64,000 nucleotides of DNA. It comes from a virus. The stretch is taken from IMG/VR virus record IMGVR_UViG_3300047315_000823, one strand, 5' to 3'. The notes beneath the pieces were generated by a model. The model was not told the origin of the DNA, made no database searches, and worked only from the letters and a program-made list of their open reading frames with translations. Below, in pieces: positions 1 to 64,000 of the stretch. The number at the start of each line of letters is the position of its first letter. Positions within the stretch are counted from its first letter, which is position 1. A program made the position numbers and the translations under genes.

Positions 1-84
1 CATGCGGGGCTCCAAGTCGGGGTGTCGGATGATGGGCGGGCGGCGGCCCCGGTTCGAGCGGGGCCGCCGTGCTGCGTGAGGCGG

Positions 85-450
85 TCAGGCGATCCACTCG
101 CCCCACCGGCAGCCGGTGCACAGCCACGCGTCGCCCTGACGGTGGTCAGCGATGTGGTTGGAGGCGTGCTCGACGGGGCTGCCGCACTCGGGGCATCCGT
201 CCGGCTTGTCGGCCGGCTCGTCGGCGGACGTGTCCTCGGGGTCGTTGACCGGGTAGTCCCTCACGGTCCGGTAGCCGACGGCCTGGTACTTGGCGAGGAG
301 CCGGTCGACGTCGGTGCGTCCGCCCTCGGAGTCGTCGTGGTCGCCGCCGTCAACGCGGACGCTGTAGCCGTCGGTCCACAGGTCGATGGTGATCTCGTCG
401 CTGCCGCGGGCGAGTTGCCAGGTGTGCTGGACGTGGGTGTCGTCGGTCAT
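85..450 (-). CDS. Hypothetical phage protein with C-terminal Zn ribbon
   Basis: Start MTDDTH after AAGGAG RBS; CPEC...CTGC motif. Confidence 0.7.
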   Translation of the reverse strand: MTDDTHVQHTWQLARGSDEITIDLWTDGYSVRVDGGDHDDSEGGRTDVDRLLAKYQAVGYRTVRDYPVNDPEDTSADEPADKPDGCPECGSPVEHASNHIADHRQGDAWLCTGCRWGEWIA

Positions 451-488
451 GGTCGTCTCCTTGATCGGTGTGGGCCCGTGCTGCGTGG

Positions 489-995
489 TCATGCGGACGG
501 GGCGGCAGCGCGCACGTGCGGCGGGTCGCAGTCCTGGGCGCCCGCGAGACGGCCCGTCGGGCACGGGTAGGGCACGAGGCCGTCACCGCCCGCCGCGGCC
601 GCGTCAGCGTCGATGCAGACGGGGCAGGGGCCCATCGGGGAGTCCTTGTGCAGGTGCCGGATCTGCGTGAGCGCGGCATTCAGCCGGCGGATCTCGGCGA
701 GCAGCGCACGCACGTCCTCGGGGGCGTGGGCGACGAACGCGGCATCCGCCCGGACCTGCACCCAGTCCTCCTCCGCCGTCCACTCGCTGTGCGCCGGGTC
801 GTTGTCGAGGGGCTCGTCCTCGAAGCGGGCGATGGTGCGTCGGGCGCGGTAGCCGCAGCCGGTGTCTTCCAGGTCGGCGGCGATCTCGATGAGGCTGTCG
901 CCGCCGAACGTGTAGACGCCCCACGGTCCGGGGGTGGCGGCGTTGGTGCGGGCTTCGATGTCGTCGAGCTGCTGCTCGGTGAGGGGCTGGGTCAT
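489..995 (-). CDS. Hypothetical phage protein (Ead/Ea22-like N-terminus)
   Basis: LDDIEARTNAATPGPW and ADAAFVAHAPEDVRALLAEIRRL motifs typical of actinophage early genes; GGAG RBS. Confidence 0.7.
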   Translation of the reverse strand: MTQPLTEQQLDDIEARTNAATPGPWGVYTFGGDSLIEIAADLEDTGCGYRARRTIARFEDEPLDNDPAHSEWTAEEDWVQVRADAAFVAHAPEDVRALLAEIRRLNAALTQIRHLHKDSPMGPCPVCIDADAAAAGGDGLVPYPCPTGRLAGAQDCDPPHVRAAAPSA

Positions 996-1077
996 GGTCG
1001 TCTCCGTGTTGGTCAGCGGGTCTGGGTGTGGGTGGGGTCTGTCGGGTGTCCCGTGTCCGGGTAGCCGCGGCAGACGG

Positions 1078-1278
1078 TCAGACAGCGGGCCGCGGTTGGC
1101 CGCAGCAGGCGTCCCGGTTGGCGTACTGGGGTTCCTTGCAGCGCGGGCAGCGCCAGAGGAATCCGGAGCGGATTCCGACGCGGGTGAGCGCGTTCATCTC
1201 GGTCGCGGTCTCGGCGGAGCTCAGAAGTTGAGCGATCGCGGTAGCGCGTGCCTCGCGCTCTTCCTCGTCGATGGTCAT
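1078..1278 (-). CDS. Small hypothetical Zn-finger protein
   Basis: 66 aa, CPRC...CC; co-oriented in the early operon. Confidence 0.55.
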   Translation of the reverse strand: MTIDEEEREARATAIAQLLSSAETATEMNALTRVGIRSGFLWRCPRCKEPQYANRDACCGQPRPAV

Positions 1279-1324
1279 GGTCTTGGCCTGGCCTTTCAGG
1301 GGTGTGGTGGTGCGGGGGTGGGGG

Positions 1325-1657
1325 TCAACGGGCGGAAACGACAGCGGGGTCGTGGAGGCGGGCCTCGGTGGCGAGCCAGGCGGGCCAGGAGTCGAGGCTC
1401 TTGGTGAAGTGCGTCGTCATCTGTCCGCCGAACCCGTCCGGGTTGCGCTCGCCGAAGCGCGTCCATGCGCCGGTCACGGAAGCGGTGACGGATGCGGGCT
1501 TGCCGTCGCGGGCCGGGCTGTAGACGAGTTCGATCAGGTTCGGGACGATGCCGACGCCTGGGGCGAAGGTGCCGTCCATCTCGTCGCCGGTGAGGATCGG
1601 GGCGCCGGTGATGCCGTAGCGGATCTTGGTGCAGTACGGGGTTCGGGTGCTGGTCAT
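1325..1657 (-). CDS. Hypothetical phage protein
   Basis: 110 aa, GGGAG RBS, typical high-GC3 codon use. Confidence 0.65.
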   Translation of the reverse strand: MTSTRTPYCTKIRYGITGAPILTGDEMDGTFAPGVGIVPNLIELVYSPARDGKPASVTASVTGAWTRFGERNPDGFGGQMTTHFTKSLDSWPAWLATEARLHDPAVVSAR

Positions 1658-1768
1658 GGGGTGTTCTCCCGGTGTGAGTGGCGGTGTGGTGTTGGTGCGG
1701 ACCTGTTGTTGGGGTGGCGTGTTGGCAGGTCAGGCGGCGGAGGGGTGGGCGCGGGTCAACGGGCGAGG

Positions 1769-1957
1769 TCAAGCGGCGGGACGTCGTCGGCGGTCAGCGG
1801 CGCGGTGGACTTCGGAGTACGCCGACAGGAGCCGGCTGGTGGCCCACTGGTGTCCGCAGGCGGGGCACTGGTAGCCGTGGACGATCGAGTCGCCGCGACG
1901 TCGTTCGGCGGCCGGGGTTATGCCGCGCTCGCAGCAGTTGGGGCAGGAGTCGGTCAT
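1769..1957 (-). CDS. Small Zn-ribbon protein
   Basis: CPNC...CPAC; ATGA overlap with the dnaB stop. Confidence 0.7.
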   Translation of the reverse strand: MTDSCPNCCERGITPAAERRRGDSIVHGYQCPACGHQWATSRLLSAYSEVHRAADRRRRPAA

Positions 1958-3315
1958 GTCTGCGCCATGTCGACGAAGCGGCTGTAGTGGCCTTGGAACG
2001 CGGTCGTGATGGTCGCGGTGGGGCCGCCGCGGTTCTTGGCGACGATGAAGTCGGCTTCGCCGGCCCGGGGGCTCTCGCGGTCGTAGGCGTCTTCGCGGTG
2101 GAGAAGGATCACCATGTTGGCGTCCTGCTCGATGGCCCCGGATTCCCGAAGGTCGGACAGCAGGGGCTTCTTGTCGGTGCGCTGTTCGGCGCCGCGGTTC
2201 AGCTGCGACATGGCGATCACGGGGACCTGGAGCTCTGCGGCGAGCTTCTTCAGACTTCGGCTGATCTTCGCGACTTCCTGCTGCCGGTTTTCGCTGCGTC
2301 CGGACATCTCGCCCTCCATGAGCTGGAGGTAGTCGATGACGACGAGCCGCAGGTCCCGCTTGCGTTTGATGCGCCGGCAGTGCGATCGGATTTTCGTCAG
2401 CGTCAGTCCGGCGTCGTCGACGATGTCGAGCGGCGCGGCGTTGATCATCGGCCAGGCTTTGGCGAGGCGCGTCCAGTCGTCGTCCGTCATGCCGTTCTGG
2501 CTCTGCAGGTGGTGCAGGGCGACACGCGCCTGAGCGGAGGCGATCTTCATCTTCAGCTCGGTGCGGGACATCTCCAGGCTGAAGAACACGGCCGGCAGTC
2601 CTTCGACGATCGTCGCGTGGCGGACGATGTCGGTGCCGAGCGTGGACTTGCCGATGGCGGGACGCGCGGCGATGACGATCAACTGGCCGGGCTGGAGGCC
2701 GTTGGTCAGCGAGTCGAAGTCCGTGAATCCGGTCTTCACTCCGCGGGCCGGCCCGTTCTTCTGCAGCTCTTCCAGCTGCTCCAGGAAGTCTTCGCCGTCG
2801 GCGCCGATGAGGGTGTCTTCGTCTCCGCGGCTGGTGTCGTCGGCGATGCCGTCGACCTCGGCTCGCAGGTCGTCGAGGAGTTCACCAGTCTCGGCGGTGC
2901 CGTCGGCGATGACGTGCAGGGTGCGGTTGCAGGCGGACTGCAGGTTCCGCAGGACGGCCTTCTCGCGGACGATCTCGGCGTAGTACTCGCCGCTCGTGGC
3001 GCTCGGCACCTGCTGGACGAGGTGGTGCAGGTAGGAGGCGCCTCCTACTCGGCTGAGGTCGCCGGTCTTGGTCAGGTCGTCGGCCAGGACGATCGGGTCG
3101 ACGGGTGCACCGTCGAGGTAGCGGACCACGATCGCGCTGAAGATCGTCTGGTGGGCGGGCCGGTAGAAGTCGGCCGGGTTCTTGATGATCTCGGTGACGT
3201 CGGCGATCGCGTCGCGTGACAGGAGCATCGAGGCGAGGGTGGCCATCTCGGCGGCCAGGTCGTGAGGGGTCCGGGATTCGCGGTGCGGCTCGGGCTCGAA
3301 GTCTTCGTGGGTCAC
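1954..3315 (-). CDS. dnaB: Replicative DNA helicase DnaB
   Basis: AARPAIGKS Walker A, FFSLEMS, VIDYLQL, SQLNR, DLRESGAIEQDA, KNRGGP motifs; GTG start overlaps the upstream stop. Confidence 0.95.
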   Translation of the reverse strand: MTHEDFEPEPHRESRTPHDLAAEMATLASMLLSRDAIADVTEIIKNPADFYRPAHQTIFSAIVVRYLDGAPVDPIVLADDLTKTGDLSRVGGASYLHHLVQQVPSATSGEYYAEIVREKAVLRNLQSACNRTLHVIADGTAETGELLDDLRAEVDGIADDTSRGDEDTLIGADGEDFLEQLEELQKNGPARGVKTGFTDFDSLTNGLQPGQLIVIAARPAIGKSTLGTDIVRHATIVEGLPAVFFSLEMSRTELKMKIASAQARVALHHLQSQNGMTDDDWTRLAKAWPMINAAPLDIVDDAGLTLTKIRSHCRRIKRKRDLRLVVIDYLQLMEGEMSGRSENRQQEVAKISRSLKKLAAELQVPVIAMSQLNRGAEQRTDKKPLLSDLRESGAIEQDANMVILLHREDAYDRESPRAGEADFIVAKNRGGPTATITTAFQGHYSRFVDMAQT

Positions 3316-3893
3316 TGGGTGTTGCCCTTCCTGCGGTCGGCGCCGGTGAAGCGGGCGACGGTGGCGCCGTCGCCGATGCGTGAGGCGGCGCGGTCGCCGA
3401 GGACGTTGCGGAGTTCGCCGGTCGTCAGGTTCGTTGCGATGACGGTCGGCCGGCGGTTCTGCCAGCGGCTGTCGATGAGTTCGCTGATGGCGTCGGCTGT
3501 CCAGTCGTTGACGGCGCGGGCCCCGAGGTCGTCGATGGCGTACAGGTCCGCCTCGCGCCATCGGGTGAGCGCCTCGTGGTCGACGGGCCGGTCGGTGGCG
3601 ACCTTGACGTCGTAGGTGGTGGCGATGCGGAACAGGCCCTGCCAGCCGCGGCGGAGGAGGGTTTCGTTGAGCTTCCACAGGTGCCACGTCTTGGTGGTGC
3701 CGATCTCGCCGGTGAGGATGAGTGATCCGTGGCGGCCGGCCAGGTAGCCGTCCATCCAGGTGCGGACGTCGGCCCGGAGCTGACCGGGTTCTTCGAAGGC
3801 GGCGGGGCGGCGGTCGAGGAAGGCTTGGAGGCGGTTGGCGACGGCTTCGGCTTGGGCCTCGGCTCGCCAGGCGTCGTGGTCGGTGGTGGTCAT
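3312..3893 (-). CDS. DnaC/IstB-like helicase loader ATPase
   Basis: GEIGTTKT (variant Walker A), YAIDDLG Walker B, LIDSRWQNRRPTVIATNL, LGDRAASRI. Confidence 0.85.
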   Translation of the reverse strand: MTTTDHDAWRAEAQAEAVANRLQAFLDRRPAAFEEPGQLRADVRTWMDGYLAGRHGSLILTGEIGTTKTWHLWKLNETLLRRGWQGLFRIATTYDVKVATDRPVDHEALTRWREADLYAIDDLGARAVNDWTADAISELIDSRWQNRRPTVIATNLTTGELRNVLGDRAASRIGDGATVARFTGADRRKGNTQ

Positions 3894-4960
3894 GATGCGA
3901 ACAGGTCCTCGACTTTCGAGTTGGTGTAGTCGTCTGCGGTGTGGGAGTCGACGCGGGAGCCGGTGCCTCCGACAGAGCGCAACTGGGGGCGGGTGGCGCG
4001 TTCGGATGCCCGCTTGGCGGAGTCGGCGATCCACTTCTGCCAGGCGTCGTGCCAGTTGCGCTTGCGGCGGCCCTCGCTGCGCCAGTAGCGAATGAACTGC
4101 TGGGTCTCGAAGTCGGGGTCGAGGGCGGGGTAGGTGGCGTGGGCCCAGCGACGTTCCACGTCGGTGATTGCGAAGTCGTCGGGGATCTCGTGGAGGGAGG
4201 TCCGGCTGTCAGGCCGGGAGGCGGGTTGCGACTCCTGCCGCTGCTGGTCGAATCGACCGCTTCCCCCCACACCCCCCTCTCCCTTGCTCCCTTGCTCCCT
4301 TGCTCCCTTGCTCCCTTGCTCAGGGACGAAATGCTCCGGAGCGTTTCCGGAGGAGTTCGGGAGAGATTCGGGAGCGTCGTCGTACCAGGCGTGAGCTGGG
4401 GTTTCTTCACCCTCGTCGGGCTCGACCGTGTCATCCGAGGCAGGTGCCGGTTCGGCATGTCCATGCCCGCCGCCGGGGGCCTCGGAAGGGCCTCCGGAGA
4501 GGCTTCCGGAGGGTCCTGCGGAGGGCTCGGGGATCTTCGCGAAGGACTCGCGAGACTTTCGCGAGCGATTCCGGAGGCGCTGAGGATTGGCCTCGCGCCA
4601 CCTCTTGAAGTCCTCCGGCTCGTCCTCCGGGCAGGGCGGGATCTTCGACCTGGTGGGGTGCGACGGCTTCTGGTGCTCACGCCAGTTCGGGGCGTGCAGG
4701 AAGCGGCGGCCGTCGACCTCGTAGCGGCACAGCGGGCCGGCCTCGGCGATGGTCTCCAGCCAGCCGTCGACGACCTCGGGGGTGACGTCGCGGTCGCGGG
4801 GAAAGCAGTCGGAGGCGATGAGGAGTTCGTCGTCGACTCCGCGCCCGTAGTCGTCGAGGTAGCCCCAGATCAGGATGAAGAAGTAGCGGACCTCGCGCGG
4901 CCACAGGGACACGGTGATGGAGGTGCGGAGTTCGGGCTTGATGGAGCGGATGCGGGCCAT
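3890..4960 (-). CDS. Phage replication initiator protein
   Basis: MARIRSIKPE N-terminus, low-complexity middle carrying DNA repeats, C-terminal F..YW...W..AW..W helical domain; directly upstream of loader and helicase. Confidence 0.8.
   Translation of the reverse strand: MARIRSIKPELRTSITVSLWPREVRYFFILIWGYLDDYGRGVDDELLIASDCFPRDRDVTPEVVDGWLETIAEAGPLCRYEVDGRRFLHAPNWREHQKPSHPTRSKIPPCPEDEPEDFKRWREANPQRLRNRSRKSRESFAKIPEPSAGPSGSLSGGPSEAPGGGHGHAEPAPASDDTVEPDEGEETPAHAWYDDAPESLPNSSGNAPEHFVPEQGSKGAREQGSKGEGGVGGSGRFDQQRQESQPASRPDSRTSLHEIPDDFAITDVERRWAHATYPALDPDFETQQFIRYWRSEGRRKRNWHDAWQKWIADSAKRASERATRPQLRSVGGTGSRVDSHTADDYTNSKVEDLFAS
4279..4378. repeat. Tandem repeats inside the initiator gene (candidate origin iterons)
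   Basis: (CTCCCTTG)x5 at 4279-4318, then four 11-bp imperfect repeats TC(C/G)GGAG.... at 4335-4378; similar 11-12-bp units near 4481-4531. Confidence 0.75.
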
Positions 4961-6258
4961 CAGTTCTCACCGCCAGCAAGCGGCTTGGCTGCGGCGAGGA
5001 GGGCCGAGAACTGCCGTGGCACGTTCCAGTAGAGGTCGGCTTCCTGTGCGGCGCCGGCCCCAACCGCAGCCGCGTTGGCATCGAAGATGAGGTAGCCGCC
5101 CTCATCTGTCAGCCGGTCAAGCTGTGCCCTGAACTTGTGTCGTTCCTCTTCGGTTGGCCATCGAGCCGCCGTGGCGACGAAGGCCAACGCCCAGAAGTCC
5201 TCAGCGGTTTGCCGCTTGGCGTTGATGCCTGCGAGCTTCAGGTGGTCGTCGGAGATTCCGAAGTGGGGTACGCAAGAGAGGGCGAAGCCGGCCACGGCCG
5301 ATGCTGTGGCCAGGACGAGGTTGCTTGCCCCAGCCTTCCGCAGAGCCTGTCGATGAGCCTCGTAGGTGGCCGACTGCGCTTCCGTCGGGTGCTTCCCGGA
5401 AGCTGCGCTCCAGGCGAACTCCCACCGCATGACCTCAACGTGGTCTTCGTCAGCCATGGCGCGAGCGAGTCCGCCGTCGATACTGAACTCGCCAAACCAG
5501 GCTGCGTACTTGATGCCCTTGAGGACCTCCTCCTCGTCGAGTTCGGTCTCAGCGACTTCGATTACGTGCGCTCGCAGTTCGGCTTCCTGCTCGGCAGTGA
5601 GTCCCTGATCTGCCTCGCGGCGCCACACCTCGACCACGAGGTCGGCAAGGGCTGCCGGGATCGGGGCGGTGCTCTCTGTGGAGTTGCGGCCACCGACGAG
5701 GCGGCGCGCTTCGACCTGCAGTTCGGTGACCTTGTTCCAGGCGATGCCGCAGCAGTACTTGAACTTGTTGGCCTGGAGGACTTTGTCGTACCCCATGGCG
5801 GTGTCGACGATCTCGCCCCACACCCACGACGGAAGGCCAGCGACACGGAAGCGCTCGATGCTGGGCTTCCAGTCGCCCGGGAGTCCGACCGTCTTCCGCT
5901 TCTTGCCCTCGCCGACACCCCAGCGGTTCCATTCCGCGAGGAAGGCTTCCCTGTAGGCGTCCTTCGGCTTCTCTTGTTCGAGCAGGACTTCCGCGGCTCG
6001 CGTCATGGCTGCGGCCCACCGGAGGGCGTCGTTCGAGACGTCGGCTACGTGGGTAGCGTCGGGGCTGCTTGAGCTCTTTCCGCTGTTGCAGGGCTCGCAG
6101 CTGGTGACGAGGTTGCCGGGCGTATCGGTGCCGCCGAGCGCGACCGGGGTGACGTGATCGACGCGCAACGGGACGTCGGGGGCAGTGGCGCCGCAGTAGC
6201 GGCACGTGTGGTTGTCCCGGCGGAGGATCTCGTACCGGAGTCGTTTGGAGACGGCCAT
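4960..6258 (-). CDS. HNH endonuclease with long repetitive helical C-terminal region
   Basis: RRDNHTCRYCG...VDHVTPVALGGTD...NLVTSCEPCNSGK; TGATG overlap with the initiator start. Confidence 0.85.
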   Translation of the reverse strand: MAVSKRLRYEILRRDNHTCRYCGATAPDVPLRVDHVTPVALGGTDTPGNLVTSCEPCNSGKSSSSPDATHVADVSNDALRWAAAMTRAAEVLLEQEKPKDAYREAFLAEWNRWGVGEGKKRKTVGLPGDWKPSIERFRVAGLPSWVWGEIVDTAMGYDKVLQANKFKYCCGIAWNKVTELQVEARRLVGGRNSTESTAPIPAALADLVVEVWRREADQGLTAEQEAELRAHVIEVAETELDEEEVLKGIKYAAWFGEFSIDGGLARAMADEDHVEVMRWEFAWSAASGKHPTEAQSATYEAHRQALRKAGASNLVLATASAVAGFALSCVPHFGISDDHLKLAGINAKRQTAEDFWALAFVATAARWPTEEERHKFRAQLDRLTDEGGYLIFDANAAAVGAGAAQEADLYWNVPRQFSALLAAAKPLAGGEN

Positions 6259-6348
6259 TTGTCCCTCGATCTGGAAGAGCAATGTCGATTGCGCATGGCA
6301 ATTCGGGCTGGCATTTCCGGAGCAATTCGTCCGGAGGTTCACAGCTTC

Positions 6349-6402
6349 ATGTACATCATAGCGTTCACCGCGCTCATGTACATCATGGTCGTGAGGTACA
6401 CT
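6349..6402 (+). promoter_or_regulatory. Two ATGTACAT palindromes (Phd/YefM-type operators) and a -10 box TACACT
   Basis: CATGTACATCAT at 6348-6359 and 6375-6386; TACACT at 6397-6402, 6 nt before the ATG at 6409. Confidence 0.7.
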
Positions 6403-6408
6403 CCCGAC

Positions 6409-6624
6409 ATGAGCGCGGAGAAGACGGAGCACCAGAAGCCCATCGCCGAGGTCCGCAACTCCCTCGCCGAGGCGATCGAGCGGGCCCGCTACTACGACGA
6501 GACGACCGTCCTGACCAGCCGCAGCAAGCGCGTGGCCGTCATCGTCGGCATGGACTTCTACGAGCGCGCGCTTGAGGCCCTCGGCGAGGAACGCGTCCTC
6601 GCCGACGCCGCAGACTCCGACTGA
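6409..6624 (+). CDS. Phd/YefM-family antitoxin-like protein (orphan)
   Basis: PIAEVRNSLAEAIERARYYDETTVLTSRSKRVAVIVGMDFYE matches the Phd/YefM pattern; leaderless start. Confidence 0.8.
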   Translation: MSAEKTEHQKPIAEVRNSLAEAIERARYYDETTVLTSRSKRVAVIVGMDFYERALEALGEERVLADAADSD

Positions 6625-6646
6625 CGTCACGTCCCCTCCTCCTCCG

Positions 6647-6666
6647 GCCCCGCCTCGGCGGGGCTT
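6647..6666. terminator. Hairpin between convergent genes
   Basis: GCCCCGCC-TC-GGCGGGGC followed by TT. Confidence 0.6.
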
Positions 6667-6679
6667 CGTCATGTCCGGG

Positions 6680-7027
6680 CTAGGCGGCTTGGCGGCGGCT
6701 GCGGGCGTAGTAGACGGACTGCCTGGTGACGCCGAGCCGGGAGGCGGTGATCCGGGCCGGTACGCCCCGCTGGTCACACAGCGCGTAGGCGGCGCGTCGT
6801 TCGATCCACGTGAGACTGGCGGGCTGGTCTCCTGACGCGGCCCGTTCGATGGCGACTTCGTCGGGCTCGGGTAGTGCCCAGGTCCAGTTGTCTCCGTTAG
6901 CCCGTCGTTTGGCGCGGGCGCGGTGGACGGTGCGCGGGGTGCAGTCGAGGATCGCGGCGATGGCTTGGGCGGAGAGCCCCTGCCGGTCGTATTTGGCGAT
7001 GGCGGCGTGCCGCTCGGCGGGGGTCAC
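6680..7027 (-). CDS. Tandem HTH DNA-binding protein
   Basis: GLSAQAIAAILDCTPRTVHR and ITASRLGVTRQSV; GTG start overlapping the upstream stop. Confidence 0.75.
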   Translation of the reverse strand: MTPAERHAAIAKYDRQGLSAQAIAAILDCTPRTVHRARAKRRANGDNWTWALPEPDEVAIERAASGDQPASLTWIERRAAYALCDQRGVPARITASRLGVTRQSVYYARSRRQAA

Positions 7028-7464
7028 GCGACCACCTCGTTGCGGCTGCCGGTGAGCCGGTAGCGGCGGTCTGCTGCGGCGTTGGCGGCTCTGCAGACTT
7101 CGCAGCGCTCGCCGGCCTTGAGGTGGCGGCGGTACATGCGGGGTTCGCCGCAGACCGGTTCGGGCCGGGGTGTGCGGGTGCGGCTTCGGGGGTGACCTCC
7201 GCCGGGCTTCCAGCCGTTGTCTTTCCAGCCCTGGACGGTGGAGTGGTCGGATCCGACCTGCTGGCTGATGGCCTTGAGCGCGACGCCGCGACTGTCGAGG
7301 ATGCGCGCGGCGTAGATCTTTTCGGCGAGGGTGAGCTGCACGGGTTCGCCGTTGAGCGCACACTCGATGGCGATCAAGTCGAGGTCGTTGTGCGGGTCGT
7401 AGGTGCTGGTGGTGGAGACGTAGAGGCGCTCGCGGGTGCCGGCGCCGACGCGATGCCCGTTCAT
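7024..7464 (-). CDS. HTH / Zn-binding phage protein
   Basis: HTH-like LKAISQQVGSDHSTVQGW; CG...YRRHLKAGERCEVCRAANA. Confidence 0.7.
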   Translation of the reverse strand: MNGHRVGAGTRERLYVSTTSTYDPHNDLDLIAIECALNGEPVQLTLAEKIYAARILDSRGVALKAISQQVGSDHSTVQGWKDNGWKPGGGHPRSRTRTPRPEPVCGEPRMYRRHLKAGERCEVCRAANAAADRRYRLTGSRNEVVA

Positions 7465-8435
7465 GCCGCCACCGCCTCGGTCGTCTCGGGGTGGCGGATC
7501 AGTTCCTGCTGGAGGTGCTGGCGGGTGATGCCGAGTCGTTCGGCTGCCTGTTCGTAGTCGAGTCCGCTGACGTGCATGAGTTCGCGGGCGTCGTGGGCGA
7601 TGGCGGCGCCGCGGTTCGAGGCGGCGGCCTTGGCTTTGCCGAATTCCGCCCACCGGTCCTTGTGGCTGAGGTGGGCGCGGTCGTTCTTCCACTGCTGGTG
7701 GGCGGCGTTGCAGGCCAGGCAGACGGGGATGTTGTTGACGCTGTGGAGCCACCAACCGCGGTCGGTGCCGCAGCAGCCGGTCCAGTCGGGCATGGCGGCC
7801 GGGTCGTCGATGTCGTCCCAGGCTCCGGGCGGCGCCCAGCCGTTGGCGAGGGCGTGCCTCTTGGTGATGGTGGCGCTGCATCCGGGGGGTGCCGGTGTCT
7901 GGTGGAGCTCGGCGAAGGTCCGGACGATTTTCACGGCCAGGAAGTGGCGGACGGTGGGCTGCGCTCCCGATGCGATGAGCTGGATGCGGGCCTCAGCACT
8001 GCCGGCCTTTTCGGCGATGACCCTTGCGGACCAGCCGATGGCGCGAAGAGCCTGGATGCGACGGCGCGTGCCGGTGACGTCGACGTATTTGCCGGGTGCG
8101 GATTGCTCGACCTGCACGGCGAGGATCTGGTTGAGGGTGCTGCGGCGGATCTGCTTGCGGCGCCCGTCGGCGATATAGCGAAGGTTGTCTGCCTGGCATC
8201 CGGTGGCCGCACAGATCTGCGCCCCGGTCATGGTCAGTTGGAGGAGCTGGAGTCGCTCGCGGGCTGGAGTCGCATCGACGAGTGCGGGCTGGCCGAGTTG
8301 CCGGTTGACGTTGTACTTCTTGCGTCCGCGGCGCACGGCTTTTCGGCAGGGGCCGCAGTAGCAGGGTTCGCGGTAGCCAGGGGCGCCGTTACCGCGGGCG
8401 TAGGTGCCGTGCTCCGGAAGAGACTTGGTGTTCAT
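7461..8435 (-). CDS. Multi-HTH / Zn-finger phage regulator
   Basis: HGT...CYCGPC, TRRRIQALRAIGWS, C-terminal EQAAERLGITRQHL. Confidence 0.7.
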   Translation of the reverse strand: MNTKSLPEHGTYARGNGAPGYREPCYCGPCRKAVRRGRKKYNVNRQLGQPALVDATPARERLQLLQLTMTGAQICAATGCQADNLRYIADGRRKQIRRSTLNQILAVQVEQSAPGKYVDVTGTRRRIQALRAIGWSARVIAEKAGSAEARIQLIASGAQPTVRHFLAVKIVRTFAELHQTPAPPGCSATITKRHALANGWAPPGAWDDIDDPAAMPDWTGCCGTDRGWWLHSVNNIPVCLACNAAHQQWKNDRAHLSHKDRWAEFGKAKAAASNRGAAIAHDARELMHVSGLDYEQAAERLGITRQHLQQELIRHPETTEAVAA

Positions 8436-8647
8436 GGCTTCTCCTTCCGGTGGTTGTCGGGGTCGTTGGCGAAGAGTTCGATCTGGTGGATGGCGCGGGC
8501 TTCCGCGCGCCGCTCCCGCCGCCGTTCCACCTGCTGGCTGATGGCGTTGAGTCCGCACCAGACGGCGACGAAGGTCGCTGGGGCGAGTACGACGGGGACC
8601 GGGTGGTCGGCGATCAGGTTGATCACCCAGTCGGCGATGGGGCTCAC
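8432..8647 (-). CDS. Small membrane protein
   Basis: Hydrophobic PVVLAPATFVAVWCGL; overlaps both neighbours. Confidence 0.55.
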   Translation of the reverse strand: MSPIADWVINLIADHPVPVVLAPATFVAVWCGLNAISQQVERRRERRAEARAIHQIELFANDPDNHRKEKP

Positions 8648-8769
8648 GTCCGCCTCCCGCGCGCCTCGACGAGGCAGGTCACGGCTGCGGTCATGGCGCC
8701 GACGACGGCACCAGCGGCGATCAGGGCCAGGTACAGGCGGGTGAGGGGCTGGTGCTCCAGGCGGGCCAT
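8644..8769 (-). CDS. 41-aa single-TM peptide
   Basis: LYLALIAAGAVVGAMTAAVTCLV; TGATG overlap with the upstream gene. Confidence 0.5.
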   Translation of the reverse strand: MARLEHQPLTRLYLALIAAGAVVGAMTAAVTCLVEARGRRT

Positions 8770-9143
8770 CACGCTGCCTCCGCCTGCTGCTGGCGGGCGG
8801 CACGGCGCTTGGCGGCGATGGCCCGGCCCTTGGCGGTCAGGGTCCAGACCTTCAGCCCGTGCCCCTTGGTGGGGCCTGAGGTGGAGGGCACGTCCTGCCC
8901 GGTGCGCATGATGATCCCGGCAGACCGCAGCGAGTTGATGGCGGCGCCGAGGAAGCCTGGCCCCAGGTCCGGGAGCACGTCCCGGAGGTCGTTGCAGGAG
9001 AACTCGGTGACGACGGCCCCGAAGTGGAGGACGGCCTGCTCGACGAGGAACCGGTCCCACTCGGAGTGCTTGGCGATGTCGTCGAGGAGGGCGTCCTTCT
9101 CCGTGGACGCGAGCCGCTCGGCAACAGACAGACGACGGGTCAT
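8769..9143 (-). CDS. Hypothetical protein, possible winged helix
   Basis: 124 aa, AAGGA RBS; FSCNDLR...LGAAINSLRSAGII. Confidence 0.65.
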   Translation of the reverse strand: MTRRLSVAERLASTEKDALLDDIAKHSEWDRFLVEQAVLHFGAVVTEFSCNDLRDVLPDLGPGFLGAAINSLRSAGIIMRTGQDVPSTSGPTKGHGLKVWTLTAKGRAIAAKRRAARQQQAEAA

Positions 9144-9203
9144 GTGATGTCCTTGGGTCGAGGGGCCGGCCGCATTGCCCGCGGCCGGCCTCCGATGTGC
9201 GGG

Positions 9204-10007
9204 CTAGTCGGTGGCGCCGGCGCCGAGTTCGGGGCGCTGCGGCTCGCTGAGGTACTCGGGCGGGACGTCGATGGCGTCGGCCGCGAGGTCGGTGCGGACG
9301 GTGCCGTCGTGGGCCATGGCGCGGGCCAGTGACGCGGACTTCGGCAGGGCCTTGAAGTGGTTGCGCAGCACCGTCTTCTTGGCCTGCTCGTCGTAGTGGT
9401 TCCGCCAGGCCGGGCTGTTGCCGGACTGCATCTTCTGGCGGCGTTCTTCGATCTCCGCCGGATACATGACCTTGAAGGTCCGGCCGCCGTTGATCAGGCG
9501 GGCCACGGAGTAGTAGGCGACCGCCTTGCCGCGCGGGCCCGTCTTGCAGGGGCGGTGAACGAGCGTCTCCTCGAGGCCTTCCTCGTGCTCGAAGTAGTCG
9601 TTCTCCCGGACGGTCTCGACCTTCACCGATGACGCCATCGGGTGCTGGTAGAAGAGCGTCACCATGCCCTGGTAGCCGAGCTGGAACTCGGCCTCTCCCT
9701 TGCGGGGAATGATGTACGCCTCCCCGGTCGGGGAGCCCGGCTCGAAGCCGAGTTGGCTGCAGGTCATCAGCGCGCCGAGGAACGACTCGGTGGTGCAATC
9801 GGCCAGGTCGGGGTTCTTGCGGAGCAGCGTCAAGGCGATGCGGGCCATGCGGTCCGCGTCCATGTGCTTGGGCAGGGCGCGCGCAAGCTCCGGCTTCATT
9901 CGCTCGATCTGCTGCGCCATGGTCGGCTTCTTCTGCTCGCCGTTCTGCTCGAGCTGGCCGACGTTCTCGGCGCGGCGGGCGACGGCGTTGCGGGCATCGT
10001 TGGTCAC
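9204..10007 (-). CDS. recT: RecT-family single-strand annealing protein
   Basis: SFLGALMTCSQLGFEP, EAYIIPR, FQLGYQG, KKTVLR motifs. Confidence 0.92.
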   Translation of the reverse strand: MTNDARNAVARRAENVGQLEQNGEQKKPTMAQQIERMKPELARALPKHMDADRMARIALTLLRKNPDLADCTTESFLGALMTCSQLGFEPGSPTGEAYIIPRKGEAEFQLGYQGMVTLFYQHPMASSVKVETVRENDYFEHEEGLEETLVHRPCKTGPRGKAVAYYSVARLINGGRTFKVMYPAEIEERRQKMQSGNSPAWRNHYDEQAKKTVLRNHFKALPKSASLARAMAHDGTVRTDLAADAIDVPPEYLSEPQRPELGAGATD

Positions 10008-10984
10008 TGCTGCTCCATGACGACGTTGAGGGTGCGGGTGTCTTCGCCCCGGTAGGGCTCGGGGTCGAGGTCGGGGTTGGCCTCGAGGGCGGCGGCCTTC
10101 CAGCTGATCTGGCCGCGCCGGGGGCGCCACGTGTAGGCGAGTTCGCCGCGGATGTAGACATCGGTGGCGTCGCCGGCGATCTGCTTGAGGTGGTTGTCGG
10201 CCTCGGTGAGCGCGCTTTCAGCGGCCTCGAGCTGGGCTTTGGCCAGGCGTCGCGCGGTCAGCCACTTCTCGACCTCGGCCGGGTCGGCGACTGCGTCGAT
10301 GCGCTTCGGGTTGGCGTGGATCCGGTCGAGGACGTCGCCGGTGGCGCGGGATCCGTCGAGAGGCGGCTGCGTGCCGGTCTCGACCCAGCCCCAGAATTCG
10401 GCGGCGATGGCGAGGAGGTCGTTGATGAGCTGCTCGTCGCGTTCGATGCGGTGGACGATGGTGCGTTGTCCGCCGATCAGGGCGGCGCTGTAGCCGAAGG
10501 ACCAGCCGGTGAGTAGGAGTTGCCACTGGGTCTGCACCTGCACGTCGACGGGCGTGTCGTCTTCCCAGTCGGCCAGCGCGTAGCTCGAGCGGGACTTCAG
10601 CTCGACGACGCCGGGCAGGCCTGCTTCCTCGGTGGTGCGGTCGAGGTTGACGATCGCCCACGGGATATCGGGCAGGCGCAGGGTGCCGGGGTTGTCGTAG
10701 ATCGGCAGGCCGGTCTTCTTGGTGAAGCGGCGGGCTGTGACGGGCTCGAGCTCGTGGCCCATCTCGGCGGCCTCGTCCAACGTGGGGTTATCGCGTCGGG
10801 GCACGTGCTGGCCGGTCTTCTTCAGCCAGATCTCGAGCGGGGACGTCCACTTGTTGAGGCCGCAGATCGCAGCGATGTCGGAGCCGCCAATGCCGGTCTT
10901 GCGGACGGCGTGCCACTCGTCGCGGGGCGCGTCGGGGCTGAGGGCGAGGACAGCGCCGGACGGATACGTGAGGGCGGTGGTCAC
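10004..10984 (-). CDS. YqaJ-like (lambda exo family) recombination exonuclease
   Basis: EWHAVRKTGIGGSDIAAI, GHELEP, NLDR, VELKS, QTQWQL. Confidence 0.92.
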   Translation of the reverse strand: MTTALTYPSGAVLALSPDAPRDEWHAVRKTGIGGSDIAAICGLNKWTSPLEIWLKKTGQHVPRRDNPTLDEAAEMGHELEPVTARRFTKKTGLPIYDNPGTLRLPDIPWAIVNLDRTTEEAGLPGVVELKSRSSYALADWEDDTPVDVQVQTQWQLLLTGWSFGYSAALIGGQRTIVHRIERDEQLINDLLAIAAEFWGWVETGTQPPLDGSRATGDVLDRIHANPKRIDAVADPAEVEKWLTARRLAKAQLEAAESALTEADNHLKQIAGDATDVYIRGELAYTWRPRRGQISWKAAALEANPDLDPEPYRGEDTRTLNVVMEQQ

Positions 10985-11232
10985 GCTGCCACCCCGCTCG
11001 CGATGGCCTGCAATTTGGCGAGCCCGTCCTCGTCGTAGCGGGCGAGGCGGAGGGCTTCGGAGAGTTCGGGGTAGGTCTCGCGGAGGATGGCTCGGTTGCG
11101 CATGTCGGCGCTCTCGATGGCGGCCATGAGGTGCTGGGTGAAAGTGCCGGGCTGGGCGCCACCGGTCCGGTCGTAGCGCCATAGGGCGTGACGTGCGGCT
11201 TCGGCGGTGACGGTGAGGCTGCTGGCATCCAT
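10981..11232 (-). CDS. Hypothetical protein
   Basis: 83 aa, co-oriented, GTGA overlap with the downstream gene. Confidence 0.6.
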   Translation of the reverse strand: MDASSLTVTAEAARHALWRYDRTGGAQPGTFTQHLMAAIESADMRNRAILRETYPELSEALRLARYDEDGLAKLQAIASGVAA

Positions 11233-11361
11233 GAGGTCTGCTTTCGGGTGTGCGGATGGGTGGGCGTCTCGCCTCGACCGGGGGGTGTGGTGCGGGGCGA
11301 GACGCCCTGGGTGGTCGCGGAGGTGGGGGGACTCGACGCGACCGGTCTGTGCGGTGGTGGA

Positions 11362-12540
11362 TCAGGCGGCGGAGTCGGCCGGCTGCGGCTTGACCGCCGC
11401 CCATTGGCCGGTCGCCTCGTCGAAGGCGACGTGCGAGTTCGAGGCGACCGTGAAGGTGATGTCGGCCAGGCGTGCGGCGTTCAGGGAGAGGGCGAGACGC
11501 TCCGCCCAAGCAGGCGCCGTCTTCGCGTTCTGCTCCACGACCGCCTTCTCGTAGTCGTCCTGCCACTGCTGCGGCTTGTGACCGGCCTCCTCGGCAGCGC
11601 ACCACGCCCACTCGCCGATCTCGCCGGAGTCGAGCTGCTCAGCAACGTCTGCGACGACGTCCTGCGCTTCACGCGGGTCGACGTTGTGGAGGGCGTCGAG
11701 GTAGCGGAAGGCCATCCAGTTCGCGACGGCGATGCGAATGTGGGCGTGCCACAGTTCGCGGTCGGTGTCGTAGTCGGTGACGTCGCGTGTGGACCGGAGG
11801 ACTTCCCGCAGGAGTGTCTCGCCGGTGTCCTCAACGCTCTTCGGTGCTTCGAAGCGAGAGCCCTCGGGCTTCGGCAGGCTGGCCATGTCGACGTCGGTGC
11901 CGCCCGCGGCGAGGGTCCACAGCCACAGGCTGTGAGCGGACTCGAACGTCTGCTCCTTGACCGGGCCGATGCTGCCGCCGTTGGACGGCATCTGCGCGCC
12001 GATGAAGTCTTCGCCGAAGAACAGGACCGCCTTCCGATCGGCAGTGACCCGGGTGCGAAGACTCTGGCCAGCCGCCGACCAACGCTTCAGGAAAGCAGAG
12101 TTGAGAGCGGGGAACGGTTCACCGTCGACGGTCTGGGCGGCGATCCCGCGGAGCAGTCCCCGCCAGTCCGGGAACTCCAGGCTCGGGTCGACGGTGATGG
12201 TGAGGTCGGCGAGCGGGCCGTCGAAGACGAGGCGGTTCTTGGCGGTGCTGACGGTGATGTGTTCGGCGCCCTTCATCGTGTCGATCCACTCGCGGAGGGT
12301 GCGAAGTTGGCCGGCGGGAATGAGGCGCGCCCACGGCTCCTGGTTCTGGTCGCCGTCGTCCAACCGGTAGCGGGCAGCGGCGACCGTGAACCGGTCGGTG
12401 GCGACGGCGTACAGGTACTGACTGTCGACGTCGAGGCGGATGCCGTGCAGCGGCTCCAGGTCCTCGTAGCCGATGTGCTCGACGGTCTTGTCGATGAGGA
12501 GCTTCAGCTGGTGGGCGTTGATGGTCGCGGACAAGGTCAT
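11362..12540 (-). CDS. DNA polymerase III beta-clamp-like protein with extra C-terminal domain
   Basis: LHGIRLD...YAVATDRFTVA and EFPDWR..L motifs of the DnaN fold in the first ~185 aa. Confidence 0.7.
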   Translation of the reverse strand: MTLSATINAHQLKLLIDKTVEHIGYEDLEPLHGIRLDVDSQYLYAVATDRFTVAAARYRLDDGDQNQEPWARLIPAGQLRTLREWIDTMKGAEHITVSTAKNRLVFDGPLADLTITVDPSLEFPDWRGLLRGIAAQTVDGEPFPALNSAFLKRWSAAGQSLRTRVTADRKAVLFFGEDFIGAQMPSNGGSIGPVKEQTFESAHSLWLWTLAAGGTDVDMASLPKPEGSRFEAPKSVEDTGETLLREVLRSTRDVTDYDTDRELWHAHIRIAVANWMAFRYLDALHNVDPREAQDVVADVAEQLDSGEIGEWAWCAAEEAGHKPQQWQDDYEKAVVEQNAKTAPAWAERLALSLNAARLADITFTVASNSHVAFDEATGQWAAVKPQPADSAA

Positions 12541-12643
12541 CTCCTGTGGGATCGTGGTGTCGATCCCCCGGGCGGTTCCGACGCTCGGGGGGTTTTGCGT
12601 TGGGCGCCGGCCGGGCGGGACGGGACACCGCCCGGCCGGACGA

Positions 12644-13156
12644 TCAGGGGGTGGCGGGCTCGGCGACGAGCAGCGGGATCGGCTGGGTGTCGGCGTTGGA
12701 GCCGTGGCCGGGGTTGGTGACGGCCAGCGGTGAGGCGCCGAGCCGGACCGGCGTGCCGGTCTCGAACCGGTCGGCCGGCGGTGTGGCGGGCGCCTGGTGG
12801 TGGGGCAGCGGCTTGACCGAGTTGACGTTCGCCTTGAAGGCGCGCAGTGCTCGGAGTTCGTCGGTCTGGCTGGCGAGCTGGCGCCGTGCCTCCCCTGCCT
12901 GCTGCTCGGCCTCGTCGTACCGTCCGGCCTTCGCGTACACGTCGGCCCGGATCTGCCGCGCCTCGTCGAGCTGCTCGCGGAGGCTGCGGATCGTGCGGGC
13001 CTGCCCGTCGAACCGGGCCTCCAACGCGGCGGCCTGCTCGGCGCGAGGCATCAAGCCGTGCACCTCGCGCTGCAGTTCACCGAGCAGGCGGTGCAGTTCG
13101 AGGCAGGACAAGCCGCGGTGGGAGATGACGCTGCGGACGGTGTCGACAGTGCTCAC
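12644..13156 (-). CDS. Coiled-coil hypothetical protein
   Basis: Heptad-rich; GTG start overlapping the upstream stop. Confidence 0.6.
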   Translation of the reverse strand: MSTVDTVRSVISHRGLSCLELHRLLGELQREVHGLMPRAEQAAALEARFDGQARTIRSLREQLDEARQIRADVYAKAGRYDEAEQQAGEARRQLASQTDELRALRAFKANVNSVKPLPHHQAPATPPADRFETGTPVRLGASPLAVTNPGHGSNADTQPIPLLVAEPATP

Positions 13157-13314
13157 GGCCGGTCTCCTTTCAGGTGCTGCTGCTGGTCCATGAGGGCGGC
13201 GAGCTCGGCCTGCCGTTCGGCGATGACGGCGGCGGCGAGGCGGATGTACAGGAGGTAGAGGGCGGTCGCGAACTCGTCGGCCGGCGACGGTGAGGCCGGG
13301 AGCGGGGCGGTCAC
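13153..13314 (-). CDS. Small hypothetical protein
   Basis: GTGA overlaps at both ends. Confidence 0.5.
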   Translation of the reverse strand: MTAPLPASPSPADEFATALYLLYIRLAAAVIAERQAELAALMDQQQHLKGDRP

Positions 13315-13571
13315 GGGGTGGCCTCCGGTAGCTGCACGTCCAGGACTTGCCGGTACATGGCCGCCGTGGTCGGCTTCGGCTCCGGTACGAGCGGCCCGTG
13401 CGCGGCGTACACGTCGGGCAGCGGCAGGATCCCGGCGCCGGCCTTGTCGGTGCGGAGCATCAGCGGGTCGCCGGACTCGGTGTGCTCGCACGTCCACAGC
13501 CAGCGCGAACCGTCCAACGCGACCTGCACGCGGTCGAGGTCGATCTCCGTACCGTCGAGGAGGACGGTCAT
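13311..13571 (-). CDS. Small Streptomyces-phage conserved protein
   Basis: DLDRVQVALDGSRW...PLPDVYAAHGPL; ATGA overlap. Confidence 0.6.
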   Translation of the reverse strand: MTVLLDGTEIDLDRVQVALDGSRWLWTCEHTESGDPLMLRTDKAGAGILPLPDVYAAHGPLVPEPKPTTAAMYRQVLDVQLPEATP

Positions 13572-13789
13572 GAGACGGCCGCCAGACTGCTCTCCAGCCG
13601 CGCGATGGACAGCGCCTGCTGGGCGACCTCGACGAGCTTGGCGAGGGTGGCCTCGTCGGCGCCGTCCAGGTTGAGGGCGAGAGCCGTACCGAGGCCGATG
13701 ATGGAGTGGCCGTTGTAGACCTCGAAGGTGATGAGGTCCGGCTGGTCGCCGAGGCTCATCGAGGCCTGGGACAGGCGGGGCTGGCTCAC
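13568..13789 (-). CDS. Hypothetical protein
   Basis: 73 aa, AGGAG RBS, overlaps both neighbours. Confidence 0.6.
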   Translation of the reverse strand: MSQPRLSQASMSLGDQPDLITFEVYNGHSIIGLGTALALNLDGADEATLAKLVEVAQQALSIARLESSLAAVS

Positions 13790-14097
13790 GACATCTCCTT
13801 GAGGGCTTCACGGGCGGCACGGTTGGCGGTCTCGCGGGCGGCCATCTCGGCAGCCCAGGCCGGGTAGTCAGCGAGCTGGGTGACTGCGGCCTTGGGGTGG
13901 GTGACCAGCCACTCGTCGAGGTGGTAGGCGATCTGGTCCGACGGGGAGTGGGTGTGCTCGGCCGCGTCGGCGAGGAGCTGGCAGGCCTGCTGCCGGGCGA
14001 CCGTGGCACGGATGTCGGCGGCCAGCCGGGACAGCGGCACGTCAACGTCGGCCGGACGTGGGGCCACGGTCTGGAAGCGCTTCGGGGTGAAGGTCAT
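13786..14097 (-). CDS. Hypothetical protein
   Basis: Start MTFTPK with ATGA overlap. Confidence 0.6.
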   Translation of the reverse strand: MTFTPKRFQTVAPRPADVDVPLSRLAADIRATVARQQACQLLADAAEHTHSPSDQIAYHLDEWLVTHPKAAVTQLADYPAWAAEMAARETANRAAREALKEMS

Positions 14098-14240
14098 GAC
14101 GCGCCCCCAATCGGCATCGGCAGGGCGCCAGCGGCGGCGACCGTCGCGTCCAGGTCCGGCTCCGCTCCGTGCACCGGGCAGCTGGCGTCCCAGTCGCAGT
14201 CCGTCGTGGCATCGACGGGGTTCCATCCGCAGGCGGTCAT
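14094..14240 (-). CDS. Small hypothetical protein
   Basis: MTACGW...CPVHG; ATGA overlap, GGAGG RBS. Confidence 0.5.
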   Translation of the reverse strand: MTACGWNPVDATTDCDWDASCPVHGAEPDLDATVAAAGALPMPIGGAS

Positions 14241-14623
14241 GAGGCCACCTCCGTCCGCTGCTCGCCGGGGTGCGTCTGGTTGCGGACGGGCTTCCACGGC
14301 GGCTTCCCGGATCCGGGGCACGGCTCGGACCAGTTCTTGCCGTTCCAGCGGTGGTTGCCCATGACGCCCTCGCGGGTCATGGCCCGGTCCTTGCAGCAGT
14401 GCTTGCACCAACCGCGCGGGCGGACCGGCTCGGGGACGGCGGGGTAGACGATCCGGTAGCAGGGGTGGCCGATGGTGCGGCGCTTCTCGCCGTCGATGCG
14501 GAAGCGGAGGTAGCCGCCGCCCGCGCCGATGATCGTGGCGGGCTTGCCGTCGTACTCGATGCGCATGCCGTGACGGGCGGGGACGTCGTACTGGCGGCGG
14601 ATCCACTCCATCGTGCTGGTCAC
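14237..14623 (-). CDS. Hypothetical protein (SH3-like N-terminus plus Zn ribbon)
   Basis: YDVPARHGMRIEYDGKPATI; CKHC...H...CPGSG. Confidence 0.65.
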   Translation of the reverse strand: MTSTMEWIRRQYDVPARHGMRIEYDGKPATIIGAGGGYLRFRIDGEKRRTIGHPCYRIVYPAVPEPVRPRGWCKHCCKDRAMTREGVMGNHRWNGKNWSEPCPGSGKPPWKPVRNQTHPGEQRTEVAS

Positions 14624-15351
14624 CGGAGCACCGCCTTCTTGGCCGGGTCCCAGGTGCAGGACTCCTGCCCCTTCTGCTTCACGTCGCGGCAGATCCCGGG
14701 CTGGTGAACGGGCGAGCGGCGGCAGTAGTGGTCGAGGTGCTCCGGGCAGTGCGAGCCGCAGACCGTCGCGTCGTACTGGCGGATGCCCCAGACGATTGCG
14801 CGGCAGGCGAAGAGGTACTCCCAGGAGAAGTCGTCGAAGGACTGCTCCCACGTGTCGGGGATCCTGAGCCGGAAGTCGCCGTGGCTGAACGAGGCGACCG
14901 CGTACTCGGCGGTCCCGCGGTACTCAAGGCTGTGGTCTTCGGAGTGGAGGATCTGCTGGCCGACCGCCGCAACGGCGCCCGGGTAGCAAGCCTCGGCCCC
15001 GACTGCTTCCTCCATCACCCAGGTGCGGAACTTCTCCTCCGACCAGTCCTTGACGTCGCCTCGGCCGGCAGTGACCTTCTCCTGCCAGTAACCGGGGTTG
15101 ATGTCGCCGTGGTTGGACTCACGGAACAGGCGGAACAGGTCGACCGTCGGGTGGATGGAGAAGCCGAAGCTGATCCCGTCACCACGGACGAAGAGGTTGT
15201 TCGGCCAGGTCACCAGGTCGAAGCGGTAGAAGCTGCCCTTCGGGTCCGTGAAGACCAGGTGTCGGTACATGCCCTCGTCCTTCAGGACGGTCAGCTCGTG
15301 GTTGCGGGTCTCGGCCTTGAAGCGGGCCAGAGAGGAGGCGTAGTCGCTCAT
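14620..15351 (-). CDS. Conserved phage protein
   Basis: HELTVLKDEGMYRHL, FDLVTWP, INPGYWQEK, YLFACRAIVWGI, recognised from phage early regions. Confidence 0.7.
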   Translation of the reverse strand: MSDYASSLARFKAETRNHELTVLKDEGMYRHLVFTDPKGSFYRFDLVTWPNNLFVRGDGISFGFSIHPTVDLFRLFRESNHGDINPGYWQEKVTAGRGDVKDWSEEKFRTWVMEEAVGAEACYPGAVAAVGQQILHSEDHSLEYRGTAEYAVASFSHGDFRLRIPDTWEQSFDDFSWEYLFACRAIVWGIRQYDATVCGSHCPEHLDHYCRRSPVHQPGICRDVKQKGQESCTWDPAKKAVLR

Positions 15352-16253
15352 GCCGCACCGCCGTTGTGGCGCTGCTGCGGCAGGCGGACAACCTGCGCAC
15401 CCGGAATCGCTGGCCGGTTCCGCGACGGCAGACCATCGCGTTCCAGCGCGGCCACGAGATCCAGTTCGGCCTCGCCAGGGATTACGAGGGTCTGCTGGCG
15501 GCGCACCCGGTTCCGGTCCAACTTGGGCGCCAGGTAGAAGTAGCGCTTGCCCTTCGCCGTCGGATGCGCGTGCTCCGGGCCGTCCTTCCACTCGTTCTTC
15601 CGCTCGTCCCAGCGGGTGTTCCGCTGGTCGATCAGGTAGTCCTTGCGGTAGAGGTGCTCGAAGAAGTCCCGCTCCCCCACCTCGGGGAAGTGCGTCTTGT
15701 GGAACACGGTCGGCGTGATGCCCGGGTTGGCTTCGTAGTCGTCGGCGACGCGGGCCTTCGGGGAGAGGCGGGAGTTCGTTTCGACGAGCTCCGTGTTCTC
15801 CGCCCGGATGTCTTCCAACTCGCGGGCCTGGCGGGCGGCGAGCTCCAGTGCGCCGGCGAATGTCGTCGGGACCATGAACTGGTGGGCCTGCGCGACCTCG
15901 GCCTCGCGGGTCTTCGCCGCGAAGTAGGTCTGCGCGGCAGCCACTTCCGGCTTCCGCGGGTCACCGTTCATGGCAGTCAGGTACGCGGCGTATCGGGTCA
16001 GCCGGTAGTCGTTGCCGGGTCGGCCACCCTGGCGGGAGGGGTTCTTAGGGATGACCCTGAAAACCTCCAACGGGTCCAGGCCCGTGTTGCGAGCGGCAGC
16101 CATGGCGCGCTCGATTACCGGCTCGAACTGCTGCCAGCGGGGGTAAGCCATCTGCGGCATCAGCTCGCGGGCGAACCAGTGCTCGCCTTCATCGTCCAGG
16201 TGCCTGGTGCTGTCGAACGGGGATGATCCGTCCGATGGGATGATGGAGGACAA
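15348..16253 (-). CDS. Phage antirepressor (Bro-N/DinD-like plus KilAC-like)
   Basis: WFARELM...Y..W..F..VIERA, DYRLTRYAAYLTAMNGDPRKPEVAAAQTYFA, PTTFAGALELAA, PKARVAD. Confidence 0.8.
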   Translation of the reverse strand: MSSIIPSDGSSPFDSTRHLDDEGEHWFARELMPQMAYPRWQQFEPVIERAMAAARNTGLDPLEVFRVIPKNPSRQGGRPGNDYRLTRYAAYLTAMNGDPRKPEVAAAQTYFAAKTREAEVAQAHQFMVPTTFAGALELAARQARELEDIRAENTELVETNSRLSPKARVADDYEANPGITPTVFHKTHFPEVGERDFFEHLYRKDYLIDQRNTRWDERKNEWKDGPEHAHPTAKGKRYFYLAPKLDRNRVRRQQTLVIPGEAELDLVAALERDGLPSRNRPAIPGAQVVRLPQQRHNGGAA

Positions 16254-16341
16254 CGGGGTCCCCTTCCTTCTCAGTGGTGGAGGTGGATCTCGATCGAGGT
16301 CGTCCCGGGCTTGGCGGTTACGGGGCGGCCTCTTTGCCGCT

Positions 16342-16623
16342 CTAAGCGGCGACGCGGGCCGGCCTGCGCGGTTCGGCGGGGCGGGACTCCAGGAGGCGTG
16401 TGGGGTCCGGGGTCATGGCGGCCTGGTACTGGCCTTCGAGGTAGGCGTCGAGGTCCGCAATGCGGTAGGCGACGTAGCGGCCGATGTTGTAGCCCGTGGG
16501 GCCCTTGCCCTTGACGCGCCACTTGCGGAGCGTTGCGAGGGTGACTCCGATGTAGGGGGCGGCGTCTTCGATCCAGAGGCACCCTTCGGGCGCCCGCTGC
16601 TTCGGTCCCTTCCTGTTGTGCAC
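16342..16623 (-). CDS. HTH_17 excisionase/RDF-like protein
   Basis: EDAAPYIGVTLATLRKWRVKGKGP...VAYRIADLDAYL; AAGGAG RBS before the GTG. Confidence 0.8.
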   Translation of the reverse strand: MHNRKGPKQRAPEGCLWIEDAAPYIGVTLATLRKWRVKGKGPTGYNIGRYVAYRIADLDAYLEGQYQAAMTPDPTRLLESRPAEPRRPARVAA

Positions 16624-16627
16624 TGGT

Positions 16628-16912
16628 CTACTCCTTAGAGGTGGGGGGTATACGGGGAGACGGATCGTCCAGTTCTGGAGACGCCGGAGGCGCGAAGAGG
16701 ACCAGGAGGGCGACGCCGAGGGACTCCACGAGGGAGTGGGCGTCTTCCATATCTGCGGTTCTCTGCCGGCCGGTGGCGAGCTTTTCGATGAGGCCGGATC
16801 CGCAGCCACTGGCTTCCGCCAGGCTGTCGTATCCGTAGGGGGCGCCCCGGCCTGGGTTTTTCATGACCCACTTGAAGATGTGGGCGCTCTTCAGCGTGTA
16901 TCTGCGGCTCAA
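16628..16912 (-). CDS. Cro-like XRE HTH protein
   Basis: First gene divergent from the repressor; DSLAEASGCGSGLIEKLATG. Confidence 0.75.
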   Translation of the reverse strand: MSRRYTLKSAHIFKWVMKNPGRGAPYGYDSLAEASGCGSGLIEKLATGRQRTADMEDAHSLVESLGVALLVLFAPPASPELDDPSPRIPPTSKE

Positions 16913-17054
16913 TGGTTCCCCCGAGGTGCGGAACTGCCTTGATGAGACGAGTTAAGCACGGCGGAGACGAATCGTCTACCAATCTGGACGACGTACCACC
17001 CGGTATCGGCAAACTTTCTGGCTGGTTACCATGCTTCTGTAGACGATCCGTCTC
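16657..17054. promoter_or_regulatory. Three operator sites, consensus GAGACGRATCGTCYA
   Basis: 16657-16672 GAGACGGATCGTCCAG; 16964-16979 GAGACGAATCGTCTAC; 17039-17054 reverse complement GAGACGGATCGTCTAC. Confidence 0.75.
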
Positions 17055-17153
17055 CAGAAGGGGATGGTTGTACGGCGTGACCTGCTATTTTTCCGGCGCC
17101 AACCCCCACGGATAGAGACAGTCGGTGCGAACGTGACGCGAGAGGACGACGAC

Positions 17154-17591
17154 ATGACAGTCCCGGCCAAAGCTCCGGAGTCCGGCGCGACGCAGCCGGC
17201 GACAGACGTCGGGGCGCTCTCCCAACTCATCCAGGAAGCGCTCGACAAGGGCGACTCCTACCAGCGCCTCGCCGACCGGGCCATCGACCCCCAAACCGGC
17301 GAGACCGTCTCCAAGCCCTACCTCCAGCGCATCGTGAAGACGCCGCCCGCGAACCCGCCGACGCCGCCCATGATGGGCGCGATCGCGGCGGCCCTCGGCA
17401 AGCCCGTGTGGCGCATCAAGGAAGCCGTCGCCAAGCAGTGGCTGCTGTACGAGGCGACAGAACTCGCCGGCTACGACGCCGAGGTGCGCATCATCGTCGG
17501 ACACCTCGCCGGCAAGTCGAAGGCGGAGCTGATGAAGTGGCGCTACATGATCGAGGCGGACGAGCGGGCGCGGCGCGAGGCCGGCGAGTAG
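17154..17591 (+). CDS. Immunity repressor (XRE-type HTH)
   Basis: SYQRLADRA...VSKPYLQRIVK; divergent from the Cro-like gene and upstream of the integrase. Confidence 0.8.
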   Translation: MTVPAKAPESGATQPATDVGALSQLIQEALDKGDSYQRLADRAIDPQTGETVSKPYLQRIVKTPPANPPTPPMMGAIAAALGKPVWRIKEAVAKQWLLYEATELAGYDAEVRIIVGHLAGKSKAELMKWRYMIEADERARREAGE

Positions 17592-17746
17592 CGCATCGCC
17601 CGCCGGACTTCGTCCCGTGATCACGAATGTCCGTAAGTAGACTTTGCTTCAACTGATTGTCGAACACTCCCTGTAGACGTACCCTTCACCAACCGTGCAC
17701 TTCTGGCCGTTCTGGCGCGTTGTGCATCGTGCGCTAGGAGGGCCGG

Positions 17747-18190
17747 ATGCTGGACGTCACCTATGAGGCCGTCGAAGACCTCCCGCCAGGCAGACTGGCG
17801 ACGATCGAGGAAGACCGCGGGAAGATCCGCGTCAAGGTCGATGCGACGGAGCCGCTCGCGTCCGTCGTCCGCCAACTCAACGTCGAGATCGACCGGTTGC
17901 TGACCAGCTCGGATTGGTTCCAACTGTGGGGCGACGAGATCGTCAGCCGCAGTACACCCGCCTCTCCCCTGCGGATCGAATACGTACTTCACCGACTGGT
18001 GCCCGACACGGCCATCCTCACCGAGAGCAAGGGCTGCGTTCGCGTCCACATCGACCCCGCCCTCAGCACCGAAGAGTTCGCCGCGGTGATGAATCCGGCC
18101 ACGAAGGACATCCTCGCCGGGGGACAGTGGTTCCAGCTGTACGGCGGCGAGATCATCGACAACTCGCCGGAGCCCATCACTCGGGTCTGA
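17747..18190 (+). CDS. Hypothetical protein with two internal ~70-aa repeats
   Basis: Halves end in WFQLWGDEIV and WFQLYGGEII; GGAGG RBS. Confidence 0.75.
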   Translation: MLDVTYEAVEDLPPGRLATIEEDRGKIRVKVDATEPLASVVRQLNVEIDRLLTSSDWFQLWGDEIVSRSTPASPLRIEYVLHRLVPDTAILTESKGCVRVHIDPALSTEEFAAVMNPATKDILAGGQWFQLYGGEIIDNSPEPITRV

Positions 18191-18205
18191 CGAACGGGGG
18201 CGGCG

Positions 18206-19594
18206 GTGGCGGGGTACATCGAAGACCGCTGGATGACGAGGAAAGCGGATCCAGCGACCGGCAAGAAGCGTCGGACCGCACGCTGGGGGCAGGGGAAGCG
18301 TTGGCGGGTCGCCGGCGTCCCTGGCGTGCGGGACCGGTCCTTCACCAACCTCAAGGGCCCTGACGGGGCTGAGAAGTGGCTAGCCGACTCGCAGACGGAT
18401 ACGAGCCGCGGCCACTTCTACGATCCACGCGACGGCAACATCACGCTGCGGGAGTACGTCGAGCAGACGTGGTGGCCGACGCTGCGGAAGGCGCCCGGCA
18501 CCAAGCAGTCGATGAAGCCTCGGGTCTTCAATCACATCCTTCCCCACGTGGGGCATCTGTCGCTGAACCGGATCGGGCACGACGAGATCCGGGTCTGGCT
18601 CACCCGGGTCGAGCAGGACATCGACGTGAACACGGTGCGCACGACGTGGCGCCATTTCTCGACGATCATGCAGGCGGCGCACAAGGCCAAGAGGATTGCC
18701 GAGAACCCGTTCAGGGATGAGGACTTGTCGGCGCCGGCGGCGCCTCCGTCCAAGGCGAAGGCGTGGCCCAGGGAGACAGCTGCTGCGGTGCGGGCCGAGT
18801 TGGGTCCCCGGTACGGGATCCTTGTGGACCTCGCTACCGGGGCCGGGCTGCGGCAGGGGGAGTGCTTCGGCTTCTCGCCGGACGACATCGACGGCGACGA
18901 GATCCATGTGACCCGTCAGATCGTGCGGATCAATAGCCGTCTGGCGTTCGCGCCTCCGAAGCGCGGCAAGCTCCGCGACGCACCCTGCCCTCCGGAACTG
19001 GCCCGCGCCGTCAAGGAGTACGCGAATGTCTTCCCGACGGTCGAGGTGACGCTGCCCTGGGTGGACCCGGACCGGCCGAACCTGGAGTGGGACAAGCGTC
19101 CCCTGCGGACTGTACGTCTCCTTGTGACCACACCCAGGACCGGCGGAGTCAGCGGCGGCGCACTGAACCGGGCGACGTGGGACGACAAGGCGTGGAAGCC
19201 GGCGCTCGCCCGTGCGGGCGTCATCCCGGAGCCCGAGGTCGAGTACGTGCAGGCGAACGGGAAGAAGCCGTGGCGCCGGGTGGCGTGGCGGATGCCGCGG
19301 GAGGACGGCTTCCACGTCACGCGGCATACGTTCGCTAGCATCGTGCTGTCGGAGGGTGAGACAATCACTCAGCTGGCTGCGTGGCTCGGTCACTCGGATC
19401 CGGCGTTCACGCTGAGGACTTACGTGCACTTCATGCCGAAGTCCGGGAAGCGGGCGCTGGCTGCGCTCGGCTCGTGGATGTCCCCAGGTGGGGGCGGGAC
19501 CCGAGCCGCTGAGGCCGATCAGGCTGTTGAGATCTCTCCCGGTTCTGATTCTCCCCAGATTCTCCCCAGCGAAGATCTGGATCAAGGAATCTAG
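18206..19594 (+). CDS. int: Tyrosine integrase
   Basis: GLRQGE (R), PPKRG (K), FHVTRHTFAS (HxxR), LGHSDPAFTLRTYVH (H, Y). Confidence 0.95.
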   Translation: MAGYIEDRWMTRKADPATGKKRRTARWGQGKRWRVAGVPGVRDRSFTNLKGPDGAEKWLADSQTDTSRGHFYDPRDGNITLREYVEQTWWPTLRKAPGTKQSMKPRVFNHILPHVGHLSLNRIGHDEIRVWLTRVEQDIDVNTVRTTWRHFSTIMQAAHKAKRIAENPFRDEDLSAPAAPPSKAKAWPRETAAAVRAELGPRYGILVDLATGAGLRQGECFGFSPDDIDGDEIHVTRQIVRINSRLAFAPPKRGKLRDAPCPPELARAVKEYANVFPTVEVTLPWVDPDRPNLEWDKRPLRTVRLLVTTPRTGGVSGGALNRATWDDKAWKPALARAGVIPEPEVEYVQANGKKPWRRVAWRMPREDGFHVTRHTFASIVLSEGETITQLAAWLGHSDPAFTLRTYVHFMPKSGKRALAALGSWMSPGGGGTRAAEADQAVEISPGSDSPQILPSEDLDQGI

Positions 19595-19596
19595 CC

Positions 19597-19620
19597 TTAC
19601 CTCCCAGGTCAGGGAGGTAA
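19597..19620. terminator. Hairpin between the int stop and the rnpB fragment
   Basis: TTACCTCCC-AGGTCA-GGGAGGTAA, perfect 9-bp stem. Confidence 0.75.
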
Positions 19621-19622
19621 GT

Positions 19623-19669
19623 GGCAGACGAGTCGGGCTGTACGCCGGGTTCTGTCGCCCGGTCGCCTT
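19623..19669 (-). ncRNA. rnpB: 3'-terminal fragment of RNase P RNA (att core), not a full gene
   Basis: Minus strand GACAGAACCCGGCGTACAGCCCGACTCGTCTGCC is the conserved P4/P1 3' end of actinobacterial RNase P RNA; the 5' GAGGAA(A/C)GTCC motif was not found nearby. Confidence 0.85.
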
Positions 19670-19857
19670 CCACCTGCGGTGCTTCAGCGGGATCTTCGGT
19701 GCACTGCCCTGACCTGTGGAGACGGGTGGTGACGAGTTGAGACGGGTGGTGACGGAGTCGGTTCGACCAGGTCTCCCCGGCCGCTCCCCACGGCATGTCC
19801 TCCCCAGATTCTCCCCGCGCGTCCGCCTTGCCGAGGACGTGCGACCTGCGAGAAGGC

Positions 19858-20097
19858 CTAGTGGTGCGTCTCGCAGGCGCCTCCCGGTACGTACTCGCTC
19901 CCCGAGCGGGCCGCGGACTCCCGCCGCGTGTCTTCGATAGCGATCACGCAGTCCTCGCAGCCGCGGACTTCCTTCTCGCCGTCCGCTCGGGGGTGCACGA
20001 TGCCGACCACGGCCGTGGGGACTTCGCCTCGCTCGGGATGCCGGAAGCAGATTCCGGAGGCCCACTCGTAGAGGTCGAGGATCATCTGTCGTTCCAT
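19858..20097 (-). CDS. Small Zn-binding hypothetical protein
   Basis: CFRH...CEDC; start MERQ after GGGAG. Confidence 0.55.
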   Translation of the reverse strand: MERQMILDLYEWASGICFRHPERGEVPTAVVGIVHPRADGEKEVRGCEDCVIAIEDTRRESAARSGSEYVPGGACETHH

Positions 20098-20370
20098 GTG
20101 CCGGCTCCCGTTGGCGGTGCGGATGTTGAGGTGGGGGGTGGTGACGCTGGTGCCCGACCTGTTCAACCGGATGCAGGTGGGAGGGGTTGTTCACCCCTTC
20201 GAGTGAACAAGTTTTCGATTTCCGGACACTATCGCTAGCCCTGCGACGTAGACCATGGGGCGCAGGGCGGACGTCGGTCCTGACGGGGACCGGGGTAGGC
20301 TATTTCATGATCGTAAAGCGCCGCAAAACTGCTGCTGACTTGCGACCATGATCAGTAAAGCGTTGGCGGG

Positions 20371-20601
20371 GTGCCCGACGAGCAACCTCGATGGATCATC
20401 GACGCCCGCAAGGCCGTCGGCGACCGCATCCGGGTCCGACGGCTCTACCAGAACATGACCCAGGAAAGCCTCGCCCACACCACCGGCCTGGACCGCAGCA
20501 CGATCCAGCGCATGGAGAGCGGGGCGGAGATGAAACTCAGCCACCTGCTGCTGGTCGCTCATGAGTTGCGGGTACACGTGACCGACCTCCTCCACGGCTG
20601 A
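20371..20601 (+). CDS. XRE-family HTH regulator
   Basis: MTQESLAHTTGLDRSTIQRMESG. Confidence 0.85.
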   Translation: MPDEQPRWIIDARKAVGDRIRVRRLYQNMTQESLAHTTGLDRSTIQRMESGAEMKLSHLLLVAHELRVHVTDLLHG

Positions 20602-20823
20602 GCTGCAACGATCGCTGAATCCGAACTGCCGCTGACCGAGAGTCAACATCACGGGAAGCGGTTTCGGAAGAGCGTGTGCCGCATATATCTGCACACCATG
20701 CACACAACTCGTTACGCGGCCGTGACCTTGCCTGGATCGCAACCTGCACAAACGCCGACAGACAGCACCCTCGACGCCCTGCGCCCGTCCCGCCATGGGC
20801 GGTTCGTGTCCCAATCCGCACGG

Positions 20824-21054
20824 TCACGCGCCGGCGACCCCGCGGCAGGCCGCATCCTCATGCGCCCGGTAGGCCCGGTACAGCTCCTCGGACGTCTCGC
20901 ACCGGTCGCGGTCGACGTCCCGGCAGTGGTCGCAGCGGGTCGTGTGGTCGACGTAGTCACTCCACGCCTGCTGTAACGGGGAGAGGCGGGCGCCGGAGAC
21001 TATGACCGGCGGGCGGGTTACGGGTTGGGGTGGCGGGTCTCTACGCTCGTCCAC
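20824..21054 (-). CDS. Small Zn-binding hypothetical protein
   Basis: AWSDYVDHTTRCDHC...C..SEELYRAY; exact start uncertain. Confidence 0.55.
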   Translation of the reverse strand: MDERRDPPPQPVTRPPVIVSGARLSPLQQAWSDYVDHTTRCDHCRDVDRDRCETSEELYRAYRAHEDAACRGVAGA

Positions 21055-21224
21055 GTCGACGCTCCGTTCGTCGGCTGCCTCCGGGGCTGCGTGGGCCGTG
21101 GCCTCGGAGGCTCTTGCAATTGCAGGCTAGCCCGACTTGTATCGCCCTGTCTCGATCCGCCTCGATACGGATCGACCCGGATCCCGAGATGCCGCAGCGT
21201 AGGGGCTTACCTAGCGTCGAGATC

Positions 21225-21488
21225 ATGGCCGTAGATCCCGATGCTGAGATTGACCACGAGGGCCCTGTCACCCCGTACCGGCAGCTCGCCGAGATCCTGA
21301 AGGCCCGGATCGCCCGCGGCGACTGGGTGGAAGGCCGGCCGATCGCGTCGGAGACCCGGCTGGTGCAGGAGTACGGGCTGGCCCGGTCCACCGTGCGGCG
21401 GGCGATCGCCGTGCTCGCCGAGGAGCGGGCTGTGTGGACGGTGCAGGGACGCGGCACGTATGTGGGACAGCCGCCTGCGGGGTCGTAA
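21225..21488 (+). CDS. GntR-family winged-helix regulator (DNA-binding domain only)
   Basis: PYRQLAEILKARI...SETRLVQEYGLARSTVRRAIAVL...GRGTYV; TAGCGT -10 box 7 nt before the ATG. Confidence 0.9.
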   Translation: MAVDPDAEIDHEGPVTPYRQLAEILKARIARGDWVEGRPIASETRLVQEYGLARSTVRRAIAVLAEERAVWTVQGRGTYVGQPPAGS

Positions 21489-21542
21489 CTCGCTCACCGG
21501 TTCCCCTTTGAAGGGGCACTCCACGTAGTCGAGTCTGGTCAC

Positions 21543-21773
21543 ATGAACGCGATCAACCTTGATGAGCGTAGGCCCGAGGCTGCCCAGCCCGCCTACGGCG
21601 GAGCAGTCTGCGGATGCGGGGAGGCCTGGTTCGTCCTCAACGGCGACAACACGGCACCCAACGGCGCCGTCTGCATGACGAAGGACGGAGCCGTCACCGG
21701 CTACACGGGCCGTCCGCGATGCATGTCCTGCGGCCAGCGCTACCAGTTCCAGCCGCCTCCCGCCGAGGGCTGA
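21543..21773 (+). CDS. Small Cys-rich protein
   Basis: CGCG...C...CMSC. Confidence 0.55.
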   Translation: MNAINLDERRPEAAQPAYGGAVCGCGEAWFVLNGDNTAPNGAVCMTKDGAVTGYTGRPRCMSCGQRYQFQPPPAEG

Positions 21774-21805
21774 CCACTGTCACAGGCTGGCTCTAGGATT
21801 TGACC

Positions 21806-22000
21806 ATGCCTCCCACTCCCCCGGTCCCGGGTTCCGCGCGGTCTGCTGCCGCGTTGAACGCGCGCATCCGGGCCCTGTGGCCGCACCCGTCGATGCGGCT
21901 CACGGATGCCGAGCGGCGGGAGTACGCGGCGCTCGTCACCGAGTGGGCCATCGCTGATGCGGCGGAACGGCGGCGCGGGGACCACATCACGGCGGCTTAG
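21806..22000 (+). CDS. Small hypothetical protein
   Basis: RSAAALNARIRALW...EYAALVTEW; TAGGAT 6 nt before the ATG. Confidence 0.65.
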   Translation: MPPTPPVPGSARSAAALNARIRALWPHPSMRLTDAERREYAALVTEWAIADAAERRRGDHITAA

Positions 22001-22009
22001 GATCCTGCG

Positions 22010-22207
22010 GTGGCAACCATCGAATTCCCCGACGATCTACTCGCGCTGGAACGTTCCGCCTGGGAGGCGATCCAGGCCGGGCGGCTGACTGTGGACACGG
22101 CACGGGCAGTACACGAGGGCATCGCCGCCTTCGCGAAGCAGGCCGGGGTCGGGCGGTACGACGTCGAGATGGGGCTCAAAAGGGCCGTGCGGCATACCGC
22201 ACAGTGA
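22010..22207 (+). CDS. Small hypothetical protein
   Basis: IEFPDDLLALERSAW...RYDVEMGLKRAVRH; TAGGAT 6 nt before the GTG. Confidence 0.65.
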   Translation: MATIEFPDDLLALERSAWEAIQAGRLTVDTARAVHEGIAAFAKQAGVGRYDVEMGLKRAVRHTAQ

Positions 22208-22541
22208 TCTGCTCTCCGTCCCACACCAGAGTGTCCCCGCTGGTCGCGGCGACTGGCGGTTCGCTGCCGCGTTGCGCCATGACGCTGCTGCTTCCCCAGC
22301 TGGAGATGCAGCGGTAGCCGTGCCGCTCGCACCACAGGCCCGGCCCGTCGGCCTCCAGTGCCCCAGCAAGAGTGAGTCGACTGGGGTCCGCGATGGCCCG
22401 GTTGCCGATCATTCTGCGTAGGAAGTACGCGAACTCCTGGTGCCCCCCGAGTTCAGCCGCGCGACGTTGAGGGTGTGCGAGCGGGTCGGCCTGCCGCATG
22501 TGCCAGGCTGCGAGCTCTTCGAGTGTCCTGAAATTCACCAC
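22176..22541 (-). CDS. Hypothetical protein
   Basis: 121-aa ORF with plausible composition; overlaps the convergent gene by 32 nt. Confidence 0.4.
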   Translation of the reverse strand: MVNFRTLEELAAWHMRQADPLAHPQRRAAELGGHQEFAYFLRRMIGNRAIADPSRLTLAGALEADGPGLWCERHGYRCISSWGSSSVMAQRGSEPPVAATSGDTLVWDGEQITVRYAARPF

Positions 22542-22632
22542 GACACCCTCCTGACAGCAGTCCGCCCCGGTGCATCACGCCGGGGCGGCCTCAGCTCACG
22601 CAGCCAGCATGCGCTGATGAATGAGTCCAAGT

Positions 22633-22788
22633 CTAGGAGTCGCCGCTGACAACGGGGTGCCGCGTCGACAGGCGGTACTCGTCGACGGGCGGGGCGTCCT
22701 CTTCGGCGGTGACGATGTCGTCCTGGCATCCGCACAGACAACCGTCGTCGTCCTCGCGGTGCGGGATCAGTTCTCCCCAGCGGCTCAT
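22633..22788 (-). CDS. Small acidic protein
   Basis: AGGAGG RBS; CLCGC. Confidence 0.5.
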   Translation of the reverse strand: MSRWGELIPHREDDDGCLCGCQDDIVTAEEDAPPVDEYRLSTRHPVVSGDS

Positions 22789-22826
22789 CAGCGACCTCCT
22801 TGCGTTTCCGCCAGGATGGCAGAGGG

Positions 22827-23021
22827 CTACGGCTCCTTCGGCCAAGTCGTCAACACGGTGCCGTCCAGCTCGTCGACGAGGGTGATACGGACGCCGGGCA
22901 TGCTGCCGCGCTCGCCGACCCGCGACGAGAACTGGCGGCGGGCCGTCGCCTCGCTCGTCCACCAGCCCTGCATCGCAGGCTGGCCAGACAGGGTCAGGGT
23001 GAGGTGATAGCGGTCATCCAC
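22827..23021 (-). CDS. Small Streptomyces-type hypothetical protein
   Basis: RYHLTL...GWW..EATARR...ITLVDE..G.VL..WP; CAGGCT 6 nt before the GTG. Confidence 0.65.
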   Translation of the reverse strand: MDDRYHLTLTLSGQPAMQGWWTSEATARRQFSSRVGERGSMPGVRITLVDELDGTVLTTWPKEP

Positions 23022-23205
23022 GCGGTCAGCCTGCCGTGCCGTCGACAGCAACGGTCAGTGCGACACCCGCCTCGCGGCGTGCCCGCCGGACAGCGCGCTG
23101 TGGATCATCGACGGCTGACCCAATTCGATTGATTCTCTGGAATCGCCACCCACGAACACAGCGCGCGGGCGTACTGTCCTGCCGCTACGACAACAGGGGG
23201 ACACC

Positions 23206-23328
23206 ATGATTGGGCTCGCGATCACACTTATGCGCCTCGGGCTTCGGGTGAGCTTTGCGACGATCGACTTACTCGTGTGGATGTGCACGTTGGGAAAGGT
23301 CGACCCGCGCTCACGCCGCATCGTGTAG
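23206..23328 (+). CDS. 40-aa hydrophobic peptide containing a TTA codon (not in the ORF track)
   Basis: AGGGGG RBS, MIGLAITLMRLGLRVSFATIDLLVWMCTLGKVDPRSRRIV*; TTA at 23269-23271. Confidence 0.5.
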   Translation: MIGLAITLMRLGLRVSFATIDLLVWMCTLGKVDPRSRRIV

Positions 23329-23563
23329 CCGTTGCGACGCCGGGCAGCCGCATAGCCTCCCGTGGAGAGGGCCGGGAGGCGCGGCGGACCCCGCCAGACG
23401 CGCAGCACGCGGCGGGACCCGATGCAGGGGCCTTCACCTGGGGGGATCGGGGAGCCTGCGCGATCAACGATGCACCACAAACCAGCCACGCGATAGATGG
23501 CGGCTGGAAGTAATCTCCGGGCAGGTCAACCGCGCTGTCAGACCCGCCAGCGAGAATGCCCCC

Positions 23564-23749
23564 ATGGCGATCACGATGACGAACTACGGCCTCACCTGGA
23601 CCGACCCCGACGGCACCCCGCGCGCAGCCGCCGTCAGCTACGACAGGGGCAGCGCCGAGGAGCGCAAGGGCCGGCTCGAAGCGGAAGGGTGCACCGACGT
23701 GGAGATCGTCGAGACGAAGCCCGGGGAGCTGGCGCAGCCGCGGAACTGA
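23564..23749 (+). CDS. Small hypothetical protein
   Basis: NYGLTWTDPDGTPRAAAVSYD; GAGAAT 6 nt before the ATG. Confidence 0.65.
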   Translation: MAITMTNYGLTWTDPDGTPRAAAVSYDRGSAEERKGRLEAEGCTDVEIVETKPGELAQPRN

Positions 23750-23827
23750 GGCGCGAGCGCCCGCCCGGTCTGGGGCAGGTGCTCAGCAGGTCTCCCGCAA
23801 CAACAACCACTCTCCACGCAGTGGGTG

Positions 23828-24106
23828 TCACTTCTCTTTCTTGGCGGCCTCGATAGCGGCCCAGATGGCGCCAGCAGCGGCGACGAGGACGGCCACGATC
23901 AGATAGGGGGGTGCGGCGTCCTGGCAGCCGGGAAATCTGTGGAACGCAGCAGAGAGTGCGGGCCCGCAGGGAATGGTTGCTTCCGCCTGTTCGCCAACGG
24001 GGCCAGTCATCGTGGTGAAGGACACGGGTAGCAGAGCGACGACGAGGGCGATGGCGCCTGCAGCTATGGCAATGATCGTGGCGCGGGTACGGGCGGGCAT
24101 CGGCAT
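23828..24106 (-). CDS. Two-TM membrane protein
   Basis: Two hydrophobic helices flanking a C...C loop. Confidence 0.65.
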   Translation of the reverse strand: MPMPARTRATIIAIAAGAIALVVALLPVSFTTMTGPVGEQAEATIPCGPALSAAFHRFPGCQDAAPPYLIVAVLVAAAGAIWAAIEAAKKEK

Positions 24107-24344
24107 TCCTTCTGTGGAGGCGTCAACTTGCGTTGAATACCACAGCACAAGGGTCTACAGAAATGACCGAACAACCACGCGAGAGGGATGCGCTCTTCTC
24201 TGGCCTGTCACGGGCTGTCGGCGGCGACCACTCGTCCGTCAACTGATCCTGTCGGTGTCGTCGCCCTCGTGGAGGTCGAAGCGGTGCGGGTCGTCGGTGG
24301 CGCGGATCTCCAGGGTCACGAAGCGCTCTCCTCTTCGTCCTTGC

Positions 24345-24896
24345 TCAGCCGCTCCCCAGCTTGGCGGCCAACTGGTAGGCCGGGTGATTGTCGAGGCGGT
24401 TCGGGTTGATGGCGCGCGGCCTAGCCCATCCGTGGAACGGGTCCCAGTACCGCAGGTGGATTCCGAGGATCTGTGCTGGCGGCCTTTCGCGGTACTTCCG
24501 GAAGAGGCCGTTGTCGTGCGGCTCGCGCCTGTTGCAGCTTCGGCAGAGCATGCCGCGTATCAGCCCGGTGTCATGGTCGTGGTCGTCCACCAGGCGCACG
24601 TCGCAGTAGCCGCAGACAGCGCACCGGCCAGCGTGCCATGCCCTGAAGACCGAGCGATCGTCGTCGCCCTCGGAGATCACCATCTCCCAGGACCAGCAGA
24701 CCGGATCACGGGCAGCGAGCCGTTCGACGTGGTGGCGCTCCGACTCGGCGAAGCCGACGTCCCGAACTTCGCGCAGATTCACGGGCAGGTGCCGACCACA
24801 GAGTTGTGGGTCGCCCTCCAAGCCGTGCGGCCAGCGACTGGCCTGCGCCTTGCAGGGGCGCCCAGTCGTGGTCGTCGCTGTGCAGACGGGGTTCAC
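24345..24896 (-). CDS. Endonuclease VII domain protein
   Basis: CAVCG...DHDHDTGLIRGMLCRSCN; GTGA overlap with the recombinase stop. Confidence 0.85.
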   Translation of the reverse strand: MNPVCTATTTTGRPCKAQASRWPHGLEGDPQLCGRHLPVNLREVRDVGFAESERHHVERLAARDPVCWSWEMVISEGDDDRSVFRAWHAGRCAVCGYCDVRLVDDHDHDTGLIRGMLCRSCNRREPHDNGLFRKYRERPPAQILGIHLRYWDPFHGWARPRAINPNRLDNHPAYQLAAKLGSG

Positions 24897-25921
24897 AGTC
24901 CGATGTCCTCCGATGCGGCGTCGGTCCACTTGTCGGCTTCGCGAATGTAGCCCCAGAAGGCTGGGCTATTCTCTGCGTGACCGGACTGAGCGCGGATCTT
25001 CTCCTCGCGCTTGCCTGCCTTGCGGCTCGTAGTGATGAACCCGGCTCGCATGCTGTGACCAGTCAATCGGACGGCTACGCCTGCGCGTTCGGCGTTGCGG
25101 GTGATGATCTCGCGGACGGCTTCCGGGGAGAGCGCGTGCTCACCGAGATGGCCCCAGACGTCCACGGGGAGGAAGGCCGGCCCCGCGGTGATGCCTGCGG
25201 TGGCGCGCCAGTTGAGCCAGGCGCGGACGGGGCAGGTGTCGACGTTCTTGCCGTAGCTGACGACGACGTCTCGGGGCGGGCGTCCTTTCACGGCGGGGAC
25301 GTGGACTTCGAGTCCTTGGCTGACGTGGACGATGGCTTCGGCTCGCAGCTCGGCGACTTCGGCCGAGCGTCCGGCGATGCCGAAGGCCATGAGCCAGAGG
25401 GCGCGGTCGCGGAGTCCGGTGAGCCCGTCGGCGACGGCGGCGTTCATCTGGCGCAGTTGCTCGGGGGTGACCGCTGCGGCTTTGCCTCGTCCGCGCGCCA
25501 TGCGTTCGGGGTCGTTCTTCATTGGCTTGAGGGCTTGTCGCGCGGCGACGGTGGCGGCCTTGGGGACTTCGACGCCGAGGCCGCGCGCGGTGACGGTGAC
25601 CCCGGTGATCCTGCGGTCGATTGACGTGGGCGCGGCGAGCTTGATGGTGTCGAGCCATACGACGAACCCGACAAGCGTGCCCTTGGTGACGTCGGTCAAC
25701 GCGAGCGGGTGGCCGGTCTGTTCGGCGAGCCAATCGTGGAACTCGGTCCAGAGGTTCCAGTCGTTGGCATAGCCGCGCTTCGTGTTGTTGGGGCGGATGG
25801 CGTCGAGGTGCTGTTCGGCTGCCTGCTCCATCGCGGCGAGGACCGCGAGCGTCGCAGCGTCACGGACGGCGGGGGTGGCGTCCGGCTGCTGCGGGACGAG
25901 GGCGGTGGAGTCGTCCGTCAC
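24893..25921 (-). CDS. Second tyrosine recombinase (Cre/XerC-like)
   Basis: NTKRGYANDW SAM-like domain, RDRAL...GRSAEV, GHSMRAG, SGH...FWGYI. Confidence 0.9.
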   Translation of the reverse strand: MTDDSTALVPQQPDATPAVRDAATLAVLAAMEQAAEQHLDAIRPNNTKRGYANDWNLWTEFHDWLAEQTGHPLALTDVTKGTLVGFVVWLDTIKLAAPTSIDRRITGVTVTARGLGVEVPKAATVAARQALKPMKNDPERMARGRGKAAAVTPEQLRQMNAAVADGLTGLRDRALWLMAFGIAGRSAEVAELRAEAIVHVSQGLEVHVPAVKGRPPRDVVVSYGKNVDTCPVRAWLNWRATAGITAGPAFLPVDVWGHLGEHALSPEAVREIITRNAERAGVAVRLTGHSMRAGFITTSRKAGKREEKIRAQSGHAENSPAFWGYIREADKWTDAASEDIGL

Positions 25922-26352
25922 TGCCCGCTCCCTACAGGCCACTCGTTGCCGCCGGGATCGATCCACTCCAGAGGCAGACCGGCCTCCTTGCGCATCTCGT
26001 TACGTCGCACCAACGCATCCATTTCTTCGCCGCGCTGGCGAGCAGACTCTCGCATGCGCTCGCGCACCACGCCGTTGGCGACGTCCAGCGCGGCGTCAGC
26101 AATGCAGTCAACGCACGCCCAGTCGGTGACGTGCTCCAGGTGGTAGGCGGCTGGCAGCTCCTGGAAGGAGCGGAACAGCAGGCGGGAGGCGCTGACGACA
26201 CAGGTGCCGAGCGCGGGCCCCCGACCGCAGAGGCAGTCTCCGCCCAGCTCGGCGACAGTCTGCGGAATGTTGACGGAGGTGACCTGACCTATCCCGGCAT
26301 CGCGGCGAGCGCGACGGCGAGCCAACAGCTCGTCTGAGGGGTTTTGAGGCAT
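25918..26352 (-). CDS. Cys/His-rich hypothetical protein
   Basis: CLC...C...H..H..CVDC; TACAAT 5 nt before the ATG; GTGA overlap with the recombinase. Confidence 0.65.
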   Translation of the reverse strand: MPQNPSDELLARRRARRDAGIGQVTSVNIPQTVAELGGDCLCGRGPALGTCVVSASRLLFRSFQELPAAYHLEHVTDWACVDCIADAALDVANGVVRERMRESARQRGEEMDALVRRNEMRKEAGLPLEWIDPGGNEWPVGSGQ

Positions 26353-26442
26353 GGCCAATTGTACCGTTTTTTCGCCCGCGATATGGCATGTTATCGAGAG
26401 TCGCACCTGGTCAACTCGTAGCGCTTCAGGGAACGTTATGCG

Positions 26443-26625
26443 CTACTGCTCTAGCCCGAGAAGGCTGGTCGGCTTCGCCTTCGGGATCGGCCCGGCAGGG
26501 TTCGTCATGATCCGGCGGAGCTCGGCAACCAATTCGTCGCTCGGCTCGGGTGCCTCGGCGACGCGGGCGTGAATCTGGGCGATGACGTCGTCGCCGAGGA
26601 TCTTGCGGCGCTCTTCTCTGTCCAT
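26443..26625 (-). CDS. Small hypothetical protein
   Basis: MDREERRKILGDDVIAQIHARVAEAP. Confidence 0.55.
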   Translation of the reverse strand: MDREERRKILGDDVIAQIHARVAEAPEPSDELVAELRRIMTNPAGPIPKAKPTSLLGLEQ

Positions 26626-26742
26626 GGTCTGTAACCGAGCCGCCAGCCAGAAGGATGCGCCTCGCTCTGGGAAAGCAACGTGTATCCGGGGTGATGTGCT
26701 GGCGTGAGGGGTTCGACTTGACGCCGTAGTTAGCCTCCGAAC

Positions 26743-27018
26743 ATGAGCGCTTACCGAGGGACCGTCATCCTTCAACTCGCAGACTCGAAGCCCGCGGCAG
26801 CAGCCGACCTGACGAAGGAGGAGGCTGGGTCGTGGGCCGGAACTCTGATCTTTCCGACCGAGGCCCGCACGCCGGAGCTCCTCAACCTGACCGAGGGCCA
26901 GCTGTGGGTCCATGGCCGCGAGGGCGCCTTCGTCCGGCCAGACACCTCGGATTGGGTCAGCTCCCCCACGGGTCAGTTCCGGATCCGCATTGAGGGCAAC
27001 GGCGACGCCCCGTTCTGA
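26743..27018 (+). CDS. Small beta-rich protein (DUF4873-like)
   Basis: YRGTVIL...W.G.L...G.G.APF; TAGCCT 6 nt before the ATG. Confidence 0.6.
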   Translation: MSAYRGTVILQLADSKPAAAADLTKEEAGSWAGTLIFPTEARTPELLNLTEGQLWVHGREGAFVRPDTSDWVSSPTGQFRIRIEGNGDAPF

Positions 27019-27066
27019 CACGGCGAAGCGCCCCACTCCTCGCTGCCGTGGCGATGAGCGGGGCGC
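27017..27066. terminator. Hairpin between convergent genes; starts with copy 1 of an 18-bp direct repeat
   Basis: GCGCCCC (27028-34) pairs with GGGGCGC (27060-66). Confidence 0.6.
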
Positions 27067-27074
27067 TGTAGCAG

Positions 27075-27728
27075 CTACGCAGCTGACTGGCTGACCTGCT
27101 GCCAGGGTGTCGGCCCAGTCTGTGACGCCCAGCCTGCGAGGGCCTGCTCATCGTAGAGGCGGATGCGCTGCGTGGCGGCGTAGCCGGCAGCCTGCCGAGT
27201 GAAGGCACTCGTGGTAACCACGACGGGGATCTGGGCGTGATGCACGGCGTAGCAGGTGCCTCCGAACCGCTGCATCTCCGGGGAGCCCACTTTGTGGGTA
27301 GGCCCGTAGCGCTTGCACTGGATCACGATCCGGCGGCCGTCCGGGGCCGTGGCGACGACGTCAGCTCCGAGGTCTCCGGCGCCGCCGCTCACCTCGACGT
27401 TGGTGCAGCCGTCTCGCTGGCACAGGTAGGCGATGGCGTGCTCAAACTCTTTGGGGCCGAGGACGTGGTAGCGGGCAATCTCGCGTGACTGCACCTCGCG
27501 GACCTGTGCCTGACGGGCATTCTCAAGGCGGCGCTGTTCGGCCTTGCGGGCGCGGCGCACAACGTAGATCCCACCGGCGACGGATGCGGCCAGGAGTAGC
27601 GGAACCCCCAGGCTTGGGACATGTTTGACCAGTTGGAGGAGAACCGCAAGGGGCACGAGTACCGCCCAGATGCCGCGGATGATGACGGACTGACAGGACA
27701 GACCGCGTCTGGTGCGGCGTGGCGGCAT
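27075..27728 (-). CDS. Mrr-like (PD-(D/E)xK) restriction endonuclease with N-terminal TM segments
   Basis: EFEHAIA, GGAGDLGADVV, IVIQCKRY, VVVTTSAFT; hydrophobic N-terminus. Confidence 0.85.
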   Translation of the reverse strand: MPPRRTRRGLSCQSVIIRGIWAVLVPLAVLLQLVKHVPSLGVPLLLAASVAGGIYVVRRARKAEQRRLENARQAQVREVQSREIARYHVLGPKEFEHAIAYLCQRDGCTNVEVSGGAGDLGADVVATAPDGRRIVIQCKRYGPTHKVGSPEMQRFGGTCYAVHHAQIPVVVTTSAFTRQAAGYAATQRIRLYDEQALAGWASQTGPTPWQQVSQSAA

Positions 27729-27872
27729 GAGTTCCCCCGAGAGCGTGATCGTGGCGGAAGCGTAGCCGTACTGCGTTATTCCGGTGGCCAGTTGGCGGGC
27801 ACCACCGCCCGGACACTACGATTCGCCCCCACCCCCTGCCGGTCGGCAGAGGATGGGGGCGTTAGTGGCAGG

Positions 27873-29537
27873 TCAGGTGGCCTTCGAGACCCAAGGCCAG
27901 GTCGCGTCGCGCCCGGCTTCAAGGAGCGGCACCAGGCGGAAGGCGGTATCCGTCAGACCGCCGAGCGTGTGTCGGCCTGCGGCCCCGGAGGGCATGGCAC
28001 CAGGCTTGTAGCCGGCCAGGTTCCACATGTAGACCGGCACGTGCTTCGGTACGAGGTTGTCGATCTGCGTCTCCCGCATCCCGCCGAAGCGTTCCATGTT
28101 GGACGGGAGCCAGCCGGGCCGGGTCTGTTCGTCGGTGACGACGATGACGCGGTCGTGCCGGTCGTAGTGCTTCTTGACGGCGGTCGGGATGTCGGTGCCG
28201 TCGTTCTGGCCGTACTGCTCGATGAGTTTGAGGACGCTGCCACCCTTGGGGACGTCTAGCCGCTTGGAGCTGCCGCCGAACTCAACGAGCGTCGGCGCCT
28301 CGGCGCGCATCGCGAGTGCGGAGCCGAAGACCGCGGCCTGTTCGGCAAGCGTGATGTCCGAGCTGTTCGGCGTGGAGAAGCGTAGGCCGGGGAACATCGA
28401 CGGGGAACGGTCGACGAGGATCAGCGTCCGACCGGACAGGCGGGGCACGTTGGCGAGGGAGTGGCCGAGGGCCTGCTCGAGCGCGTGAGCCCACCGCAGG
28501 GACGGGGCGTGCTTATAGGCGGCCCACCAGCGGAACGGGAACATGCGGGAGGCGTTCACTGCGGCCGGGTCGGTGAAGCGGGCGCAGATCTGGGCGGCCA
28601 CCGTATTGGATACGCCGACCTCGTCGAAGTTCCGGAGGTTCCTGGCGAGCGCCATCAGGCCCATGGACGGGATGATCGCCTCCCAGGCCGCCTTGTCCAT
28701 CGGTCCCTGGAGCCAGCCGGCCAGCGCCTCCCAGGTAATGCCTGCAGCCGCGAGCCGCTTGGCACTGTCGGGGGCCGTTACGACCGCGCGCCGCTCAGCG
28801 ACCGGTATGGCCATCAGCTCACGGTGCGCGGTCAGCGTCCGGTTCGACGTCGGCGGGATGGCGCTGTCGGGGTTGTGGCGTCGGTCGAGCGCGTACTGGA
28901 ACAGCTCGCCCTGCCATGGCTTGCCCGGGTCGGGTGCGGCGTGGACGAGGTTGAGGATGTCGCCGAAGCGGTAGCCCTTGGACGCGGTGTCGTACTTGAG
29001 CAGGCTTCGCTCGGTGTAGAGGTGCTGGACTGCGTCGGCGATGCCGCGCTTCACCGGCTTCGGCAGGCGGCGGCCGTAGCGGGAGGTCCAGTAGCCGAGC
29101 AACTCGCCAGGCTCGTCGGGACGCTGGAGGACGGCGTCGATGACGCGGCGGTTGAAGCCCGCGTCGAACGTTCCGTCGGTGGGGGCGGCGGCGTTGCGTG
29201 TCGCATCGAGTCGCGCCCATACGAACTCTGCGGCGCCGACCAGGGCCGCGATTCGCATGTTGCCTTCGCCTCGCAGCCAGCCGAGCAGGCCGACCGTCCA
29301 CTCCGGGTCCTCGACGGCCAGCTTGCGGACGAGCTGCGTGTACCGGTCGTCGCGGTCCCCGCCCTTCTCGTAGAAGGCGTCCTGGCCAACGAAGTTGGAC
29401 ACTGCCAGCAGGAAGAGTTCGGAGCGTGCGTCCCGGAGATGCCCAGTGGCGCCTTCGTGGGTGACGGTCCGCTCCCCGGTAGTGGTCACTGGCGAATGGA
29501 CGGCGGGACGGGTGCCGCGCTGGTTGAACCTGGACAT
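27873..29537 (-). CDS. rsr: Ro60/TROVE-domain RNA-binding protein with C-terminal vWA domain
   Basis: ELFLLAVSNF, LPKPVKRGIADA, KYD, ALARNLRN, SRMFPFR, ILVDRSPSM (MIDAS), IVVTDEQ, WNLAGY; true start MSRFN at 29537. Confidence 0.92.
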   Translation of the reverse strand: MSRFNQRGTRPAVHSPVTTTGERTVTHEGATGHLRDARSELFLLAVSNFVGQDAFYEKGGDRDDRYTQLVRKLAVEDPEWTVGLLGWLRGEGNMRIAALVGAAEFVWARLDATRNAAAPTDGTFDAGFNRRVIDAVLQRPDEPGELLGYWTSRYGRRLPKPVKRGIADAVQHLYTERSLLKYDTASKGYRFGDILNLVHAAPDPGKPWQGELFQYALDRRHNPDSAIPPTSNRTLTAHRELMAIPVAERRAVVTAPDSAKRLAAAGITWEALAGWLQGPMDKAAWEAIIPSMGLMALARNLRNFDEVGVSNTVAAQICARFTDPAAVNASRMFPFRWWAAYKHAPSLRWAHALEQALGHSLANVPRLSGRTLILVDRSPSMFPGLRFSTPNSSDITLAEQAAVFGSALAMRAEAPTLVEFGGSSKRLDVPKGGSVLKLIEQYGQNDGTDIPTAVKKHYDRHDRVIVVTDEQTRPGWLPSNMERFGGMRETQIDNLVPKHVPVYMWNLAGYKPGAMPSGAAGRHTLGGLTDTAFRLVPLLEAGRDATWPWVSKAT

Positions 29538-29538
29538 G

Positions 29539-29561
29539 AAAAAGCCCCTCGCGTGGAGGGG
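29539..29561 (-). terminator. Intrinsic terminator immediately before the rsr ATG, sequestering its SD
   Basis: CCCCTC-CACGC-GAGGGG-C-TTTTT-C-ATG. Confidence 0.7.
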
Positions 29562-29573
29562 AGGTGCAGCAGT

Positions 29574-29717
29574 GGGGTGCCCGAGATCAAGGTCGGTGCG
29601 GGTGACAAGGCGCTCTGCCGATTGAGCTACAGAAGCCGCTAAGCCTCCGGCGGGACTCGAACCCGCAACCACCCCATTAGCAGTGGAAGTAACCCGTACC
29701 TGCGCACCGGGCACCCC
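29574..29717 (-). ncRNA. yrlA: YrlA-type Y RNA (tRNA-mimic domain on a Ro-binding stem)
   Basis: Terminal stem GGGGTGCCCG/CGGGCACCCC, GGTGCGCAG/CTTGATCTC Ro-site-like helix, T arm GCGGG-TTCGAGT-CCCGC, closed 7-bp acceptor stem, D arm GCTC-AATCGGCA-GAGC. Confidence 0.85.
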
Positions 29718-29719
29718 CG

Positions 29720-29802
29720 ATGCTGTGCCTCCCGAGATCAAGACGGCTGCGGGTCTGTTTCGCCAAAGGAAGGAACCGCAGCCTGCGCACCGGGAGGTGC
29801 AT
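29720..29802 (-). ncRNA. Second, shorter Y RNA (YrlB-like)
   Basis: CCTCCCG/CGGGAGG stem, the same CCGGTGCGCAGG...CTTGATCTCGGG motif, internal GGCTGCGG/CCGCAGCC stem. Confidence 0.75.
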
Positions 29803-29871
29803 GAAGTTGTGTTACCACCATACCCGCATCAACCAGTAACGTGTCTACCCGTTACCGCAACTGCCCCACCG

Positions 29872-29924
29872 GACACGGCGAAGCGCCCCCGCTGTCACCC
29901 CGGCAAGGGGGAGCAGCGGGGGCG
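29872..29924. terminator. End-of-lysis-operon hairpin; starts with copy 2 of the 18-bp direct repeat
   Basis: CGCCCCCGCTG (29884-94) pairs with CAGCGGGGGCG (29914-24). Confidence 0.65.
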
Positions 29925-29934
29925 TCTCATGCGC

Positions 29935-30267
29935 TCACACGTCGATGGAGTCAAGGTACGGCTTGGCCCGGTCCGGGATGGGGCGAGGTGCTGGCGGTTC
30001 GAGGCCGGCGGTGCGGATGTAGGAGACGAGGCCGCGCCGGTCGACCACGAGCCAGGAGATCGCCGCGCCCTGGCCGGTGATCTGTTCCTGCTGGCCCGTC
30101 AGATCGTCCTTCAGGTCGTCGATGCGTTCGTTGAGCGCCTTCTTGATCTCGGTGAAGTCGTCGCGCTTCTCCTGCCGCTTCGTCCGGCGTGCCGAGCGTG
30201 CCGACACGACGCCGCCCGCTGCCGCGACGACAGCCATACCCGCCTGCACCCAGGTGTCCGCGCCCAT
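29935..30267 (-). CDS. Membrane-anchored coiled-coil lysis-cassette protein
   Basis: N-terminal TM plus coiled coil; last gene of the lysis operon. Confidence 0.7.
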   Translation of the reverse strand: MGADTWVQAGMAVVAAAGGVVSARSARRTKRQEKRDDFTEIKKALNERIDDLKDDLTGQQEQITGQGAAISWLVVDRRGLVSYIRTAGLEPPAPRPIPDRAKPYLDSIDV

Positions 30268-30689
30268 CAGCCCTCAACTCTCTTGGGCCGGGGCGCCTCT
30301 CGCCACCCGGCAGCGACGATCACCGGTATAGCGATCACAGCCCAGACCGCGGCGGCCACCCAGCCTCTCGGGAAGTCACCCAGGAGCCACGACACCAGAT
30401 AGGACAGCATCCACGGCAGGACGATGAGGACGAGGGCGACGAAGCCGAACCAGTCCACGCCCTGCGGCACGAACGCTGCGCCGAGGGCCAGGATGCCGGT
30501 GGCGATCCACAGCCAGCCCCAGACGTGCAGCGGCAGCACTTGCGTTGCCAGGGTGAGACCGCGCTGGTCGGGCTGCGGGGAGACGAGCTGTCCGTACCCG
30601 TAGAGGGCCCACACCGTGCCGTAGCTGAGGAGGATGGCGCCGCGGCGGCCCAGCATTCGCATCAGCCGCCGGGCCGCACGGCACCGCAT
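30267..30689 (-). CDS. Four-TM membrane protein (lysis cassette)
   Basis: Four hydrophobic helices; the start may be a few codons downstream. Confidence 0.7.
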   Translation of the reverse strand: MRCRAARRLMRMLGRRGAILLSYGTVWALYGYGQLVSPQPDQRGLTLATQVLPLHVWGWLWIATGILALGAAFVPQGVDWFGFVALVLIVLPWMLSYLVSWLLGDFPRGWVAAAVWAVIAIPVIVAAGWREAPRPKRVEG

Positions 30690-31010
30690 TTACACGCTCC
30701 GGGGCTGCTGGGCGGGGACGCCGCCGGTGGAGGTGGCCCGCTCGATGCCGGGTGCGATCCCGGAGGGCTTCCACAGCAGGTGATAGGCGGCGCCGATGGC
30801 GACGGCGGCGACGAGTATGCAGGTGACGATGCTCTTGCTGACGAACTCGCCGTTGAAGTAGGCGGTTCCCACGCCGTCGAGGACGGCGACGACGAGCATG
30901 AGGAGGCCCTTGACGGCGCCGGTCCAGCGGGGCTGCGCCACGATCGCGATGGCGAGCGGCAGCAGGTAGCCGAGGGCCGCAGCCCACAGCTGTGCGTCGG
31001 TGGGGTGCAT
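30690..31010 (-). CDS. Holin-like protein
   Basis: Three TM helices, 106 aa, downstream of the endolysin. Confidence 0.7.
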   Translation of the reverse strand: MHPTDAQLWAAALGYLLPLAIAIVAQPRWTGAVKGLLMLVVAVLDGVGTAYFNGEFVSKSIVTCILVAAVAIGAAYHLLWKPSGIAPGIERATSTGGVPAQQPRSV

Positions 31011-31024
31011 CAGTGTCTCGATTC

Positions 31025-31372
31025 TTAGACGGGCTGCGCGAGTTGTCTGCAGCCGATGACGGTGCCAGTGGCGTTCCGTACCTCGCGGTACGGGACGAGG
31101 AGGTCGTCGCGTCCGCGCGTCAGGAGCGACAGGGCGACGGGCAGGGACACAATGAGCTGCACGCCGTCGCGTTTGGGCGGGAGGTCGTGGGCATGGCTGT
31201 ACACGACAAGTTCGATGCCGTCCGGCTGGGTGCCGAGTTCGACCATGGCCAACCGGGCGGGCTTGGCCTCGGGTTCGATGGCCTCGCGCAGGTGCGGTTC
31301 GAGGTCGTCAGATCCGTCCTCGCGCGCGTTCATGTAGAGGCGGATCGGGTGCGGAGTGAGGTTGAGGATCAC
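31025..31372 (-). CDS. NLTPH-motif small protein (possible ring-nuclease family)
   Basis: NLTPHPI, IVSLPVA, RDDLLVP, VRNATGTVIGCR; GTGA overlap with the exonuclease. Confidence 0.7.
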   Translation of the reverse strand: MILNLTPHPIRLYMNAREDGSDDLEPHLREAIEPEAKPARLAMVELGTQPDGIELVVYSHAHDLPPKRDGVQLIVSLPVALSLLTRGRDDLLVPYREVRNATGTVIGCRQLAQPV

Positions 31373-31953
31373 GCCGCCTCCCCTGCCGCGCGCCCGACGA
31401 GGAGACGTCGGACGGTCTGGTTGTGGCGGGCATCGGCGAGCGCGTTGTGCACTCCGCCGTCCTGCTTCGGCAGGTCGTCCCAGCCGAGGCCCTGGCGTCG
31501 AGCCTCCTGCTGGATGTCGTTGGTGAACATCGGAACACCCTCGGGCAGGTCGATCATTCGGCCCCAGAGCTGTGCGAGGCAGACATGGTCGTAGGCGCCG
31601 TAGTCGGCCCAGAGCTGCACGTCAGGCCCAGTGGCGCGGATGAAGTCCATGACCTCGTCGGCGATCCGCTCGATGGGTTTCACGGCCGGGTCGAGGTAGT
31701 TGAACAGCCAGGACTGCGGCATGTGGTTGCGCCAGTCCCCGTGTGGTTGCGGCAGGTGCGGGATCACGTTCTCCATCAGCCACTTGTGCTTGCGCACCCG
31801 GCGCCGGAACCGCCAGCCCTTCCAGCCTCGCGCGGCGAGGAGCCCGTTGACGGCGTAGTACTCGCGCCCGTCCTCCGCCTTCATGCCGATAGAGATCGGC
31901 TCGATGCGGACACCGTCCTCCAGGAACTCCCAGTCGTAGTCGACCGCGGTCAT
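31369..31953 (-). CDS. DEDDh 3'-5' exoribonuclease, RNase AS (Rv2179c)-like
   Basis: YDWEFLEDG..IEPISIG, WLMENVIPHL, WADYGAYDHVCLAQLWGRMIDLP, HNALADARH. Confidence 0.85.
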   Translation of the reverse strand: MTAVDYDWEFLEDGVRIEPISIGMKAEDGREYYAVNGLLAARGWKGWRFRRRVRKHKWLMENVIPHLPQPHGDWRNHMPQSWLFNYLDPAVKPIERIADEVMDFIRATGPDVQLWADYGAYDHVCLAQLWGRMIDLPEGVPMFTNDIQQEARRQGLGWDDLPKQDGGVHNALADARHNQTVRRLLVGRAAGEAA

Positions 31954-32843
31954 GCGACCACCTGGAATCCATGCTTGCTGCCGAGCTTCGTGAGGGACGT
32001 CTTGCCGGGGATGCCGTCGGCGCCGGTTCCGCTGTAGCCGAGGTGCTTCTGCCAGGCCTTGTAGGCGTCGACGGTCTTCGAGCCGAACGAACCGTCGACG
32101 TACTGCGAGGTGAGCAGGCCTTCGGCCTTCAGCGCCTTTTCGACGATCAGGACTTCGTCCTTGTGACTGGTGTGGCCCTGCGCGGCGGCCGGGTCATGGC
32201 GCGCGGCGTAGACGATGTGCGCGAGGGAGACCTTCGGCTTCGCCGGGGTGGGCGGCTTGGCCGGCGCGGGCGGGGTGGGCGGCTTCGCGAACAGGTCCGG
32301 CATCAGGCCAGGGTCGAGGTGGCTGTTGCCGGGGATCTGGTTGTGGCCGTAGTGCCCGCCGAGTTTCTGCCAGCTGTCCAGGGACACGGTGTCGCGGACG
32401 AACCCGGTGGGTGCCCCGCCCGGCCACACGTCCTGGATGCCGAGGCTGCGCAGCCACGCCACGATCTTGTCGAGTCCCTTGCACGGGGTGTCCCGGACCG
32501 ACTCGTATCGCTTGCCGTTGACTGTCTCGCCCTGCGTGAACACCGTCTCGATCTGAATGCAGTACATGCCGGTGCGGTTGGTCCGGACGCTGCCCGCGTT
32601 CTGCAGGGACAGGGAGCGGGAGTCCGCGGGGAAGAACTGTGCGATCTCCCCGGTGAACGGATCCCACAGCAGGTGGGGGGCGACGCTGGCGCCGCCGCCG
32701 GTGAACCAGCCCAGTTCGGCGGCGAACGTCCAGTCGTGCTCGTTGGACGTGATGTGCCAGACGGCCCGCGCGGGGCCGCCGTTCATGATACCGGTGTTGC
32801 CGAGGGAATGCCGGGCCGCGCCGGGCATCCAGAGGTCGACCAT
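31950..32843 (-). CDS. Endolysin (amidase-like domain plus peptidoglycan-binding domain)
   Basis: AVWHIT, PHLLWDP, IQIE, GHNQIPGNSHLDPG; PT linker; DGSFGSKT...WQK...ADGIPG..SL..LG. Confidence 0.85.
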   Translation of the reverse strand: MVDLWMPGAARHSLGNTGIMNGGPARAVWHITSNEHDWTFAAELGWFTGGGASVAPHLLWDPFTGEIAQFFPADSRSLSLQNAGSVRTNRTGMYCIQIETVFTQGETVNGKRYESVRDTPCKGLDKIVAWLRSLGIQDVWPGGAPTGFVRDTVSLDSWQKLGGHYGHNQIPGNSHLDPGLMPDLFAKPPTPPAPAKPPTPAKPKVSLAHIVYAARHDPAAAQGHTSHKDEVLIVEKALKAEGLLTSQYVDGSFGSKTVDAYKAWQKHLGYSGTGADGIPGKTSLTKLGSKHGFQVVA

Positions 32844-32845
32844 GG

Positions 32846-33679
32846 TCAGGCTCCCGTCAGGTGGTTGTCGCGCGCCCACTCGCTCATCGACTGCCACGCC
32901 GCAACCAGACGCGGATCAAGTCCAGGAGTCGGAGAAGGAGTGGGCGAAGGAGGAGGGGAAGGCACGGTGGCCCAGACCGGGACGGTGACGTCGCCCTGCT
33001 GCGACAGCAGCCACTGCATGTCCGTCTGCGCCAGCCAGGCCGACCCGAGGCCGCCCCAGCTATCGCCCCACGAGTTGTCCATGCGGAACACGCCGGTGGT
33101 GGCGTTGTAGGCGGAGATCACGTACTCGTGGCCGCCAGCGACGCTGCTCTCACGGTCGACGCTCACGTATCCGCTCTTCGAGTCGACGTCGAACATCGAC
33201 TCCAGCCAGACGGTGCCGACCATCACGGGGCCCCTCTGCAGGGCGCTCTTCAGGGCATCGAGACTGAAGGCGTGAGTGTACGAAGCCGCGAGACCCAGCT
33301 TCTGCAGCGCCTTCGCGGCGCCAATGCCGCTCGAGCCGGTGTCGTCGGGCGGGTAAGTGCCCTTGACGCTGTCCAGCTGTGTGGCCAGCTCGTACACCTT
33401 CACCGCGAGGTTCTCGTCGACGAGGACGATGCTGTTGTTGACGGTTGCCGAGGTGAGGCCCGTGCGGGCCGCGGAGTCGGTACCGAGCAAACCGGTCGCG
33501 GCATTGCCCGTGCACGACCCAAGGTCGCCCTGGTCGAAAATCGGGGCGCGGCGCGTCCAGTCGACGCTCTTGATTGCCGACTTGGGTAGGACGCCGTGGG
33601 CGTAACGGAGGGACCGCGGGTCGTGCTGGACGTGCCGGCCGAGCCGCGGATCCGACGGCTCATAGACGTGCGTGCTCAA
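32846..33679 (-). CDS. Papain-like (C1) cysteine peptidase
   Basis: DQGDLGSCTGNA (Gln, Cys), GGHEY (His), DNSWGDSWG (Asn). Confidence 0.85.
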   Translation of the reverse strand: MSTHVYEPSDPRLGRHVQHDPRSLRYAHGVLPKSAIKSVDWTRRAPIFDQGDLGSCTGNAATGLLGTDSAARTGLTSATVNNSIVLVDENLAVKVYELATQLDSVKGTYPPDDTGSSGIGAAKALQKLGLAASYTHAFSLDALKSALQRGPVMVGTVWLESMFDVDSKSGYVSVDRESSVAGGHEYVISAYNATTGVFRMDNSWGDSWGGLGSAWLAQTDMQWLLSQQGDVTVPVWATVPSPPPSPTPSPTPGLDPRLVAAWQSMSEWARDNHLTGA

Positions 33680-33696
33680 GGGCCCTCCCGGGCATG

Positions 33697-33721
33697 AAAA
33701 AACGCCCCGGGAGTGGGGGCG
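33697..33721 (-). terminator. Intrinsic terminator after the tail module
   Basis: CGCCCC...GGGGCG followed by TTTTTT on the minus strand. Confidence 0.7.
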
Positions 33722-33753
33722 TCGGGGATGGTGAATCGTTCAGGCTGCGACGG

Positions 33754-33960
33754 TCATGACTCCTGCGGCTGCGGCGTGAGCAGGCTCGCGGAGACGAGCG
33801 TCATCGACGCTTTGCACAGTCCGCACTCGACGACCACCAGGCCGCCGTTGGAGTAGCAGGGGTTGACCTCGAATTCCTGGCCGAGGTTTTCGCACTCCGG
33901 GTTGTCGTCCCGGGCGGTGACCGAGTACCAGAGCGCGGGCTGGAACGTCACGTCGCTCAT
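33754..33960 (-). CDS. Small Cys-containing tail-associated protein
   Basis: ATGA overlap with the upstream gene; EC...CGLC. Confidence 0.6.
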   Translation of the reverse strand: MSDVTFQPALWYSVTARDDNPECENLGQEFEVNPCYSNGGLVVVECGLCKASMTLVSASLLTPQPQES

Positions 33961-34724
33961 ATGCCGATCACCAGCCAGTTCACGAAGGTCTGGCTGGTGT
34001 TGGTGCGGGTCACCCACACCGTGAGGCCCGAGGAGGTCACGGATGAGGCGCTCGCGCCGGTGACCTGCGATCCGGGCGCAGCCGTGGTGGCCACCGCGTA
34101 GCCGAGGAACGTGGTTCCCTGCAGGCTCAGGCCAGTGACGTTTATCGAGGTGGGCGTGTTCGCGGCGCTCGGCGTGATGCTGACCTGCCCCCACGCCATG
34201 TTCCCGGCGGTCAGGACGCCAGCAATGTCCATGTCGCAGGGACCGTTCTCCCCGACTCCGCCGACCTCGCGGGTTCCGGCGACAAGCGCGATGGGGCGTC
34301 CGCCGTCTGTCACCGACGTGAGGTCTACTACGGCCGCCCAGTCCGTGGCCTTGACGGAGCCCGACGCGAGCGCGAGATCGCAGCCTGTTCCCGGGAATGC
34401 GGTGTAGGCGGCGTAGGCGGGTACCGCGGTGACGTTGTCGTCGACGGACTGGAATTTCAGCTGGCCGGACGACAGGCGTGCCACGACGGGGAATTCGTCG
34501 ACTTCCGTGAGGCCCCAGGTCGAGAGGCCGCCCCCGCCGTCCTCGGACAGGCCGAGTTCGGCGAGCAGGGTGGTGCCGTCGTCCGCGTATACGCGGAGGG
34601 TGCCGACGCTCGCGGCGCCCATGCGTCGGGCTGCCCGCAGCTCTCGCACCTCGCGCTCCAGCGCGGACAGTCGGCGGGCAAGGCTGGTCGCGTCCGGGGG
34701 CAGCTGTTCGATCTGCCGGGGCAT
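33957..34724 (-). CDS. Minor tail protein
   Basis: LARRLSALEREVRELRA coiled coil followed by a beta-rich region and an H-type-lectin-like C-terminus. Confidence 0.7.
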   Translation of the reverse strand: MPRQIEQLPPDATSLARRLSALEREVRELRAARRMGAASVGTLRVYADDGTTLLAELGLSEDGGGGLSTWGLTEVDEFPVVARLSSGQLKFQSVDDNVTAVPAYAAYTAFPGTGCDLALASGSVKATDWAAVVDLTSVTDGGRPIALVAGTREVGGVGENGPCDMDIAGVLTAGNMAWGQVSITPSAANTPTSINVTGLSLQGTTFLGYAVATTAAPGSQVTGASASSVTSSGLTVWVTRTNTSQTFVNWLVIGI

Positions 34725-35807
34725 TCAGCCCTCCTCCACAATGATCGGCCGGAGACGGTCGGCGCCGGCGTCGAGTTCCCAGCTCCAGCAGCGGGCCGTG
34801 ACGTCGATCCCGCTCGGGTGGCGGGGGGATGTCTCCACGGCGAGGTGGATGGTGTCGCCGAGGCCCCAGTCCTGGCCGAGTCGCGGCGACCGGGAGCCGA
34901 CCGCCTCGAGGACCCAGGCCTGGCCGCCCTGTGTCATCAGGGCGAGTGACTGGGCGGCGTGCGCGTTGAGCTGGTCGGGGTCGGTGAGCCCGGATGCGGG
35001 GGTGTAGCGGTATTCCCAGCGGGGCCAGCCGTTCGCGATCAGTGCGGTGGCTTCGTGGGCGGTTGAGGTGAGGCGGGAGATGCCCTCGCCCTCGCCGCGG
35101 GCCACGACGATCGTGGCGCCCTTGCCTGCCTCGTAGGACTCGGATAGCCGGTAGGAGGCGACGCAGCCCGGGAAGTCGAAGGTGGTGGCGGTGGCGGCCT
35201 GGACGCCGATCGCGGGCCGGACCCGGAGGGGGAACTGGAAACCGGAGTGGCTGGCGTTCCAGGCGATGTCGATCGTCCACTCCGGGCCGCCGTCGAGGGC
35301 CATGATCTCCTGCAGGCACGACAGGATGCTTTTGTCGTCGCCGTCGTGCGTGTAGTAGTCCATGACGACGCCCGTGCTCGGGGCGTCGATGACGAGCGGG
35401 GGTCCGTTGGTGAGCGCCGGGGTGGCGAGGGCGCTGATGACGGCGGCCTGGTCGGTGCCGACCAGTGTCTGGGTTCCGGGGAAGCGACCGTCGAAGTAGC
35501 GTTCCAGGGTGGCCGCCCCGAGTTGCACCGTCTGGTCGCTGCCTCCGTCGCGGGTGAGGACGACGCCCGCCCACAGGGGTATGTCGGTGGTGGTGTCGAC
35601 GGCGACGAGGACGGACCGGCCCGGCGCGGTGGCACCGTCCCATTCCTGCGGCACTCCGGCCAGGGTGAGCTCGAACTGCAGCGTGGTGCTGTCGCCGAGT
35701 TTGCGTGTGAGGGCGCCGGTGGGCTTGAGGGGGCGGAGGTCCTCGACAATGCCGCCGGTGCGCAGGTCACAGCCGTACCAGGCGAGTTGGTAGGGCGTGC
35801 CTGTCAT
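34725..35807 (-). CDS. Baseplate hub / Tal-like minor tail protein
   Basis: Position after the distal tail genes; GGPEWTID, GLGDTI motifs. Confidence 0.75.
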   Translation of the reverse strand: MTGTPYQLAWYGCDLRTGGIVEDLRPLKPTGALTRKLGDSTTLQFELTLAGVPQEWDGATAPGRSVLVAVDTTTDIPLWAGVVLTRDGGSDQTVQLGAATLERYFDGRFPGTQTLVGTDQAAVISALATPALTNGPPLVIDAPSTGVVMDYYTHDGDDKSILSCLQEIMALDGGPEWTIDIAWNASHSGFQFPLRVRPAIGVQAATATTFDFPGCVASYRLSESYEAGKGATIVVARGEGEGISRLTSTAHEATALIANGWPRWEYRYTPASGLTDPDQLNAHAAQSLALMTQGGQAWVLEAVGSRSPRLGQDWGLGDTIHLAVETSPRHPSGIDVTARCWSWELDAGADRLRPIIVEEG

Positions 35808-36835
35808 GTCGCCGACTCGTAGGTGCCGGTGATGCGGAGTTGGTTGGTGCTCGCGAACGTCTCCGGCCGGGTCGGGTTCATGACGTCGATACGGGTGTTG
35901 GTCGCGGAAATGTTGAAGAACGCGCCGATCGCGGACGCGCCGGGAGACGCGATCGCCTGCCCCATCCACCGGTCCGTGCCGAGGAAATGCGCAGTCATGA
36001 CGTAGCTGCACCCGACACTGGCCGCAGCGAACGGGATCACCCAGTTGTATGTCCCCGACCCGTAGGTCGTGGTGGAGCCGGGGATCAGGTTGATGTGAAT
36101 GCTGACCTGCCGCCCGATCTTGCAATAGCGGCCGACCAGGGTTCCGTTGCCGAGGGATGGGTTGCTGCCGGAGCCCGTCCACGTCGGGGTGTAGGAGGTC
36201 CAGGCGCCCGGCGCTTTGACGTAGGTGTCCCAAGCGGAGCCGTTCCAGCGGAGCAGGTCGGTGCCGTTGTCGTAGAACTGCCCGGTGTACGGGCTGGACG
36301 GGGCTGTCGACGAGGGCAGGATGCCGCCCGGGGCTACCGTGGTCGGCCGGTTCGCCGTCGACACGGATGCTGTGGAGCCGTTCGAGACCGACAGCACGGT
36401 GATCGTGGCCAGCGGCATGTAGATCTGCGTGCCGGCTGGCGTCGGCGCCACCGGGGACGCTGACGGGGTGCCCGCAAGGTAGACGATGTCGCCCTTGGCC
36501 AGGCCGGACGCGTCGACGGAGTTGTCCCACACGCGCAGATAGACCAAGTCCACCCTGTTCAGGGTGGCGTGGGGAGCGGTGTACGTGCCTGGGGACACTG
36601 AGGACGGGAAAGCGACCTTGTACACGCCCTGGCCCGGCCAGGCGACGGCGGCAAGGCCGGCCGAGCAGTTGATGGTGGTGCCGGCGAGGGTCACAGTCAG
36701 GCCCGGGTCGCCGGGCCGTGTTCCGGAGCGGGATCCGAGCGCCGTCCCGTCCGTCATGACCGAGAAGGCCTCGACGTTGCGAGTCTCCAGCCCGGAGAAA
36801 GTCAGCGTGTCGATCGCCCATACATCTACCGGCAT
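35804..36835 (-). CDS. Minor tail protein / receptor-binding candidate
   Basis: PHATLNRVDLVYLRVWD; WTSYTPTWT...GNGTLVGRY..IG. Confidence 0.75.
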   Translation of the reverse strand: MPVDVWAIDTLTFSGLETRNVEAFSVMTDGTALGSRSGTRPGDPGLTVTLAGTTINCSAGLAAVAWPGQGVYKVAFPSSVSPGTYTAPHATLNRVDLVYLRVWDNSVDASGLAKGDIVYLAGTPSASPVAPTPAGTQIYMPLATITVLSVSNGSTASVSTANRPTTVAPGGILPSSTAPSSPYTGQFYDNGTDLLRWNGSAWDTYVKAPGAWTSYTPTWTGSGSNPSLGNGTLVGRYCKIGRQVSIHINLIPGSTTTYGSGTYNWVIPFAAASVGCSYVMTAHFLGTDRWMGQAIASPGASAIGAFFNISATNTRIDVMNPTRPETFASTNQLRITGTYESAT

Positions 36836-36845
36836 GAAGGCCTCC

Positions 36846-37718
36846 TCACATCCAGGCCGAACGCCATGTGGCGGTCAGCATCGCGCTGGCGTTGTAGGTG
36901 CTGGACTGGAACTGGAAGTTGACCGAGGCTCCGGCGGGGATCGTCGGCCAGCCGGCGGAGACGGTCATGAACCGGCGGCGGGACACCGAGCCGTTGAGCA
37001 GCACGGTGTGGGCGTCGGTGTCGATGGTGAGAACGTCGCCGCTGACCAGATCCTGGGAGTAGACGAGCTGGCGCAGCGAGCCGTCCGCATACAGGGCGGA
37101 CACGACGGGCGCGATCACCGGTCCGGTGATCGTGAGGACCGGCCTGGTGTCGACGGATCCCGCGTTGACGACGTTGATCTGCCCGGAAATTGATGTTGCC
37201 GAGAACGTGATCGGGAACGTCACCGGGAAAGTCAGGCCGCCCGTCGTGGCTGGCAGGCCCGTCGTCCCGGTCTGCAGGGTCGTGCTGTAGCGGCGTGGAT
37301 CGCCTGCCGTGACGAGCACGCTGTACGTGGCGATCCGGTCGGTGACGTAGGCCATCAGCGGTTTCCCGGAGCGCCGCACGGTCGCCTGTTTCGAGCCCGT
37401 CAGCTCGTACACGACCAGTGTGGTGTCGCCGAGTGAGGCAGCGGTCCGTAGCCGTTCCAGGGCGTCCTCGAGGGTTACCCGGTCCGGTGCCGTGACGGTG
37501 CCGGTCAGGGTGATCGGCCGGGATCCCAGGTAGACGGGGTTGGCCCACGCCCCGTGATCGGCCTCGCGTTCGGAGAATTCCGCTCTGACCTCGGCGCTGT
37601 CCCAGCCGTCGAGGGTCTGCAGCGCCCAGTAGACCCCGGCCGCATCCACCCCGCCGAGCGGGATGGTGCCGAGGTCGACCCGGACGCCGCCGAGATCCAT
37701 ACCAGCGGTGAGCAGCAC
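36846..37718 (-). CDS. Distal tail protein (Dit)
   Basis: Directly after the tape measure; GSRPITLTG, AGDPRRYS. Confidence 0.8.
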   Translation of the reverse strand: MLLTAGMDLGGVRVDLGTIPLGGVDAAGVYWALQTLDGWDSAEVRAEFSEREADHGAWANPVYLGSRPITLTGTVTAPDRVTLEDALERLRTAASLGDTTLVVYELTGSKQATVRRSGKPLMAYVTDRIATYSVLVTAGDPRRYSTTLQTGTTGLPATTGGLTFPVTFPITFSATSISGQINVVNAGSVDTRPVLTITGPVIAPVVSALYADGSLRQLVYSQDLVSGDVLTIDTDAHTVLLNGSVSRRRFMTVSAGWPTIPAGASVNFQFQSSTYNASAMLTATWRSAWM

Positions 37719-37733
37719 CGCGCCCCCTCTCTG

Positions 37734-40700
37734 TCAGCCGACGAACGTCAGATGCCTGGCGATGTCGGCCGCCTGCTCGGCCGAGGACTGCTTGGCGCCG
37801 TACAGATTGATTTCGATGTGCTTGGTGAACTCCCGCGCCATGGACGACATCGACGGCGCCGCCGCGTACCGGCTCGCGGGCACGAGGTGGTAGCCGAGGG
37901 CTGCCGCGGACGCGGCCAGCAGAGCCCGGCTGCGGGACGTCGGGGTGAGCGGGATCCACGCCTCGGGTACGCCCGCCTCACCACCGGCGACCATCGTCGG
38001 GCTGGTCAGAACACCACCGAGCGCCATGGCCTTGCCGCCCTGGGCGACCCACTGCCGCACGAACGTGTCCTTGTTCGCGGCGGGCAGGCCGCTGATGGCT
38101 CCAGTCATCTTGGGTACGAGAGCCTTGATCGTCGCCGGGTCCAGGCCGGCTGCGATCAGGTCCGCATATCCGCGGCCCGTACCGCCACGCAGCGTCGACA
38201 GCAGGATCAGGCTGTTGGAGAGGTCGTCGCCGGTCAGGGTGTTCTGCGCCTTGGCGACTTCCGCGTTGGCCACCCTGGCCTGCGCTCCACTGGATGCCGC
38301 CTGGTGGGCGAGGGCCATCGCGTTGGAGTCGCCCTGCGCGGCGAGGGCCTGCGCCAGAGCGCCGGACCCGGATGCGGCCAGTTTCTGCAGGTCGGCGGCG
38401 AACTGCTGGTTTTCCTTGGTGGACGCGTTGAGCTGTTTGTTGAAGTCTGCGAGGGTCGCCTTGGCGAGTTCGCCGGTCTTCTGGAGCTTGCTCACGATGG
38501 ACTTGAACTGCCTGTCGCTCGCGCCAGCGAGGCTGTTGACGAGGGCGTAGCCCTCCTGGCCCATGCCTTCCAGCATGTCCTTGAGTTCCTTGCCGCCCCG
38601 GGCGCCGATCTTCGTGAGGCTCTTGCGCCACTTCTCGGTGTCGTAGACAGACTCGGCGAGCTGGGTCTCGTAGGCCTTCAGGTTGAAACCCTTGGGCGCG
38701 TGGGCGCCGTTCTTCAGCCCCAGTTCCTTGTCCGCGGCGTTGACTGCGGCCCGGTCCTTCCGGACTGTCGCATCAGAGCCCTTCTTCGCCCGCTGCGCCT
38801 TCTCGACCCGGTTCTCGGCGGCCTGGAGCTGCGCCTTGGTGTGATGCCGGTGCCGGACCTGGCTCAGGTTCTTTTCCGCGTCGTGCAGGGCGTCGGCCTT
38901 CTTTTTGGCGTCCTTCATGGCGTCGGTGAGCTTGGTCCAGGCGTCCTTGAGGTCCTGGATCTCCTGGTCGTACCGGCTCTTGGCGTCCGACGGCCCGCCG
39001 AGCACGGCCCGCCCGGTCGGCGTGTAGGTGAATCCGGGGATGCCGCCGCCAGCGAACCACTGGACGGCGCCCCCGAGCCGCTTCACGGTCTCGGCGGCGA
39101 TCTGCCGGGAGCGGGGGCGCTTGCTCTGCGCGAGGGGGATGTACGCCTCGCCACCTGTCTCGTCCTCGGCCCACACCCTCCAGGCGCCCGCCTTGGCGAT
39201 CTGTGCAACGTGGTTCTCGGTGCCGCCGTCGGCGTAGTACACGGCGCCGTTGGCGTTGTTACTGCCGTAGCTGCCGCTGAGGACGCTGTCGCGGCCTCCC
39301 GCAGCCGCGATGTGCTCCTGTACGTACACGTCGACAGACTTGCCGTGCAGGTTGTTGACCCACCCTTGAATGGTGCGCACCGCCTGGGCTGGGCTACCCG
39401 TAGGGATGGTGATGGACACCTTCCCGTTTTTCATGTGCGTGACCTTGAAGCCGAGGCCTTCAAGAGCCTTCTGGGCACCTCCTGTCAGTGCGCCCATCGT
39501 GACGTTCTTGCCCTTGGTCGAGCGGACCTTGGCCTGCACGGCTGAAAGTTCCTTGAGTGCTCCGGCGGTCTTGGCGTCCACCGGGACGGACTTGCCCGGA
39601 ATTTTCTTCGCGATCAGGGCGTCCAGGCCCGCGTTGGCCTTCTCTGTCGGGGCGGTGATCTCCATCTGCCTGCCGCCGGGCAACGTCTTGATCTTGAAGC
39701 CAAGGGCCTCAAGATCCTTCTTTGCCTCGGCGGTGAGCGCCGACACCCGGATCGTGGAGTCCTTCGGCATGTGACCGGCCAGACCCTGCACATACAGCAG
39801 TTGCTTCTGGGTCTCCGACAGGCCCGGCGTCGACATGGTGATGGCCAGCGACGATGGGATGAATCCCATCTGGTTGGCGAGGATCTTGGCCTGGTCGGCG
39901 TTGAGGCCGAAGGCCTGGCCAGCCTTGACCGCGGCCGTGTAGGCGGTTTCCATCCGGGCCTCGGCCTGCTTCAGCGCGGGTACGACGGCGGTGCCGTTGG
40001 CTCGGGCGAAGTCGTAGGTCGACTGTGCTGCGCCGGCCGTCTGCTCGTTCAGCGCCTGGAGCTTGGTCCACAGAGACTGACCGTTTTCCGAGGTGGTGTT
40101 CAGCGAGCCGTCGACCTGCAGGAGCGCCTTCCCGTAGCCCTTCGCCTTGTCGGCGCCGTCCTGATAGGAGGACTTGAGGTCGAGCAGTGCCTGGTTCTGG
40201 TTGGCCAGTGCGGCCTGGACGTCGAGTTCGCCGCCCGACAGCAGGTCCAGGGCCGTGTGCAGCGCCCTGGCCTTGGTGTCCGCGTCGGACGCCGAATCAC
40301 CCAGCGTCTTGATCGCGCCCTGCAGCCGCCCCGTCGGGTCCGTGGCGTTCAGCGCCGCAGCCCCGGAGCCCTTCTCCGCAGCCGCCAGATCCTTCTGCCT
40401 CTTACTCGCCGTCGCGAATTCGCCGGAGAGTGAACCGAGCGCATCAGCAGCGTTCTTGTAGATATGCCCCTGCGGCGTGAAGACCCTGCCCGCGGTCCGG
40501 CCCGCACTGACAACGCGGGTATTCGCCTCAGCCATCGCGGACAACCGCTTTCGCAGCGCATCGATCGACGTCCCCTGGCCGAGGTAAGCGTCCGTGAGCT
40601 CGGTTGTACCGATGTGGGCCCGCTGCATCACGTCCAGCAGCTGCGTCTTGCCGTCCTTCAGCTTTGCGTCTGCCAGGGTCTGCACGGCTGCGGCGCGAAC

Positions 40701-43025
40701 GCCGCCGTTCATGACGCCGGCAGACTCCTGCAGTGCCTGGGTGAGGCCGGAAATCCGCTGCTGGTGGGCTGCGGCTGCGGCGGCGGCCTCCTGCTGTTTC
40801 CGGGCGAGCAGGTCGAGGCCGACCATTGCAGCGCCGATCGCGATACCCCACGGGCCGCCAAGGAATCCGTACAGGCCTTTCGCCGCGCCCAGCAGACCGC
40901 GCCCGGCGCCCGTGCCGAGCGCGGCAATCGCGCCGCCAGCCGCCGAACGGAACCCGGACAAGCGCCCGCCGGCTTCCTGGATGCCGCTGGACACGGTTCG
41001 GAACGAGGTACCCATCGCGCGGATCGTCGGGGAGCGGGCTTCCAGGGCGGCGAGTCCGGCACCCCACCGGCCCAGCGACACTCCCGCCCGACTGGCGAGG
41101 ACCGTCTGCATCTGCATGGCCCCGCGCACGCCGTTGAACGAGGCGACCGCAGACCGGCCGTAACCAGCGACCGCGCTCTGCATGCCCTGGATCTGCCCGC
41201 GGAACGGGCGCATGGCCAGCATGGCCAGCACCGACAACTGGATCGGTCCCGGCAGCCCGGCGAAGGCGTGAGCGATTCCGCCGACGAGTGCACCAATCGG
41301 GCGCAGGATCCCGGTCATGTCGCCGAGGAGACCGACACCGACCTGCAACCGTCCTGAGAGCACGCCAAGGGCGCCCGCCCCCGAAGAGACGGACGAGAAC
41401 ATGTCCTTCAAGCCACCGAGCAGCGGCTGAGCAGCCGCGCCTGCGTTACCGAAGGCCTGGCCGAGGGAGTGCACGGAGGTGATGGCCAGCGGCACCGAGG
41501 CGACGGCCGCCGATGTGATCGCGGCTTTCAGCGGGGCGGTGAGGCCCGATGCGGCCCGCCCGATACCGCTGGTCGCCGCATGAAGCTTCGCCTCAACGGA
41601 AGGCCCGTAGATGTCCCACAGGTCCCCGGCGATACGGATGCCGTTCTTGATATACGGGATGGCGTCCGAGACGCCCTTGGTCATCGACCGGGTGATGTGC
41701 TCGAGGCCGGGTGCGATGCCCAGGTAGATCTGGAGGAACGCGGAAGAGATCTGCTTGCCCAGGCCGCGCATCGAGCCGCCCAGCCCCTTGGACTCCGCTG
41801 CCGCCAGGGCTGCGGCGCCGCCCACGCGACCGACCTGGACACCGAACTGCTCAAACGCCGTGCCGCCCTGGTGCGCGAGCGCGACCATGCCAGCGAGGGC
41901 CGGCTTGCCGAACGCCATCGCCGCAGCGGCCGTGAACTGCTTGGTGGTCAGGTGTTCGCTGGCCATGCCGAGCTTCTCGATGACGTACTGCAGGCCCTTG
42001 AACTGGCCCTTGTTGTCGAACGCTTCGATGCCGAGTTCGTGCAGGCCCTTCTGGGCCATCTTCGTCGGTTTGGCCATGTTGACCAGCGCCGACCGCAGCG
42101 CCGTACCTGCGGTCTCGCCGATGATGCCCGACTTGCCGAGCAGGCCGACCGCGGTGGCGGTGTCCTTGATCGATACACCCATGGTGTGGGCGATCGGGCC
42201 CACGTATTTCATGGCGTAGTAGATGTCCATCAGCTCGCCAGAAGCGCTGTTGGACGTGTTCGCCAGGACGTCCGCGACGTGCGCAGCCTCGGACGATTTG
42301 AGGCTGAACTGGTCCATGATGTCGCCCTCGATCTTCGCCGCGGTTGCGACGTCAGTTCGAGCAGCGGCAGACAGCTGGACCGTTCCGCGGGCGGCCTTGA
42401 TGGCGTCCTGCGCGGACAGGCCGGCCTTCGCCAGTTCCACCATCGCGTCCGCAGCCTCAGCCGCATTCGCCGACGGCAGTTTCATGTCGGCGCCGAGTGC
42501 CTGCGCCTCGCGGCCGGCCGACGACATCTGCGCCCCCGAGGCCCGCGTGACCTCGAGGAACTTGTTCATCGCGTCGGTGTACTCGTTGCCCGAGTGGATG
42601 ATGTCGTGCAGCCCGTAGATGATCGCCCCGCCCGCGAGGAGGGCACCCAGGTGCTTGACGGGCCCGATGACGGACTCGACACCCGAGCGCACCGAGCCCA
42701 TACCGGTACGTGCCGCGGCGCCCATCCGGCCGAAGGCGGGTGAGGTGAGGGCCGCTTCGTTGCGCAGGGTGCGCGCGCCACGGCCCGCGGCCAGCGCCGC
42801 AGCCTCCCCTTCCCGGACTCCCGCCGCCCCGCCACGGGCGCCAGCACCCATGGCCGTGAGGCCAGCGCGGGCTACCGCCCCGTCCGCGCCGAGGGCACGA
42901 ATTCCGCGCCCAGCTACAAGGGACGCCTCTCCGAGAGCCAGCAGTTCGCCAGTGCCGGTGCGCACGACGGTGCCGAAGCCCGGCATCTCGGCGATGACGC
43001 GGACGCGCACGGTACGGTCGGCCAC
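37734..43025 (-). CDS. Tape measure protein (TP901-type)
   Basis: 1763 aa, Ala-rich helical; AADAMVELAKAG, GTALRSAL, WAEDETGGEAYIPL. Confidence 0.93.
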   Translation of the reverse strand: MADRTVRVRVIAEMPGFGTVVRTGTGELLALGEASLVAGRGIRALGADGAVARAGLTAMGAGARGGAAGVREGEAAALAAGRGARTLRNEAALTSPAFGRMGAAARTGMGSVRSGVESVIGPVKHLGALLAGGAIIYGLHDIIHSGNEYTDAMNKFLEVTRASGAQMSSAGREAQALGADMKLPSANAAEAADAMVELAKAGLSAQDAIKAARGTVQLSAAARTDVATAAKIEGDIMDQFSLKSSEAAHVADVLANTSNSASGELMDIYYAMKYVGPIAHTMGVSIKDTATAVGLLGKSGIIGETAGTALRSALVNMAKPTKMAQKGLHELGIEAFDNKGQFKGLQYVIEKLGMASEHLTTKQFTAAAAMAFGKPALAGMVALAHQGGTAFEQFGVQVGRVGGAAALAAAESKGLGGSMRGLGKQISSAFLQIYLGIAPGLEHITRSMTKGVSDAIPYIKNGIRIAGDLWDIYGPSVEAKLHAATSGIGRAASGLTAPLKAAITSAAVASVPLAITSVHSLGQAFGNAGAAAQPLLGGLKDMFSSVSSGAGALGVLSGRLQVGVGLLGDMTGILRPIGALVGGIAHAFAGLPGPIQLSVLAMLAMRPFRGQIQGMQSAVAGYGRSAVASFNGVRGAMQMQTVLASRAGVSLGRWGAGLAALEARSPTIRAMGTSFRTVSSGIQEAGGRLSGFRSAAGGAIAALGTGAGRGLLGAAKGLYGFLGGPWGIAIGAAMVGLDLLARKQQEAAAAAAAHQQRISGLTQALQESAGVMNGGVRAAAVQTLADAKLKDGKTQLLDVMQRAHIGTTELTDAYLGQGTSIDALRKRLSAMAEANTRVVSAGRTAGRVFTPQGHIYKNAADALGSLSGEFATASKRQKDLAAAEKGSGAAALNATDPTGRLQGAIKTLGDSASDADTKARALHTALDLLSGGELDVQAALANQNQALLDLKSSYQDGADKAKGYGKALLQVDGSLNTTSENGQSLWTKLQALNEQTAGAAQSTYDFARANGTAVVPALKQAEARMETAYTAAVKAGQAFGLNADQAKILANQMGFIPSSLAITMSTPGLSETQKQLLYVQGLAGHMPKDSTIRVSALTAEAKKDLEALGFKIKTLPGGRQMEITAPTEKANAGLDALIAKKIPGKSVPVDAKTAGALKELSAVQAKVRSTKGKNVTMGALTGGAQKALEGLGFKVTHMKNGKVSITIPTGSPAQAVRTIQGWVNNLHGKSVDVYVQEHIAAAGGRDSVLSGSYGSNNANGAVYYADGGTENHVAQIAKAGAWRVWAEDETGGEAYIPLAQSKRPRSRQIAAETVKRLGGAVQWFAGGGIPGFTYTPTGRAVLGGPSDAKSRYDQEIQDLKDAWTKLTDAMKDAKKKADALHDAEKNLSQVRHRHHTKAQLQAAENRVEKAQRAKKGSDATVRKDRAAVNAADKELGLKNGAHAPKGFNLKAYETQLAESVYDTEKWRKSLTKIGARGGKELKDMLEGMGQEGYALVNSLAGASDRQFKSIVSKLQKTGELAKATLADFNKQLNASTKENQQFAADLQKLAASGSGALAQALAAQGDSNAMALAHQAASSGAQARVANAEVAKAQNTLTGDDLSNSLILLSTLRGGTGRGYADLIAAGLDPATIKALVPKMTGAISGLPAANKDTFVRQWVAQGGKAMALGGVLTSPTMVAGGEAGVPEAWIPLTPTSRSRALLAASAAALGYHLVPASRYAAAPSMSSMAREFTKHIEINLYGAKQSSAEQAADIARHLTFVG

Positions 43026-43064
43026 GGCAGCCCCCTATTCAGTTGTCACGCCTTGCGGGTCAGG

Positions 43065-43673
43065 TCAGTCGGTGGCCAGCCCGAAGGAGCGAAGGATGTC
43101 TGCGGCGGCCTGCGAGGGCGGACCGAGCTCACCGGTCTGGAACTGGATGTCGAGCGCGGCCTGCCACAACTGGCCGAGCTGGCCATCAGAGAGGTCGTCC
43201 CAGAACGCGGCGAACTCCTCCGGGGAGCCAGGCCTCGGCTCGATGAGCTGCGCCTCGACGAGGGCCGGGGCGAAAGCGTCCGGGTCGAACGCCGGTTCTT
43301 CCCTGCCGCCGCGCGCCGCCGCCGCCTCGATCTGCTCCTTCGTCGGCGGATGGTCCGCACGGAGGGCCTGGTAGGCACGGTGCGTGATGGCCTCCAGGGT
43401 GAACCGCACCCGGGACCCCTCGGCCTGCGCCTCAACCGCCTGGAGATGCTTCGCGACATCCCGGGCGGTCTCTGCGTCGTGGGCCTCGTCGTGCCGCTGC
43501 GCCCGCTCCAGGAGCTGCTCGAGGGCGTCCAGCTCTGCTGACGCCTCCGCGTCCAGCACCATGTCGACGATGCGTCGCGGGCGCTGGATCTTCGCTCGGA
43601 TGTCGGCGAACGTCAGCGTCGGCTTCGCCGCCCGGCGCGCGGGCGGCTTCCTGCTTGTACTCGTGGTGGTCAT
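43065..43673 (-). CDS. Second tail-assembly-chaperone paralogue
   Basis: Shares AEL.ALE, F.L.A..HRAY..L.A.HP and F.PA.......IEP with 44427-44903. Confidence 0.7.
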   Translation of the reverse strand: MTTTSTSRKPPARRAAKPTLTFADIRAKIQRPRRIVDMVLDAEASAELDALEQLLERAQRHDEAHDAETARDVAKHLQAVEAQAEGSRVRFTLEAITHRAYQALRADHPPTKEQIEAAAARGGREEPAFDPDAFAPALVEAQLIEPRPGSPEEFAAFWDDLSDGQLGQLWQAALDIQFQTGELGPPSQAAADILRSFGLATD

Positions 43674-43699
43674 GCGGATTCCCTGTCCTTGACGTGCTG

Positions 43700-44077
43700 T
43701 TACATGGCCTGGTGGACGGCGATTTCGATACCGGCGACCAGGTCTTCGGCGTTCGCGTCGAGCGCGGGGCCGAGATGTGGAAGGGGCGCGTTCTTCGAGG
43801 TGCCGTACTCGACGATGTTTCCGAGCGGCCCCTGCGGACGCCCCTTGTCCGGCCCGATTTCCCCCTCGACGCCCTCGGCGGTGACCTTGACGTCGTAGGT
43901 GATCGAGTACGGGTAGGCGGGCAGGTACTTGTGGCCCTTGATGCGGTTCCGGGCGTCGTCCCGCACCTTCTGGCTGGTGACCTTCACGGCCTTCGCCGCG
44001 TTCACCCGCAGCCGCTCAGCAAAGGTGCCCAGGTCGTCCACCACCACGGTGAGCCCGATCACGTCGACGCCTGCCAT
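43700..44077 (-). CDS. HK97 gp10-like tail completion protein
   Basis: NIVEYGTSKNAPLPHLGPALD; TAATG overlap with the upstream stop. Confidence 0.75.
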   Translation of the reverse strand: MAGVDVIGLTVVVDDLGTFAERLRVNAAKAVKVTSQKVRDDARNRIKGHKYLPAYPYSITYDVKVTAEGVEGEIGPDKGRPQGPLGNIVEYGTSKNAPLPHLGPALDANAEDLVAGIEIAVHQAM

Positions 44078-44439
44078 TACGACTCCCTCCGGAACACGGA
44101 CACCTTCAGGCCGTCGGTCTTGCCGCCGTCCTCCTGGTGGGCTGCCACCCGGCGTGCACCGGCCAGGCAGGCGTGGCATTTCGTGATTGAGGCGTCGTAG
44201 GCGTACTCGTTCTCGGGCGCCGTCGTCTCGGCGAGCGGGTGTCCGCATTCGCACAGCCCGGACTCGGCTTCCATCAGCGCCATCGCCCACCAGCGGTCCT
44301 CCGGCAGCCACAGCGGCTCGCCCGGAGCGGGCTGCGGGCGGCCCAGGAGGATGCTGCGGGGGATGCCCCAGGCCCGCGCTGCCTCGACTTCCCGCCGGTA
44401 CGGGAGCCGGTGGTCCCGCAGGCGGGCTACGAGAAAGGG
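44077..44439 (-). CDS. Tail chaperone T segment reached by a -1 frameshift
   Basis: The -1 frame is open from the slippery CCCTTTC (44439-44433) to the stop at 44077; PFLVARL...CECGH...CHAC. Confidence 0.75.
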   Translation of the reverse strand, partial: PFLVARLRDHRLPYRREVEAARAWGIPRSILLGRPQPAPGEPLWLPEDRWWAMALMEAESGLCECGHPLAETTAPENEYAYDASITKCHACLAGARRVAAHQEDGGKTDGLKVSVFRRES

Positions 44440-44903
44440 ACCGGGCTGGGCTCCTCGTTCACCGCCAGGGCGGCGGCGAAGAGCGTGCGGGCCGTCCCGT
44501 CGTTCACCACGTCCAGCAGACGGTCGACCTGCGCGAGCGTCAGCGACGGCTCGATACAGCAGGCGACGAGGACCGCCGGGAGGAACGTCCCCGCGTCGTA
44601 GGGCTCTTTGGAGCCTTCCGGGGCGGGGTGCGCGGCCAGCAGGTTGCTGTAGGCGCGGTGCCCGAGTGCCCGGAACCGGAACTCGACCGCCGTATCGCGC
44701 ACCCGCTGCCTGGCGACCTCGATCCGCTCCTGGAGCTCAAGCGCCGGATTCGCCTCGCCGAGCGACGCCGGCCGCCACTCCCCCAGTTGTCCGAGTTCCT
44801 CTTCCAGCGCCTCCAGCTCGGCGCCCGCGTCGCCCGCAAGACACACCTGCATGGCGGCCTCGCGAGGCGACGCCCCTGCCAGCAGCTCCGAGATGTCCGG
44901 CAT
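44427..44903 (-). CDS. Tail assembly chaperone (G)
   Basis: Follows the major tail gene; ends at the slippery site V-P-F-S*. Confidence 0.8.
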   Translation of the reverse strand: MPDISELLAGASPREAAMQVCLAGDAGAELEALEEELGQLGEWRPASLGEANPALELQERIEVARQRVRDTAVEFRFRALGHRAYSNLLAAHPAPEGSKEPYDAGTFLPAVLVACCIEPSLTLAQVDRLLDVVNDGTARTLFAAALAVNEEPSPVPFS

Positions 44904-45382
44904 CAGGCGACGACAGCCCTTGTCGCCGGGTCGGAGGTGACCTTGAGGGGGCTCATGAACTTCGAGACCTCGTTGGCTGCCGGGGCGATGTTCTGCGCCT
45001 CGCCCGCCGTCACCGGGTAGACCTCGACCTTGTCGCTGGTGGCGTAGGCGGTCGCGAAGGCCACGCCGCGGCGCACGACCAGGTAGCCGGACGCACTGTA
45101 CGTCAGCGTCGTGAACGGCTGGTCCTCGATCGTGGTGCTGCCACGCTTGAACGTCACCTCGACCGAGTAGGAGCGGCGGCCGGGCTGGTTGGTCGTGAAC
45201 GTCGATCCCAGCGAGCTGGTGTCAACGTCAGCGGTCGACGGGTCCGTCTTCAGACCGTCAGGGGTGATCCGCAGCGTCCAGTCGGAGCCGCCGTTCAGCT
45301 CGCTGGCGGTCGGCGCGTTGATGTTCGCGATGGACGGCACCCACGAAACCTTCGTGTTGCCATCGCTGATCAGGTCAGACAT
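44903..45382 (-). CDS. Major tail (tube) protein
   Basis: DGNTKVSWVPSIANINAPTASELNGG; GDKVEVYPV-like motif. Confidence 0.85.
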   Translation of the reverse strand: MSDLISDGNTKVSWVPSIANINAPTASELNGGSDWTLRITPDGLKTDPSTADVDTSSLGSTFTTNQPGRRSYSVEVTFKRGSTTIEDQPFTTLTYSASGYLVVRRGVAFATAYATSDKVEVYPVTAGEAQNIAPAANEVSKFMSPLKVTSDPATRAVVA

Positions 45383-45400
45383 GAACCCTCCTCAGGGCAC

Positions 45401-45425
45401 AAAAAAAAGCCCCGAGCAGCGGGGC
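45401..45425 (-). terminator. Intrinsic terminator upstream of the major tail gene
   Basis: GCCCCG-CTGCT-CGGGGC followed by T8. Confidence 0.75.
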
Positions 45426-45449
45426 GGACGAGACGGGGCGGGCGGGAGG

Positions 45450-45779
45450 TCAGATGCGTACTGCGGCGACCGTCACCGAGGTCGTCGCCGAGTACGTGAC
45501 CGAGGCGAGACCGTCCGAGAGGCCAGCGAACAAGTCCTGCGTGATCGGGCCGATCATCATGTCGCCGGTGGTCGCGGGGACCGTGACGACGACGTCGGCC
45601 GCGAGCTGTCCGCGGACCTTCGCGGTCGACGACAGGGTGACGGTCATCGAGCTGCCGTTCGCGTTCTTGACGTGCAGGAACGTCCGCTCGCCGACCACAA
45701 TCTTCGTGGATGCGGCGGCGGCGCTGTAGGTCGGGGCCAGGCCCGCGAGGTTGATGACCTGGGTGGTCAGGGTTGCCAT
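45450..45779 (-). CDS. Small beta-rich virion protein
   Basis: Thr/Val-rich, LHVKNANGSSMTVT; between the tail terminator and major tail genes. Confidence 0.65.
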   Translation of the reverse strand: MATLTTQVINLAGLAPTYSAAAASTKIVVGERTFLHVKNANGSSMTVTLSSTAKVRGQLAADVVVTVPATTGDMMIGPITQDLFAGLSDGLASVTYSATTSVTVAAVRI

Positions 45780-45790
45780 GGGGGTCTCCT

Positions 45791-46201
45791 CTACTGGGGG
45801 ACGGAGCGCAGCCGGTAGCGGCTTGCGGCGTAGAAACAGGGCGGGACGACGTCGTCGTCGCGCTGCACCGGCTGCCCGTCGAGGGACTCCGGTTTCCAGG
45901 ACGTGCGCCCGTCGACCGTCAGGACCACGGACAGAGCGGCCATGGCCCGGTCGGACACCGACAGGGCCTGCCCTGCCGTCAGCCCCACACAGGTCAGCTG
46001 GACGACGCTGGAAAAGTTGACCCGGTCGTCGCCGAGCGATGCCCGCTCCGCCCGGCCCGGGTCGGGGTACAGCACCACGTAGGGAGTGGCCGCGGTCGGT
46101 TTCACGTCGGCCGGAGCCCCACCCGTGTACACGGTCAGGCCGGCAGCGGTGAGAGCCGCCTCGACGGCATCGACGTGGGGAAGAACCGCGGGGGCCGTCA
46201 T
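45791..46201 (-). CDS. Tail terminator protein
   Basis: TPYVVLYP, VQLTCVG; canonical position. Confidence 0.75.
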   Translation of the reverse strand: MTAPAVLPHVDAVEAALTAAGLTVYTGGAPADVKPTAATPYVVLYPDPGRAERASLGDDRVNFSSVVQLTCVGLTAGQALSVSDRAMAALSVVLTVDGRTSWKPESLDGQPVQRDDDVVPPCFYAASRYRLRSVPQ

Positions 46202-46214
46202 TGATGACCTCCCG

Positions 46215-46622
46215 TCACGTGTCGTCCTGCACCGTCATCCGCCATGCGGTCGCGGTCGAGCTGAAGTCGACGGCCATCACTGCGAACGGCCGGTCGACGA
46301 GCCGCGTGTCACCGGACGCGGTGATCGTGACGGTGTCGCCAACCTGCAGGTCGTCCGTGGCCAACGCTCCGAACGGCAGCGCGAGTTCGTAGCGGGCCAC
46401 GACCGTCAGCCGCTCCCCCGCGTCCTCGTCGCGAGGAACCCGCTGGGGCTTGAGGCGGCACGAACCCGAGTACAGGACCGTCGGCGAGCCCGGCGTCAGC
46501 ACGCTCGTGGAGCGGTCCAGCGTCGGCGCCCCCGGCCGGCTGATCGTGCACGTGTCCACCAGCAGCTGCTCGTGGGCAGCGCGGCCCGCCGCCAGCAGCG
46601 GCTGAATGTCGATAGCTGTCAT
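46215..46622 (-). CDS. Head closure / stopper protein
   Basis: DTCTISRP, LYSGSCRL, GDTVTIT; TGATG overlap. Confidence 0.75.
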   Translation of the reverse strand: MTAIDIQPLLAAGRAAHEQLLVDTCTISRPGAPTLDRSTSVLTPGSPTVLYSGSCRLKPQRVPRDEDAGERLTVVARYELALPFGALATDDLQVGDTVTITASGDTRLVDRPFAVMAVDFSSTATAWRMTVQDDT

Positions 46623-47251
46623 CACGTCACCGGCGCCACAGAGAACGACCCGCCGCGGTACTGCCGCAGGGCAATCTTGTGGTCCTGTGTGAGCTGAGGG
46701 CCCCCGATGGTCTCCGCGGCAAACGTTCTGGAGTAGTCGTCGATCGACTCCGAGCGCAGGCCCTGCGGGTTCGTCATGGCCATCGACGCGAGGTCGAGGA
46801 CAATATCGACGACGTCGTCGGGGACCTCCGCCCAGCCGTGGCTGTAGGTGACCCGGACCCGCTGGGCCCAGATCCCCATGGGCCGCATGAACGGCCAGCC
46901 CATCAGCCGGGTCGGCGCCCACCACTGCTCGCCGCGGGTCAGCTCGGAGCCGATCCGGGTGAAGTCCCGTCCCTCGAGCGCCGTGTACTCCTGATCGGCG
47001 ATTCCGAACAGTTCGACCACCGTCAGCGGGTGGGTGTCGTCGACGACCACCGGGCGCTGCGGCAGCCGCAGAATCTTGCCGTTGCCGGGCAGGGTGATGG
47101 TGTCGTTCTCCACCAGCGTGAACTGCTGTCGGCTGTACTTGCGGACCCGGGCGGAGGCCCGGCGCAGGGCCATGGCCGCCTGCGCCGGATCCAACGTCCG
47201 CTGCAAGGCGGCCTCGAGGTCCGCCTGCGTTGCGAGAGGGGTCGGGGACAT
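46622..47251 (-). CDS. Head-tail adaptor
   Basis: PLATQADL, ASARVR, VTYSHGW..VPDD, NPQGLRSESIDDYS. Confidence 0.8.
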   Translation of the reverse strand: MSPTPLATQADLEAALQRTLDPAQAAMALRRASARVRKYSRQQFTLVENDTITLPGNGKILRLPQRPVVVDDTHPLTVVELFGIADQEYTALEGRDFTRIGSELTRGEQWWAPTRLMGWPFMRPMGIWAQRVRVTYSHGWAEVPDDVVDIVLDLASMAMTNPQGLRSESIDDYSRTFAAETIGGPQLTQDHKIALRQYRGGSFSVAPVT

Positions 47252-47263
47252 CAGAAGCCCCCT

Positions 47264-47638
47264 CTACTCCTCGGAGTCGGCCAGGGCCGTCAGCCGCTTC
47301 ACCACAGTCGAGCGGGGCTTGTCCTTCGCCTGCTCCGCTTCCAGAGCTGCGGCAGCGCGCTCGGGGTCGCCGTCCACCCACGCCATGAGGTCGTCGATGG
47401 TGCCGTCCACTGGCGGTCCGTCACCGTCGCCCGGGTCCTCCGAGTCGTCGGCGGGCTCCTTGGGCGGTTCCGGGACAGCCTTGGGCTCCGGATCGGCCTC
47501 GGTGATCTCCACCGTGCCCTCCGGGGTATTCGCGGCAAGGTGACGGGCCAGATCGCCGTCGTACTCCTCGCCCTTGCCGAACTCGCGGACCTCGTAGTTC
47601 CAGTACGCCCGCGTCGGCCGCAGCATGCGTACACGCAT
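47264..47638 (-). CDS. Small acidic capsid-adjacent protein
   Basis: C-terminal IDDLMAWV...ALEAEQAKDKPRSTVV domain. Confidence 0.65.
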   Translation of the reverse strand: MRVRMLRPTRAYWNYEVREFGKGEEYDGDLARHLAANTPEGTVEITEADPEPKAVPEPPKEPADDSEDPGDGDGPPVDGTIDDLMAWVDGDPERAAAALEAEQAKDKPRSTVVKRLTALADSEE

Positions 47639-47715
47639 CGCTGCTCTCCTTCCTTGGTGGAGGGCCCGTCGGCGCGGACGGACAGGGAAGCGTCCGCGCC
47701 GACGGGAGACGGGGA

Positions 47716-49053
47716 TCAGGCGTGCTCGATGACGACGCCGCGCTTGTACAGCGCCGCGTCGCCCGTGCCCGCGTCGGACGGGACGCCGTAGTCGCCGACC
47801 CACGACCAGGTCGAGGAGATGACCTGCTGCAGGCGGTCCTGCGCCGGACGCACCAGCAGGGTGACGTCCACTCCGGGCGCCGCCGCGATGCTGCGGATCT
47901 CGGGCACGTCCTCGACGCCGGTACCGGCGAGGAGGTTGTTGGTGCCCTCGAACGGAGCCGACATCAGCGCGTTCGCGCCCAGCACGATCGGCCGGTGCAC
48001 CGTCAGCGTGCCCGCCGAGCCGCCGTTCGTGATGACCGGCGCCTCCAGGTTGCGCACCCAGTCGATCCCTGCAAACCTTCCGATGCTGAGGTCCCGGTAG
48101 ATCGGGGAGTCCACGCGGCCCTGCAGCGCCTGCTTGAAGTCGGAGTCCGCGAACAGCTGCGCCTCGGTGTCGGGGTCGATGTGCGCGACGTAGTAGCCGC
48201 CCACCGTCGGAACCGCCATCTTCCGCAGACGCGCCACCGCGGCCCGGAAGTTGGCGAACGTCACGACGTTCGAACCGCTCAGGTCGTAGGCGGAGTTTCC
48301 GGTCGCCCGGACCGTCACCGGAGCGTTCACCGCGACCACGTAGTCACCGGCGACGTCCGTGCGGGCCGTACCCAGCGTCAGGGTGCTGGTGCCGGTGTTC
48401 ACGCCGGTCACCGTGTTGCCGGTACCTGCGATGGTCACCGTCAGCGGGTTCGACGCCGACACCGGGGTCGGAACGCCGTTGACCATGACCGTGGTGAACC
48501 CGGCCACGGACTGCACGATGATCGACGTGTCCGAGGATCCGGCCGTGGTGCACCAGGTCCGGCCGCCCGAGTACGCGCCGTACAGCTTGTTGCGGGCGAC
48601 CTGGTTGATGGTCTGCCCGGCGTTGATGCCGAGGTTCTCGACGTCCGCGAGGAACTTGGACGCGAGGGCCATCGAGCTGCCCAGCATGTTGGTGTCCATG
48701 CTGTTCGCGTACTGATCCATGGTCACGGACCACTGCTCGATGCTGTACGTCGCGGCCGACGGGTCCGACCCGGTCACCGGCGTCACGACCGGAGCCAAGA
48801 GGCCCTTCCTCGTGAACGTCTTGGTGTCGCCGAGGCCGCCCATCCACGGCTCCGCGTCCGCGATCTGCGGGAAGAGGAAGTTGGGCACCAGTGCGTCCCG
48901 GAAGACGCGGTCGAGCATCCCGTTCTGCAGCATCGCCTGGATGCCAGCAGGCAGGGACGGGCGGACACCGGCGTGCCGGTCGAGCCGGAACCACCGCCGG
49001 GCCAGGCCCTGGACGGAAGGCCGCGGACGGGCCGCGGTCAGGCTGGGGGTCAT
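47716..49053 (-). CDS. Major capsid protein
   Basis: Position after scaffold and protease; YVAHIDPDTEAQLF, GRFAGIDWV; N-terminal WFRLDRH motif. Confidence 0.88.
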   Translation of the reverse strand: MTPSLTAARPRPSVQGLARRWFRLDRHAGVRPSLPAGIQAMLQNGMLDRVFRDALVPNFLFPQIADAEPWMGGLGDTKTFTRKGLLAPVVTPVTGSDPSAATYSIEQWSVTMDQYANSMDTNMLGSSMALASKFLADVENLGINAGQTINQVARNKLYGAYSGGRTWCTTAGSSDTSIIVQSVAGFTTVMVNGVPTPVSASNPLTVTIAGTGNTVTGVNTGTSTLTLGTARTDVAGDYVVAVNAPVTVRATGNSAYDLSGSNVVTFANFRAAVARLRKMAVPTVGGYYVAHIDPDTEAQLFADSDFKQALQGRVDSPIYRDLSIGRFAGIDWVRNLEAPVITNGGSAGTLTVHRPIVLGANALMSAPFEGTNNLLAGTGVEDVPEIRSIAAAPGVDVTLLVRPAQDRLQQVISSTWSWVGDYGVPSDAGTGDAALYKRGVVIEHA

Positions 49054-49054
49054 G

Positions 49055-49243
49055 TCACTCCTCAGTGATCTCAACGGACACCAGGTCCGGGTATTGCTCG
49101 GCCAACATCTGAAGGCCGAGCAGTGCGGTTTGGGCGATGGCCGATACGGCGGCGCAGACGCGACCCCCAGCGGCATGCTCTTCGTGACCGGCCACCGTGA
49201 TCTCGGTGCGCCCGTCGCCCAGATGGGCGCGGACTTCGATCAC
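49055..49243 (-). CDS. Prp-like (phage-related ribosomal-type) cysteine protease
   Basis: ITVAGH...VCAAVSAIAQTALLGL carries the His/Cys catalytic pair pattern. Confidence 0.8.
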   Translation of the reverse strand: MIEVRAHLGDGRTEITVAGHEEHAAGGRVCAAVSAIAQTALLGLQMLAEQYPDLVSVEITEE

Positions 49244-49980
49244 ACGCGTTGCCGGTAGCCGAATTTGGCGAGCTCCGCAGCCACGGCGTCCTTCGAGGCG
49301 GTGCGATAGTCCACGGGCGCGGTGCCGCCGCGCGAGCCCTGGCCCGGATCGGGCTTCGGCTTCGGCTTCGGTTCGGCGGCCGGGGCGGCCGGCTCGGGCT
49401 TCGCCCAGTGCGGCTTGCGCTCCAGCAGATCCGACAGGGCCGTCTCGATCGCGTCCATGTCGATCTCACCGTCGGCGTCGACGTACTGACTGGGGTCACG
49501 CATCAGCACATCCACGGCGTCCGCCGGGTCGGCGAACTCACCGGCTGCGGCCCGCACCTCGGCAGCCACAGCACGCGCGGTCGCCTTTGCTTCCCGCTGA
49601 GCGGATCGCTCGGCCTTCGCGGCGAGCTTCTCCGACTCCGACTTCTGCGCGTCCTCGAACTCCTGCACCTTGCGGGCAAGTTCGTCGGCGCGCTTCTTCT
49701 CGGCGGCGGCAGCCTTCTTCGCCTCGCCGCGTTCACGCTTCATGCGGTCGAGGGCCTTCTTGCCGGCCTCGCCGAGAGCGTCCGCGTCATCGGGCTCGGG
49801 GTCCGGATCGGCAGGATCGCCGTCGGGCTCCGGGTCAGGTTCGGGCTCGGGGTCTGCGGGATCGGCCGCCGGGTCCGGAGCGGGCTCCGGGTCGACAGGG
49901 TCGGGGTCGTCGTGGCGGTTCAGCTGGAACCAGCCCGCGCTCTGGGCAGCGGGCAGCCAGCGGGTACGCGTCTTACTCAT
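49240..49980 (-). CDS. Capsid scaffolding protein
   Basis: Acidic DP/EP repeats, coiled coil; N-terminal WFQLNRH motif. Confidence 0.85.
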   Translation of the reverse strand: MSKTRTRWLPAAQSAGWFQLNRHDDPDPVDPEPAPDPAADPADPEPEPDPEPDGDPADPDPEPDDADALGEAGKKALDRMKRERGEAKKAAAAEKKRADELARKVQEFEDAQKSESEKLAAKAERSAQREAKATARAVAAEVRAAAGEFADPADAVDVLMRDPSQYVDADGEIDMDAIETALSDLLERKPHWAKPEPAAPAAEPKPKPKPDPGQGSRGGTAPVDYRTASKDAVAAELAKFGYRQRV

Positions 49981-50028
49981 GGTGGTGGGTCTCCCGTTGC
50001 GGGATCAGTGACTGCGCCTTGCGCGCGG

Positions 50029-51066
50029 TCAGTTCAGATAGCCGAAGCGCCGCAGGAGGCGGATCAGCTCATCCCGGCCGTCGGCGAGGCGAAGGATTTC
50101 GCCCGGCGTCAGTCGGGGAGTCTGCAGCTTGAATCGGGGCAGGCCCTGCTCCACGTCGGCGCCGCCCCGTGCGAAGCGCTGTCCGGTCCTCTGCTCCGTC
50201 TCGCGGCGCATCTGCTGGTAGAAGTCACCACGGCGCGTCGTCCCCTCGAGCGTCGCCTTGACCTTGCGGCCGTAGGCCTCCACCTTCACCGTGGATCGGC
50301 TGGCGTTGACGACCTTGTAGATGTCGGCACCGTTGCGGATCGCCTCCGCGCCACCCAGGCCGAACCGGCGATCCTGCTCCGTGCGAGACAAGCCCTTGAA
50401 GAAGCCCATCGGGTTCGTGTGGCGCCCCGGGCGGGCCTCCGTCGCGGGGGTCCCGTAGCACTGGCACCGTCGATGGCGTTCGAAATCGGCGTTGTAGCGG
50501 TACCAGCGCCCGGCGAGGATCACGCAGCGCGCGCACGCGCCCGACCGGACCGTCCGCACGTACCCGGTCACCGACCTGTTCGCGACCATGGCCACGCTGG
50601 CCGCACCACGGCCGGCATCCGCGACCTCCGATGCCGCGATCCGCAGGAGTTGGGCCTGCCCGGCGAGCATGGCCTCCTGCAACGTCAGGCCGCCGCCGAT
50701 CAGGGTCTTGGTGCGGATCACCGGCAGATACAGCAGCGAATCCAGCGTCCGGCCATCCGCGGCGACACCCGAAAGGGCGCGGGCATCCACATGCAATGCC
50801 TGCTCCAGGTAGTTGTTGGCCAGGCCGTCTTGGCGGACCATCGCCTCGATGTACGGCTGGCCCGTCGACGCCGCGATCAGCTGGCCGGCCGAGACCGCCT
50901 TGACCATCGCCGCGCCCAGGCCCTGCAGCCACGACCCGGTCAGATCCGCGGCGGCAAGCTGCTTCCACAGTCTTTGCATCCGGATCGTCGTCTGCAGCAC
51001 GGCCCGTCGCTGCGCCGCACCGTAGGCCGTCACGATCTCGTCCTGGACCTGCGTGTCCGTTGCCAT
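50029..51066 (-). CDS. MuF-like minor capsid / head morphogenesis protein
   Basis: GYVR...ACARC..LA...H..C.C motif; directly after the portal gene. Confidence 0.75.
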   Translation of the reverse strand: MATDTQVQDEIVTAYGAAQRRAVLQTTIRMQRLWKQLAAADLTGSWLQGLGAAMVKAVSAGQLIAASTGQPYIEAMVRQDGLANNYLEQALHVDARALSGVAADGRTLDSLLYLPVIRTKTLIGGGLTLQEAMLAGQAQLLRIAASEVADAGRGAASVAMVANRSVTGYVRTVRSGACARCVILAGRWYRYNADFERHRRCQCYGTPATEARPGRHTNPMGFFKGLSRTEQDRRFGLGGAEAIRNGADIYKVVNASRSTVKVEAYGRKVKATLEGTTRRGDFYQQMRRETEQRTGQRFARGGADVEQGLPRFKLQTPRLTPGEILRLADGRDELIRLLRRFGYLN

Positions 51067-51067
51067 G

Positions 51068-52465
51068 TCAGCCGGCCAGGCCGGTGTCCCCGGGCGCCGG
51101 AGCGGAAGGCGTCGGCTCCGGCTGGGCCGTGGACAGCTGGTGCAGGTCCATCGCTGTCATCCGGGTCAGTGCCTCGTCCTGCATGCCCCGCATCCGGTCC
51201 CGCTGCACCGCCGAGTAGCCGAGGTCCTCCCACGCCTGCTCGGTCGGCAGAATGCCGGAGGCGTGAAGCTTCACGACCGCGTCGGCCTTCTGCGCGTAGG
51301 TCGGGGTCGCCGGGTCCCGCCACACCGTTTCCAGCTTGCGGGTCCGCGGGTCCAACTCGCCGTCCCGAACCAGGAGAACGAGCCTCATCACCCGCTCCCA
51401 CGCCTCGCCGAACGCCCGCTGTCGGCGCTCCGCCCGCTTCACCAGCCGGGCCTCCGACGCACGGATCGCGTCCGCGGACGGCGGCTGGTCGGTGGCCAGG
51501 CCGAGGAACGCCGGCGGCAGGCCCGTCAGCGCGGCCACCAGGCGGGCAAGCACGTTGATCGTCTCGTGGAAGTTGCTGAGTTGAGCTTCGGGAAACTGCC
51601 CAAATTTGACGTTGTCGCCCTCGTTCACCCACAGGCGGCCCGCCAGGGACGACATGGCGCCCAGGGGCTGGTTGTTCTCGTCGGCGAAGTCGTCCCGGGA
51701 CATGCCTGTCGCCCAGCGGCGCGGCATCGCGTGGTACTCAGCGCTGACCATCATGTCCGAGGCGATCTTGCAGGCCGCGTCCGAGATCGGGACCACCGAG
51801 CGTAGCTCCGACGTGCCGTCCAGGTGCCGCAGCCGCGGCCGGTTGGCCAGCGGGACGACCAGCACCTGGCCAAGGTTGTGCTCGTCGCGGTCGACCTCGA
51901 CCCAGGCGCCCTTCTGCTGCTCGAACGTCATCCGCGCGTCCGGCAGGTACAGGGTCGCCCACTTCACCGGCGCAGACCCGGCCGCAGGCTCCTCCCAGCG
52001 CTTCACCGCGGCCGTCACCTGACGGGTGCGGGGATCCCGCTCGGCGAACACCTCCAGGGCGGACTCGGCGGTGACGATCGGCGTGGACTCGTCGTCCTCG
52101 TTCGCACCGATGATCACGTAGGAGCGCTTCAGGGCCAGCGCGTCGACGTGGGCCTGCTGGCTGCCCTCGTCCATGTCGGAGGCCTGCCACACCGACCACA
52201 GGTCATCGGCCGTGGTCTCACTGTCCGCGTACCGGAATCCCTCGACGTCCAGGCGCTCGTCGAGCGCGTCCACGACCAACTGCGGCCAGTTGATGACCAG
52301 CTGCCGCATCCGGTCCGACAGCTCCGACTGGATCTCCGGCGCCAGATAGCTCAGCGGCTGCGTGCCCTCGTAGTACGAATCCATCAACCGCAGCTGCGGC
52401 AGATCGTTGTCGTGGCAGTGAATCAGCCGCTTCAGCCAGGCATCCGGCTCGAGGTCGAGGGCCAC
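51068..52465 (-). CDS. Portal protein (SPP1 gp6-like)
   Basis: NWPQLVVDALDERL, PLANRP, YHAMPRRW, SADAIRASE.RL. Confidence 0.9.
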   Translation of the reverse strand: MALDLEPDAWLKRLIHCHDNDLPQLRLMDSYYEGTQPLSYLAPEIQSELSDRMRQLVINWPQLVVDALDERLDVEGFRYADSETTADDLWSVWQASDMDEGSQQAHVDALALKRSYVIIGANEDDESTPIVTAESALEVFAERDPRTRQVTAAVKRWEEPAAGSAPVKWATLYLPDARMTFEQQKGAWVEVDRDEHNLGQVLVVPLANRPRLRHLDGTSELRSVVPISDAACKIASDMMVSAEYHAMPRRWATGMSRDDFADENNQPLGAMSSLAGRLWVNEGDNVKFGQFPEAQLSNFHETINVLARLVAALTGLPPAFLGLATDQPPSADAIRASEARLVKRAERRQRAFGEAWERVMRLVLLVRDGELDPRTRKLETVWRDPATPTYAQKADAVVKLHASGILPTEQAWEDLGYSAVQRDRMRGMQDEALTRMTAMDLHQLSTAQPEPTPSAPAPGDTGLAG

Positions 52466-52480
52466 AAGTCACCCCCGTCG

Positions 52481-54115
52481 TCATCGCATCACTGTTGTCC
52501 TGCTCGATTTCCTGGGCCGTGCCAGACCAGCGGCAATCGCGTCGCCCGCGGCTTCGTGGGCGAGGACGGACACCACCGCCATGTCGATCTTTTGATGCGG
52601 TGCGGCCTTACGGAGCACGTACCGGCCAGCAGTGCGGGCCGCCTTCCGGGCGTGCCCCACGTGCGCCGACGTGTCCTCGCAGCCGTCATGCGCGAAGGCA
52701 CTGTCGGCCTTCGTCACGTCCGTCAGGAGCCGTTCACAGGCGGCGTGCATCTGAACGATGCGGTTCGTGTACCAGCGGACAACCCGCTTCTCGCCGTACT
52801 TCTCCGCCCACGTGTCGACCTCGGTCTCCCAGTAGGGCGGATCGCAGTACGCGCGCACCACCGTGTAGCGGCGCATCAGCTCATCCAAAGCCGCATCCAC
52901 CTCTAGGCGCGGCACCTGGCCACCCCACTCGGACGGATCCCAAATCGTCGGCAGGGACAGCGAGCTGTACGTCGGCGTGAACTGGTAGCCGTCCAACGTC
53001 TCGGCCCTCAGCCCGGTCCAGTCGTCGATGTCCGAGCCGTCGAAGCCAAGGACCACCGGGGTGCCGTCCGGGACCTCGCGAGGCTTAGCCCGCTCATCCC
53101 ACCGGTCGCGGTGCAGCCACGTTCCCGTACCTGCCACGATGCGATTTCCGAAGAATCGCTCCGCCTCGGCCGGCTCCTTCTCCATCAGTTCGGCAGCTTC
53201 GCCCTCGATGGCGTCGAGGTCGATATGCGTACTGCCCGCGTATACGTGCCGGTGGATCTTCCGGCGCTCCGCCTTATTGGAATACGACAGGCCGCCTGGT
53301 GGCAGCCGGTGGAACCGGTAGACGTCCTTGACCTTGGAATCGGCCGTGCGCTGTGCCACCGAATTCTCCGACGGGTCCCAGCCGTTCGTCGTCTCCAGCG
53401 ACCGGCCTGACATGCCCGCAAGGCCACGGCGCTGTGTCGTCGCGACCTTGGTCATCTTGTTGCCCTCGGTCCAGATTCCAGTCTCATCCTGGATGGCGAA
53501 GGTGATCGGGTTACCGAGGCGGGACTGTGCGCTGCTCGTCACCACGTCGATGCGGCCATCGTTCGGCAGACGGACGAACTGCTCGCCCACCTTCATCAAC
53601 TCGCCCAACGGACCGTTACGGATCATCGCCTGCAGCGGCCGGTAGACGTTGTCCGTCTGATCCTCGGACGTAGCCGTGATCTGCAGCAGGGGCCTCGTCC
53701 ACGGGCGGCCCATCGGCTCACCCGGCTCGTACTCGTACACCCAGCCGCAGCCACAGCCGTGAGCCCGGCAGTCGTACAGCTCGCCACCCTCAGCCCAGCC
53801 CGCAAAGAGGACCGGACCGACCGCCTCTGCGGCCGTAATGCCAGCCGTCCACGGCCCCTTGCCGGACTTCTGTGGCGCGACCACCTGACCGCGGCGATAG
53901 TGGAACGCCGTCGACAGCTGCCCCAGCTTCGCCTCAGGGCGGACCCGGTAGAAGTGCGCTGTGCACCATAGCTGCCAGTCGTACATTTCGAACGACTGAG
54001 GCTCACTGGTCAGACCGCCCACGGACTCCAAGCGGCAGTGCTGCAGGATCCAGTCGGGCACCACGTACAAGGTTGGGAAATCGCGCGGCCAGGTTCCGTC
54101 ATCAGCTGCTGCCAT
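52481..54115 (-). CDS. terL: Terminase large subunit
   Basis: PQKSGKGP Walker A, QDETG Walker B, LGFDGS..DD, KIDMAV. Confidence 0.92.
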   Translation of the reverse strand: MAAADDGTWPRDFPTLYVVPDWILQHCRLESVGGLTSEPQSFEMYDWQLWCTAHFYRVRPEAKLGQLSTAFHYRRGQVVAPQKSGKGPWTAGITAAEAVGPVLFAGWAEGGELYDCRAHGCGCGWVYEYEPGEPMGRPWTRPLLQITATSEDQTDNVYRPLQAMIRNGPLGELMKVGEQFVRLPNDGRIDVVTSSAQSRLGNPITFAIQDETGIWTEGNKMTKVATTQRRGLAGMSGRSLETTNGWDPSENSVAQRTADSKVKDVYRFHRLPPGGLSYSNKAERRKIHRHVYAGSTHIDLDAIEGEAAELMEKEPAEAERFFGNRIVAGTGTWLHRDRWDERAKPREVPDGTPVVLGFDGSDIDDWTGLRAETLDGYQFTPTYSSLSLPTIWDPSEWGGQVPRLEVDAALDELMRRYTVVRAYCDPPYWETEVDTWAEKYGEKRVVRWYTNRIVQMHAACERLLTDVTKADSAFAHDGCEDTSAHVGHARKAARTAGRYVLRKAAPHQKIDMAVVSVLAHEAAGDAIAAGLARPRKSSRTTVMR

Positions 54116-54572
54116 CGGGCACGGCCCTCAAGCGGGCCCGCGCCGACTTCGGAGCGAGTTGCGCCGCCGCTGCACCCTTCGCCGGCTGTGCCGACTCCTC
54201 AGCGCGGTCCACCCGCCACCGGTTCGCCCGCATCCCCGGCGTCGTCAGCCCCAGCGAGTCCGCCATCTGCCGGACCAGCGTCGACAGATTCACCCGGGAG
54301 TCCATCAGCTCCGCCTCGGAGAACCGGCGCACGTACAGCGCCACCTCGAACTCCTGACCATACCGCTCCCACATGATCGCCTGCGGCTTCCGCCACAAGG
54401 AATCCCACAAGTCGGCCTCGCGGATCGTCTGCTCGGTCAGCGGCCACTCGGGCGTTGCGCCCTGTCGGCCCTCTGCGGGCAGGATCGTCCACTCGCCGGC
54501 ATCCCGGTCACGCCGCAGCGCCGTCGGGTCGGGGGCGGGACCGGAGCGTGCTCGTGCTCCACCGCTAGGCAT
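54102..54572 (-). CDS. terS: Terminase small subunit
   Basis: MPSGGARARSGPAPDP, LWRKPQA..W, ADSLGLTTPGMRANRW. Confidence 0.85.
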   Translation of the reverse strand: MPSGGARARSGPAPDPTALRRDRDAGEWTILPAEGRQGATPEWPLTEQTIREADLWDSLWRKPQAIMWERYGQEFEVALYVRRFSEAELMDSRVNLSTLVRQMADSLGLTTPGMRANRWRVDRAEESAQPAKGAAAAQLAPKSARARLRAVPDGSS

Positions 54573-54780
54573 GCGACACCCGCTGCGCCGCAAGAACGAT
54601 GTTCGTGACGATGACCGCGTCGAGAGCCACCAAAACGGCAGCGGCACCGCGCCCGATCGACTCCAGCGGCTTATCAACCATCACGATCACAAACAGCGCT
54701 TCGAAAACGAACCGCACCACGAGGGCATAGAGGAACCACTGCATGAGGTACTCCCTGAGTCGCGCCGTTGCGGCGCTCAT
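54565..54780 (-). CDS. Small two-TM membrane protein
   Basis: Two hydrophobic segments in 71 aa. Confidence 0.5.
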   Translation of the reverse strand: MSAATARLREYLMQWFLYALVVRFVFEALFVIVMVDKPLESIGRGAAAVLVALDAVIVTNIVLAAQRVSHA

Positions 54781-54983
54781 CTCCAGCTGGCATTGCGCAC
54801 AGCCGGCTGTACATGGCGAAGCCCCCGACGATGCGGGGGCTCCAGGGGTCGTGCATCAGGCGGCGGCACGGGCAGGGCGTGTACGCCTGCGCCGTCCGGA
54901 CACTGCATCGGCACTTCCGTACCGCCGCCAGTCCTTGGGTTACGGCCGCCGCTCCTCGTGGTAGGGGCATAACGGCAAGGCTG

Positions 54984-55388
54984 TCAGCCGGATCCCGGCC
55001 AATGCGCCCGCCAACCCGGCCGATCGCGGTAGGGCTCGGTCATGCGCCTGAGCATGGACCAGGCAACACCGCGCGGGATGCCCGACTCAGCGCCGGTCAG
55101 CACTTCGAGGAACCACCGCTTCGCTTCGATCTCCCGCAGCACCCGAGCCGGATCATGCGCAGCGATATGCGCCGCCAGTTCGGTCCCCTCCACGCCGAGG
55201 CCGCGCCAGTGCTTGTCCCGCTCGTAGGGAGTGTGGAACTCGGGCGGCCACATGCAGACCATCTCCGCGTCCGTCCACTCCGGATCATCCCCAGGACCCT
55301 GGTGCCAGTCGTGAGGGACGCGCACGGCCCGCGTGATCCGTTCGTCCTCGTCGAGCTGCTCGCCGAGCCACCGCACCAAGTCATCCAT
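54984..55388 (-). CDS. DUF6221-like protein
   Basis: DLVRWL..QLDEDE, HIAAHDPARVLREIEAKR, PYRDRPGW. Confidence 0.75.
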   Translation of the reverse strand: MDDLVRWLGEQLDEDERITRAVRVPHDWHQGPGDDPEWTDAEMVCMWPPEFHTPYERDKHWRGLGVEGTELAAHIAAHDPARVLREIEAKRWFLEVLTGAESGIPRGVAWSMLRRMTEPYRDRPGWRAHWPGSG

Positions 55389-55411
55389 GCCGGCATCCTC
55401 CCGCACGATGC

Positions 55412-56104
55412 TTAGCCGATCAGCATCAGTTGTTCGCCGCCGCCACGGTTGTTCTTCGCCGTGTTGCACCCAAGGTGGGCCAGGGCGACGTTCGCGGGAT
55501 CGTGTGCGCCGCCCTTCGAGAGCGGCACCACGTGATCCAGACTCGGGCTCTTCGGGTCCGGCCACTTCACCGCCGGATTCACAACCTTCTTGCAGAGGGA
55601 ACAACGCCAACGGTCCCGCTCCGCTATCTCCGCGAACAGCACGGGTTCACCAGTCGCCGTGGCCTTCTTCAAGGCCCGGCGGCGGTGGTAGTTGTCGCGG
55701 CGCTTGTCGTTCCACACCGAGGACTTCTGGCGACCGTCAGCGCGTGACTCGCGGTTGTACAGCAGCTTCCCGTGCTTCTCCGAGCAACAGCGCTGACCTT
55801 CCTTCTTGGGCTGGAAGGTGGCACCGCACTCCGGGAGGGCGCAAATCGCGGGCGGCAGAGGAGCGCTTCGCCGAGTTCCGTGGACAGCCTCTCGGCACTC
55901 CTTGGCACACCACTTAGCTTGACCCGGCCGGGAGGTGATGTCAGCTCCGCACCCCGCGCAGGCTCGCTGGGCCGGTCGCACTTCTCCGGGGTGCAGTAGT
56001 GCCCATCGACGGCAGGCGCTGCTGCACCAAACACGGGGGTGGCGCTCGCGCGCTCCGATGGGAAATGGCTGCTGACAGCCGGGGCAGAGGCGGGAGTTGG
56101 TCAC
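55412..56104 (-). CDS. HNH endonuclease with N-terminal Zn-finger repeats
   Basis: Three C..C...CS..C units; SLDHVVPLSKGGAH...NVALAHLGCN..K. Confidence 0.88.
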   Translation of the reverse strand: MTNSRLCPGCQQPFPIGARERHPRVWCSSACRRWALLHPGEVRPAQRACAGCGADITSRPGQAKWCAKECREAVHGTRRSAPLPPAICALPECGATFQPKKEGQRCCSEKHGKLLYNRESRADGRQKSSVWNDKRRDNYHRRRALKKATATGEPVLFAEIAERDRWRCSLCKKVVNPAVKWPDPKSPSLDHVVPLSKGGAHDPANVALAHLGCNTAKNNRGGGEQLMLIG

Positions 56105-56309
56105 GTCTACTCAACGCTGAGGACCGGTCAACTGTTCCCGGCATCGTCCGCGGCTGTCACAATGCGTGACTGATGATCATGGAGAAGTTGATCGCCGGAA
56201 GTTTTGAATTTGACGGACACCCTCTACACCTCCCCGGCGGTCCGGAGCAAGATCGTCTGGACCCTTCGGGGGGTGGGGTTGATCATGGCCCGGTCACCAA
56301 GGGTGACGA

Positions 56310-56570
56310 TCAGTCTTCGTCGGTCGCATCCTGTAGGGAGCCGGCCTCGAGGGTCTCGGCCACGCGGAGCATGCCGACGCGTTCGATCCAGCCGATGCCC
56401 TGGTGGGTGAGGCTGAGTCTGGTCTCGCCGTTGGTCTGGACGACCTTGAGGAGGACGACGGCGCCGGCTACGAGCTCGCCGGGTTCGACGGTGGCTTCGA
56501 TGCCGAGGCTGTCGAGGACGTCGCCGATGGGTCGTGTGGTCGTGCCTGCGTTGTCATCCCATCCGCTCAC
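56310..56570 (-). CDS. Hypothetical protein
   Basis: GTGA overlap with the HNH gene; IGDVLDSLGI...WIERVGML. Confidence 0.65.
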   Translation of the reverse strand: MSGWDDNAGTTTRPIGDVLDSLGIEATVEPGELVAGAVVLLKVVQTNGETRLSLTHQGIGWIERVGMLRVAETLEAGSLQDATDED

Positions 56571-56950
56571 GTGTTCCACCCTCCTGGCTGCTCGCGTGCT
56601 GTGCTGCTGCTGTGGCACGGGCCGCACAGGCCGCGGCCGTTGGCCGGGTCGTCGGGGTCCTTGCCTTGCGCTTCGAGGTCGCGTCTGCTGAGTGGCCAGT
56701 GGTCTGCGTGTACGGATCGTTGGCCGCATGGTGTGCCGTGTCCGTGACCTTGCTCGGAACAGACGCACGTCGGGTTGCGGGTCAGCACGCCGGGGCGGAA
56801 GCGTTGCTCGTGCTGTTTGCCGTAGCCGCGCTGCCGTGCGCTGCCCCGTCGCTGCTCGGCCTCGGAGCGGCAGCCTTCGCACTTCCCGCCTTGGCTGAAC
56901 TCTGGGCAGCCTGGCGTTGAGCAGATCCGCCAGCCAGTTCGTCTGGGCAT
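56567..56950 (-). CDS. Packaging-associated HNH endonuclease
   Basis: CSTPGCP, SARQRGYG, VHADH, NGRGLCGPCHS. Confidence 0.85.
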   Translation of the reverse strand: MPRRTGWRICSTPGCPEFSQGGKCEGCRSEAEQRRGSARQRGYGKQHEQRFRPGVLTRNPTCVCSEQGHGHGTPCGQRSVHADHWPLSRRDLEAQGKDPDDPANGRGLCGPCHSSSTAREQPGGWNT

Positions 56951-56963
56951 GGCGGCCTCCGCT

Positions 56964-57248
56964 CTACGTCTTGATCCATTCACCTGTGCCGTCTTGCCTC
57001 ATGCTGCAGCCGCATCGTGCGCACATGCCGCTGTGTCCAACCTGGGCGAAGGGTGTGGTGGCGACGGGCTGGTGCGCTGTGCAGTTCGCCAGCGCGTTGC
57101 GGAGCGCGATGGTCACCGCTGCTGCGGTACCGGGTTCGGGTTGAACGCCGAAGAGGTCGTGTTCAAGGACAGCGATCGCTGTGTAGTTCGGGCGCGGATG
57201 AGGTGTGGGTGGCGGCTCAGCGATCCGACGTCGAAGTCTCAGGATCAC
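56964..57248 (-). CDS. Hypothetical protein
   Basis: 94 aa, CARCG. Confidence 0.45.
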   Translation of the reverse strand: MILRLRRRIAEPPPTPHPRPNYTAIAVLEHDLFGVQPEPGTAAAVTIALRNALANCTAHQPVATTPFAQVGHSGMCARCGCSMRQDGTGEWIKT

Positions 57249-57271
57249 GTCATCGCCTCTCCGGTCGCCAG

Positions 57272-57499
57272 CTAGTCAGCGGTCTCCCGCCAGTGCCAGG
57301 AGCCACCGACGGTCCCACTCTCGTCGTGCGTGATCTCCTGGTTGAAGAACATGCCGGTCGGGTTGAGGACAGCAAGTCCAACAAGGTCAGGGTTGATGAC
57401 CTCGGTGACGATCGCGGCCCGACACTGTGAGGTGTACTCGCCGCCTGGCGTCCCGTAGCTCACGTAGTGAACGATGTCGCCGACGCTGGGGATGGTCAT
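57272..57499 (-). CDS. Small conserved phage protein (paralogue 1)
   Basis: PSVGDIVHYVSYGTPGGEY..CRAAIVT...LAVLNPTGMFFN. Confidence 0.75.
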   Translation of the reverse strand: MTIPSVGDIVHYVSYGTPGGEYTSQCRAAIVTEVINPDLVGLAVLNPTGMFFNQEITHDESGTVGGSWHWRETAD

Positions 57500-57588
57500 G
57501 GTTCTCGGCTCCGTTCGCGGGATTCTCGGCTGGTCACGATCTGGTCGACGCCGTGTACGTGGCGTGTGCGGCCTGTCATCATCCCGGC

Positions 57589-58089
57589 ATGTCTGAGCTG
57601 ACCGAAGAGTCCATCGTGCCGCCGCTGCCCGAGAATCCGCCCGCGCCGGTGAGGGAGCGTCGTTGGCCTCACCCGCTGGTAACTGGGCTTGTCGGCCTGG
57701 CGGTTGGTGCTGGCGTGGTGGGTCTGGTGTGGGGGTTGTCGAGCGGCGGGTCGGATGCGCCGGCGACGTTCACGTTGCGCGGGTCGATGACGTTGACGGG
57801 TGACAACGTGCCGTCTGGTGATACGAGCGAGGACTGCACCGGGTACAGCGGTTACGACGACATCGCCAGGGGTGCGAGTGTGACGGTGTACGACTCGGCG
57901 GGGAAGGTCGTGGCGACGGGGGCGCTCGGTACGGGGAAGCCGAAGTCGGCGGCGTGCGTGTTTCGGGTGTCCGTGCCTGGCGTCCCGGAGGGTTCGAAGT
58001 TCTACCAGGTCGAGGTCAGTCACCGAGGGAAGATCACAGTGTCATCGGCGGAGGCCAAGGACGGCGGGTTCGCTGCTTCGCTGGGCTAG
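57589..58089 (+). CDS. Membrane-anchored extracytoplasmic protein (moron)
   Basis: One TM, CTGYSGYDDI..GA.VTVYD..G, FYQVEVSHRG; CATCAT 6 nt before the ATG. Confidence 0.75.
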   Translation: MSELTEESIVPPLPENPPAPVRERRWPHPLVTGLVGLAVGAGVVGLVWGLSSGGSDAPATFTLRGSMTLTGDNVPSGDTSEDCTGYSGYDDIARGASVTVYDSAGKVVATGALGTGKPKSAACVFRVSVPGVPEGSKFYQVEVSHRGKITVSSAEAKDGGFAASLG

Positions 58090-58096
58090 GAGTTCG

Positions 58097-58435
58097 TCAG
58101 CCGGTTCGCTCGGGCCAGTGCCAGGTGCCTCCGACGTGCGAGGCTTCAATCCATCCGCATGTGCAGTAGCGGAACGGGGCGCCGTGCGCGCTGGTCTGGG
58201 GGCAGCCGGGTTCTCCTGGCGTCGCGCCTCCGTCGTTGTACTGGACGGCCGGGTTGAAGAACATCCCCGTCGGGTTGAGCACGGCGAGCCCTACTTGGTC
58301 AGGGTGATCGGGGTTGCTGGTCAGTTCCGTGATGATGGCTGCGCGGCATTCCTTGCCGTACTCGCCGCCTGGGGTGCCGTAGGACACGTAGTGGACGATG
58401 CGGCCGATGCTGGGCTGTTGCTGGGTGTTGCTCAC
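58097..58435 (-). CDS. Small conserved phage protein (paralogue 2)
   Basis: PSIGRIVHYVSYGTPGGEY..CRAAIIT...LAVLNPTGMFFN plus a Cys-containing insert. Confidence 0.75.
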   Translation of the reverse strand: MSNTQQQPSIGRIVHYVSYGTPGGEYGKECRAAIITELTSNPDHPDQVGLAVLNPTGMFFNPAVQYNDGGATPGEPGCPQTSAHGAPFRYCTCGWIEASHVGGTWHWPERTG

Positions 58436-58467
58436 GCGTTCTCTCCGGGCTCGTGCTGGTCTGGCGG

Positions 58468-58767
58468 TCAGCTGACGTTGAGGTACCCGGACAGGCGGAC
58501 GATGTTCTCCGAGCCGGGCGGGTCGAAGCTGACGTAGACCCGGTAGTCGCCTGCGGTGAGGGCGAGTGCTCCGCCGTCGGGGCCGATGAGGAGTCGGGCC
58601 TCGGTGCCGTTGGCCCAGTCGCCTGTCTGCCAGTCGCCGGGTGCCGGGTTGGCGCGGCTGGAGACGGGGAGGATGGCGAGCTTGGGTGGGGTGCCGGTGA
58701 TGTCGACGCCGACTGGCACGGTGACGGGGACGTGGACGTACTCGGTGGAGGTGGCGGGGATCAGCAT
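58468..58767 (-). CDS. Small beta-sandwich virion protein (BppU-N-like)
   Basis: W..GDW, RLLIGP, LTAGDYRVYV. Confidence 0.65.
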   Translation of the reverse strand: MLIPATSTEYVHVPVTVPVGVDITGTPPKLAILPVSSRANPAPGDWQTGDWANGTEARLLIGPDGGALALTAGDYRVYVSFDPPGSENIVRLSGYLNVS

Positions 58768-60080
58768 GGTGCGCCTACCTCCCAGTCGGTGGTCTGGGGT
58801 GTCTGCACGGTCCAGGCGGGGATGTAGGGCGGGCCTGCTGCCCACGGCGTGTAGGGGGCGCCGATGGTGACGTCGATGTCGTCGTGGGTGCCGAGGATCG
58901 TTCCGCTGGCCGTGAGTACCGCGGTGAGGGCGAGTGTTGCGGCACCCGCGGATGCCAGGGTCCCTGTTGCCGTGAGCGCTGCCGTGGCACCGAGTGAGGC
59001 GGTTGCGGTCGTTGAGCGCTGACCGGCTGCCGTCAGGGCGGCCGTCGCGGTCAGGCTGGCGTTGCCGAGTACGGGCGGCGTGCCCGTTTCTCCGTCGGCT
59101 GTGAGGGTGGCGGTGACGGCCAGGGTTGCGTCTCCGCTGTGGCTGATCTGCCCTTGCGCGGTCAGGTCTGCGGTGGCTGCGAGAGCCGCGCCTGTAGCGG
59201 TGGTCCGTTGGCCGTCTGCTGTGAGGGTCGCGGTTGCCGCGAGCGTGGCGTCTCGTGCGCCGGATACGACGCCGTCTGCGGTGAGTGCGGCCGATGCGGT
59301 GAGGCTGGCGGATCCGGTTGTGGTCCGGGTGCCGTCGGCGGTGAGCCCGGCCGTGGCGGTCAGGTTCGCGCTGCTGCTGGTGGCGCGTAGTCCGCTGGCG
59401 GTGAGGCCGGCTGTGGCGGTCAGCGCTGCATCGCCCGTGGTGCTGCGGAGGCCGGACGCGGACAGGGTCGCTGTCGCGGCCAGGGTGGAGGATCCTGCCG
59501 TCGCCCGCAGGCCGGTAGCGGACAGGGTGGCGGTACCCGAGAGGGCTGCGTCGCCGGTGACGCCGCTGGTGACGTCTGCCGCGCTGAAATCATCGAAGCG
59601 GAGCGAGTTGGTGGATTCGGCGCGGAGTCCGACGCTGGTGCCGGTGGTGACGGCGGTGTCGGTGACGGTGACGCGGGCGATTCCGTTGACGAAGCCCTTG
59701 ATCGTAGAGCCGACTGCTTGCACCTTCACGACGTCGCCTGCGACGGCTGCTGCCGCGAAGGAGCCGATCGATGTGAAGCTACCGCCGACGACCGAGAACA
59801 AGGTCCAGCTGCTGCCGTCGTTGCGCCAGAGATAGCCCTGCGTAAAGCCCGTATTGCCCCTGGCCCAGATACCGTGGCTGACGGCTGCGGTGGCGGCGAT
59901 CGTAACCTGTGCCGAGTTGTCGTTCGTGGCCATCGCGGTGGCGGCGCGGATGACGATTGTTCCGCCGGCGGCCCCCGACGAGAGCTGGTTGGAGACGATG
60001 GTCCAGAGGCCGGTCCCGTCGACCCAGTTGGCTCCGGGGGCGCCGTTGGATCGGTTGAAGTCGTCGGTGAAGGTCGTCAC
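58761..60080 (-). CDS. Fibre-like virion protein with 11 x 20-aa repeats
   Basis: TDDFNRS...FDDF lectin-like N-domain followed by A.L.ATA.LTA.G repeats. Confidence 0.75.
   Translation of the reverse strand: MTTFTDDFNRSNGAPGANWVDGTGLWTIVSNQLSSGAAGGTIVIRAATAMATNDNSAQVTIAATAAVSHGIWARGNTGFTQGYLWRNDGSSWTLFSVVGGSFTSIGSFAAAAVAGDVVKVQAVGSTIKGFVNGIARVTVTDTAVTTGTSVGLRAESTNSLRFDDFSAADVTSGVTGDAALSGTATLSATGLRATAGSSTLAATATLSASGLRSTTGDAALTATAGLTASGLRATSSSANLTATAGLTADGTRTTTGSASLTASAALTADGVVSGARDATLAATATLTADGQRTTATGAALAATADLTAQGQISHSGDATLAVTATLTADGETGTPPVLGNASLTATAALTAAGQRSTTATASLGATAALTATGTLASAGAATLALTAVLTASGTILGTHDDIDVTIGAPYTPWAAGPPYIPAWTVQTPQTTDWEVGAPC
58891..59555 (-). repeat. About 11 imperfect 60-bp coding repeats
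   Basis: For example GDAALSGTATLSATGLRAT / GDAALTATAGLTASGLRAT. Confidence 0.8.
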
Positions 60081-60108
60081 GGCGGCCTCCCGCTCCTACC
60101 GCTGGGCG

Positions 60109-60516
60109 TTACGCGGCCTGGACCCCGAGCGACAGTCCGAGCGTGTTCTGGTTGTACTGGTCCCCCGACGCCCAGGCCTTCGATGCCGTAAGCGCCACCG
60201 AGAACAGGAACGTGCCAGCCGTCGACGCCGTCCACACCGAGATGTGGGTGAGCGTTTCGCTGGTGCCGCCGTTCGTCCATGCCGATGGTGCAGTGCCAAG
60301 CGCCAGCGCCGATCCCGACGAGGAGCTGGAGAAGATGAAGCTGTTCCGCGTGGTGGATCCGGCGCTGATGTTGGAGGTGCCGGCTGCGCCGGGGTCGCCC
60401 ACGTGGAGCTGGATGTAGGTGCCGGCGACGGCGCTGTAGGCGGCGCCACCGTTGCCGGTAGTGCGGAGGGCGTTCAGGAGGCCGGAGACGAGGCTGGGGG
60501 CGAGTCCTGCGGTCAC
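60109..60516 (-). CDS. Phage fibre-base / structural protein
   Basis: YIQLHVGDPG, TLTHISVW..STAGTFL. Confidence 0.65.
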   Translation of the reverse strand: MTAGLAPSLVSGLLNALRTTGNGGAAYSAVAGTYIQLHVGDPGAAGTSNISAGSTTRNSFIFSSSSSGSALALGTAPSAWTNGGTSETLTHISVWTASTAGTFLFSVALTASKAWASGDQYNQNTLGLSLGVQAA

Positions 60517-60617
60517 TGCTCGGCCTCCTCAGCCTCGGGTTCTACAGCGTTGGTCTCGGGTTGGGCGGGGGTGACCTCGCCGGAGGCCTCCAGCCGCAGC
60601 ACGTACTCGTCGGGCAT
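60513..60617 (-). CDS. 34-aa acidic peptide
   Basis: GGAGG RBS, MPDEYVLRLEASGEVTPA...; GTGA overlap with the next gene. Confidence 0.55.
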   Translation of the reverse strand: MPDEYVLRLEASGEVTPAQPETNAVEPEAEEAEQ

Positions 60618-60649
60618 GGGTGCCTCCTGTGGTGTGTCCCGCGCCGGGT

Positions 60650-60871
60650 CTACGCCGCGCCGCTGGTCGTGGGCTCGGGCGTGCTGGGCGCGGCCGTCGG
60701 CGTGACGCTCGGGGCCGGGGCCGGCGCAGGTGAAGTGGGCGGCCTACTGCTGGGCGACTTGGTCGGCGTCGACGTGACGGTGGGTGCCGGGCTGGGGTTG
60801 TCGTGTGTGCAGGCGACGGGCCCGGCGAGGAAGACGGCGACGAATACGGCGGTGATGACGGTGCGTCGCAC
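60650..60871 (-). CDS. Small Pro/Thr-rich lipoprotein
   Basis: MRR plus hydrophobic core plus PVAC lipobox-like motif. Confidence 0.6.
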   Translation of the reverse strand: MRRTVITAVFVAVFLAGPVACTHDNPSPAPTVTSTPTKSPSSRPPTSPAPAPAPSVTPTAAPSTPEPTTSGAA

Positions 60872-61063
60872 GGGTCTCCTCGGGTTGGCTGTCCCGCCGA
60901 CCGCAACAGGGGCGCCCGGTCGGCAGGACTTCGGGGCGCTGAGCAGACGCCCCGGACTTGGGGGTTGTGCGTCCGCCCGGTCCCCCTCAGGACCGGGCGG
61001 ACGGTGGGGCCGAGCGCTGGGCGCTTCGAGGCCCTCCCTGCGTCGACCACCCGCGCAGGGGGC

Positions 61064-61306
61064 TTAGGCGGCCAGTAAGCCGGTCTCGATGATCTCGGGG
61101 GTGGGTCCGGGTGTGATCAGTTCGCGGGTGTCGGGGTCCCGCTTCGCTTCGGGGAGTTCGGCGAGGTCGTAGAGGACGCCGTTGCGGCGCCGGGCGCGGT
61201 CCTGGTGGCGGGTGAGGCGACCTTCGGCTGCCCAGCGGCGGATGGTGGTTGCAGGTCGTCCGGTCCAGTAGGCCGCGAGGTCTTCCGTGATGAGCTGCTC
61301 GGGCAT
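61064..61306 (-). CDS. HTH DNA-binding protein (late regulator candidate)
   Basis: AAYWTGRPATTIRRWAAEGRL...YDLAEL. Confidence 0.75.
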   Translation of the reverse strand: MPEQLITEDLAAYWTGRPATTIRRWAAEGRLTRHQDRARRRNGVLYDLAELPEAKRDPDTRELITPGPTPEIIETGLLAA

Positions 61307-61430
61307 GTGGTCACCCCCGAACATGCGAAAGGGCCACCGGCGGGGTGGCCCTCCAGACACAGCGAGATCGATTGGAGCAGACGATACGCTCAGACCTGAT
61401 CAAACAGCAAGTGATGTTGCCGAAACAGCA

Positions 61431-62042
61431 TCACGGCGCCCACTCCTCGCCCTTGTGATCCGGGTGTCTGGCGAACGGCTGGGCGAGGATCTTGAGCGTG
61501 CGCGGGATGTGTCGGGGCCGCAGCCCGTCGGGTCGTAGACGCCGCCAGTACGACTCTTCCGTGTAGTCCCAGCGCTCCCACCCGTCGCGTCCCGCGTCGA
61601 GGTTTCGTTCCCAGCCGGGTTCGGGGTTTCCGTAGTCGTCGCAGGGCGGGTCGTCGACACCGTCCCACTGCTTCCGCTGCCCAGTGGTGGTGCGGTATTC
61701 CCAGGCTGGGTGGGCGTAGCGGGCGTGGAGTTGGGCGTCTGTCTCGGGTTCACCGGGCTCCTCGGGCGGTTCGATCTCGTCGATAAGGGCGAGCTTGACG
61801 TCGAGGTCGGCGAGCACGGATACGGGAGAGTTGCTGACGACGAACTCTGTGCTGCTGACCTCCCCGTAGCCGTCGAAGATAGGTTCGCCGCGTGAAGTGA
61901 TCACCTGGGCATCGAAGTACTGCTCGGAGAGACGGCGCCAGTCGGGCCGCCACTGCGCAGACCCTGTCTTCTCAGCGACGAGCCGTGCCACGTGGGCTTG
62001 CTGCTTGTACCGGGCCCGCAGGAAGTCGGCGATCTCGCTCAC
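61431..62042 (-). CDS. DUF6221-like protein with insertion
   Basis: IADFLRARY, SP.SVLADLDVK, TLKILAQPFARHPD. Confidence 0.7.
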   Translation of the reverse strand: MSEIADFLRARYKQQAHVARLVAEKTGSAQWRPDWRRLSEQYFDAQVITSRGEPIFDGYGEVSSTEFVVSNSPVSVLADLDVKLALIDEIEPPEEPGEPETDAQLHARYAHPAWEYRTTTGQRKQWDGVDDPPCDDYGNPEPGWERNLDAGRDGWERWDYTEESYWRRLRPDGLRPRHIPRTLKILAQPFARHPDHKGEEWAP

Positions 62043-62359
62043 AGCTGGCACCTCTCGGCCGTGATCTGCTCCGGCACGGGTCCCTCGCCGAAGATCTCCA
62101 GAATCCAGCGGCCCTCATCGCATCGGACCGACGCGCACACGTCGCCGGAACGACCGTCGGGGAGCTCCAGCTTGAGGGTGGGCGTGTTGGGCATGCCGAA
62201 CAGGGGCGGCGGCCAAGCGGTGTGCGGGAGTGCGGCCGTTCCCTCCCATGACCAGAGGAGGGTGCGGAACGGGTCGCATCGTTCGTGGAGGGATACCTCG
62301 GCGAACGCGATTCCGCCGACGGTCGCGGGACCTTGGTAGGAGAACAGGCCAGCGTTCAT
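62039..62359 (-). CDS. Hypothetical protein
   Basis: ATGA/GTGA overlaps; Y.GPATV...LPDGRSG. Confidence 0.6.
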   Translation of the reverse strand: MNAGLFSYQGPATVGGIAFAEVSLHERCDPFRTLLWSWEGTAALPHTAWPPPLFGMPNTPTLKLELPDGRSGDVCASVRCDEGRWILEIFGEGPVPEQITAERCQL

Positions 62360-62697
62360 CGCCCCGCCTCCCTGTCGGGCACGGCACCGTCGGTGATGAG
62401 CGCTGCCAGCACTTCGACAGACGGCGCCATGTCTCCGAGTGCGGCGAGCGTCCGCCTGCGCGTCTCGGCGTACACGTCCACTCGACCTTCGGGCTCACCC
62501 CAGACGATGCGGTTCACCACGCGGCGCCGCGCTTCCTCAGGAACGCCTTCTGCGGCCATGGCCTGCTCCGCAACGTCCAGCAGGCTCCGCATCAGTTCCG
62601 TCTGCGCGTGCTGCACAGGGTCGTTGAGGAGTGCTTCCCGCATGCCTGGCTGCTGGTCGAGGTAGCGGCCGAGGGTGTCGTCCGTGAAGTCGGTCAT
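62356..62697 (-). CDS. Hypothetical protein
   Basis: ATGA overlaps. Confidence 0.6.
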   Translation of the reverse strand: MTDFTDDTLGRYLDQQPGMREALLNDPVQHAQTELMRSLLDVAEQAMAAEGVPEEARRRVVNRIVWGEPEGRVDVYAETRRRTLAALGDMAPSVEVLAALITDGAVPDREAGR

Positions 62698-62897
62698 GCC
62701 GCCATTCCTATCGCGATCCATGTCCACGCGAGGGGTTCGAGGTCGGGGTCGTCGTCGGCGTTGTCGAACCACCAGTCGAGGCATGGCTGACAGAGGCGGA
62801 CGATGTTGCCGTTCCGGCAGATCCATCGGGCGACAGGGGGTCGTTCGTCTCGGCGGCCGTCGCGCCAGATGTGGGAGCAGCAGTCGCAGAGTTTCAC
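62694..62897 (-). CDS. Small Cys-rich protein
   Basis: CDCC...C...CQPCLDWWFDNAD. Confidence 0.55.
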   Translation of the reverse strand: MKLCDCCSHIWRDGRRDERPPVARWICRNGNIVRLCQPCLDWWFDNADDDPDLEPLAWTWIAIGMAA

Positions 62898-63598
62898 GCT
62901 GCGATTTCTGCCACTTCGGCGAGCACGGCTTCCTGCGCGGCCCGGAGTTCTCGCCACTCCCCCAGCGTCTCCCACCGGGTGCCGCACGCCCCGCATCGGA
63001 CACGGTGGCTGGCGGCCGAGGCGGTCAACGGCTGCGCACACAGGCCAGCTTCGAGTTGTCGGGGGCAGGCGCCGATCTGTACCCGGCCGGGTTTCCGTTC
63101 GTCGGTGACGATGGCCTTGCACTCGCCATGGAGCCGCCGCAGTTCATCGATGTCCTGCCCGACTTCCTCGTAAGAGGAGCACGCCCAAAGCAGGTTGTTG
63201 GCGAGGAACTGGGCGAGCTGCGGAACGGCCTGTGCCGGGCTGCCGCGCCACGGTGCGACCGTCCAGCCGAGCGTGGACCGCCACGAGTCCTCGATCGCCG
63301 ACAGCCGGGCCGCGACTCCGCCGGGGCCGACGAGGGCGAGGACTTCGAGCCGGGGCGGAATCGGCGGGGTCTTACTGCCGGAGCCGCCACCACCTGGTCG
63401 CCGGGCTCCGCGCATCAGGGCCGCGGTCGTGTCCATCTGCCGGAACAGGCCGGGGAGTTCAGCGATGCGGGCGGCTGTCTTGTCTTCGCAGGGCCGGCAC
63501 GACTGCCGACCAGTCTCGGAGACCCAGAGCTGCCGTCCGCAGGTGGGAGTCGTGCAGGTCGGCCAGTCGTATTCGTCAAGGGCGGGGTGGTCGTGCAC
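62894..63598 (-). CDS. Zn-ribbon phage protein (late-regulator-like)
   Basis: C..C..C N-terminus, PPIPPRL, GACP...C...VRCGACGTRW. Confidence 0.7.
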   Translation of the reverse strand: MHDHPALDEYDWPTCTTPTCGRQLWVSETGRQSCRPCEDKTAARIAELPGLFRQMDTTAALMRGARRPGGGGSGSKTPPIPPRLEVLALVGPGGVAARLSAIEDSWRSTLGWTVAPWRGSPAQAVPQLAQFLANNLLWACSSYEEVGQDIDELRRLHGECKAIVTDERKPGRVQIGACPRQLEAGLCAQPLTASAASHRVRCGACGTRWETLGEWRELRAAQEAVLAEVAEIAA

Positions 63599-63686
63599 GG
63601 CAGGCTCCTCGGCGGTGGTACGGGGAAGCAGTGACGTTTGAGCCAAGTGTGCACCTTCCAGCCGACAGGCTGGGCCAATGGCATAG

Positions 63687-63722
63687 CAGAAGCCCGCCCG
63701 GTAATGCCGAGGCGGGCTTCTG
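63687..63722. terminator. Hairpin terminator
   Basis: CAGAAGCCCGCC...GGCGGGCTTCTG, 12-bp stem. Confidence 0.6.
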
Positions 63723-63725
63723 TGG

Positions 63726-63968
63726 TCACGCTGCTTCTTGCTGTCCATCGGCTTCGACGGCCCGCGCGCAGCCGCCGCATTCACGGATGGCGCCGCTGGG
63801 GTATCCGCGGGCGAGCCAGCCGACTTTGCCGCAGGCGGCTTCGAGCGGGTCTTCGTACCGCCGGTTGTCGACGGGCCGGCGAGTGCGGTGGTGGGTGCGG
63901 CCGTTGACGAAGCGGACGTCGCGGGCCGGGAACTGCTCGGCGACCGTCGGGGCGGGCGGGGCGCTCAC
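63726..63968 (-). CDS. Hypothetical protein
   Basis: GTGA overlap with an upstream gene leaving the window; ACG...CGGC. Confidence 0.55.
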   Translation of the reverse strand: MSAPPAPTVAEQFPARDVRFVNGRTHHRTRRPVDNRRYEDPLEAACGKVGWLARGYPSGAIRECGGCARAVEADGQQEAA

Positions 63969-64000
63969 GGCGAGAGTTCCCCTCGCTGTTCCAGTTCGTC

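What the first reader, a model, noticed from the sequence alone, without database searches (positions are those of the whole stretch)
19597..19716. Integrase appears to target the RNase P RNA gene (rnpB)
Immediately after int, the minus strand reads GGAA-GGCGACCGGGC-GACAGAACCCGGCGTACAGCCCGACTCGTCTGCC. The last 34 nt are the conserved 3' end of actinobacterial RNase P RNA, and the preceding bases look like the 3' half of the P19 helix behind a GNRA loop. A perfect 9-bp hairpin follows, placed to replace the host terminator. Arm-type repeats lie on both sides, and a CAGGTCAGGG/CCCTGACCTG inverted pair is centred near 19660. Established: tyrosine integrases usually use tRNA or tmRNA 3' ends and restore the gene. 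Use of rnpB is, to my knowledge, rarely described. Inference: crossover in the P19 loop, using stem symmetry as tRNA-targeting integrases do.
Basis: partly seen in the sequence, partly recalled or inferred. Interest (0 to 1): 0.8.

Follow-up and report, generated by a model that had tools for sequence, protein, structure and literature searches.

The report
Streptomyces phage attP targeting rnpB
Right after its integrase gene, a temperate Streptomyces phage carries a 46-base copy of the end of the essential RNase P RNA gene, and related prophages in many Streptomyces genomes sit exactly in that gene, so this ribozyme gene is a phage docking site much as tRNA genes are.

Summary
Window 19623-19668 (minus strand) is 46/46 identical to the 3' end of rnpB in at least 25 Streptomyces species. 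It covers the 3' strand of P19, ACAGAA, the P4 and P1 3' strands and the tail.

The window is a siphovirus-like temperate phage in the excised (attP) arrangement. Integrases 71-76% identical sit about 30-55 bp from a full-length, intact rnpB in Streptomyces genomes. In five such lysogens a second direct copy of the rnpB end lies 57-64 kb away. Three of these prophages, fetched whole, share genes with the window in permuted order.

The attP layout is conserved at fixed distances in diverged relatives: GGGGAGAAT arm repeats on both sides and inverted CAGGTCAG sites.

One part of the reading fails. The crossover is not in the P19 loop. attL/attR comparisons and relatives whose homology starts only at CCCGG place it in the last ~26 nt (P4/P1 3' strands).

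About 23% of 120 sampled Streptomyces species carry two or more copies of the rnpB end.

I found no paper describing rnpB as an att site. This scan has noted rnpB integration before on other DNA (24 notes, at least 22 genomes).

The parts
18206..19594 (+). Tyrosine integrase, 462 aa
   Evidence: Pfam Phage_integrase and Phage_int_M. The catalytic R216, K252, H370, R373, H396 and Y406 are invariant in 14 homologues. There are 602 homologues, mostly Streptomyces.
19547..19568 (-). Tandem 11-bp arm-type repeats (GGGGAGAATCT x2 in rnpB sense) inside the int 3' end; they encode the conserved tail DSPQILPS
   Evidence: Repeat family D1. Found at fixed positions +82 and +93 from the core in 12 diverged attPs. 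Both copies changed together in G001 (GGGGGCAAT x2).
19596..19621 (-). Perfect 10-bp hairpin 2 nt after the identity block; its loop holds CTGACCTG (rnpB sense)
   Evidence: The loop motif sits at exactly +37 in relatives, while the stems vary or are absent.
19623..19668 (-). 46-bp identity block with host rnpB: P19 3' strand, ACAGAA, P4 3' strand, P1 3' strand, 3' tail
   Evidence: 100% identical in at least 25 Streptomyces genomes. Rfam local hit 19625-19665. Mapped onto the structure.
19624..19650 (-). Inferred crossover zone (ACCCGGCGTACAGCCCGACTCGTCTG)
   Evidence: This is the smallest homology shared by all family attPs, consistent with the attL/attR mismatch positions in lysogens. It is an inference, not mapped for this phage.
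19669..19676 (-).
   Evidence: A site at the same position in L086, L087, L089 and L094. With the +37 site it forms a dyad centred on GTACA.
19707..19716 (-). Distal CAGGTCAGGG site at -67, inverted relative to the hairpin-loop copy
   Evidence: Inverted pair I3. Conserved at -57 to -69 in relatives and also present in clade B.
19710..19749 (+). Two 20-bp direct repeats (TGAC..GAGACGGGTGG)
   Evidence: Repeat family D2, 85% identity. Relatives carry other repeats here (TCGGAAC x3).
19800..19816 (-). Distal arm-type copy of the GGGGAGAAT repeat on the far side of the core (-167)
   Evidence: Repeat family D1, 100% identical 17-mer. Conserved at -157 to -181 in 9 of 12 relatives.
16342..16809 (-). 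HTH_17-domain protein, candidate excisionase
   Evidence: Pfam HTH_17, E=1.8e-6. Homologues lie near int in prophages G001 and G003. The role is inferred.
20371..20601 (+). Cro/CI-type HTH regulator, next but one gene beyond attP (19858-20166 lies between)
   Evidence: Pfam HTH_3. Its homologue lies at the rnpB-fragment end of prophages G001, G003 and G004, which shows the permutation.

Best explanation
Window 19547-19816 is the attP of a temperate Streptomyces siphovirus. Its tyrosine integrase recombines attP with the 3' end of the host RNase P RNA gene.

The phage carries a 46-bp copy of that end. After integration, the host's first ~350 nt of rnpB are joined to the phage-borne end plus a phage hairpin, so the essential ribozyme gene stays whole. 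The host's own end and terminator are displaced to the far prophage junction, some 57 kb or more away.

Strand exchange most likely happens within the last ~26 nt, in the P4 and P1 3' strands around GTACA. Two sets of flanking repeats probably build the intasome by binding integrase and accessory proteins. These are GGGGAGAAT on both arms and CAGGTCAG-type sites at -67, -27 and, inverted, +37.

Shown: the identity, the family-wide link to rnpB, the lysogen junctions, the gene permutation and the conserved layout. Inferred: the exact crossover, which protein binds which repeat, and the terminator role of the hairpin.
For: (1) 46/46 identity to rnpB in at least 25 Streptomyces genomes, and a match in 300 of 301. 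Rfam hit to the 3' end.
(2) Of 156 loci encoding relatives of the integrase, 10 have a full rnpB right after int and 57 have only a 26-49-nt rnpB 3' fragment there.
(3) Five lysogens each hold exactly two direct copies of the rnpB end, 57.3-64.3 kb apart. The int-side copy is a full-length rnpB scoring 278-298 bits against a gathering score of 100.
(4) attL/attR identity blocks are 35 to about 59 bp.
(5) Genes right of the window's attP map to the fragment end of prophages G001, G003 and G004, and genes left of it map to the rnpB end.
(6) The window encodes terminase, portal, major head protein, tape measure and RecT.
(7) A relative with an identical integrase protein and a 97.7% identical int-attP region (4 kb of DNA) is a complete 87.5-kb genome with terminal repeats and a single core copy.
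(8) Motif positions are fixed across 12 diverged attPs.
(9) The native rnpB terminator (GGGCCTCCGACCTG..) follows the full gene in single-copy genome G053 and follows the displaced fragment in lysogen G004 and in clade-B loci.
Against: No integration experiment exists for this phage and its host is unknown. I could not find an empty site in a strain-level relative: the DNA downstream of rnpB is not conserved between species. The crossover zone is deduced from relatives (integrases 71-76% identical, and clade B about 50%), not from this phage. The record behind the window was not identified and may be longer than 64 kb, so a second core copy outside the window cannot be excluded directly.
Confidence: 0.9

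Rival explanations
1. The target is the same (rnpB), but the crossover is in the P19 GNRA loop. The integrase would read the symmetry of the stem, as anticodon-loop-targeting integrases do.
For: The window's identity block runs through the whole 3' strand of P19. The attPs of L082-L085 and L151 also copy the GCGA loop and 2-3 nt of the 5' strand, and lysogen G002's block includes the loop.
Against: The window's attP has no P19 5' strand and a different loop (GGAA against GCGA). G004's attL/attR identity starts only at CAGAAC. The attPs of L089, L094 and L098 have no P19 homology. Clade-B attPs match only from CCCGG. In G005 the C/T mismatch immediately 5' of ACAGAA puts the crossover 3' of P19; a second mismatch (G/A in CCCG-R-CTCG), if it comes from the phage, would cap it on the 3' side.
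Confidence: 0.06
2. The site is not a free attP but the internal junction of two elements integrated in tandem at rnpB, on a bacterial contig.
For: Tandem arrays do occur at this locus: clade-B fragments followed by clade-A-type arms in L031 and L038, and 3-4 core copies in G069, G104 and G113. The window's source record was not identified.
Against: Both arms carry the same GGGGAGAAT repeat. The whole 16212-20245 stretch is 97.7% identical to a complete phage genome with terminal repeats and one core copy. The genes on the two sides add up to one phage genome sharing genes, in the same permuted order, with single prophages. There is no second core in 64 kb.
Confidence: 0.04
3. The rnpB-like stretch is a captured or chance fragment with no role in integration.
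For: None beyond the lack of an experiment.
Against: 67 related loci keep it at the same place next to int. Lysogens are bounded by it.
Confidence: 0.01

Closest known systems
Phages, islands and integrative plasmids that integrate into the 3' part of tRNA or tmRNA genes through tyrosine integrases (Williams 2002 and the Islander/TIGER resources as cited in PMC12884075; actinobacterial examples VWB, mu1/6, pSAM2 and L5 from my own knowledge)
   Same: int lies next to attP. attP carries the 3' end of a structured, highly conserved RNA gene. Integration restores the gene and leaves a displaced 3' fragment as a direct repeat. Arm-type repeats flank the core.
   Different: The target is the RNase P ribozyme gene, not a tRNA or tmRNA. 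No tRNA lies near int in any relative checked. The integrase is only 21-28% identical to those of VWB, mu1/6 and OnionKnight. The inferred crossover lies in the P4/P1 3' strands, which form no local stem-loop, so the stem-symmetry logic of tRNA sites does not obviously apply.
Enterococcus phage phiEf11 integrating into ffs (4.5S RNA), PMC12540744 (2025)
   Same: A temperate phage uses a non-tRNA housekeeping RNA gene as attB, with an identity block (27 nt there) close to the end of int.
   Different: A different gene, host phylum and integrase. That paper lists tRNA/tmRNA and csRNA as the known ncRNA targets and does not mention rnpB.
Lambda-type attP with core plus arm-type sites (my own knowledge)
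   Same: A core is flanked by repeated motifs on both arms, including tandem repeats with 11-bp phasing.
   Different: There are two motif classes. One of them (CAGGTCAG) forms a dyad at -27/+37 around the core. One arm set lies inside the int coding region. Which protein binds which motif is unknown.

Membership tests
Tyrosine recombinase / phage integrase (Pfam PF00589) | Catalytic-domain match above the curated cut-off | tested here: met
   PF00589 at 33 bits (cut-off 27.1). PF22022 at 26.6 bits (cut-off 27), just below. A PDB profile search hits the Tn1549 Int and HP1 integrase.
Tyrosine recombinase / phage integrase (Pfam PF00589) | Catalytic residues R..K..H-x-x-R..H/W..Y | tested here: met
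   R216, K252, H370, R373, H396 and Y406 are invariant in alignment A1.
Tyrosine recombinase / phage integrase (Pfam PF00589) | N-terminal arm-binding domain (heterobivalent integrases) | tested here: inconclusive
   No Pfam match for residues 1-95. The N-terminus is highly conserved (GYIEDRW, PGVRDRSF) and arm-type repeats exist.
Integrative elements that target and restore the 3' end of a structural RNA gene | attP carries the 3' end of the gene, next to int | tested here: met
   A 46-bp block 28 nt after the int stop.
Integrative elements that target and restore the 3' end of a structural RNA gene | Integrated relatives are bounded by direct repeats of the gene's end, with int beside the intact gene | tested here: met
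   Five lysogens, repeats 57-64 kb apart. Full-length rnpB at 278-298 bits.
Integrative elements that target and restore the 3' end of a structural RNA gene | Free and integrated forms are circular permutations of each other | tested here: met
   tblastn map of window proteins on prophages G001, G003 and G004.
Integrative elements that target and restore the 3' end of a structural RNA gene | Empty site in a close relative of a lysogen | tested here: inconclusive
   Flanks downstream of rnpB are not conserved between species representatives. Indirect support only: the native terminator follows the full gene in G053 and the fragment in G004.
Integrative elements that target and restore the 3' end of a structural RNA gene | Demonstrated integrase-dependent recombination at the site | not testable with these tools
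   Needs an int-attP vector or an in vitro assay.
Bacterial RNase P RNA class A gene (RF00010) | Full-length match above the gathering score | tested here: not met
   Only 41 nt match at 17.6 bits (gathering score 100). The window holds a fragment, not a gene.

The most novel reading that the evidence does not exclude
rnpB is a major, so far undescribed integration hotspot of Streptomycetaceae. Two well-separated integrase clades use it in opposite orientations, exchanging strands inside the P4/P1 strands of the ribozyme's catalytic core. Because the prophage supplies the gene's end and terminator, lysogeny could also alter the 3' processing or level of RNase P RNA.
Probability: 0.5. Interest if true: 0.7.

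Novelty: new variant of a known kind. Interest (0 to 1): 0.62.

Why it matters
It adds the RNase P ribozyme gene to the short list of RNA genes used as phage docking sites (tRNA, tmRNA and, recently, ffs). It also shows the site is common. About a quarter of 120 sampled Streptomyces species carry a duplicated rnpB end, and two integrase clades use the site in opposite orientations.

The core is nearly invariant: 300 of 301 Streptomyces genomes match the probe. An int-attP cassette from this phage could therefore give a broad-host-range integration vector for Streptomyces engineering, alongside phiC31, phiBT1, VWB and pSAM2.

It is also a test case for how a tyrosine integrase reads a target that lacks the stem-loop symmetry of tRNA sites. 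Automated rnpB annotation should expect orphan 3' fragments.

Tried and rejected
Literature: all ten full-text searches and twelve look-ups of papers by id, ten of them read, found no report of rnpB as an att site. Hits for 'rnpB' were phylogeny markers or gene lists. A lookup of the Haas and Brown RNase P paper for the P19 nomenclature failed, so the name rests plus my own knowledge.

My own error: at first I called the helix P18.

Phage database: no near match to the int-attP region in 50,697 phage records. The best protein hits are 21-28% identical.

Source record: the IMG/VR locus L081 is not the window. It shares only 16212-20245 at 97.7%.

Empty-site test: host flanks beyond the displaced fragment gave no match next to rnpB in 9 fetched loci or in 120 other genomes. 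The result is inconclusive, not negative.

Targets of relatives: tRNA genes as targets of non-rnpB relatives were not found by ARAGORN.

Hairpin as a family feature: rejected. Folding energies range from -34 to -2 kcal/mol.

Arm-binding domain: Pfam finds nothing in residues 1-95.

Full report
**The site.** The tyrosine integrase gene occupies window 18206-19594 (+). No full RNase P RNA gene is in the window. A permissive Rfam scan aligns 19625-19665 (-) to the last ~30 positions of RNaseP_bact_a.

A 120-nt probe of the site matched 300 of 301 Streptomyces species genomes. Window 19623-19668 was 46/46 identical in at least 25 of them.

An Rfam alignment of a full Streptomyces rnpB gives the order P18, J18/2, P2 3' strand, an extra hairpin with a GCGA loop, ACAGAA, the P4 3' strand (CCCGGCG), then the P1 3' strand. 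The block therefore covers the 3' strand of P19 through the end of the RNA.

**What the window is.** It encodes large terminase, portal, major head protein and a 1763-aa tape measure on the minus strand (27.8-54 kb). It also encodes RecT, a RusA-like protein, an antirepressor, an HTH_17 protein and a Cro/CI-type HTH. There is only one rnpB-end copy in 64 kb and no internal duplication.

A related IMG/VR genome (L081, record G006) encodes an identical integrase protein and shares the int-attP region at 97.7% over 4 kb of DNA. It is 87.5 kb with direct terminal repeats, rated complete, and holds one core copy.

**Relatives.** The integrase has hundreds of homologues, mainly in Streptomyces. I fetched 80 genomic and 76 viral loci.
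- Ten loci have a full rnpB immediately after int, convergent with it.
- 57 loci have only a 26-49-nt rnpB 3' fragment at that place.
- Five lysogens each contain exactly two direct copies of the rnpB end, 57.3-64.3 kb apart.
- The int-side copy is a full-length gene scoring 278-298 bits.
- The far copy is an orphan fragment followed by host DNA.

Window proteins encoded right of attP map to the fragment end of three prophages. Those encoded left of attP map to the rnpB end. This is the permutation expected from recombination at the core.

The native rnpB terminator motif follows the full gene in a single-copy genome (G053). It follows the displaced fragment in lysogen G004 and in several clade-B loci.

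**Where the crossover is.** attL/attR identity blocks measure about 44, 45 and 59 bp in G003, G001 and G002.
- In G004 identity starts exactly at CAGAAC.
- In G005 a C/T mismatch immediately 5' of ACAGAA puts the crossover 3' of P19. A second mismatch (G/A in CCCG-R-CTCG) would cap it on the 3' side if that base came from the phage.
- Several free attPs (L089, L094, L098) have no P19 homology.
- Clade-B attPs match rnpB only from CCCGG onward.
- The window's attP lacks the P19 5' strand. Its 'GGAA' belongs to a phage motif (CAGGTGGA) that recurs at -27 in relatives.

The crossover therefore lies in roughly window 19624-19650, in the P4 and P1 3' strands, not in the P19 loop. This is an inference from relatives.

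**attP architecture.** Positions are counted from the first C of CCCGG, in rnpB sense, across 12 diverged attPs:
- GGGGAGAAT lies at -157 to -181 and as a tandem pair at +82 and +93. The tandem pair is inside the int 3' end, where it encodes the conserved tail DSPQILPS.
- CAGGTCAG lies at -57 to -69 and often at -27.
- Its inverse, CTGACCTG, lies at exactly +37.
- The -27/+37 pair is symmetric about GTACA.
- In G001 both tandem repeats changed together, which fits co-evolution with a binding protein.

The hairpin at 19596-19621 is strong in this phage. It is weak or absent in several relatives. Its terminator role is plausible but not a family rule.

**Family structure.** A tree of 130 integrases shows two well-supported rnpB-using clades.
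- Clade A has 50 rows and includes the window, with int convergent to rnpB. It contains a nested subclade that has switched to another target.
- Clade B has 41 rows, with int co-oriented with the fragment.
- No tRNA lies near int in the non-rnpB relatives.

**Prevalence.** In a sample of 120 other Streptomyces species genomes, 28 (23%) hold two or more copies of the 23-nt core with at most one mismatch. The reversed-pattern control gave none. Same-contig spacings range from 1.4 to 132 kb. Relatives also occur in Kitasatospora, Embleya and Actinacidiphila.

**Novelty.** All ten full-text searches found no description of rnpB as an attachment site. A 2025 paper presenting ffs as a novel ncRNA att site lists only tRNA/tmRNA and csRNA as precedents. 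Earlier notes of this scan report rnpB integration on other DNA, including actinobacteria. One note describes the same arm repeats in another genome. These are unchecked notes, but what I tested here agrees with them.

I class this as a new variant of a known kind: integration by a tyrosine integrase into the 3' end of a structural RNA gene.

Noticed in passing
window 24893-25966 (-): A second Phage_integrase-family protein (357 aa) lies about 5 kb beyond attP. It is 82.5% identical to a gene at the same relative place in prophage G004 and 28% to one in G003. Its role is unknown (second recombinase, Xer-like?).
   Followed up: partly
window 29641-29715 (-): A phage-borne tRNA-Ser (anticodon GCT) overlaps the predicted start of the 622-aa ORF 27873-29741, which matches phrog_850 'RNA-binding protein'. 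The ORF start is probably further downstream.
   Followed up: no
L025-L066 (genomic loci), about 7336-7371 in each: A second integrase clade (about 50% identical) has the rnpB fragment on the same strand as int. Its elements sit at rnpB in the opposite orientation, with int at the end far from the gene. Its arm repeat is AAGTCCC(T/A)GAG rather than GGGGAGAAT.
   Followed up: partly
L031 and L038, just after the rnpB fragment: The clade-B fragment is followed by a clade-A-type CTGACCTG hairpin arm. This suggests tandem arrays of the two element types at one rnpB.
   Followed up: no
L016-L020, L113 and neighbours: A subclade nested inside clade A has no rnpB fragment after int. It shares a different downstream motif (GTGTAGACCGTCGG) preceded by CAGGTCA or a close variant, an apparent switch of target within the family. 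The target was not identified.
   Followed up: no
Genomes G104, G113, G069, G089 and G119: Three or four copies of the rnpB end occur per genome. Some lie megabases from the presumed rnpB (G113: 2.27 Mb against 6.92-7.01 Mb). These may be multiple or relocated elements.
   Followed up: no
L010 (Streptomyces wuyuanensis), just 5' of the rnpB fragment: A run of N (masked in the collection) starts about 10 nt upstream of ACAGAA, so the far arm of this element, which has the closest genomic integrase (80%), could not be read.
   Followed up: no
L011 / L097: The same element sits on a contig binned as a Kofleriaceae (Myxococcota) MAG and on a 90-kb IMG/VR genome rated complete. Its core reads ACAAAA and GTCCG, unlike typical Streptomyces. 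This may be mis-binning or a different host range.
   Followed up: no
window 17064-17591 and 17747-18190 (+): Two ORFs of unknown function lie directly upstream of int on the same strand. They are conserved next to int in prophages G001, G003 and G004 (34-61% identity) and have no Pfam or PHROG match.
   Followed up: partly

What the first reader, a model, noticed from the sequence alone, without database searches (positions are those of the whole stretch)
27017..29889. Phage-borne Ro60 + two Y RNAs + Mrr-like nuclease cassette
Seen in sequence: the minus strand carries two tandem ncRNAs that share a CCGGTGCGCAGG...CTTGATCTCGGG helix closed by 7-10-bp stems, then a full TROVE-vWA gene, then a membrane-anchored Mrr-like nuclease. 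Established: Ro60 (Rsr) binds Y RNAs; in Deinococcus the complex scaffolds PNPase, and in Salmonella rsr-yrlBA sits with the RtcB/RtcA RNA-repair genes. Here no rtcB/rtcA/rtcR is adjacent, the Y RNAs precede rsr, and the module is a phage moron. Inference: a self-contained RNP that either counters host tRNA/RNA-cleaving defences or acts as prophage-encoded defence together with the nuclease.
Basis: partly seen in the sequence, partly recalled or inferred. Interest (0 to 1): 0.85.

Follow-up and report, generated by a model that had tools for sequence, protein, structure and literature searches.

The report
Phage Ro60 with two Y RNAs
A temperate Streptomyces-type phage carries a self-contained Ro60 protein gene preceded by two partner Y RNAs, a module already known from bacteria and phages, and the nuclease gene next to it is an unrelated, swappable neighbour.

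Summary
On the minus strand lie a hairpin Y RNA (YrlB-like, 29797-29728) and a tRNA-mimic Y RNA (YrlA-like, 29718-29574). They are followed by a full TROVE+vWA Ro60 gene (29537-27873) and a gene for a Mrr_cat nuclease with two hydrophobic N-terminal segments (27728-27075).

In 27 related phage or prophage loci the two RNAs are conserved, with strong compensatory base changes. This is a known kind of module. Y RNAs beside Ro60 were reported in more than 250 bacteria and phages in 2014. Two Y RNAs upstream of rsr, without rtcBA, is the arrangement described for Mycobacterium smegmatis. A phage Ro60 with two upstream Y RNAs was solved in 2025.

- Only 1 of 29 related Ro60 loci has a Mrr relative nearby, and there it lies on the other side.
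- Most Mrr relatives lie without Ro60.
- No co-location was seen in 201 Streptomyces genomes.
- Each gene has its own terminator.

No RNA data were available. This scan has noted phage Ro60 with Y RNAs many times on other DNA. Verdict: a new member of a known kind, of modest interest.

The parts
29872..29924 (-). Terminator hairpin that ends the late (tail) operon. Its tail is copy 1 of the 18-nt repeat GGGGCGCTTCGCCGTGTC (29889-29872).
   Evidence: Inverted repeat I7, 18-nt arms, 83% complementary. Repeat count. Similar GGGGCG + TTYCGYCGTGTC tails precede the module in related loci.
29817..29847 (-). Promoter-like site of the module: TAGACA, 19 nt, TATGGT. It ends about 6 nt before the conserved leader CACAACTTCATG.
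   Evidence: Read from the sequence. The same geometry (TGGACR-N19-TAYNGT) occurs at the same place in part of the related loci. This is an inference, and the simple sigma-70 scan did not call it.
29728..29797 (-). Y RNA 1, YrlB-like. It has a 7-8 bp closing stem, the conserved bulged helix CGGUGCGCAGG / CUUGAUCUCGG, a short upper stem and a pyrimidine-rich loop.
   Evidence: Fold. Helices 1-3 of the consensus structure: helix 1 is invariant, helices 2-3 have compensatory changes.
29574..29718 (-). Y RNA 2, YrlA-like. It has a 10 bp closing stem and the same bulged helix, then a tRNA-like body: hairpin 29688-29672 with the 7-nt loop CUGCUAA, T arm 29666-29650, AS stem 29649-29630 and D arm 29627-29612.
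   Evidence: Rfam YrlA match 29673-29609, 37.8 bits, E = 8e-7. ARAGORN miscalls 29715-29641 as tRNA-Ser(gct). Helices 5-9 are 96-100% paired, and 6 of the 7 AS pairs have compensatory changes.
29535..29561 (-). Hairpin CCCCTCC-N5-GAGGGG followed by CTTTTTC and the ATG. It looks like an intrinsic terminator, and its 3' arm is the Shine-Dalgarno sequence of rsr.
   Evidence: Terminator-like call. The stem is kept with a variable loop in all 27 phage-type loci printed.
27873..29537 (-). rsr, encoding Ro60 (554 aa): TROVE/HEAT part plus a vWA domain with intact MIDAS residues.
   Evidence: It is 59-81% identical to 30-odd prophage and viral-contig copies, and 64-67% identical to chromosomal Streptomyces rsr.
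27809..27861 (-). Terminator hairpin after rsr, with a diverged third copy of the GGGGCG...GTGTCCGG tail.
   Evidence: Read from the sequence. It separates rsr from the next gene by 144 nt.
27075..27728 (-). Separate gene (not part of the RNP): a Mrr_cat (PD-(D/E)xK) nuclease-like protein with two N-terminal hydrophobic segments.
   Evidence: Pfam. PADLOC gives domain-level hits only. Hydropathy. 916 relatives, mostly Streptomyces 'restriction endonuclease'. DNA homology to other genomes stops at the edges of the gene.
27017..27070 (-). Terminator-like hairpin after the Mrr-like gene. Its tail is copy 2 of the 18-nt repeat (27034-27017).
   Evidence: (D2: 36 nt, 78%).

Best explanation
Region 29847-27809 is one self-contained transcription unit for a Ro60 and Y RNA ribonucleoprotein, carried as cargo by a temperate Streptomyces-type phage.

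Proposed mechanism:
1. A promoter-like site drives a short leader, a hairpin Y RNA (YrlB-like) and a tRNA-mimic Y RNA (YrlA-like).
2. A conserved hairpin follows. It looks like an intrinsic terminator and also buries the ribosome-binding site of rsr. Most transcripts should therefore stop there, giving Y RNAs in excess, and read-through gives Ro60.
3. Both RNAs carry the same invariant bulged helix near their paired ends, which is where Ro60 is expected to bind.
4. The tRNA-like body of YrlA is expected to tether a host enzyme that recognises tRNA-like shapes. PNPase is the most likely partner, as shown for Deinococcus and, in vitro, for Thermus phage phiLo. Structured or damaged RNAs would then be fed to an exoribonuclease.

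What is shown and what is inferred: the anatomy, conservation, covariation and protein family are shown. Binding, the partner enzyme and the biological role are inferred.

My odds for the role are:
- re-directing host RNA decay during infection or induction, about 50%;
- counter-defence, about 25%;
- stress fitness of the lysogen, about 25%.

The Mrr-like gene downstream is a different, independently mobile cargo gene that occupies a variable slot.
For: Protein identity.

RNA identity and conservation. Consensus pairs are 98.7% paired, 18 pairs have compensatory changes, and 0 of 500 shuffles reach the observed values.

The same RNA-RNA-hairpin-rsr order holds in 27 phage-type loci, and the same motifs occur in nearly all of 100 loci.

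The phage-type Ro60 proteins form their own supported group (99*), apart from the chromosomal Streptomyces clade (100*).

Published precedent:
- YrlA and YrlB upstream of Rsr on one precursor in M. smegmatis, and Y RNAs near Ro60 in more than 250 bacteria and phages (PMC4201824).
- phiLo Ro60 binds two upstream Y-like RNAs and forms a complex with host PNPase (PMC12135203).
- A Ro60-like phage protein counters the ppl defence (10.1101/2024.10.10.617714).

Independence of the Mrr gene.
Against: - No transcript data. No RNA run holding this DNA was listed.
- The YrlA match is below Rfam's gathering score. So are the homologues in a Streptomyces chromosome and in two Gordonia phages, at 44-47 bits.
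- The promoter is a weak consensus match with a 19-nt spacer, and the scan tool did not call it.
- Binding to Ro60 and to PNPase was not tested.
- In this phage lineage and a decayed relative, rsr and the Mrr gene do lie side by side. Lineage-specific cooperation is therefore not excluded.
Confidence: 0.85

Rival explanations
1. One reading: Ro60, the two Y RNAs and the membrane-anchored Mrr-like nuclease work together as one defence or counter-defence system.
For: - The genes are adjacent on the same strand.
- The whole block is bracketed by an exact 18-nt repeat.
- The same pair is seen in the same phage from several metagenome samples.
- A decayed relative in Streptomyces triticiradicis also has the pair.
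- One other viral contig has a Mrr relative just upstream of the Y RNAs (L089/L109).
Against: - 28 of 29 related Ro60 loci lack a Mrr relative within 6 kb.
- The gene after rsr differs in size, strand and family from locus to locus.
- Mrr relatives mostly lie without Ro60.
- No co-location was seen among the listed matches in 201 Streptomyces genomes, where 100 have Ro60 and 121 have a Mrr relative.
- rsr and the Mrr gene each have a terminator hairpin.
- In the relic, Ro60 is truncated and the Y RNAs are gone while the Mrr gene is intact.
- The 18-nt repeat is the tail of a terminator type that also occurs, diverged, between the two genes.
Confidence: 0.07
2. The tRNA-like stretch is a true tRNA-Ser(GCU) gene, and the rest are ordinary terminators or attenuators rather than Y RNAs.
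For: - ARAGORN calls tRNA-Ser(gct) at 29715-29641.
- GenBank records of related phages annotate a tRNA just upstream of their Ro-like gene.
Against: - Rfam's tRNA model gives no match there. The only clan hit is tRNA-Sec at 19.4 bits, E = 0.3.
- The arms come in the permuted order T, AS, D that is typical of YrlA.
- The D arm lies outside the ARAGORN call.
- The flanks form a covarying long stem with the Ro-type helix.
- The annotated tRNA-Ser(gct) of phage Alone3 is likewise not matched by Rfam's tRNA model at E <= 1e-4, whereas 12 neighbouring tRNAs are.
Confidence: 0.03
3. The unit acts mainly as a decoy. The tRNA-like body of YrlA, including its anticodon-loop-like hairpin (CUGCUAA), soaks up host tRNA-cleaving defence nucleases, with Ro60 only stabilising the RNA.
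For: - The hairpin 29688-29672 has a 7-nt loop CUG(C/U)UAA in 21 of 27 loci. Its stem differs between locus groups while keeping the pairing: UUCCA/UGGGG versus UUCUC/GAGAG.
- A Ro60-like phage protein is reported to counter a defence system.
Against: - There are no data on cleavage.
- Chen et al. read this hairpin as a variable-arm equivalent.
- The alignment of the hairpin is imperfect, so I did not count its pairs formally.
- Chromosomal Streptomyces rsr loci have similar RNAs, which argues for a housekeeping or stress role.
Confidence: 0.1

Closest known systems
Mycobacterium smegmatis Rsr with YrlA and YrlB (Chen et al. 2014, PMC4201824)
   Same: Both are actinobacterial. Two Y RNAs lie upstream of rsr on the same strand. 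One has a tRNA-like T/AS/D body and the other is a long hairpin with a pyrimidine-rich loop. No rtcBA is adjacent.
   Different: Here the hairpin RNA comes first and YrlA lies next to rsr. The unit is carried by a temperate phage. The RNAs score below Rfam's YrlA gathering score.
Thermus phage phiLo Ro60 with Yrl1 and Yrl2 (PMC12135203; PDB 9KOP, 9L5Y)
   Same: Both are phage-encoded Ro60 genes with two Y-like RNAs upstream. This is the best solved-structure match, over the full length (E = 8e-27). Host PNPase is the proposed partner.
   Different: The sequence identity is low. As described, the phiLo RNAs are stem-bulge-stem RNAs with a CGAA motif, whereas here one RNA has a full tRNA-like body. 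The host phylum differs.
'Ro-like RNA binding protein' genes of sequenced actinophages (Gordonia phages VanLee and Trax; Streptomyces phages Frankenweenie, Alone3 and others)
   Same: The protein family is the same, with 65-72% DNA identity over parts of the gene. A YrlA-like element lies just upstream.
   Different: Three of those four are 114-200 kb genomes and two carry tRNA arrays. Here the unit sits in a 60-kb-class temperate phage between the lysis genes and recombinases. In GenBank the RNAs are unannotated, or labelled tRNA or CDS.
Salmonella rsr-yrlBA-rtcBA operon (PMC7790460)
   Same: Both have Ro60 plus YrlA and YrlB.
   Different: No RtcB, RtcA or RtcR is found within 6 kb here. The Y RNAs lie upstream of rsr rather than downstream.
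Mrr / type IV restriction nucleases (Pfam Mrr_cat)
   Same: The catalytic domain matches over its full length, and PADLOC mREase_IV matches at E = 1e-10.
   Different: The protein is only 217 aa. It has two hydrophobic N-terminal segments instead of a DNA-recognition domain. It does not match any complete defence-system model.

Membership tests
Ro60 / Rsr (TROVE) proteins | TROVE domain above Pfam's cut-off | tested here: met
   PF05731, 43.9 bits against a cut-off of 23, E = 2.4e-11.
Ro60 / Rsr (TROVE) proteins | C-terminal vWA domain with MIDAS residues (DxSxS, T, D) | tested here: met
   D376-R-S378-P-S380, T448 and D469, read from the translation. This region aligns to the vWA part of phiLo Ro60.
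Ro60 / Rsr (TROVE) proteins | Full-length similarity to a Ro60 of solved structure | tested here: met
   9L5Y and 9KOP: residues 24-545 align to 21-488 of 500, E = 8e-27.
Ro60 / Rsr (TROVE) proteins | Ring-shaped HEAT-repeat fold that binds Y RNA on its outer surface | not tested
   I made no structure prediction, because the sequence evidence was sufficient. Binding needs an experiment.
YrlA (Rfam RF02553) | Encoded next to rsr | tested here: met
   It ends 37 nt before the rsr start codon. The position is the same in 27 related loci.
YrlA (Rfam RF02553) | tRNA-like body with T arm, AS stem and D arm in that order | tested here: met
   Alignment to model positions 24-84. The helices covary.
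YrlA (Rfam RF02553) | Long stem formed by the 5' and 3' ends that carries the Ro60-binding helix | tested here: met
   Helices 5 and 6 have 19 pairs and are 100% paired. The lower part is invariant. That this helix is the binding site is an inference.
YrlA (Rfam RF02553) | Score at or above Rfam's gathering score | tested here: not met
   37.8 bits against 69. Homologues beside rsr in a Streptomyces chromosome and in Gordonia phages also reach only 44-47 bits, so the model seems poorly fitted to Actinobacteria.
YrlB-type Y RNA | [quoted passage not shown] | tested here: met
   Fold. Helices 1-3. The loop region UACUUCUUU is conserved. No curated model exists to score it.
Rsr-RtcBA RNA-repair operon | rtcB, rtcA or rtcR adjacent to rsr | tested here: not met
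   None of the neighbouring genes matches them in Pfam, PHROGs or NCBIfam. The precomputed Pfam hits on contigs of the same phage show none either.
Mrr_cat nucleases | Mrr catalytic domain | tested here: met
   PF04471, 92.2 bits, profile positions 5-114 of 115. Candidate catalytic residues are D123 and Q137-x-K139, read from the sequence. The motif is recalled from memory.
Known multi-gene defence systems with a Mrr-type nuclease | Match to a complete system model, or a conserved partner gene | tested here: not met
   PADLOC gives domain-level hits only: mREase_IV, the ZorD C-terminus, PDC-S02 and LmuA. No partner gene is conserved.
Moron (independent cargo unit in a phage) | Own promoter and terminator, present in some but not all related phages | tested here: inconclusive
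   Terminators flank the unit. The promoter is only a consensus-like site. Streptomyces phage Kromp shares capsid genes at 71% but is not among the Ro60 hits. No transcript data.

The most novel reading that the evidence does not exclude
Prophage-borne Ro60 and Y RNA units of Streptomyces phages form a distinct, long-standing lineage that is switched on at DNA damage, that is, at prophage induction. In 9 related loci the unit's promoter fits the actinobacterial PafBC damage-response motif at a fixed position. The units would then re-programme host RNA decay, or blunt RNA- or tRNA-targeting defences, with output set by a terminator hairpin that also hides the rsr ribosome-binding site. The window's own promoter is of a different type, so this may not apply to it.
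Probability: 0.15. Interest if true: 0.55.

Novelty: new member of a known kind. Interest (0 to 1): 0.25.

Why it matters
It adds a well-defined example: a temperate actinophage that carries a complete Ro60 and Y RNA unit in its cargo region. About 30 relatives give clean covariation support for both RNAs.

It also shows that these RNAs escape current annotation. Rfam's YrlA model scores them below threshold. tRNA finders and GenBank records label them as tRNA or as a CDS.

What phages gain from Ro60 remains an open question, and a temperate Streptomyces phage would be a tractable system for asking it. However, this locus does not open a new kind of mechanism, and the suggested nuclease partnership does not hold.

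Tried and rejected
- Rfam at gathering threshold over the whole window gave no match. Only the permissive scan found YrlA.
- Megablast of the window against sequenced phages gave almost nothing, one capsid-region hit to phage Kromp. No close sequenced relative exists in that collection.
- No whole genome is held for the window.
- PADLOC and NCBIfam gave nothing for Ro60 or for the small neighbouring ORFs.
- The search for RNA sequencing runs listed none. The DNA is held only in rhizosphere and soil metagenome runs. I therefore did not use read laying, and expression is untested.
- Supplementary tables of Chen et al. 2014 are not held. I could not check which phages they listed.
- I did not run complex prediction for Ro60 with the Mrr-like protein, because the comparative data give no reason to claim that they bind.
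- I did not build a covariance model of my own. Motif counts and the 27-locus alignment were sufficient.
- I considered whether the 18-nt repeat marks an insertion of the whole block. A third, diverged copy after rsr, and similar tails in relatives, make 'a shared terminator type' the simpler reading.
- I considered a PafBC-type promoter for the window itself. It does not fit.
- One possible extra Ro60-Mrr adjacency in a fragmented genome (G176) could not be resolved, because the two genes lie on different contigs.


Full report
**What is there**

The window is a temperate phage, assembled from rhizosphere metagenomes. Most of its genes are on the minus strand.
- The late operon holds terminase (ending at 54115), portal, capsid, tape measure (43025-37734), minor tail proteins, a peptidase and an endolysin (33679-31950).
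- An RNase AS-like exonuclease (31953-31369) and small tail-associated genes follow, down to 29935.
- Early genes lie at 1-16253: replication initiator, RecE/RecT and RusA-like. An integrase lies at 18206-19594 and a second tyrosine recombinase at 25966-24893.
- The finding lies between the end of the late operon and this second recombinase.

**The parts on the minus strand**
- 29924-29884: a hairpin that ends the late operon.
- 29847-29817: a promoter-like site, TAGACA-N19-TATGGT.
- 29797-29728: Y RNA 1.
- 29718-29574: Y RNA 2.
- 29561-29545: a hairpin followed by CTTTTTC and the ATG.
- 29537-27873: rsr.
- 27861-27824: a terminator hairpin.
- 27728-27075: the Mrr-like gene, after a 144-nt gap.
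- About 27070-27017: another hairpin.

**The RNAs**

Y1 folds alone into a hairpin, at -34.1 kcal/mol and z = -2.46. The lowest-energy fold of Y2 alone is not significant (z = -0.72), so its structure rests on comparison between loci.

The two RNAs share both strands of a bulged helix, seen as repeats D4 and D5.

The centre of Y2 matches Rfam YrlA positions 24-84, which are the T arm, AS stem and D arm, at 37.8 bits and E = 8e-7. That is under the gathering score of 69, so the default scan was empty. ARAGORN reads part of Y2 as tRNA-Ser(gct). Rfam's tRNA model does not support this.

**Comparison with related loci**

I collected 103 loci that encode relatives of this Ro60. In the 27 non-redundant phage-type loci that I aligned, both RNAs are present in the same order and at the same spacing.
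- RNAalifold gives 56 consensus pairs, of which 18 have compensatory changes.
- Counted against controls, 98.7% of cells are paired, against 92.0% in shuffles and 37-50% when the partners are slid.
- There are 75 double-change cells against 18 in shuffles, and 0 of 500 shuffles reach any observed measure.
- The lower helices of both RNAs never vary. This fits sequence-specific recognition by a protein but does not prove it.
- The AS stem has compensatory changes in 6 of its 7 pairs.

**The protein**

Pfam TROVE scores above its cut-off. The best solved-structure match, over the full length, is Ro60 of Thermus phage phiLo, at E = 8e-27. The vWA MIDAS residues are intact.

In a quick tree, the phage and prophage copies form a supported group (99*), distinct from a tight clade of chromosomal Streptomyces rsr (100*). 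The window's nearest relative is an IMG/VR contig at 82% identity. About half of 201 sampled Streptomyces species have a Ro60 gene.

**What is already known**
- Chen et al. 2014 reported Y RNAs next to Ro60 in more than 250 bacteria and phages. In M. smegmatis they found YrlA and YrlB upstream of Rsr on a single precursor, with one tRNA-like RNA and one long hairpin with a pyrimidine-rich loop (PMC4201824).
- The phiLo study found two Y-like RNAs upstream of a phage Ro60, showed binding, and obtained a complex with host PNPase. It suggested a counter-defence role (PMC12135203).
- A preprint reports that a Ro60-like protein of phage Bas63 counters the ppl defence.
- A review notes TROVE proteins with a tRNA-like partner in jumbo phages.
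- Sequenced Gordonia and Streptomyces phages already carry genes annotated 'Ro-like RNA binding protein'.

This scan has also noted phage Ro60 with partner RNAs many times on other DNA.

**The nuclease**

The 217-aa protein has a full Mrr_cat domain and two hydrophobic N-terminal segments. It belongs to a large family annotated 'restriction endonuclease' in Streptomyces. Several tests speak against a link to Ro60.
- tblastn with this protein finds a relative within 6 kb of Ro60 in only one of 29 non-redundant phage-type loci (L089), and there it is upstream of the Y RNAs.
- The ORFs after rsr differ from locus to locus in size, strand and family. A Pfam census of 80 of them shows integrases, Ku, DUF6233, resolvases and others. 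Mrr_cat is not among the 25 most frequent of 43 families.
- Of nine viral contigs with Mrr relatives, only the L089 contig has Ro60. One further contig has a weak 25% match to part of the protein.
- In 201 Streptomyces genomes, 100 have Ro60 and 121 have a Mrr relative. None of the listed matches lie near each other. Fifteen matches were not listed, and one fragmented genome is unresolved.
- DNA similarity to other genomes stops at the borders of the Mrr gene.
- In a decayed prophage of S. triticiradicis the Mrr gene is intact, while Ro60 has lost its 5' part and the Y RNAs.

A small gene on the opposite strand (26743-27018) recurs downstream of rsr in several relatives, with different genes in between. 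The Mrr gene therefore occupies a variable cargo slot.

**The 18-nt repeat**

The repeat is real. It is the tail of two terminator hairpins. A third, diverged copy follows the rsr terminator. Relatives have similar tails before the module, and sometimes directly after rsr. I read it as a shared terminator type rather than a mark that the three genes form one unit.

**How it most likely works**

See the Best explanation section. The anatomy and conservation are shown. The binding, the partner enzyme and the benefit to the phage are inferred from published work on relatives. No RNA data could be obtained.

**Verdict**

The Ro60 and Y RNA reading is right but not new. The nuclease partnership is not supported. 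This is a new member of a known kind, of modest interest.

Noticed in passing
L001, L002, L005, L007, L084, L090, L096, L098, L099: 301-307 nt upstream of rsr (locus positions about 5694-5700): In 9 non-redundant related prophage loci the promoter of the Y RNA and rsr unit reads TGTC(A/G)(G/C)-N10-TA-N3-T at a fixed position. This fits the published PafBC (DNA-damage response) motif tGTCgg(N10)tA(N3)T (PMC8635444). The background rate is 0.0055 per 700 nt. The motif is absent from the window and from the chromosomal-type loci.
   Followed up: partly
window 29561-29535, and the same place in all 27 phage-type loci: A conserved hairpin CCCCTCC-loop-GAGGGG plus a T-run lies directly before the rsr start codon. 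It looks like an intrinsic terminator, and its 3' arm is the ribosome-binding site. Chromosomal Streptomyces loci instead have CCTCCCTCC ... GAATTCGGGGGGAATTC before the ATG, another possible anti-SD/SD pair.
   Followed up: partly
L123 4551-4624 (Streptomyces phage Alone3); L124 4182-4298 (Gordonia phage Trax); L121 5093-5169 (Gordonia phage VanLee): GenBank annotation misses these RNAs. Alone3's 'tRNA-Ser(gct)' next to its Ro-like gene is not matched by Rfam's tRNA model, whereas 12 neighbouring tRNAs are. In Trax a YrlA match lies under the 'hypothetical protein' gene 93. In VanLee a YrlA match is unannotated.
   Followed up: partly
window 29688-29672: The hairpin before the T arm has a 7-nt loop CUG(C/U)UAA, like an anticodon loop, in 21 of 27 loci. 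Two stem versions keep the pairing: UUCCA/UGGGG and UUCUC/GAGAG. The alignment has a one-column shift there, so I did not count the pairs formally.
   Followed up: partly
L012-L080 (chromosomal Streptomyces rsr loci), for example L028 5603-5673 and 5825-5931: Chromosomal loci carry two YrlA-like modules and a hairpin Y RNA between them, that is three RNAs upstream of rsr instead of two.
   Followed up: partly
window 31369-31953: An Rv2179c-like (RNase AS-like) 3'-5' exoribonuclease gene lies 1.4 kb upstream of the Y RNA unit. Homologues sit 2-3 kb upstream of rsr in 7 related loci. This may be no more than shared phage backbone. I did not test whether it works with Ro60.
   Followed up: no
L127 (Streptomyces triticiradicis WBKG01000042) 5982-8651: A decayed relative of this phage region: Ro60 lacking its first ~220 residues and the Y RNAs, an extra 202-aa gene, an intact Mrr-like gene (89% identical), then an integrase. 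A TrwC relaxase gene lies upstream.
   Followed up: partly
L-series loci, ORFs within 3 kb downstream of rsr: Ku (4 loci) and DUF6233 (4 loci) recur among the variable genes that follow rsr in related prophages.
   Followed up: no
window 18206-19594 and 24893-25966: The phage encodes two tyrosine recombinases. The second is chained with an endonuclease VII/HNH gene (24345-24929).
   Followed up: no

What the first reader, a model, noticed from the sequence alone, without database searches (positions are those of the whole stretch)
31025..31953. Coupled RNase AS-like exonuclease and NLTPH protein inside the lysis operon: a possible oligoadenylate-destroying pair
Seen: endolysin, exonuclease and NLTPH gene are chained by ATGA and GTGA overlaps, splitting the endolysin from the holin. 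Established: RNase AS (Rv2179c) is a DEDDh exonuclease that prefers poly(A). From memory and unverified: the N-x-T-P-H...VS...DLLVP...VR...G.IGC pattern resembles the Crn4 family of cyclic-oligoadenylate ring nucleases, which also occur in phages. Inference: ring opening followed by degradation of linear oligo(A) would be an anti-type III CRISPR or anti-CBASS pair. Caveat: 2',3'-cyclic-phosphate ends may block a DEDDh enzyme. Alternatively the exonuclease could partner the nearby Ro60-Y RNP as PNPase does.
Basis: inference. Interest (0 to 1): 0.68.

Follow-up and report, generated by a model that had tools for sequence, protein, structure and literature searches.

The report
Phage Crn4b ring nuclease beside exonuclease
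A temperate Streptomyces-type phage carries, between its cell-wall-cutting enzyme and its holin, a small enzyme of the published Crn4 family that destroys cyclic-oligoadenylate immune alarm signals; the RNase AS-like exonuclease next to it is a separate optional passenger gene, not a fixed partner.

Summary
On the minus strand the endolysin (31950-32897), an Rv2179c/RNase AS-like DEDDh exonuclease (31369-31953) and the 115-aa NLTPH protein (31025-31372) are chained by ATGA and GTGA overlaps. A 3-TM holin-like gene starts 14 nt further on.

The recalled Crn4 likeness is right. The NLTPH protein matches solved Crn4b by sequence (PDB 9r7b, E 2e-7, full length). Its model (pLDDT 96.9) hits only Crn4 structures (TM 0.74-0.75; next best E about 1). 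It keeps the catalytic His (H8) and Arg (R99), and a homodimer is predicted (0.69 against best control 0.09).

The "pair" is not supported as a conserved unit:
- Of about 48 related Streptomyces-group loci beside the window, 7 carry the exonuclease upstream of Crn4b; in most of the rest an endolysin-like gene abuts Crn4b.
- Of 57 loci with close exonuclease relatives, only 5 carry Crn4b.
- Of 84 further diverse viral Crn4 loci, 1 has the exonuclease nearby.
- No fusion of the two was found.

Both are facultative passengers of the endolysin-holin junction. No Cas10 over the family cut-off was found in 151 sampled Streptomyces genomes, while 17 carry a CD-NTase, so CBASS-type signals are the more likely target.

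Verdict: a new member of a known kind. This scan has already reported Crn4 genes on other DNA (38 findings).

The parts
31025..31372 (-). Crn4b-family ring nuclease homologue (115 aa; NLTPH motif with T6 and H8; R88; V98-R99; G107-C108)
   Evidence: phmmer against PDB: Crn4b 9r7b E 2e-7 over residues 2-113, Crn4a 9sma E 0.25. AF2 model pLDDT 96.9. Foldseek top 7 hits are all Crn4 structures, 9r7b E 5.9e-9 and TM 0.74/0.75, next hit E 0.94. Near-invariant N4 T6 P7 H8 R40 R88 D90 R99 G107 C108 in 100 homologues. Homodimer prediction 0.69 against best control 0.09.
31369..31953 (-). Rv2179c/RNase AS-like DEDDh 3'-5' exonuclease (194 aa)
   Evidence: PF16473 E 4.8e-10, 39.9 bits against cut-off 27; phrog_2259 E 6.5e-45. 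PDB 4oke/6s0m/4hec E about 1e-24. Motifs YDWEF (D7, E9), GAYDH (D122) and HNALADAR (H169, D174) align with the RNase AS motifs.
31950..32897 (-). Endolysin with C-terminal peptidoglycan-binding domain
   Evidence: PG_binding_1 E 8.7e-6; phrog_29733 E 6.5e-96; phrog_17214 (endolysin) E 8.2e-58.
32846..33679 (-). Papain-like (Peptidase_C1) lysis-cassette peptidase, first gene of the cassette
   Evidence: PF00112 E 1.1e-4 (22.8 bits, cut-off 20.7); phrog_16701 peptidase E 2e-53.
31950..31953 (-). ATGA overlap: endolysin stop and exonuclease start
   Evidence: Read from the sequence.
31369..31372 (-). GTGA overlap: exonuclease stop and Crn4b start
   Evidence: Read from the sequence. The same 4-nt overlap between the upstream gene and Crn4b is seen in most related loci, whatever the upstream gene is.
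30690..31010 (-). Holin-like membrane protein (106 aa, 3 predicted TM segments), 14 nt downstream of Crn4b
   Evidence: Hydrophobic segments 6-24, 29-47 and 54-72. No family match of its own. Genes at this position in related loci match holin phrog_9752 and phrog_8269.
30267..30689 (-). Second membrane protein of the cassette (140 aa, 3 hydrophobic segments)
   Evidence: phrog_4026 E 2.6e-22 (labelled minor tail protein in PHROGs); TM segments. It recurs downstream of the holin in related loci.
29935..30267 (-). Last small gene of the cassette (110 aa, function unknown)
   Evidence: ORF with GC3 0.87; weak phrog_20825 match; recurs after the 140-aa gene in related loci.
33701..33723 (-). Terminator-like hairpin upstream of the cassette, between tail genes and peptidase gene
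   Evidence: Consensus scan only. No sigma-70-like promoter was found inside the cassette, but that scan is poorly suited to Streptomyces.

Best explanation
The 115-aa NLTPH protein is a viral member of the Crn4b ring-nuclease family.

Mechanism, inferred from the solved family members: it forms a homodimer in which a beta-hairpin arm of each subunit wraps the other. A cyclic oligoadenylate binds at the dimer interface. His8 of one subunit and Arg99 of the other cut the ring without metal, giving short linear oligoadenylates with 5'-OH and 2',3'-cyclic-phosphate ends. Crn4b prefers cA4 and cA3.

Expression, inferred: the gene is made from the late lysis operon, translationally coupled to the gene ahead of it. 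It would blunt cyclic-oligoadenylate immune signalling in the infected cell. In Streptomyces that signal more likely comes from CBASS-type systems than from type III CRISPR.

The RNase AS-like DEDDh exonuclease upstream is a second, independent accessory gene. It occupies the same endolysin-holin junction in many related phages without Crn4b, so the two are co-resident passengers and not an obligate pair.

Shown here: family membership by sequence, fold and conserved residues; gene order; distribution of the two genes. Inferred: enzymatic activity, substrate, timing and target defence system.
For: Crn4b identity:
- phmmer hit to 9r7b, E 2e-7, full length, with NLTPH and VR..G.IGCR aligned.
- Foldseek finds only Crn4 structures (E 5.9e-9 to 1.4e-6, TM up to 0.75; next best E 0.94), using a model of pLDDT 96.9.
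- T6, H8, R88 and R99 are at least 90% conserved in 100 homologues. They correspond to T13/H15/R92/R112 of Crn4a and H17/R103 of Crn4b, shown by mutagenesis to be needed for activity (PMC12830947).
- Predicted homodimer: score 0.69, best of 3 controls 0.09. The mark was reached by 20 of 30 proteins solved as pairs of one chain and by 1 of 23 solved as single chains. Runs agree in at least 97% of contacts; partner pLDDT 91. The interface is hairpin 43-59 against strand 110-115 plus helix 77-85. Crn4 dimers are solved, so this pass may reflect likeness.

Conserved place in the lysis cassette:
- In the 48 related loci the gene ahead of Crn4b usually overlaps its start by 4 nt. In most it is endolysin-like: 29 upstream ORFs form one similarity cluster, and sampled members and other upstream ORFs match Amidase_2, GH25, PG_binding_1 or endolysin PHROGs.
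- A small downstream gene follows about 12 nt later. The largest cluster of these (20 loci) and another cluster match holin PHROGs.

Independence of the exonuclease:
- It lies upstream of Crn4b in 6 of 28 Streptomyces-type IMG/VR loci and 1 of 20 genome loci.
- Its presence is scattered on the Crn4b tree: 6 changes, at least 4 forced by supported branches.
- Only 5 of 57 loci with close exonuclease relatives carry Crn4b. In 28 of the 52 others the exonuclease is followed directly by a 2-4-TM holin-like ORF.
- Only 1 of 84 diverse viral Crn4 loci has the exonuclease in the stretch held (about 1.9 kb away, opposite strand).
- None of 218 cultured phages with the exonuclease was among the Streptomyces or Mycobacterium phages with Crn4; there were none of those.
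- No Crn4-exonuclease fusion among 26 long forms.

Likely target:
- Csm1 in 0 of 151 and Cmr2 over cut-off in 0 of 151 sampled Streptomyces genomes; SMODS CD-NTase in 17 of 151.
- Among 5 lysogens, none has Cas10 and one has a CD-NTase with a SAVED protein on the same contig.
Against: - No activity was measured. Substrate range is extrapolated from two characterised relatives at 21-28% identity.
- Anti-defence genes are usually expressed early, so a ring nuclease welded to late lysis genes is an odd place for one and hints that something about its role is not understood.
- The Cas10 models may miss divergent type III systems, and lysogens are a biased sample of hosts.
- The exonuclease does recur near Crn4 in three unrelated Crn4 lineages: the Streptomyces group, the low-GC phage L029 (about 0.9 kb downstream, same strand) and L115.
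- Other end-processing enzymes also turn up beside or fused to Crn4. L010 has a HAD-like gene with a weak RNA-repair HAD match in the same slot, and P0263 is an AAA_33 kinase fusion.
- Some functional interplay is therefore not excluded.
Confidence: 0.75

Rival explanations
1. First reader's model. Crn4b and the RNase AS-like exonuclease form a two-step pathway: the ring is opened, then the linear oligoadenylates are degraded to AMP. This would remove still-active linear activators and recycle adenylate, as a dedicated anti-type III CRISPR/anti-CBASS pair.
For: - The two genes are translationally coupled here and in L003, L004 and L008.
- Wherever the exonuclease occurs in a Crn4b cassette of this phage group it is the gene immediately upstream of Crn4b, with a 4-nt overlap in some loci and a gap of up to about 200 nt in L028.
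- The exonuclease recurs within 2.5 kb of Crn4 in 3 of 64 Crn4 lineages, making it one of the few recurrent neighbours.
- Crn4b releases linear A3>P/A4>P intermediates (PMC12830947).
- From my own knowledge, not checked here: RNase AS prefers adenylate RNA.
- Other end-processing enzymes neighbour or are fused to Crn4: a HAD-like gene in L010 and an AAA_33 fusion in P0263.
Against: - Each gene is found alone in the same slot far more often than both together: Crn4b given the exonuclease in 5 of 57 loci; the exonuclease given Crn4b in 7 of 48 related loci and 1 of 84 diverse ones.
- No fusion of the two was found.
- The exonuclease family is common in actinophage replication regions and even in a head-gene region (phage ZL12), without Crn4.
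- Crn4 products end in 2',3'-cyclic phosphate, which from general knowledge of DEDD exonucleases is expected to block them. No phosphatase is present in this window's cassette.
- Characterised Crn4 neutralises immunity on its own (PMC12830947).
Confidence: 0.12
2. The exonuclease works with the nearby phage Ro60-Y RNA particle as a tethered 3'-5' RNA-degrading machine, as PNPase does in Deinococcus. Crn4b would then be irrelevant to it.
For: A Ro60 (TROVE) gene lies about 1.3 kb downstream (27873-29741) with a tRNA-like element at 29641-29715. Ro60 lies within 5 kb of the exonuclease in 9 of 57 exonuclease loci.
Against: Most exonuclease loci (48 of 57) show no Ro60 in the flank. Ro60 occurs with Crn4b but without the exonuclease in L010, L011, L024 and L033. 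The exonuclease is widespread in phages with no Ro60 noted nearby. No test of binding was made.
Confidence: 0.05
3. The Crn4b homologue is a lysis accessory and not an anti-defence enzyme. Its fixed place between endolysin and holin would reflect degradation of a host adenylate second messenger, for example c-di-AMP or another cyclic adenylate that governs wall or osmotic homeostasis, so as to sensitise the cell to lysis.
For: - Its position is conserved and translationally coupled inside lysis cassettes with several different endolysin types.
- Expression is late, which is atypical for anti-defence genes (no internal promoter found).
- No type III CRISPR was found in 151 sampled Streptomyces genomes.
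- The Crn4 paper does not mention c-di-AMP, so it is untested as a substrate.
Against: - The same junction also hosts unrelated passengers (exonuclease, HAD-like gene), which is typical of a moron slot.
- Across viruses of 21-72% GC, Crn4 homologues sit in varied contexts, for example near SSB genes or a Tad2-like anti-defence gene, and share no recurrent neighbour.
- All measured Crn4 substrates are cA3-cA6 immune signals (PMC12830947).
Confidence: 0.05

Closest known systems
Crn4b ring nuclease (Hyphomicrobiales protein; PDB 9r7b; Chi et al., Nat Commun 2025, PMC12830947)
   Same: Same size class (115 aa against about 115-128). Full-length sequence match (E 2e-7, 28% identity in the structural alignment). 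Same fold (TM 0.74/0.75). Shared NLTPH motif with Thr and catalytic His, the RDD motif and the VR..G.IGCR motif with catalytic Arg. Predicted hairpin-wrapped homodimer. The paper already notes Crn4b copies in phages and plasmids as likely anti-CRISPRs.
   Different: It is encoded inside a late lysis operon of a temperate Streptomyces-type phage, not in a type III CRISPR locus next to Can2. The host genus shows no detectable Cas10 in 151 sampled genomes. Activity and substrate range are untested.
Crn4a (Actinomyces procaprae WP_136192672; PDB 9sma, 9qs9)
   Same: Same fold (Foldseek E about 1e-7 to 1e-6, TM 0.63-0.69) and the same catalytic His/Arg pair.
   Different: Crn4a has a roughly 10-residue longer hairpin arm and also cuts cA6. 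Its sequence match to the window protein is only marginal (E 0.25).
AcrIII-1 / Crn2 (DUF1874) viral ring nuclease
   Same: Works alike: a small viral homodimer that cuts cA4 on both sides with a catalytic His, giving A2>P and disabling type III signalling (as described in PMC12830947).
   Different: Unrelated fold and family; specific for cA4. No similarity was detected here.
RNase AS (Rv2179c) of Mycobacterium tuberculosis, PF16473 (PDB 4oke, 4hec, 6s0m)
   Same: The neighbouring 194-aa protein matches it at E about 1e-24 over its full length, with all DEDDh motifs aligned.
   Different: The phage protein carries two short insertions (about residues 37-50 and 77-96). Its substrate is unknown. 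In actinophage records the family is annotated as DnaQ-like, RNase H or exonuclease, and it sits in replication, head or lysis regions.
Acb1 anti-CBASS phosphodiesterase of phages
   Same: A phage enzyme that degrades cA3 and other CBASS signals. This is the same strategic role that the Crn4 paper proposes for viral Crn4b.
   Different: Different fold (2H phosphoesterase) and broader nucleotide range. Not present in this window as far as I looked.

Membership tests
Crn4 ring nucleases (subfamily Crn4b) | Significant sequence similarity to characterised or solved Crn4 proteins | tested here: met
   phmmer against PDB: 9r7b (Crn4b) E 2e-7 over residues 2-113; 9sma (Crn4a) E 0.25.
Crn4 ring nucleases (subfamily Crn4b) | The Crn4 fold (described as unrelated to any other known structure) | tested here: met
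   AF2 model pLDDT 96.9. Foldseek against PDB: the 7 best hits are all Crn4 chains, best E 5.9e-9 and TM 0.74/0.75; the eighth hit has E 0.94.
Crn4 ring nucleases (subfamily Crn4b) | Conserved Thr and catalytic His in the N-terminal NLTPH motif (T13/H15 in Crn4a; H17 in Crn4b) | tested here: met
   T6 and H8 align with the Crn4b motif and are at least 90% conserved in 100 homologues.
Crn4 ring nucleases (subfamily Crn4b) | Catalytic Arg near the C-terminus (R112 in Crn4a; R103 in Crn4b) and ligand-stacking Arg (R92 in Crn4a) | tested here: met
   R99 aligns with the Arg of EVRDATG in 9r7b, and R88 with the RDD motif. Both are at least 90% conserved.
Crn4 ring nucleases (subfamily Crn4b) | Homodimer with a beta-hairpin arm wrapping the partner, so that His and Arg come from different subunits | tested here: inconclusive
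   Prediction only: score 0.69 against best control 0.09. The mark was reached by 20 of 30 proteins solved as pairs of one chain and 1 of 23 solved as single chains. Contacts agree in at least 97% between runs; pLDDT 91. Interface 43-59 against 110-115 and 77-85. Crn4 dimers are solved, so the pass may reflect likeness. Whether His and Arg come together across subunits was not measured.
Crn4 ring nucleases (subfamily Crn4b) | Short form lacking the roughly 10-residue hairpin extension of Crn4a | tested here: met
   115 aa. The alignment to Crn4b is nearly gap-free, whereas the alignment to Crn4a needs several insertions on the Crn4a side. TM is higher to Crn4b than to Crn4a.
Crn4 ring nucleases (subfamily Crn4b) | Metal-independent cleavage of cA3/cA4 (and cA6 for Crn4a) to linear products with 2',3'-cyclic phosphate | not testable with these tools
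   Needs purified protein and HPLC or mass spectrometry.
Crn4 ring nucleases (subfamily Crn4b) | Association with a type III CRISPR locus (cellular members only; not required of the published phage and plasmid copies) | tested here: not met
   The gene lies in a phage lysis cassette. No Cas10 in 5 lysogen genomes, and none over cut-off in 151 Streptomyces genomes.
Rv2179c-like / RNase AS DEDDh exoribonucleases (PF16473) | Pfam match above the gathering score and similarity to the solved enzyme | tested here: met
   39.9 bits against cut-off 27. PDB 4oke E 8.5e-25 over residues 6-185.
Rv2179c-like / RNase AS DEDDh exoribonucleases (PF16473) | DEDDh catalytic residues | tested here: met
   YDWEF (D7, E9), GAYDH (D122) and HNALADAR (H169, D174) align with YDTEF, GAYDH and HDALVDAR of Rv2179c. 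The assignment of these motifs as catalytic rests on general knowledge of DEDDh enzymes.
Rv2179c-like / RNase AS DEDDh exoribonucleases (PF16473) | Preference for adenylate-containing RNA; 3'-5' release of AMP | not testable with these tools
   Needs an enzyme assay. The original RNase AS paper is not in the held library.
   Both genes together in 7 of 48 related loci, 5 of 57 exonuclease loci and 1 of 84 diverse Crn4 loci. Exonuclease presence is scattered on the Crn4b tree.
   None among 12 longer homologues and 14 other extended forms. The search for long forms has limited sensitivity.
   Needs an enzyme assay.

The most novel reading that the evidence does not exclude
The endolysin-holin junction of this temperate Streptomyces phage group may be a slot that collects enzymes acting on oligoadenylate or RNA ends: the Crn4b ring nuclease, the RNase AS-like 3'-5' exonuclease and an RNA-repair-type HAD-like phosphatase. 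Elsewhere Crn4 is fused to an AAA_33 kinase-like domain. Where the enzymes coincide they would form a stepwise route from cyclic oligoadenylate to AMP. That route would also clear linear A3>P/A4>P species that can still activate effectors, and it would be timed late to meet CBASS-type signalling triggered by late phage products.
Probability: 0.12. Interest if true: 0.62.

Novelty: new member of a known kind. Interest (0 to 1): 0.36.

Why it matters
Crn4 was described in 2025 from about 22 CRISPR-linked genes, 11 phage genomes and 10 plasmids. This report adds four things.

- A well-supported Crn4b member lies in a temperate actinophage.
- The family is much commoner in viruses than that count suggests: 534 clusters at 50% identity, and 84 of the pattern matches returned from IMG/VR, on viral contigs of 21-72% GC.
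- In one large group of Streptomyces prophages the gene is welded into the late lysis operon, in a genus where type III CRISPR was not found in 151 sampled genomes but CBASS cyclases were found in 11%. That points to anti-CBASS use of a "CRISPR" ring nuclease, and to late-acting counter-defence, both of which can be tested in Streptomyces.
- A tempting gene pair is shown to be two independent passengers of one insertion hot spot, which guards against over-reading translational coupling as a functional partnership.

Tried and rejected
- Megablast of the cassette against cultured phages gave no match.
- No whole genome is held for the window, so the host's own defence systems could not be searched.
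- Rfam at gathering threshold found nothing in the window.
It was replaced by a degenerate DNA pattern for VRDxxGx[IV][IV]GCR.
- The look-up of encoding contigs on three distant Crn4 homologues gave only contigs of 0.8-2.9 kb, so that route was dropped.
- Pfam on ten extended or fused Crn4 forms found one domain only, AAA_33 in P0263. Pfam on six long viral Crn4 ORFs gave nothing useful.
- The 'kinase' annotated ahead of the Microcystis phage Ma-LMM01 Crn4 homologue is an FGE-sulfatase-domain protein, so the idea of a kinase-Crn4 pairing there was rejected.
- Clustering of neighbours across 64 Crn4 lineages found no strongly recurrent partner. The best was SSB in 4 lineages; the exonuclease was in 3.
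- A search of the held library for the RNase AS paper did not find it.
Binding between the exonuclease and Crn4b was not tested and is not claimed.
Full report
**1. Observation**

The window is 68% GC. It carries a long minus-strand block of phage structural genes that ends in a lysis cassette. In transcription order the cassette holds:
- a papain-like peptidase (32846-33679);
- an endolysin with a PG_binding_1 domain (31950-32897);
- a 194-aa protein (31369-31953);
- a 115-aa protein that begins MILNLTPHPI (31025-31372);
- a 106-aa protein with three hydrophobic segments (30690-31010);
- a 140-aa membrane protein, then a 110-aa protein.

The sequence shows the ATGA overlap at 31950-31953 and the GTGA overlap at 31369-31372. 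A 14-nt spacer precedes the holin-like gene. The 106-aa protein matches no holin family itself. Genes at the same position in related loci match holin phrog_9752 and phrog_8269.

**2. The NLTPH protein**

Pfam has no model for it. A plain phmmer search of PDB sequences nevertheless finds Crn4b (9r7b) at E 2e-7 over residues 2-113, and Crn4a (9sma) at E 0.25. The NLTPH motif and the C-terminal EVR..TG.IGCR motif are aligned.

The Crn4 paper (Chi et al. 2025, PMC12830947) defines the family by several features:
- a novel fold;
- a homodimer whose beta-hairpin arms wrap the partner;
- conserved T13, H15 and R112 in Crn4a (H17 and R103 in Crn4b). His and Arg are essential and come from different subunits.

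A search of 1.84 billion representatives gave 534 clusters at E <= 0.001. In an alignment of 100 of these homologues, N4, T6, P7, H8, R40, P65, V75, R88, D90, P94, V98, R99, G103, G107 and C108 are at least 90% conserved. With that alignment AlphaFold2 gives a model of mean pLDDT 96.9. Foldseek against the PDB returns seven hits with E <= 1.4e-6. All are Crn4 chains: 9r7b at E 5.9e-9 with TM 0.74/0.75, then 9sma and 9qs9. The eighth hit has E 0.94.

A two-copy prediction scores 0.69, against 0.09 for the best of three controls. The mark was reached by 20 of 30 proteins solved as pairs of one chain and by 1 of 23 solved as single chains. The runs agree in at least 97% of contacts and the partner pLDDT is 91. 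The interface joins hairpin 43-59 to the C-terminal strand 110-115 and helix 77-85. Crn4 dimers are solved, so this pass may reflect likeness and not independent evidence.

Size, sequence score and TM all place the protein in subfamily b. I regard family membership as established as far as computation can take it. Catalysis remains inferred.

**3. The exonuclease**

The 194-aa protein matches PF16473 (Rv2179c-like) above the gathering score. It matches the RNase AS structures at about 1e-24, with the YDWEF, GAYDH and HNALADAR motifs aligned to the enzyme's DEDDh motifs. The family is common in actinophages: 218 cultured phage records, mostly of Streptomyces, Mycobacterium and Gordonia. There it is annotated as DnaQ-like, RNase H or exonuclease and often sits in the replication region. 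In Streptomyces phage ZL12 (74% identity) it lies two genes after the major capsid protein gene.

**4. Are the two a pair?**

I tested this in both directions.

Starting from Crn4b:
- 29 IMG/VR loci and 21 species-representative genome loci encode relatives.
- In the 48 of these that belong to the Streptomyces-type group, the gene ahead of Crn4b usually overlaps its start by 4 nt. A small gene follows about 12 nt later.
- That upstream gene is the exonuclease in only 7 loci: L003, L004, L008, L015, L025, L028 and L045. L025 and L045 have identical Crn4b sequences, and so do L003 and L004.
- In most of the rest it is endolysin-like. Twenty-nine upstream ORFs form one similarity cluster. Sampled members and other upstream ORFs match Amidase_2, GH25, PG_binding_1 or endolysin PHROGs. 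A few upstream ORFs have no family match.
- On a Crn4b tree, exonuclease presence needs 6 changes, at least 4 of them forced by supported branches. It is not clearly clustered: 32 of 500 shuffles were as low.

Starting from the exonuclease:
- 57 IMG/VR loci encode relatives at 51-81% identity, and only 5 of them carry Crn4b. Those 5 are contigs already counted above.
- In 28 of the other 52, the exonuclease is followed directly by an ORF of about 80-127 aa with 2-4 TM segments. In many, an endolysin overlaps its start.
- The exonuclease alone therefore occupies the same junction.

Across the wider family:
- A degenerate DNA pattern for the C-terminal motif returned 86 further viral stretches. 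The local HMM found Crn4 in 84 further loci, with GC from 21 to 72%.
- Only one of these (L115) has the exonuclease, about 1.9 kb away on the other strand.
- One more distant low-GC phage (L029) has it about 0.9 kb downstream on the same strand.
- No Crn4-exonuclease fusion appeared among 26 longer forms. What did appear was a Crn4-AAA_33 fusion (P0263) and a tandem Crn4-Crn4 (P0232).

Crn4b and the exonuclease are independent, facultative passengers of one hot spot between endolysin and holin.

Some signs keep a facultative interplay alive at low probability:
- the exonuclease recurs near Crn4 in three unrelated Crn4 lineages;
- a 130-aa HAD-like gene (DFDGVLH motif; weak, sub-threshold match to the RNA-repair HAD family PF18143) fills the same slot in L010;
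- an earlier scan note describes the same layout in another genome.

All of these enzymes act on nucleotide or RNA ends, and Crn4 products carry 5'-OH and 2',3'-cyclic phosphate.

**5. What the ring nuclease is likely for**

Characterised Crn4b cuts cA4 and cA3 but not cA6. Crn4a relieves type III immunity in vivo, and the authors propose that phage copies are anti-CRISPR and possibly anti-CBASS enzymes.

Host defences:
- In five lysogen genomes carrying related prophages I found no Csm1- or Cmr2-type Cas10.
- One of them carries a CD-NTase and a SAVED-domain protein on the same contig.
- In 151 sampled Streptomyces genomes, Csm1 was found in 0 and Cmr2 above cut-off in 0. The SMODS CD-NTase domain was found in 17.

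The more likely target in this host genus is therefore CBASS-type cyclic oligoadenylate signalling. Two caveats apply: divergent Cas10 proteins could be missed, and lysogens are a biased sample of hosts.

The gene has no recognisable promoter of its own and is translationally coupled to late genes. This is unusual for a counter-defence gene. It would fit signalling that is triggered by late phage products, but that is inference. Crn4 also triggers type II Panoptes guard systems (PMC13577387), which is a cost that may keep the gene facultative.

**6. The Ro60 alternative**

Ro60 lies within the flank in 9 of 57 exonuclease loci and in 5 Crn4b loci, four of which lack the exonuclease. There is no sign of a dedicated link. 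The Ro60-Y RNA module of this window has been followed up separately in this scan.

**7. Verdict**

The recalled Crn4 resemblance is confirmed and is now a tested membership. The two-enzyme pair is not supported as a conserved system. This is a new member of a published family in a noteworthy genomic position.

The scan has already reported Crn4 genes on other DNA: 38 findings in at least 31 genomes. What is specific here is the lysis-cassette position, the likely CBASS target in Streptomyces, and the demonstration that the neighbouring exonuclease is an independent passenger.

Noticed in passing
IMG/VR loci L056-L141; protein ids P0121-P0270: Crn4 homologues are far commoner in viruses than the 11 phage genomes reported in 2025. 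A single degenerate DNA pattern returned 86 viral stretches, and the local Crn4 HMM matched 84 of the further loci, with GC from 21% to 72%. The representative library holds 534 clusters at 50% identity with E <= 0.001.
   Followed up: partly
L010:5612-6001 (+): In a related prophage the slot between endolysin and Crn4b holds a 130-aa HAD-like gene (DFDGVLH motif). It has a weak, sub-threshold match to PF18143, the HAD domain of 'Swiss Army Knife' RNA repair proteins (E 0.0017). An earlier scan note (e1-3641129) describes the same layout in another genome.
   Followed up: partly
P0263 (271 aa); P0232 (252 aa): P0263 is a Crn4 domain fused to a C-terminal AAA_33 P-loop kinase-like domain (E 1.6e-18). 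P0232 is a tandem Crn4-Crn4 fusion, that is, a single-chain pseudo-dimer.
   Followed up: no
L055:824-1555 and 2242-2592: A distant Crn4 homologue (P0175) lies two genes downstream of a Tad2-like (PF11195) gene on a 2.9-kb contig. This is an anti-defence-island-like context.
   Followed up: no
L052 (Microcystis phage Ma-LMM01, NC_008562.1 41222-42509): Ma-LMM01 gp061 (154 aa, annotated hypothetical) is a Crn4 homologue (31% identity). The overlapping upstream gp062, annotated 'kinase', is an FGE-sulfatase-domain protein (PF03781, E 5.9e-62). Eight Microcystis phage records and one archaeal virus record (BK063668.1) carry Crn4 homologues.
   Followed up: partly
window 29641-29715 (-) and 29545-29561 (-): ARAGORN calls a 'tRNA-Ser(gct)' just upstream of the Ro60 (TROVE) gene, followed by a terminator-like hairpin. 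This is the tRNA-like Y RNA element already treated in separate reports of this scan.
   Followed up: no
window 27075-27728 (-): A 217-aa protein with a hydrophobic N-terminal region and a C-terminal Mrr_cat restriction-endonuclease domain (PF04471, E 3.2e-26) lies downstream of Ro60.
   Followed up: no
L051 (Streptomyces phage ZL12, GQ919031.1 47257-47859): The closest cultured-phage relative of the exonuclease (74% identity) lies two genes after the major capsid protein gene and ahead of a DUF6093 gene, not in a lysis or replication module. The gene therefore moves between late-gene slots.
   Followed up: partly
L149:5561, L158:5564, L168:4159, L175:5548, L156:5548 (+ strand ORFs of 125-136 aa): In several Crn4-less exonuclease loci the gene right after the exonuclease is a protein of about 125-136 aa with no predicted TM segment and no Crn4 HMM match. 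These may be further passenger genes of the same junction.
   Followed up: no
L029:5995-7823: A 35% GC phage contig carries a distant Crn4 homologue (34% identity). Three small genes further on, on the same strand, it carries an Rv2179c-like exonuclease (35% identity). This is the only clearly independent same-strand recurrence of the two genes.
   Followed up: partly
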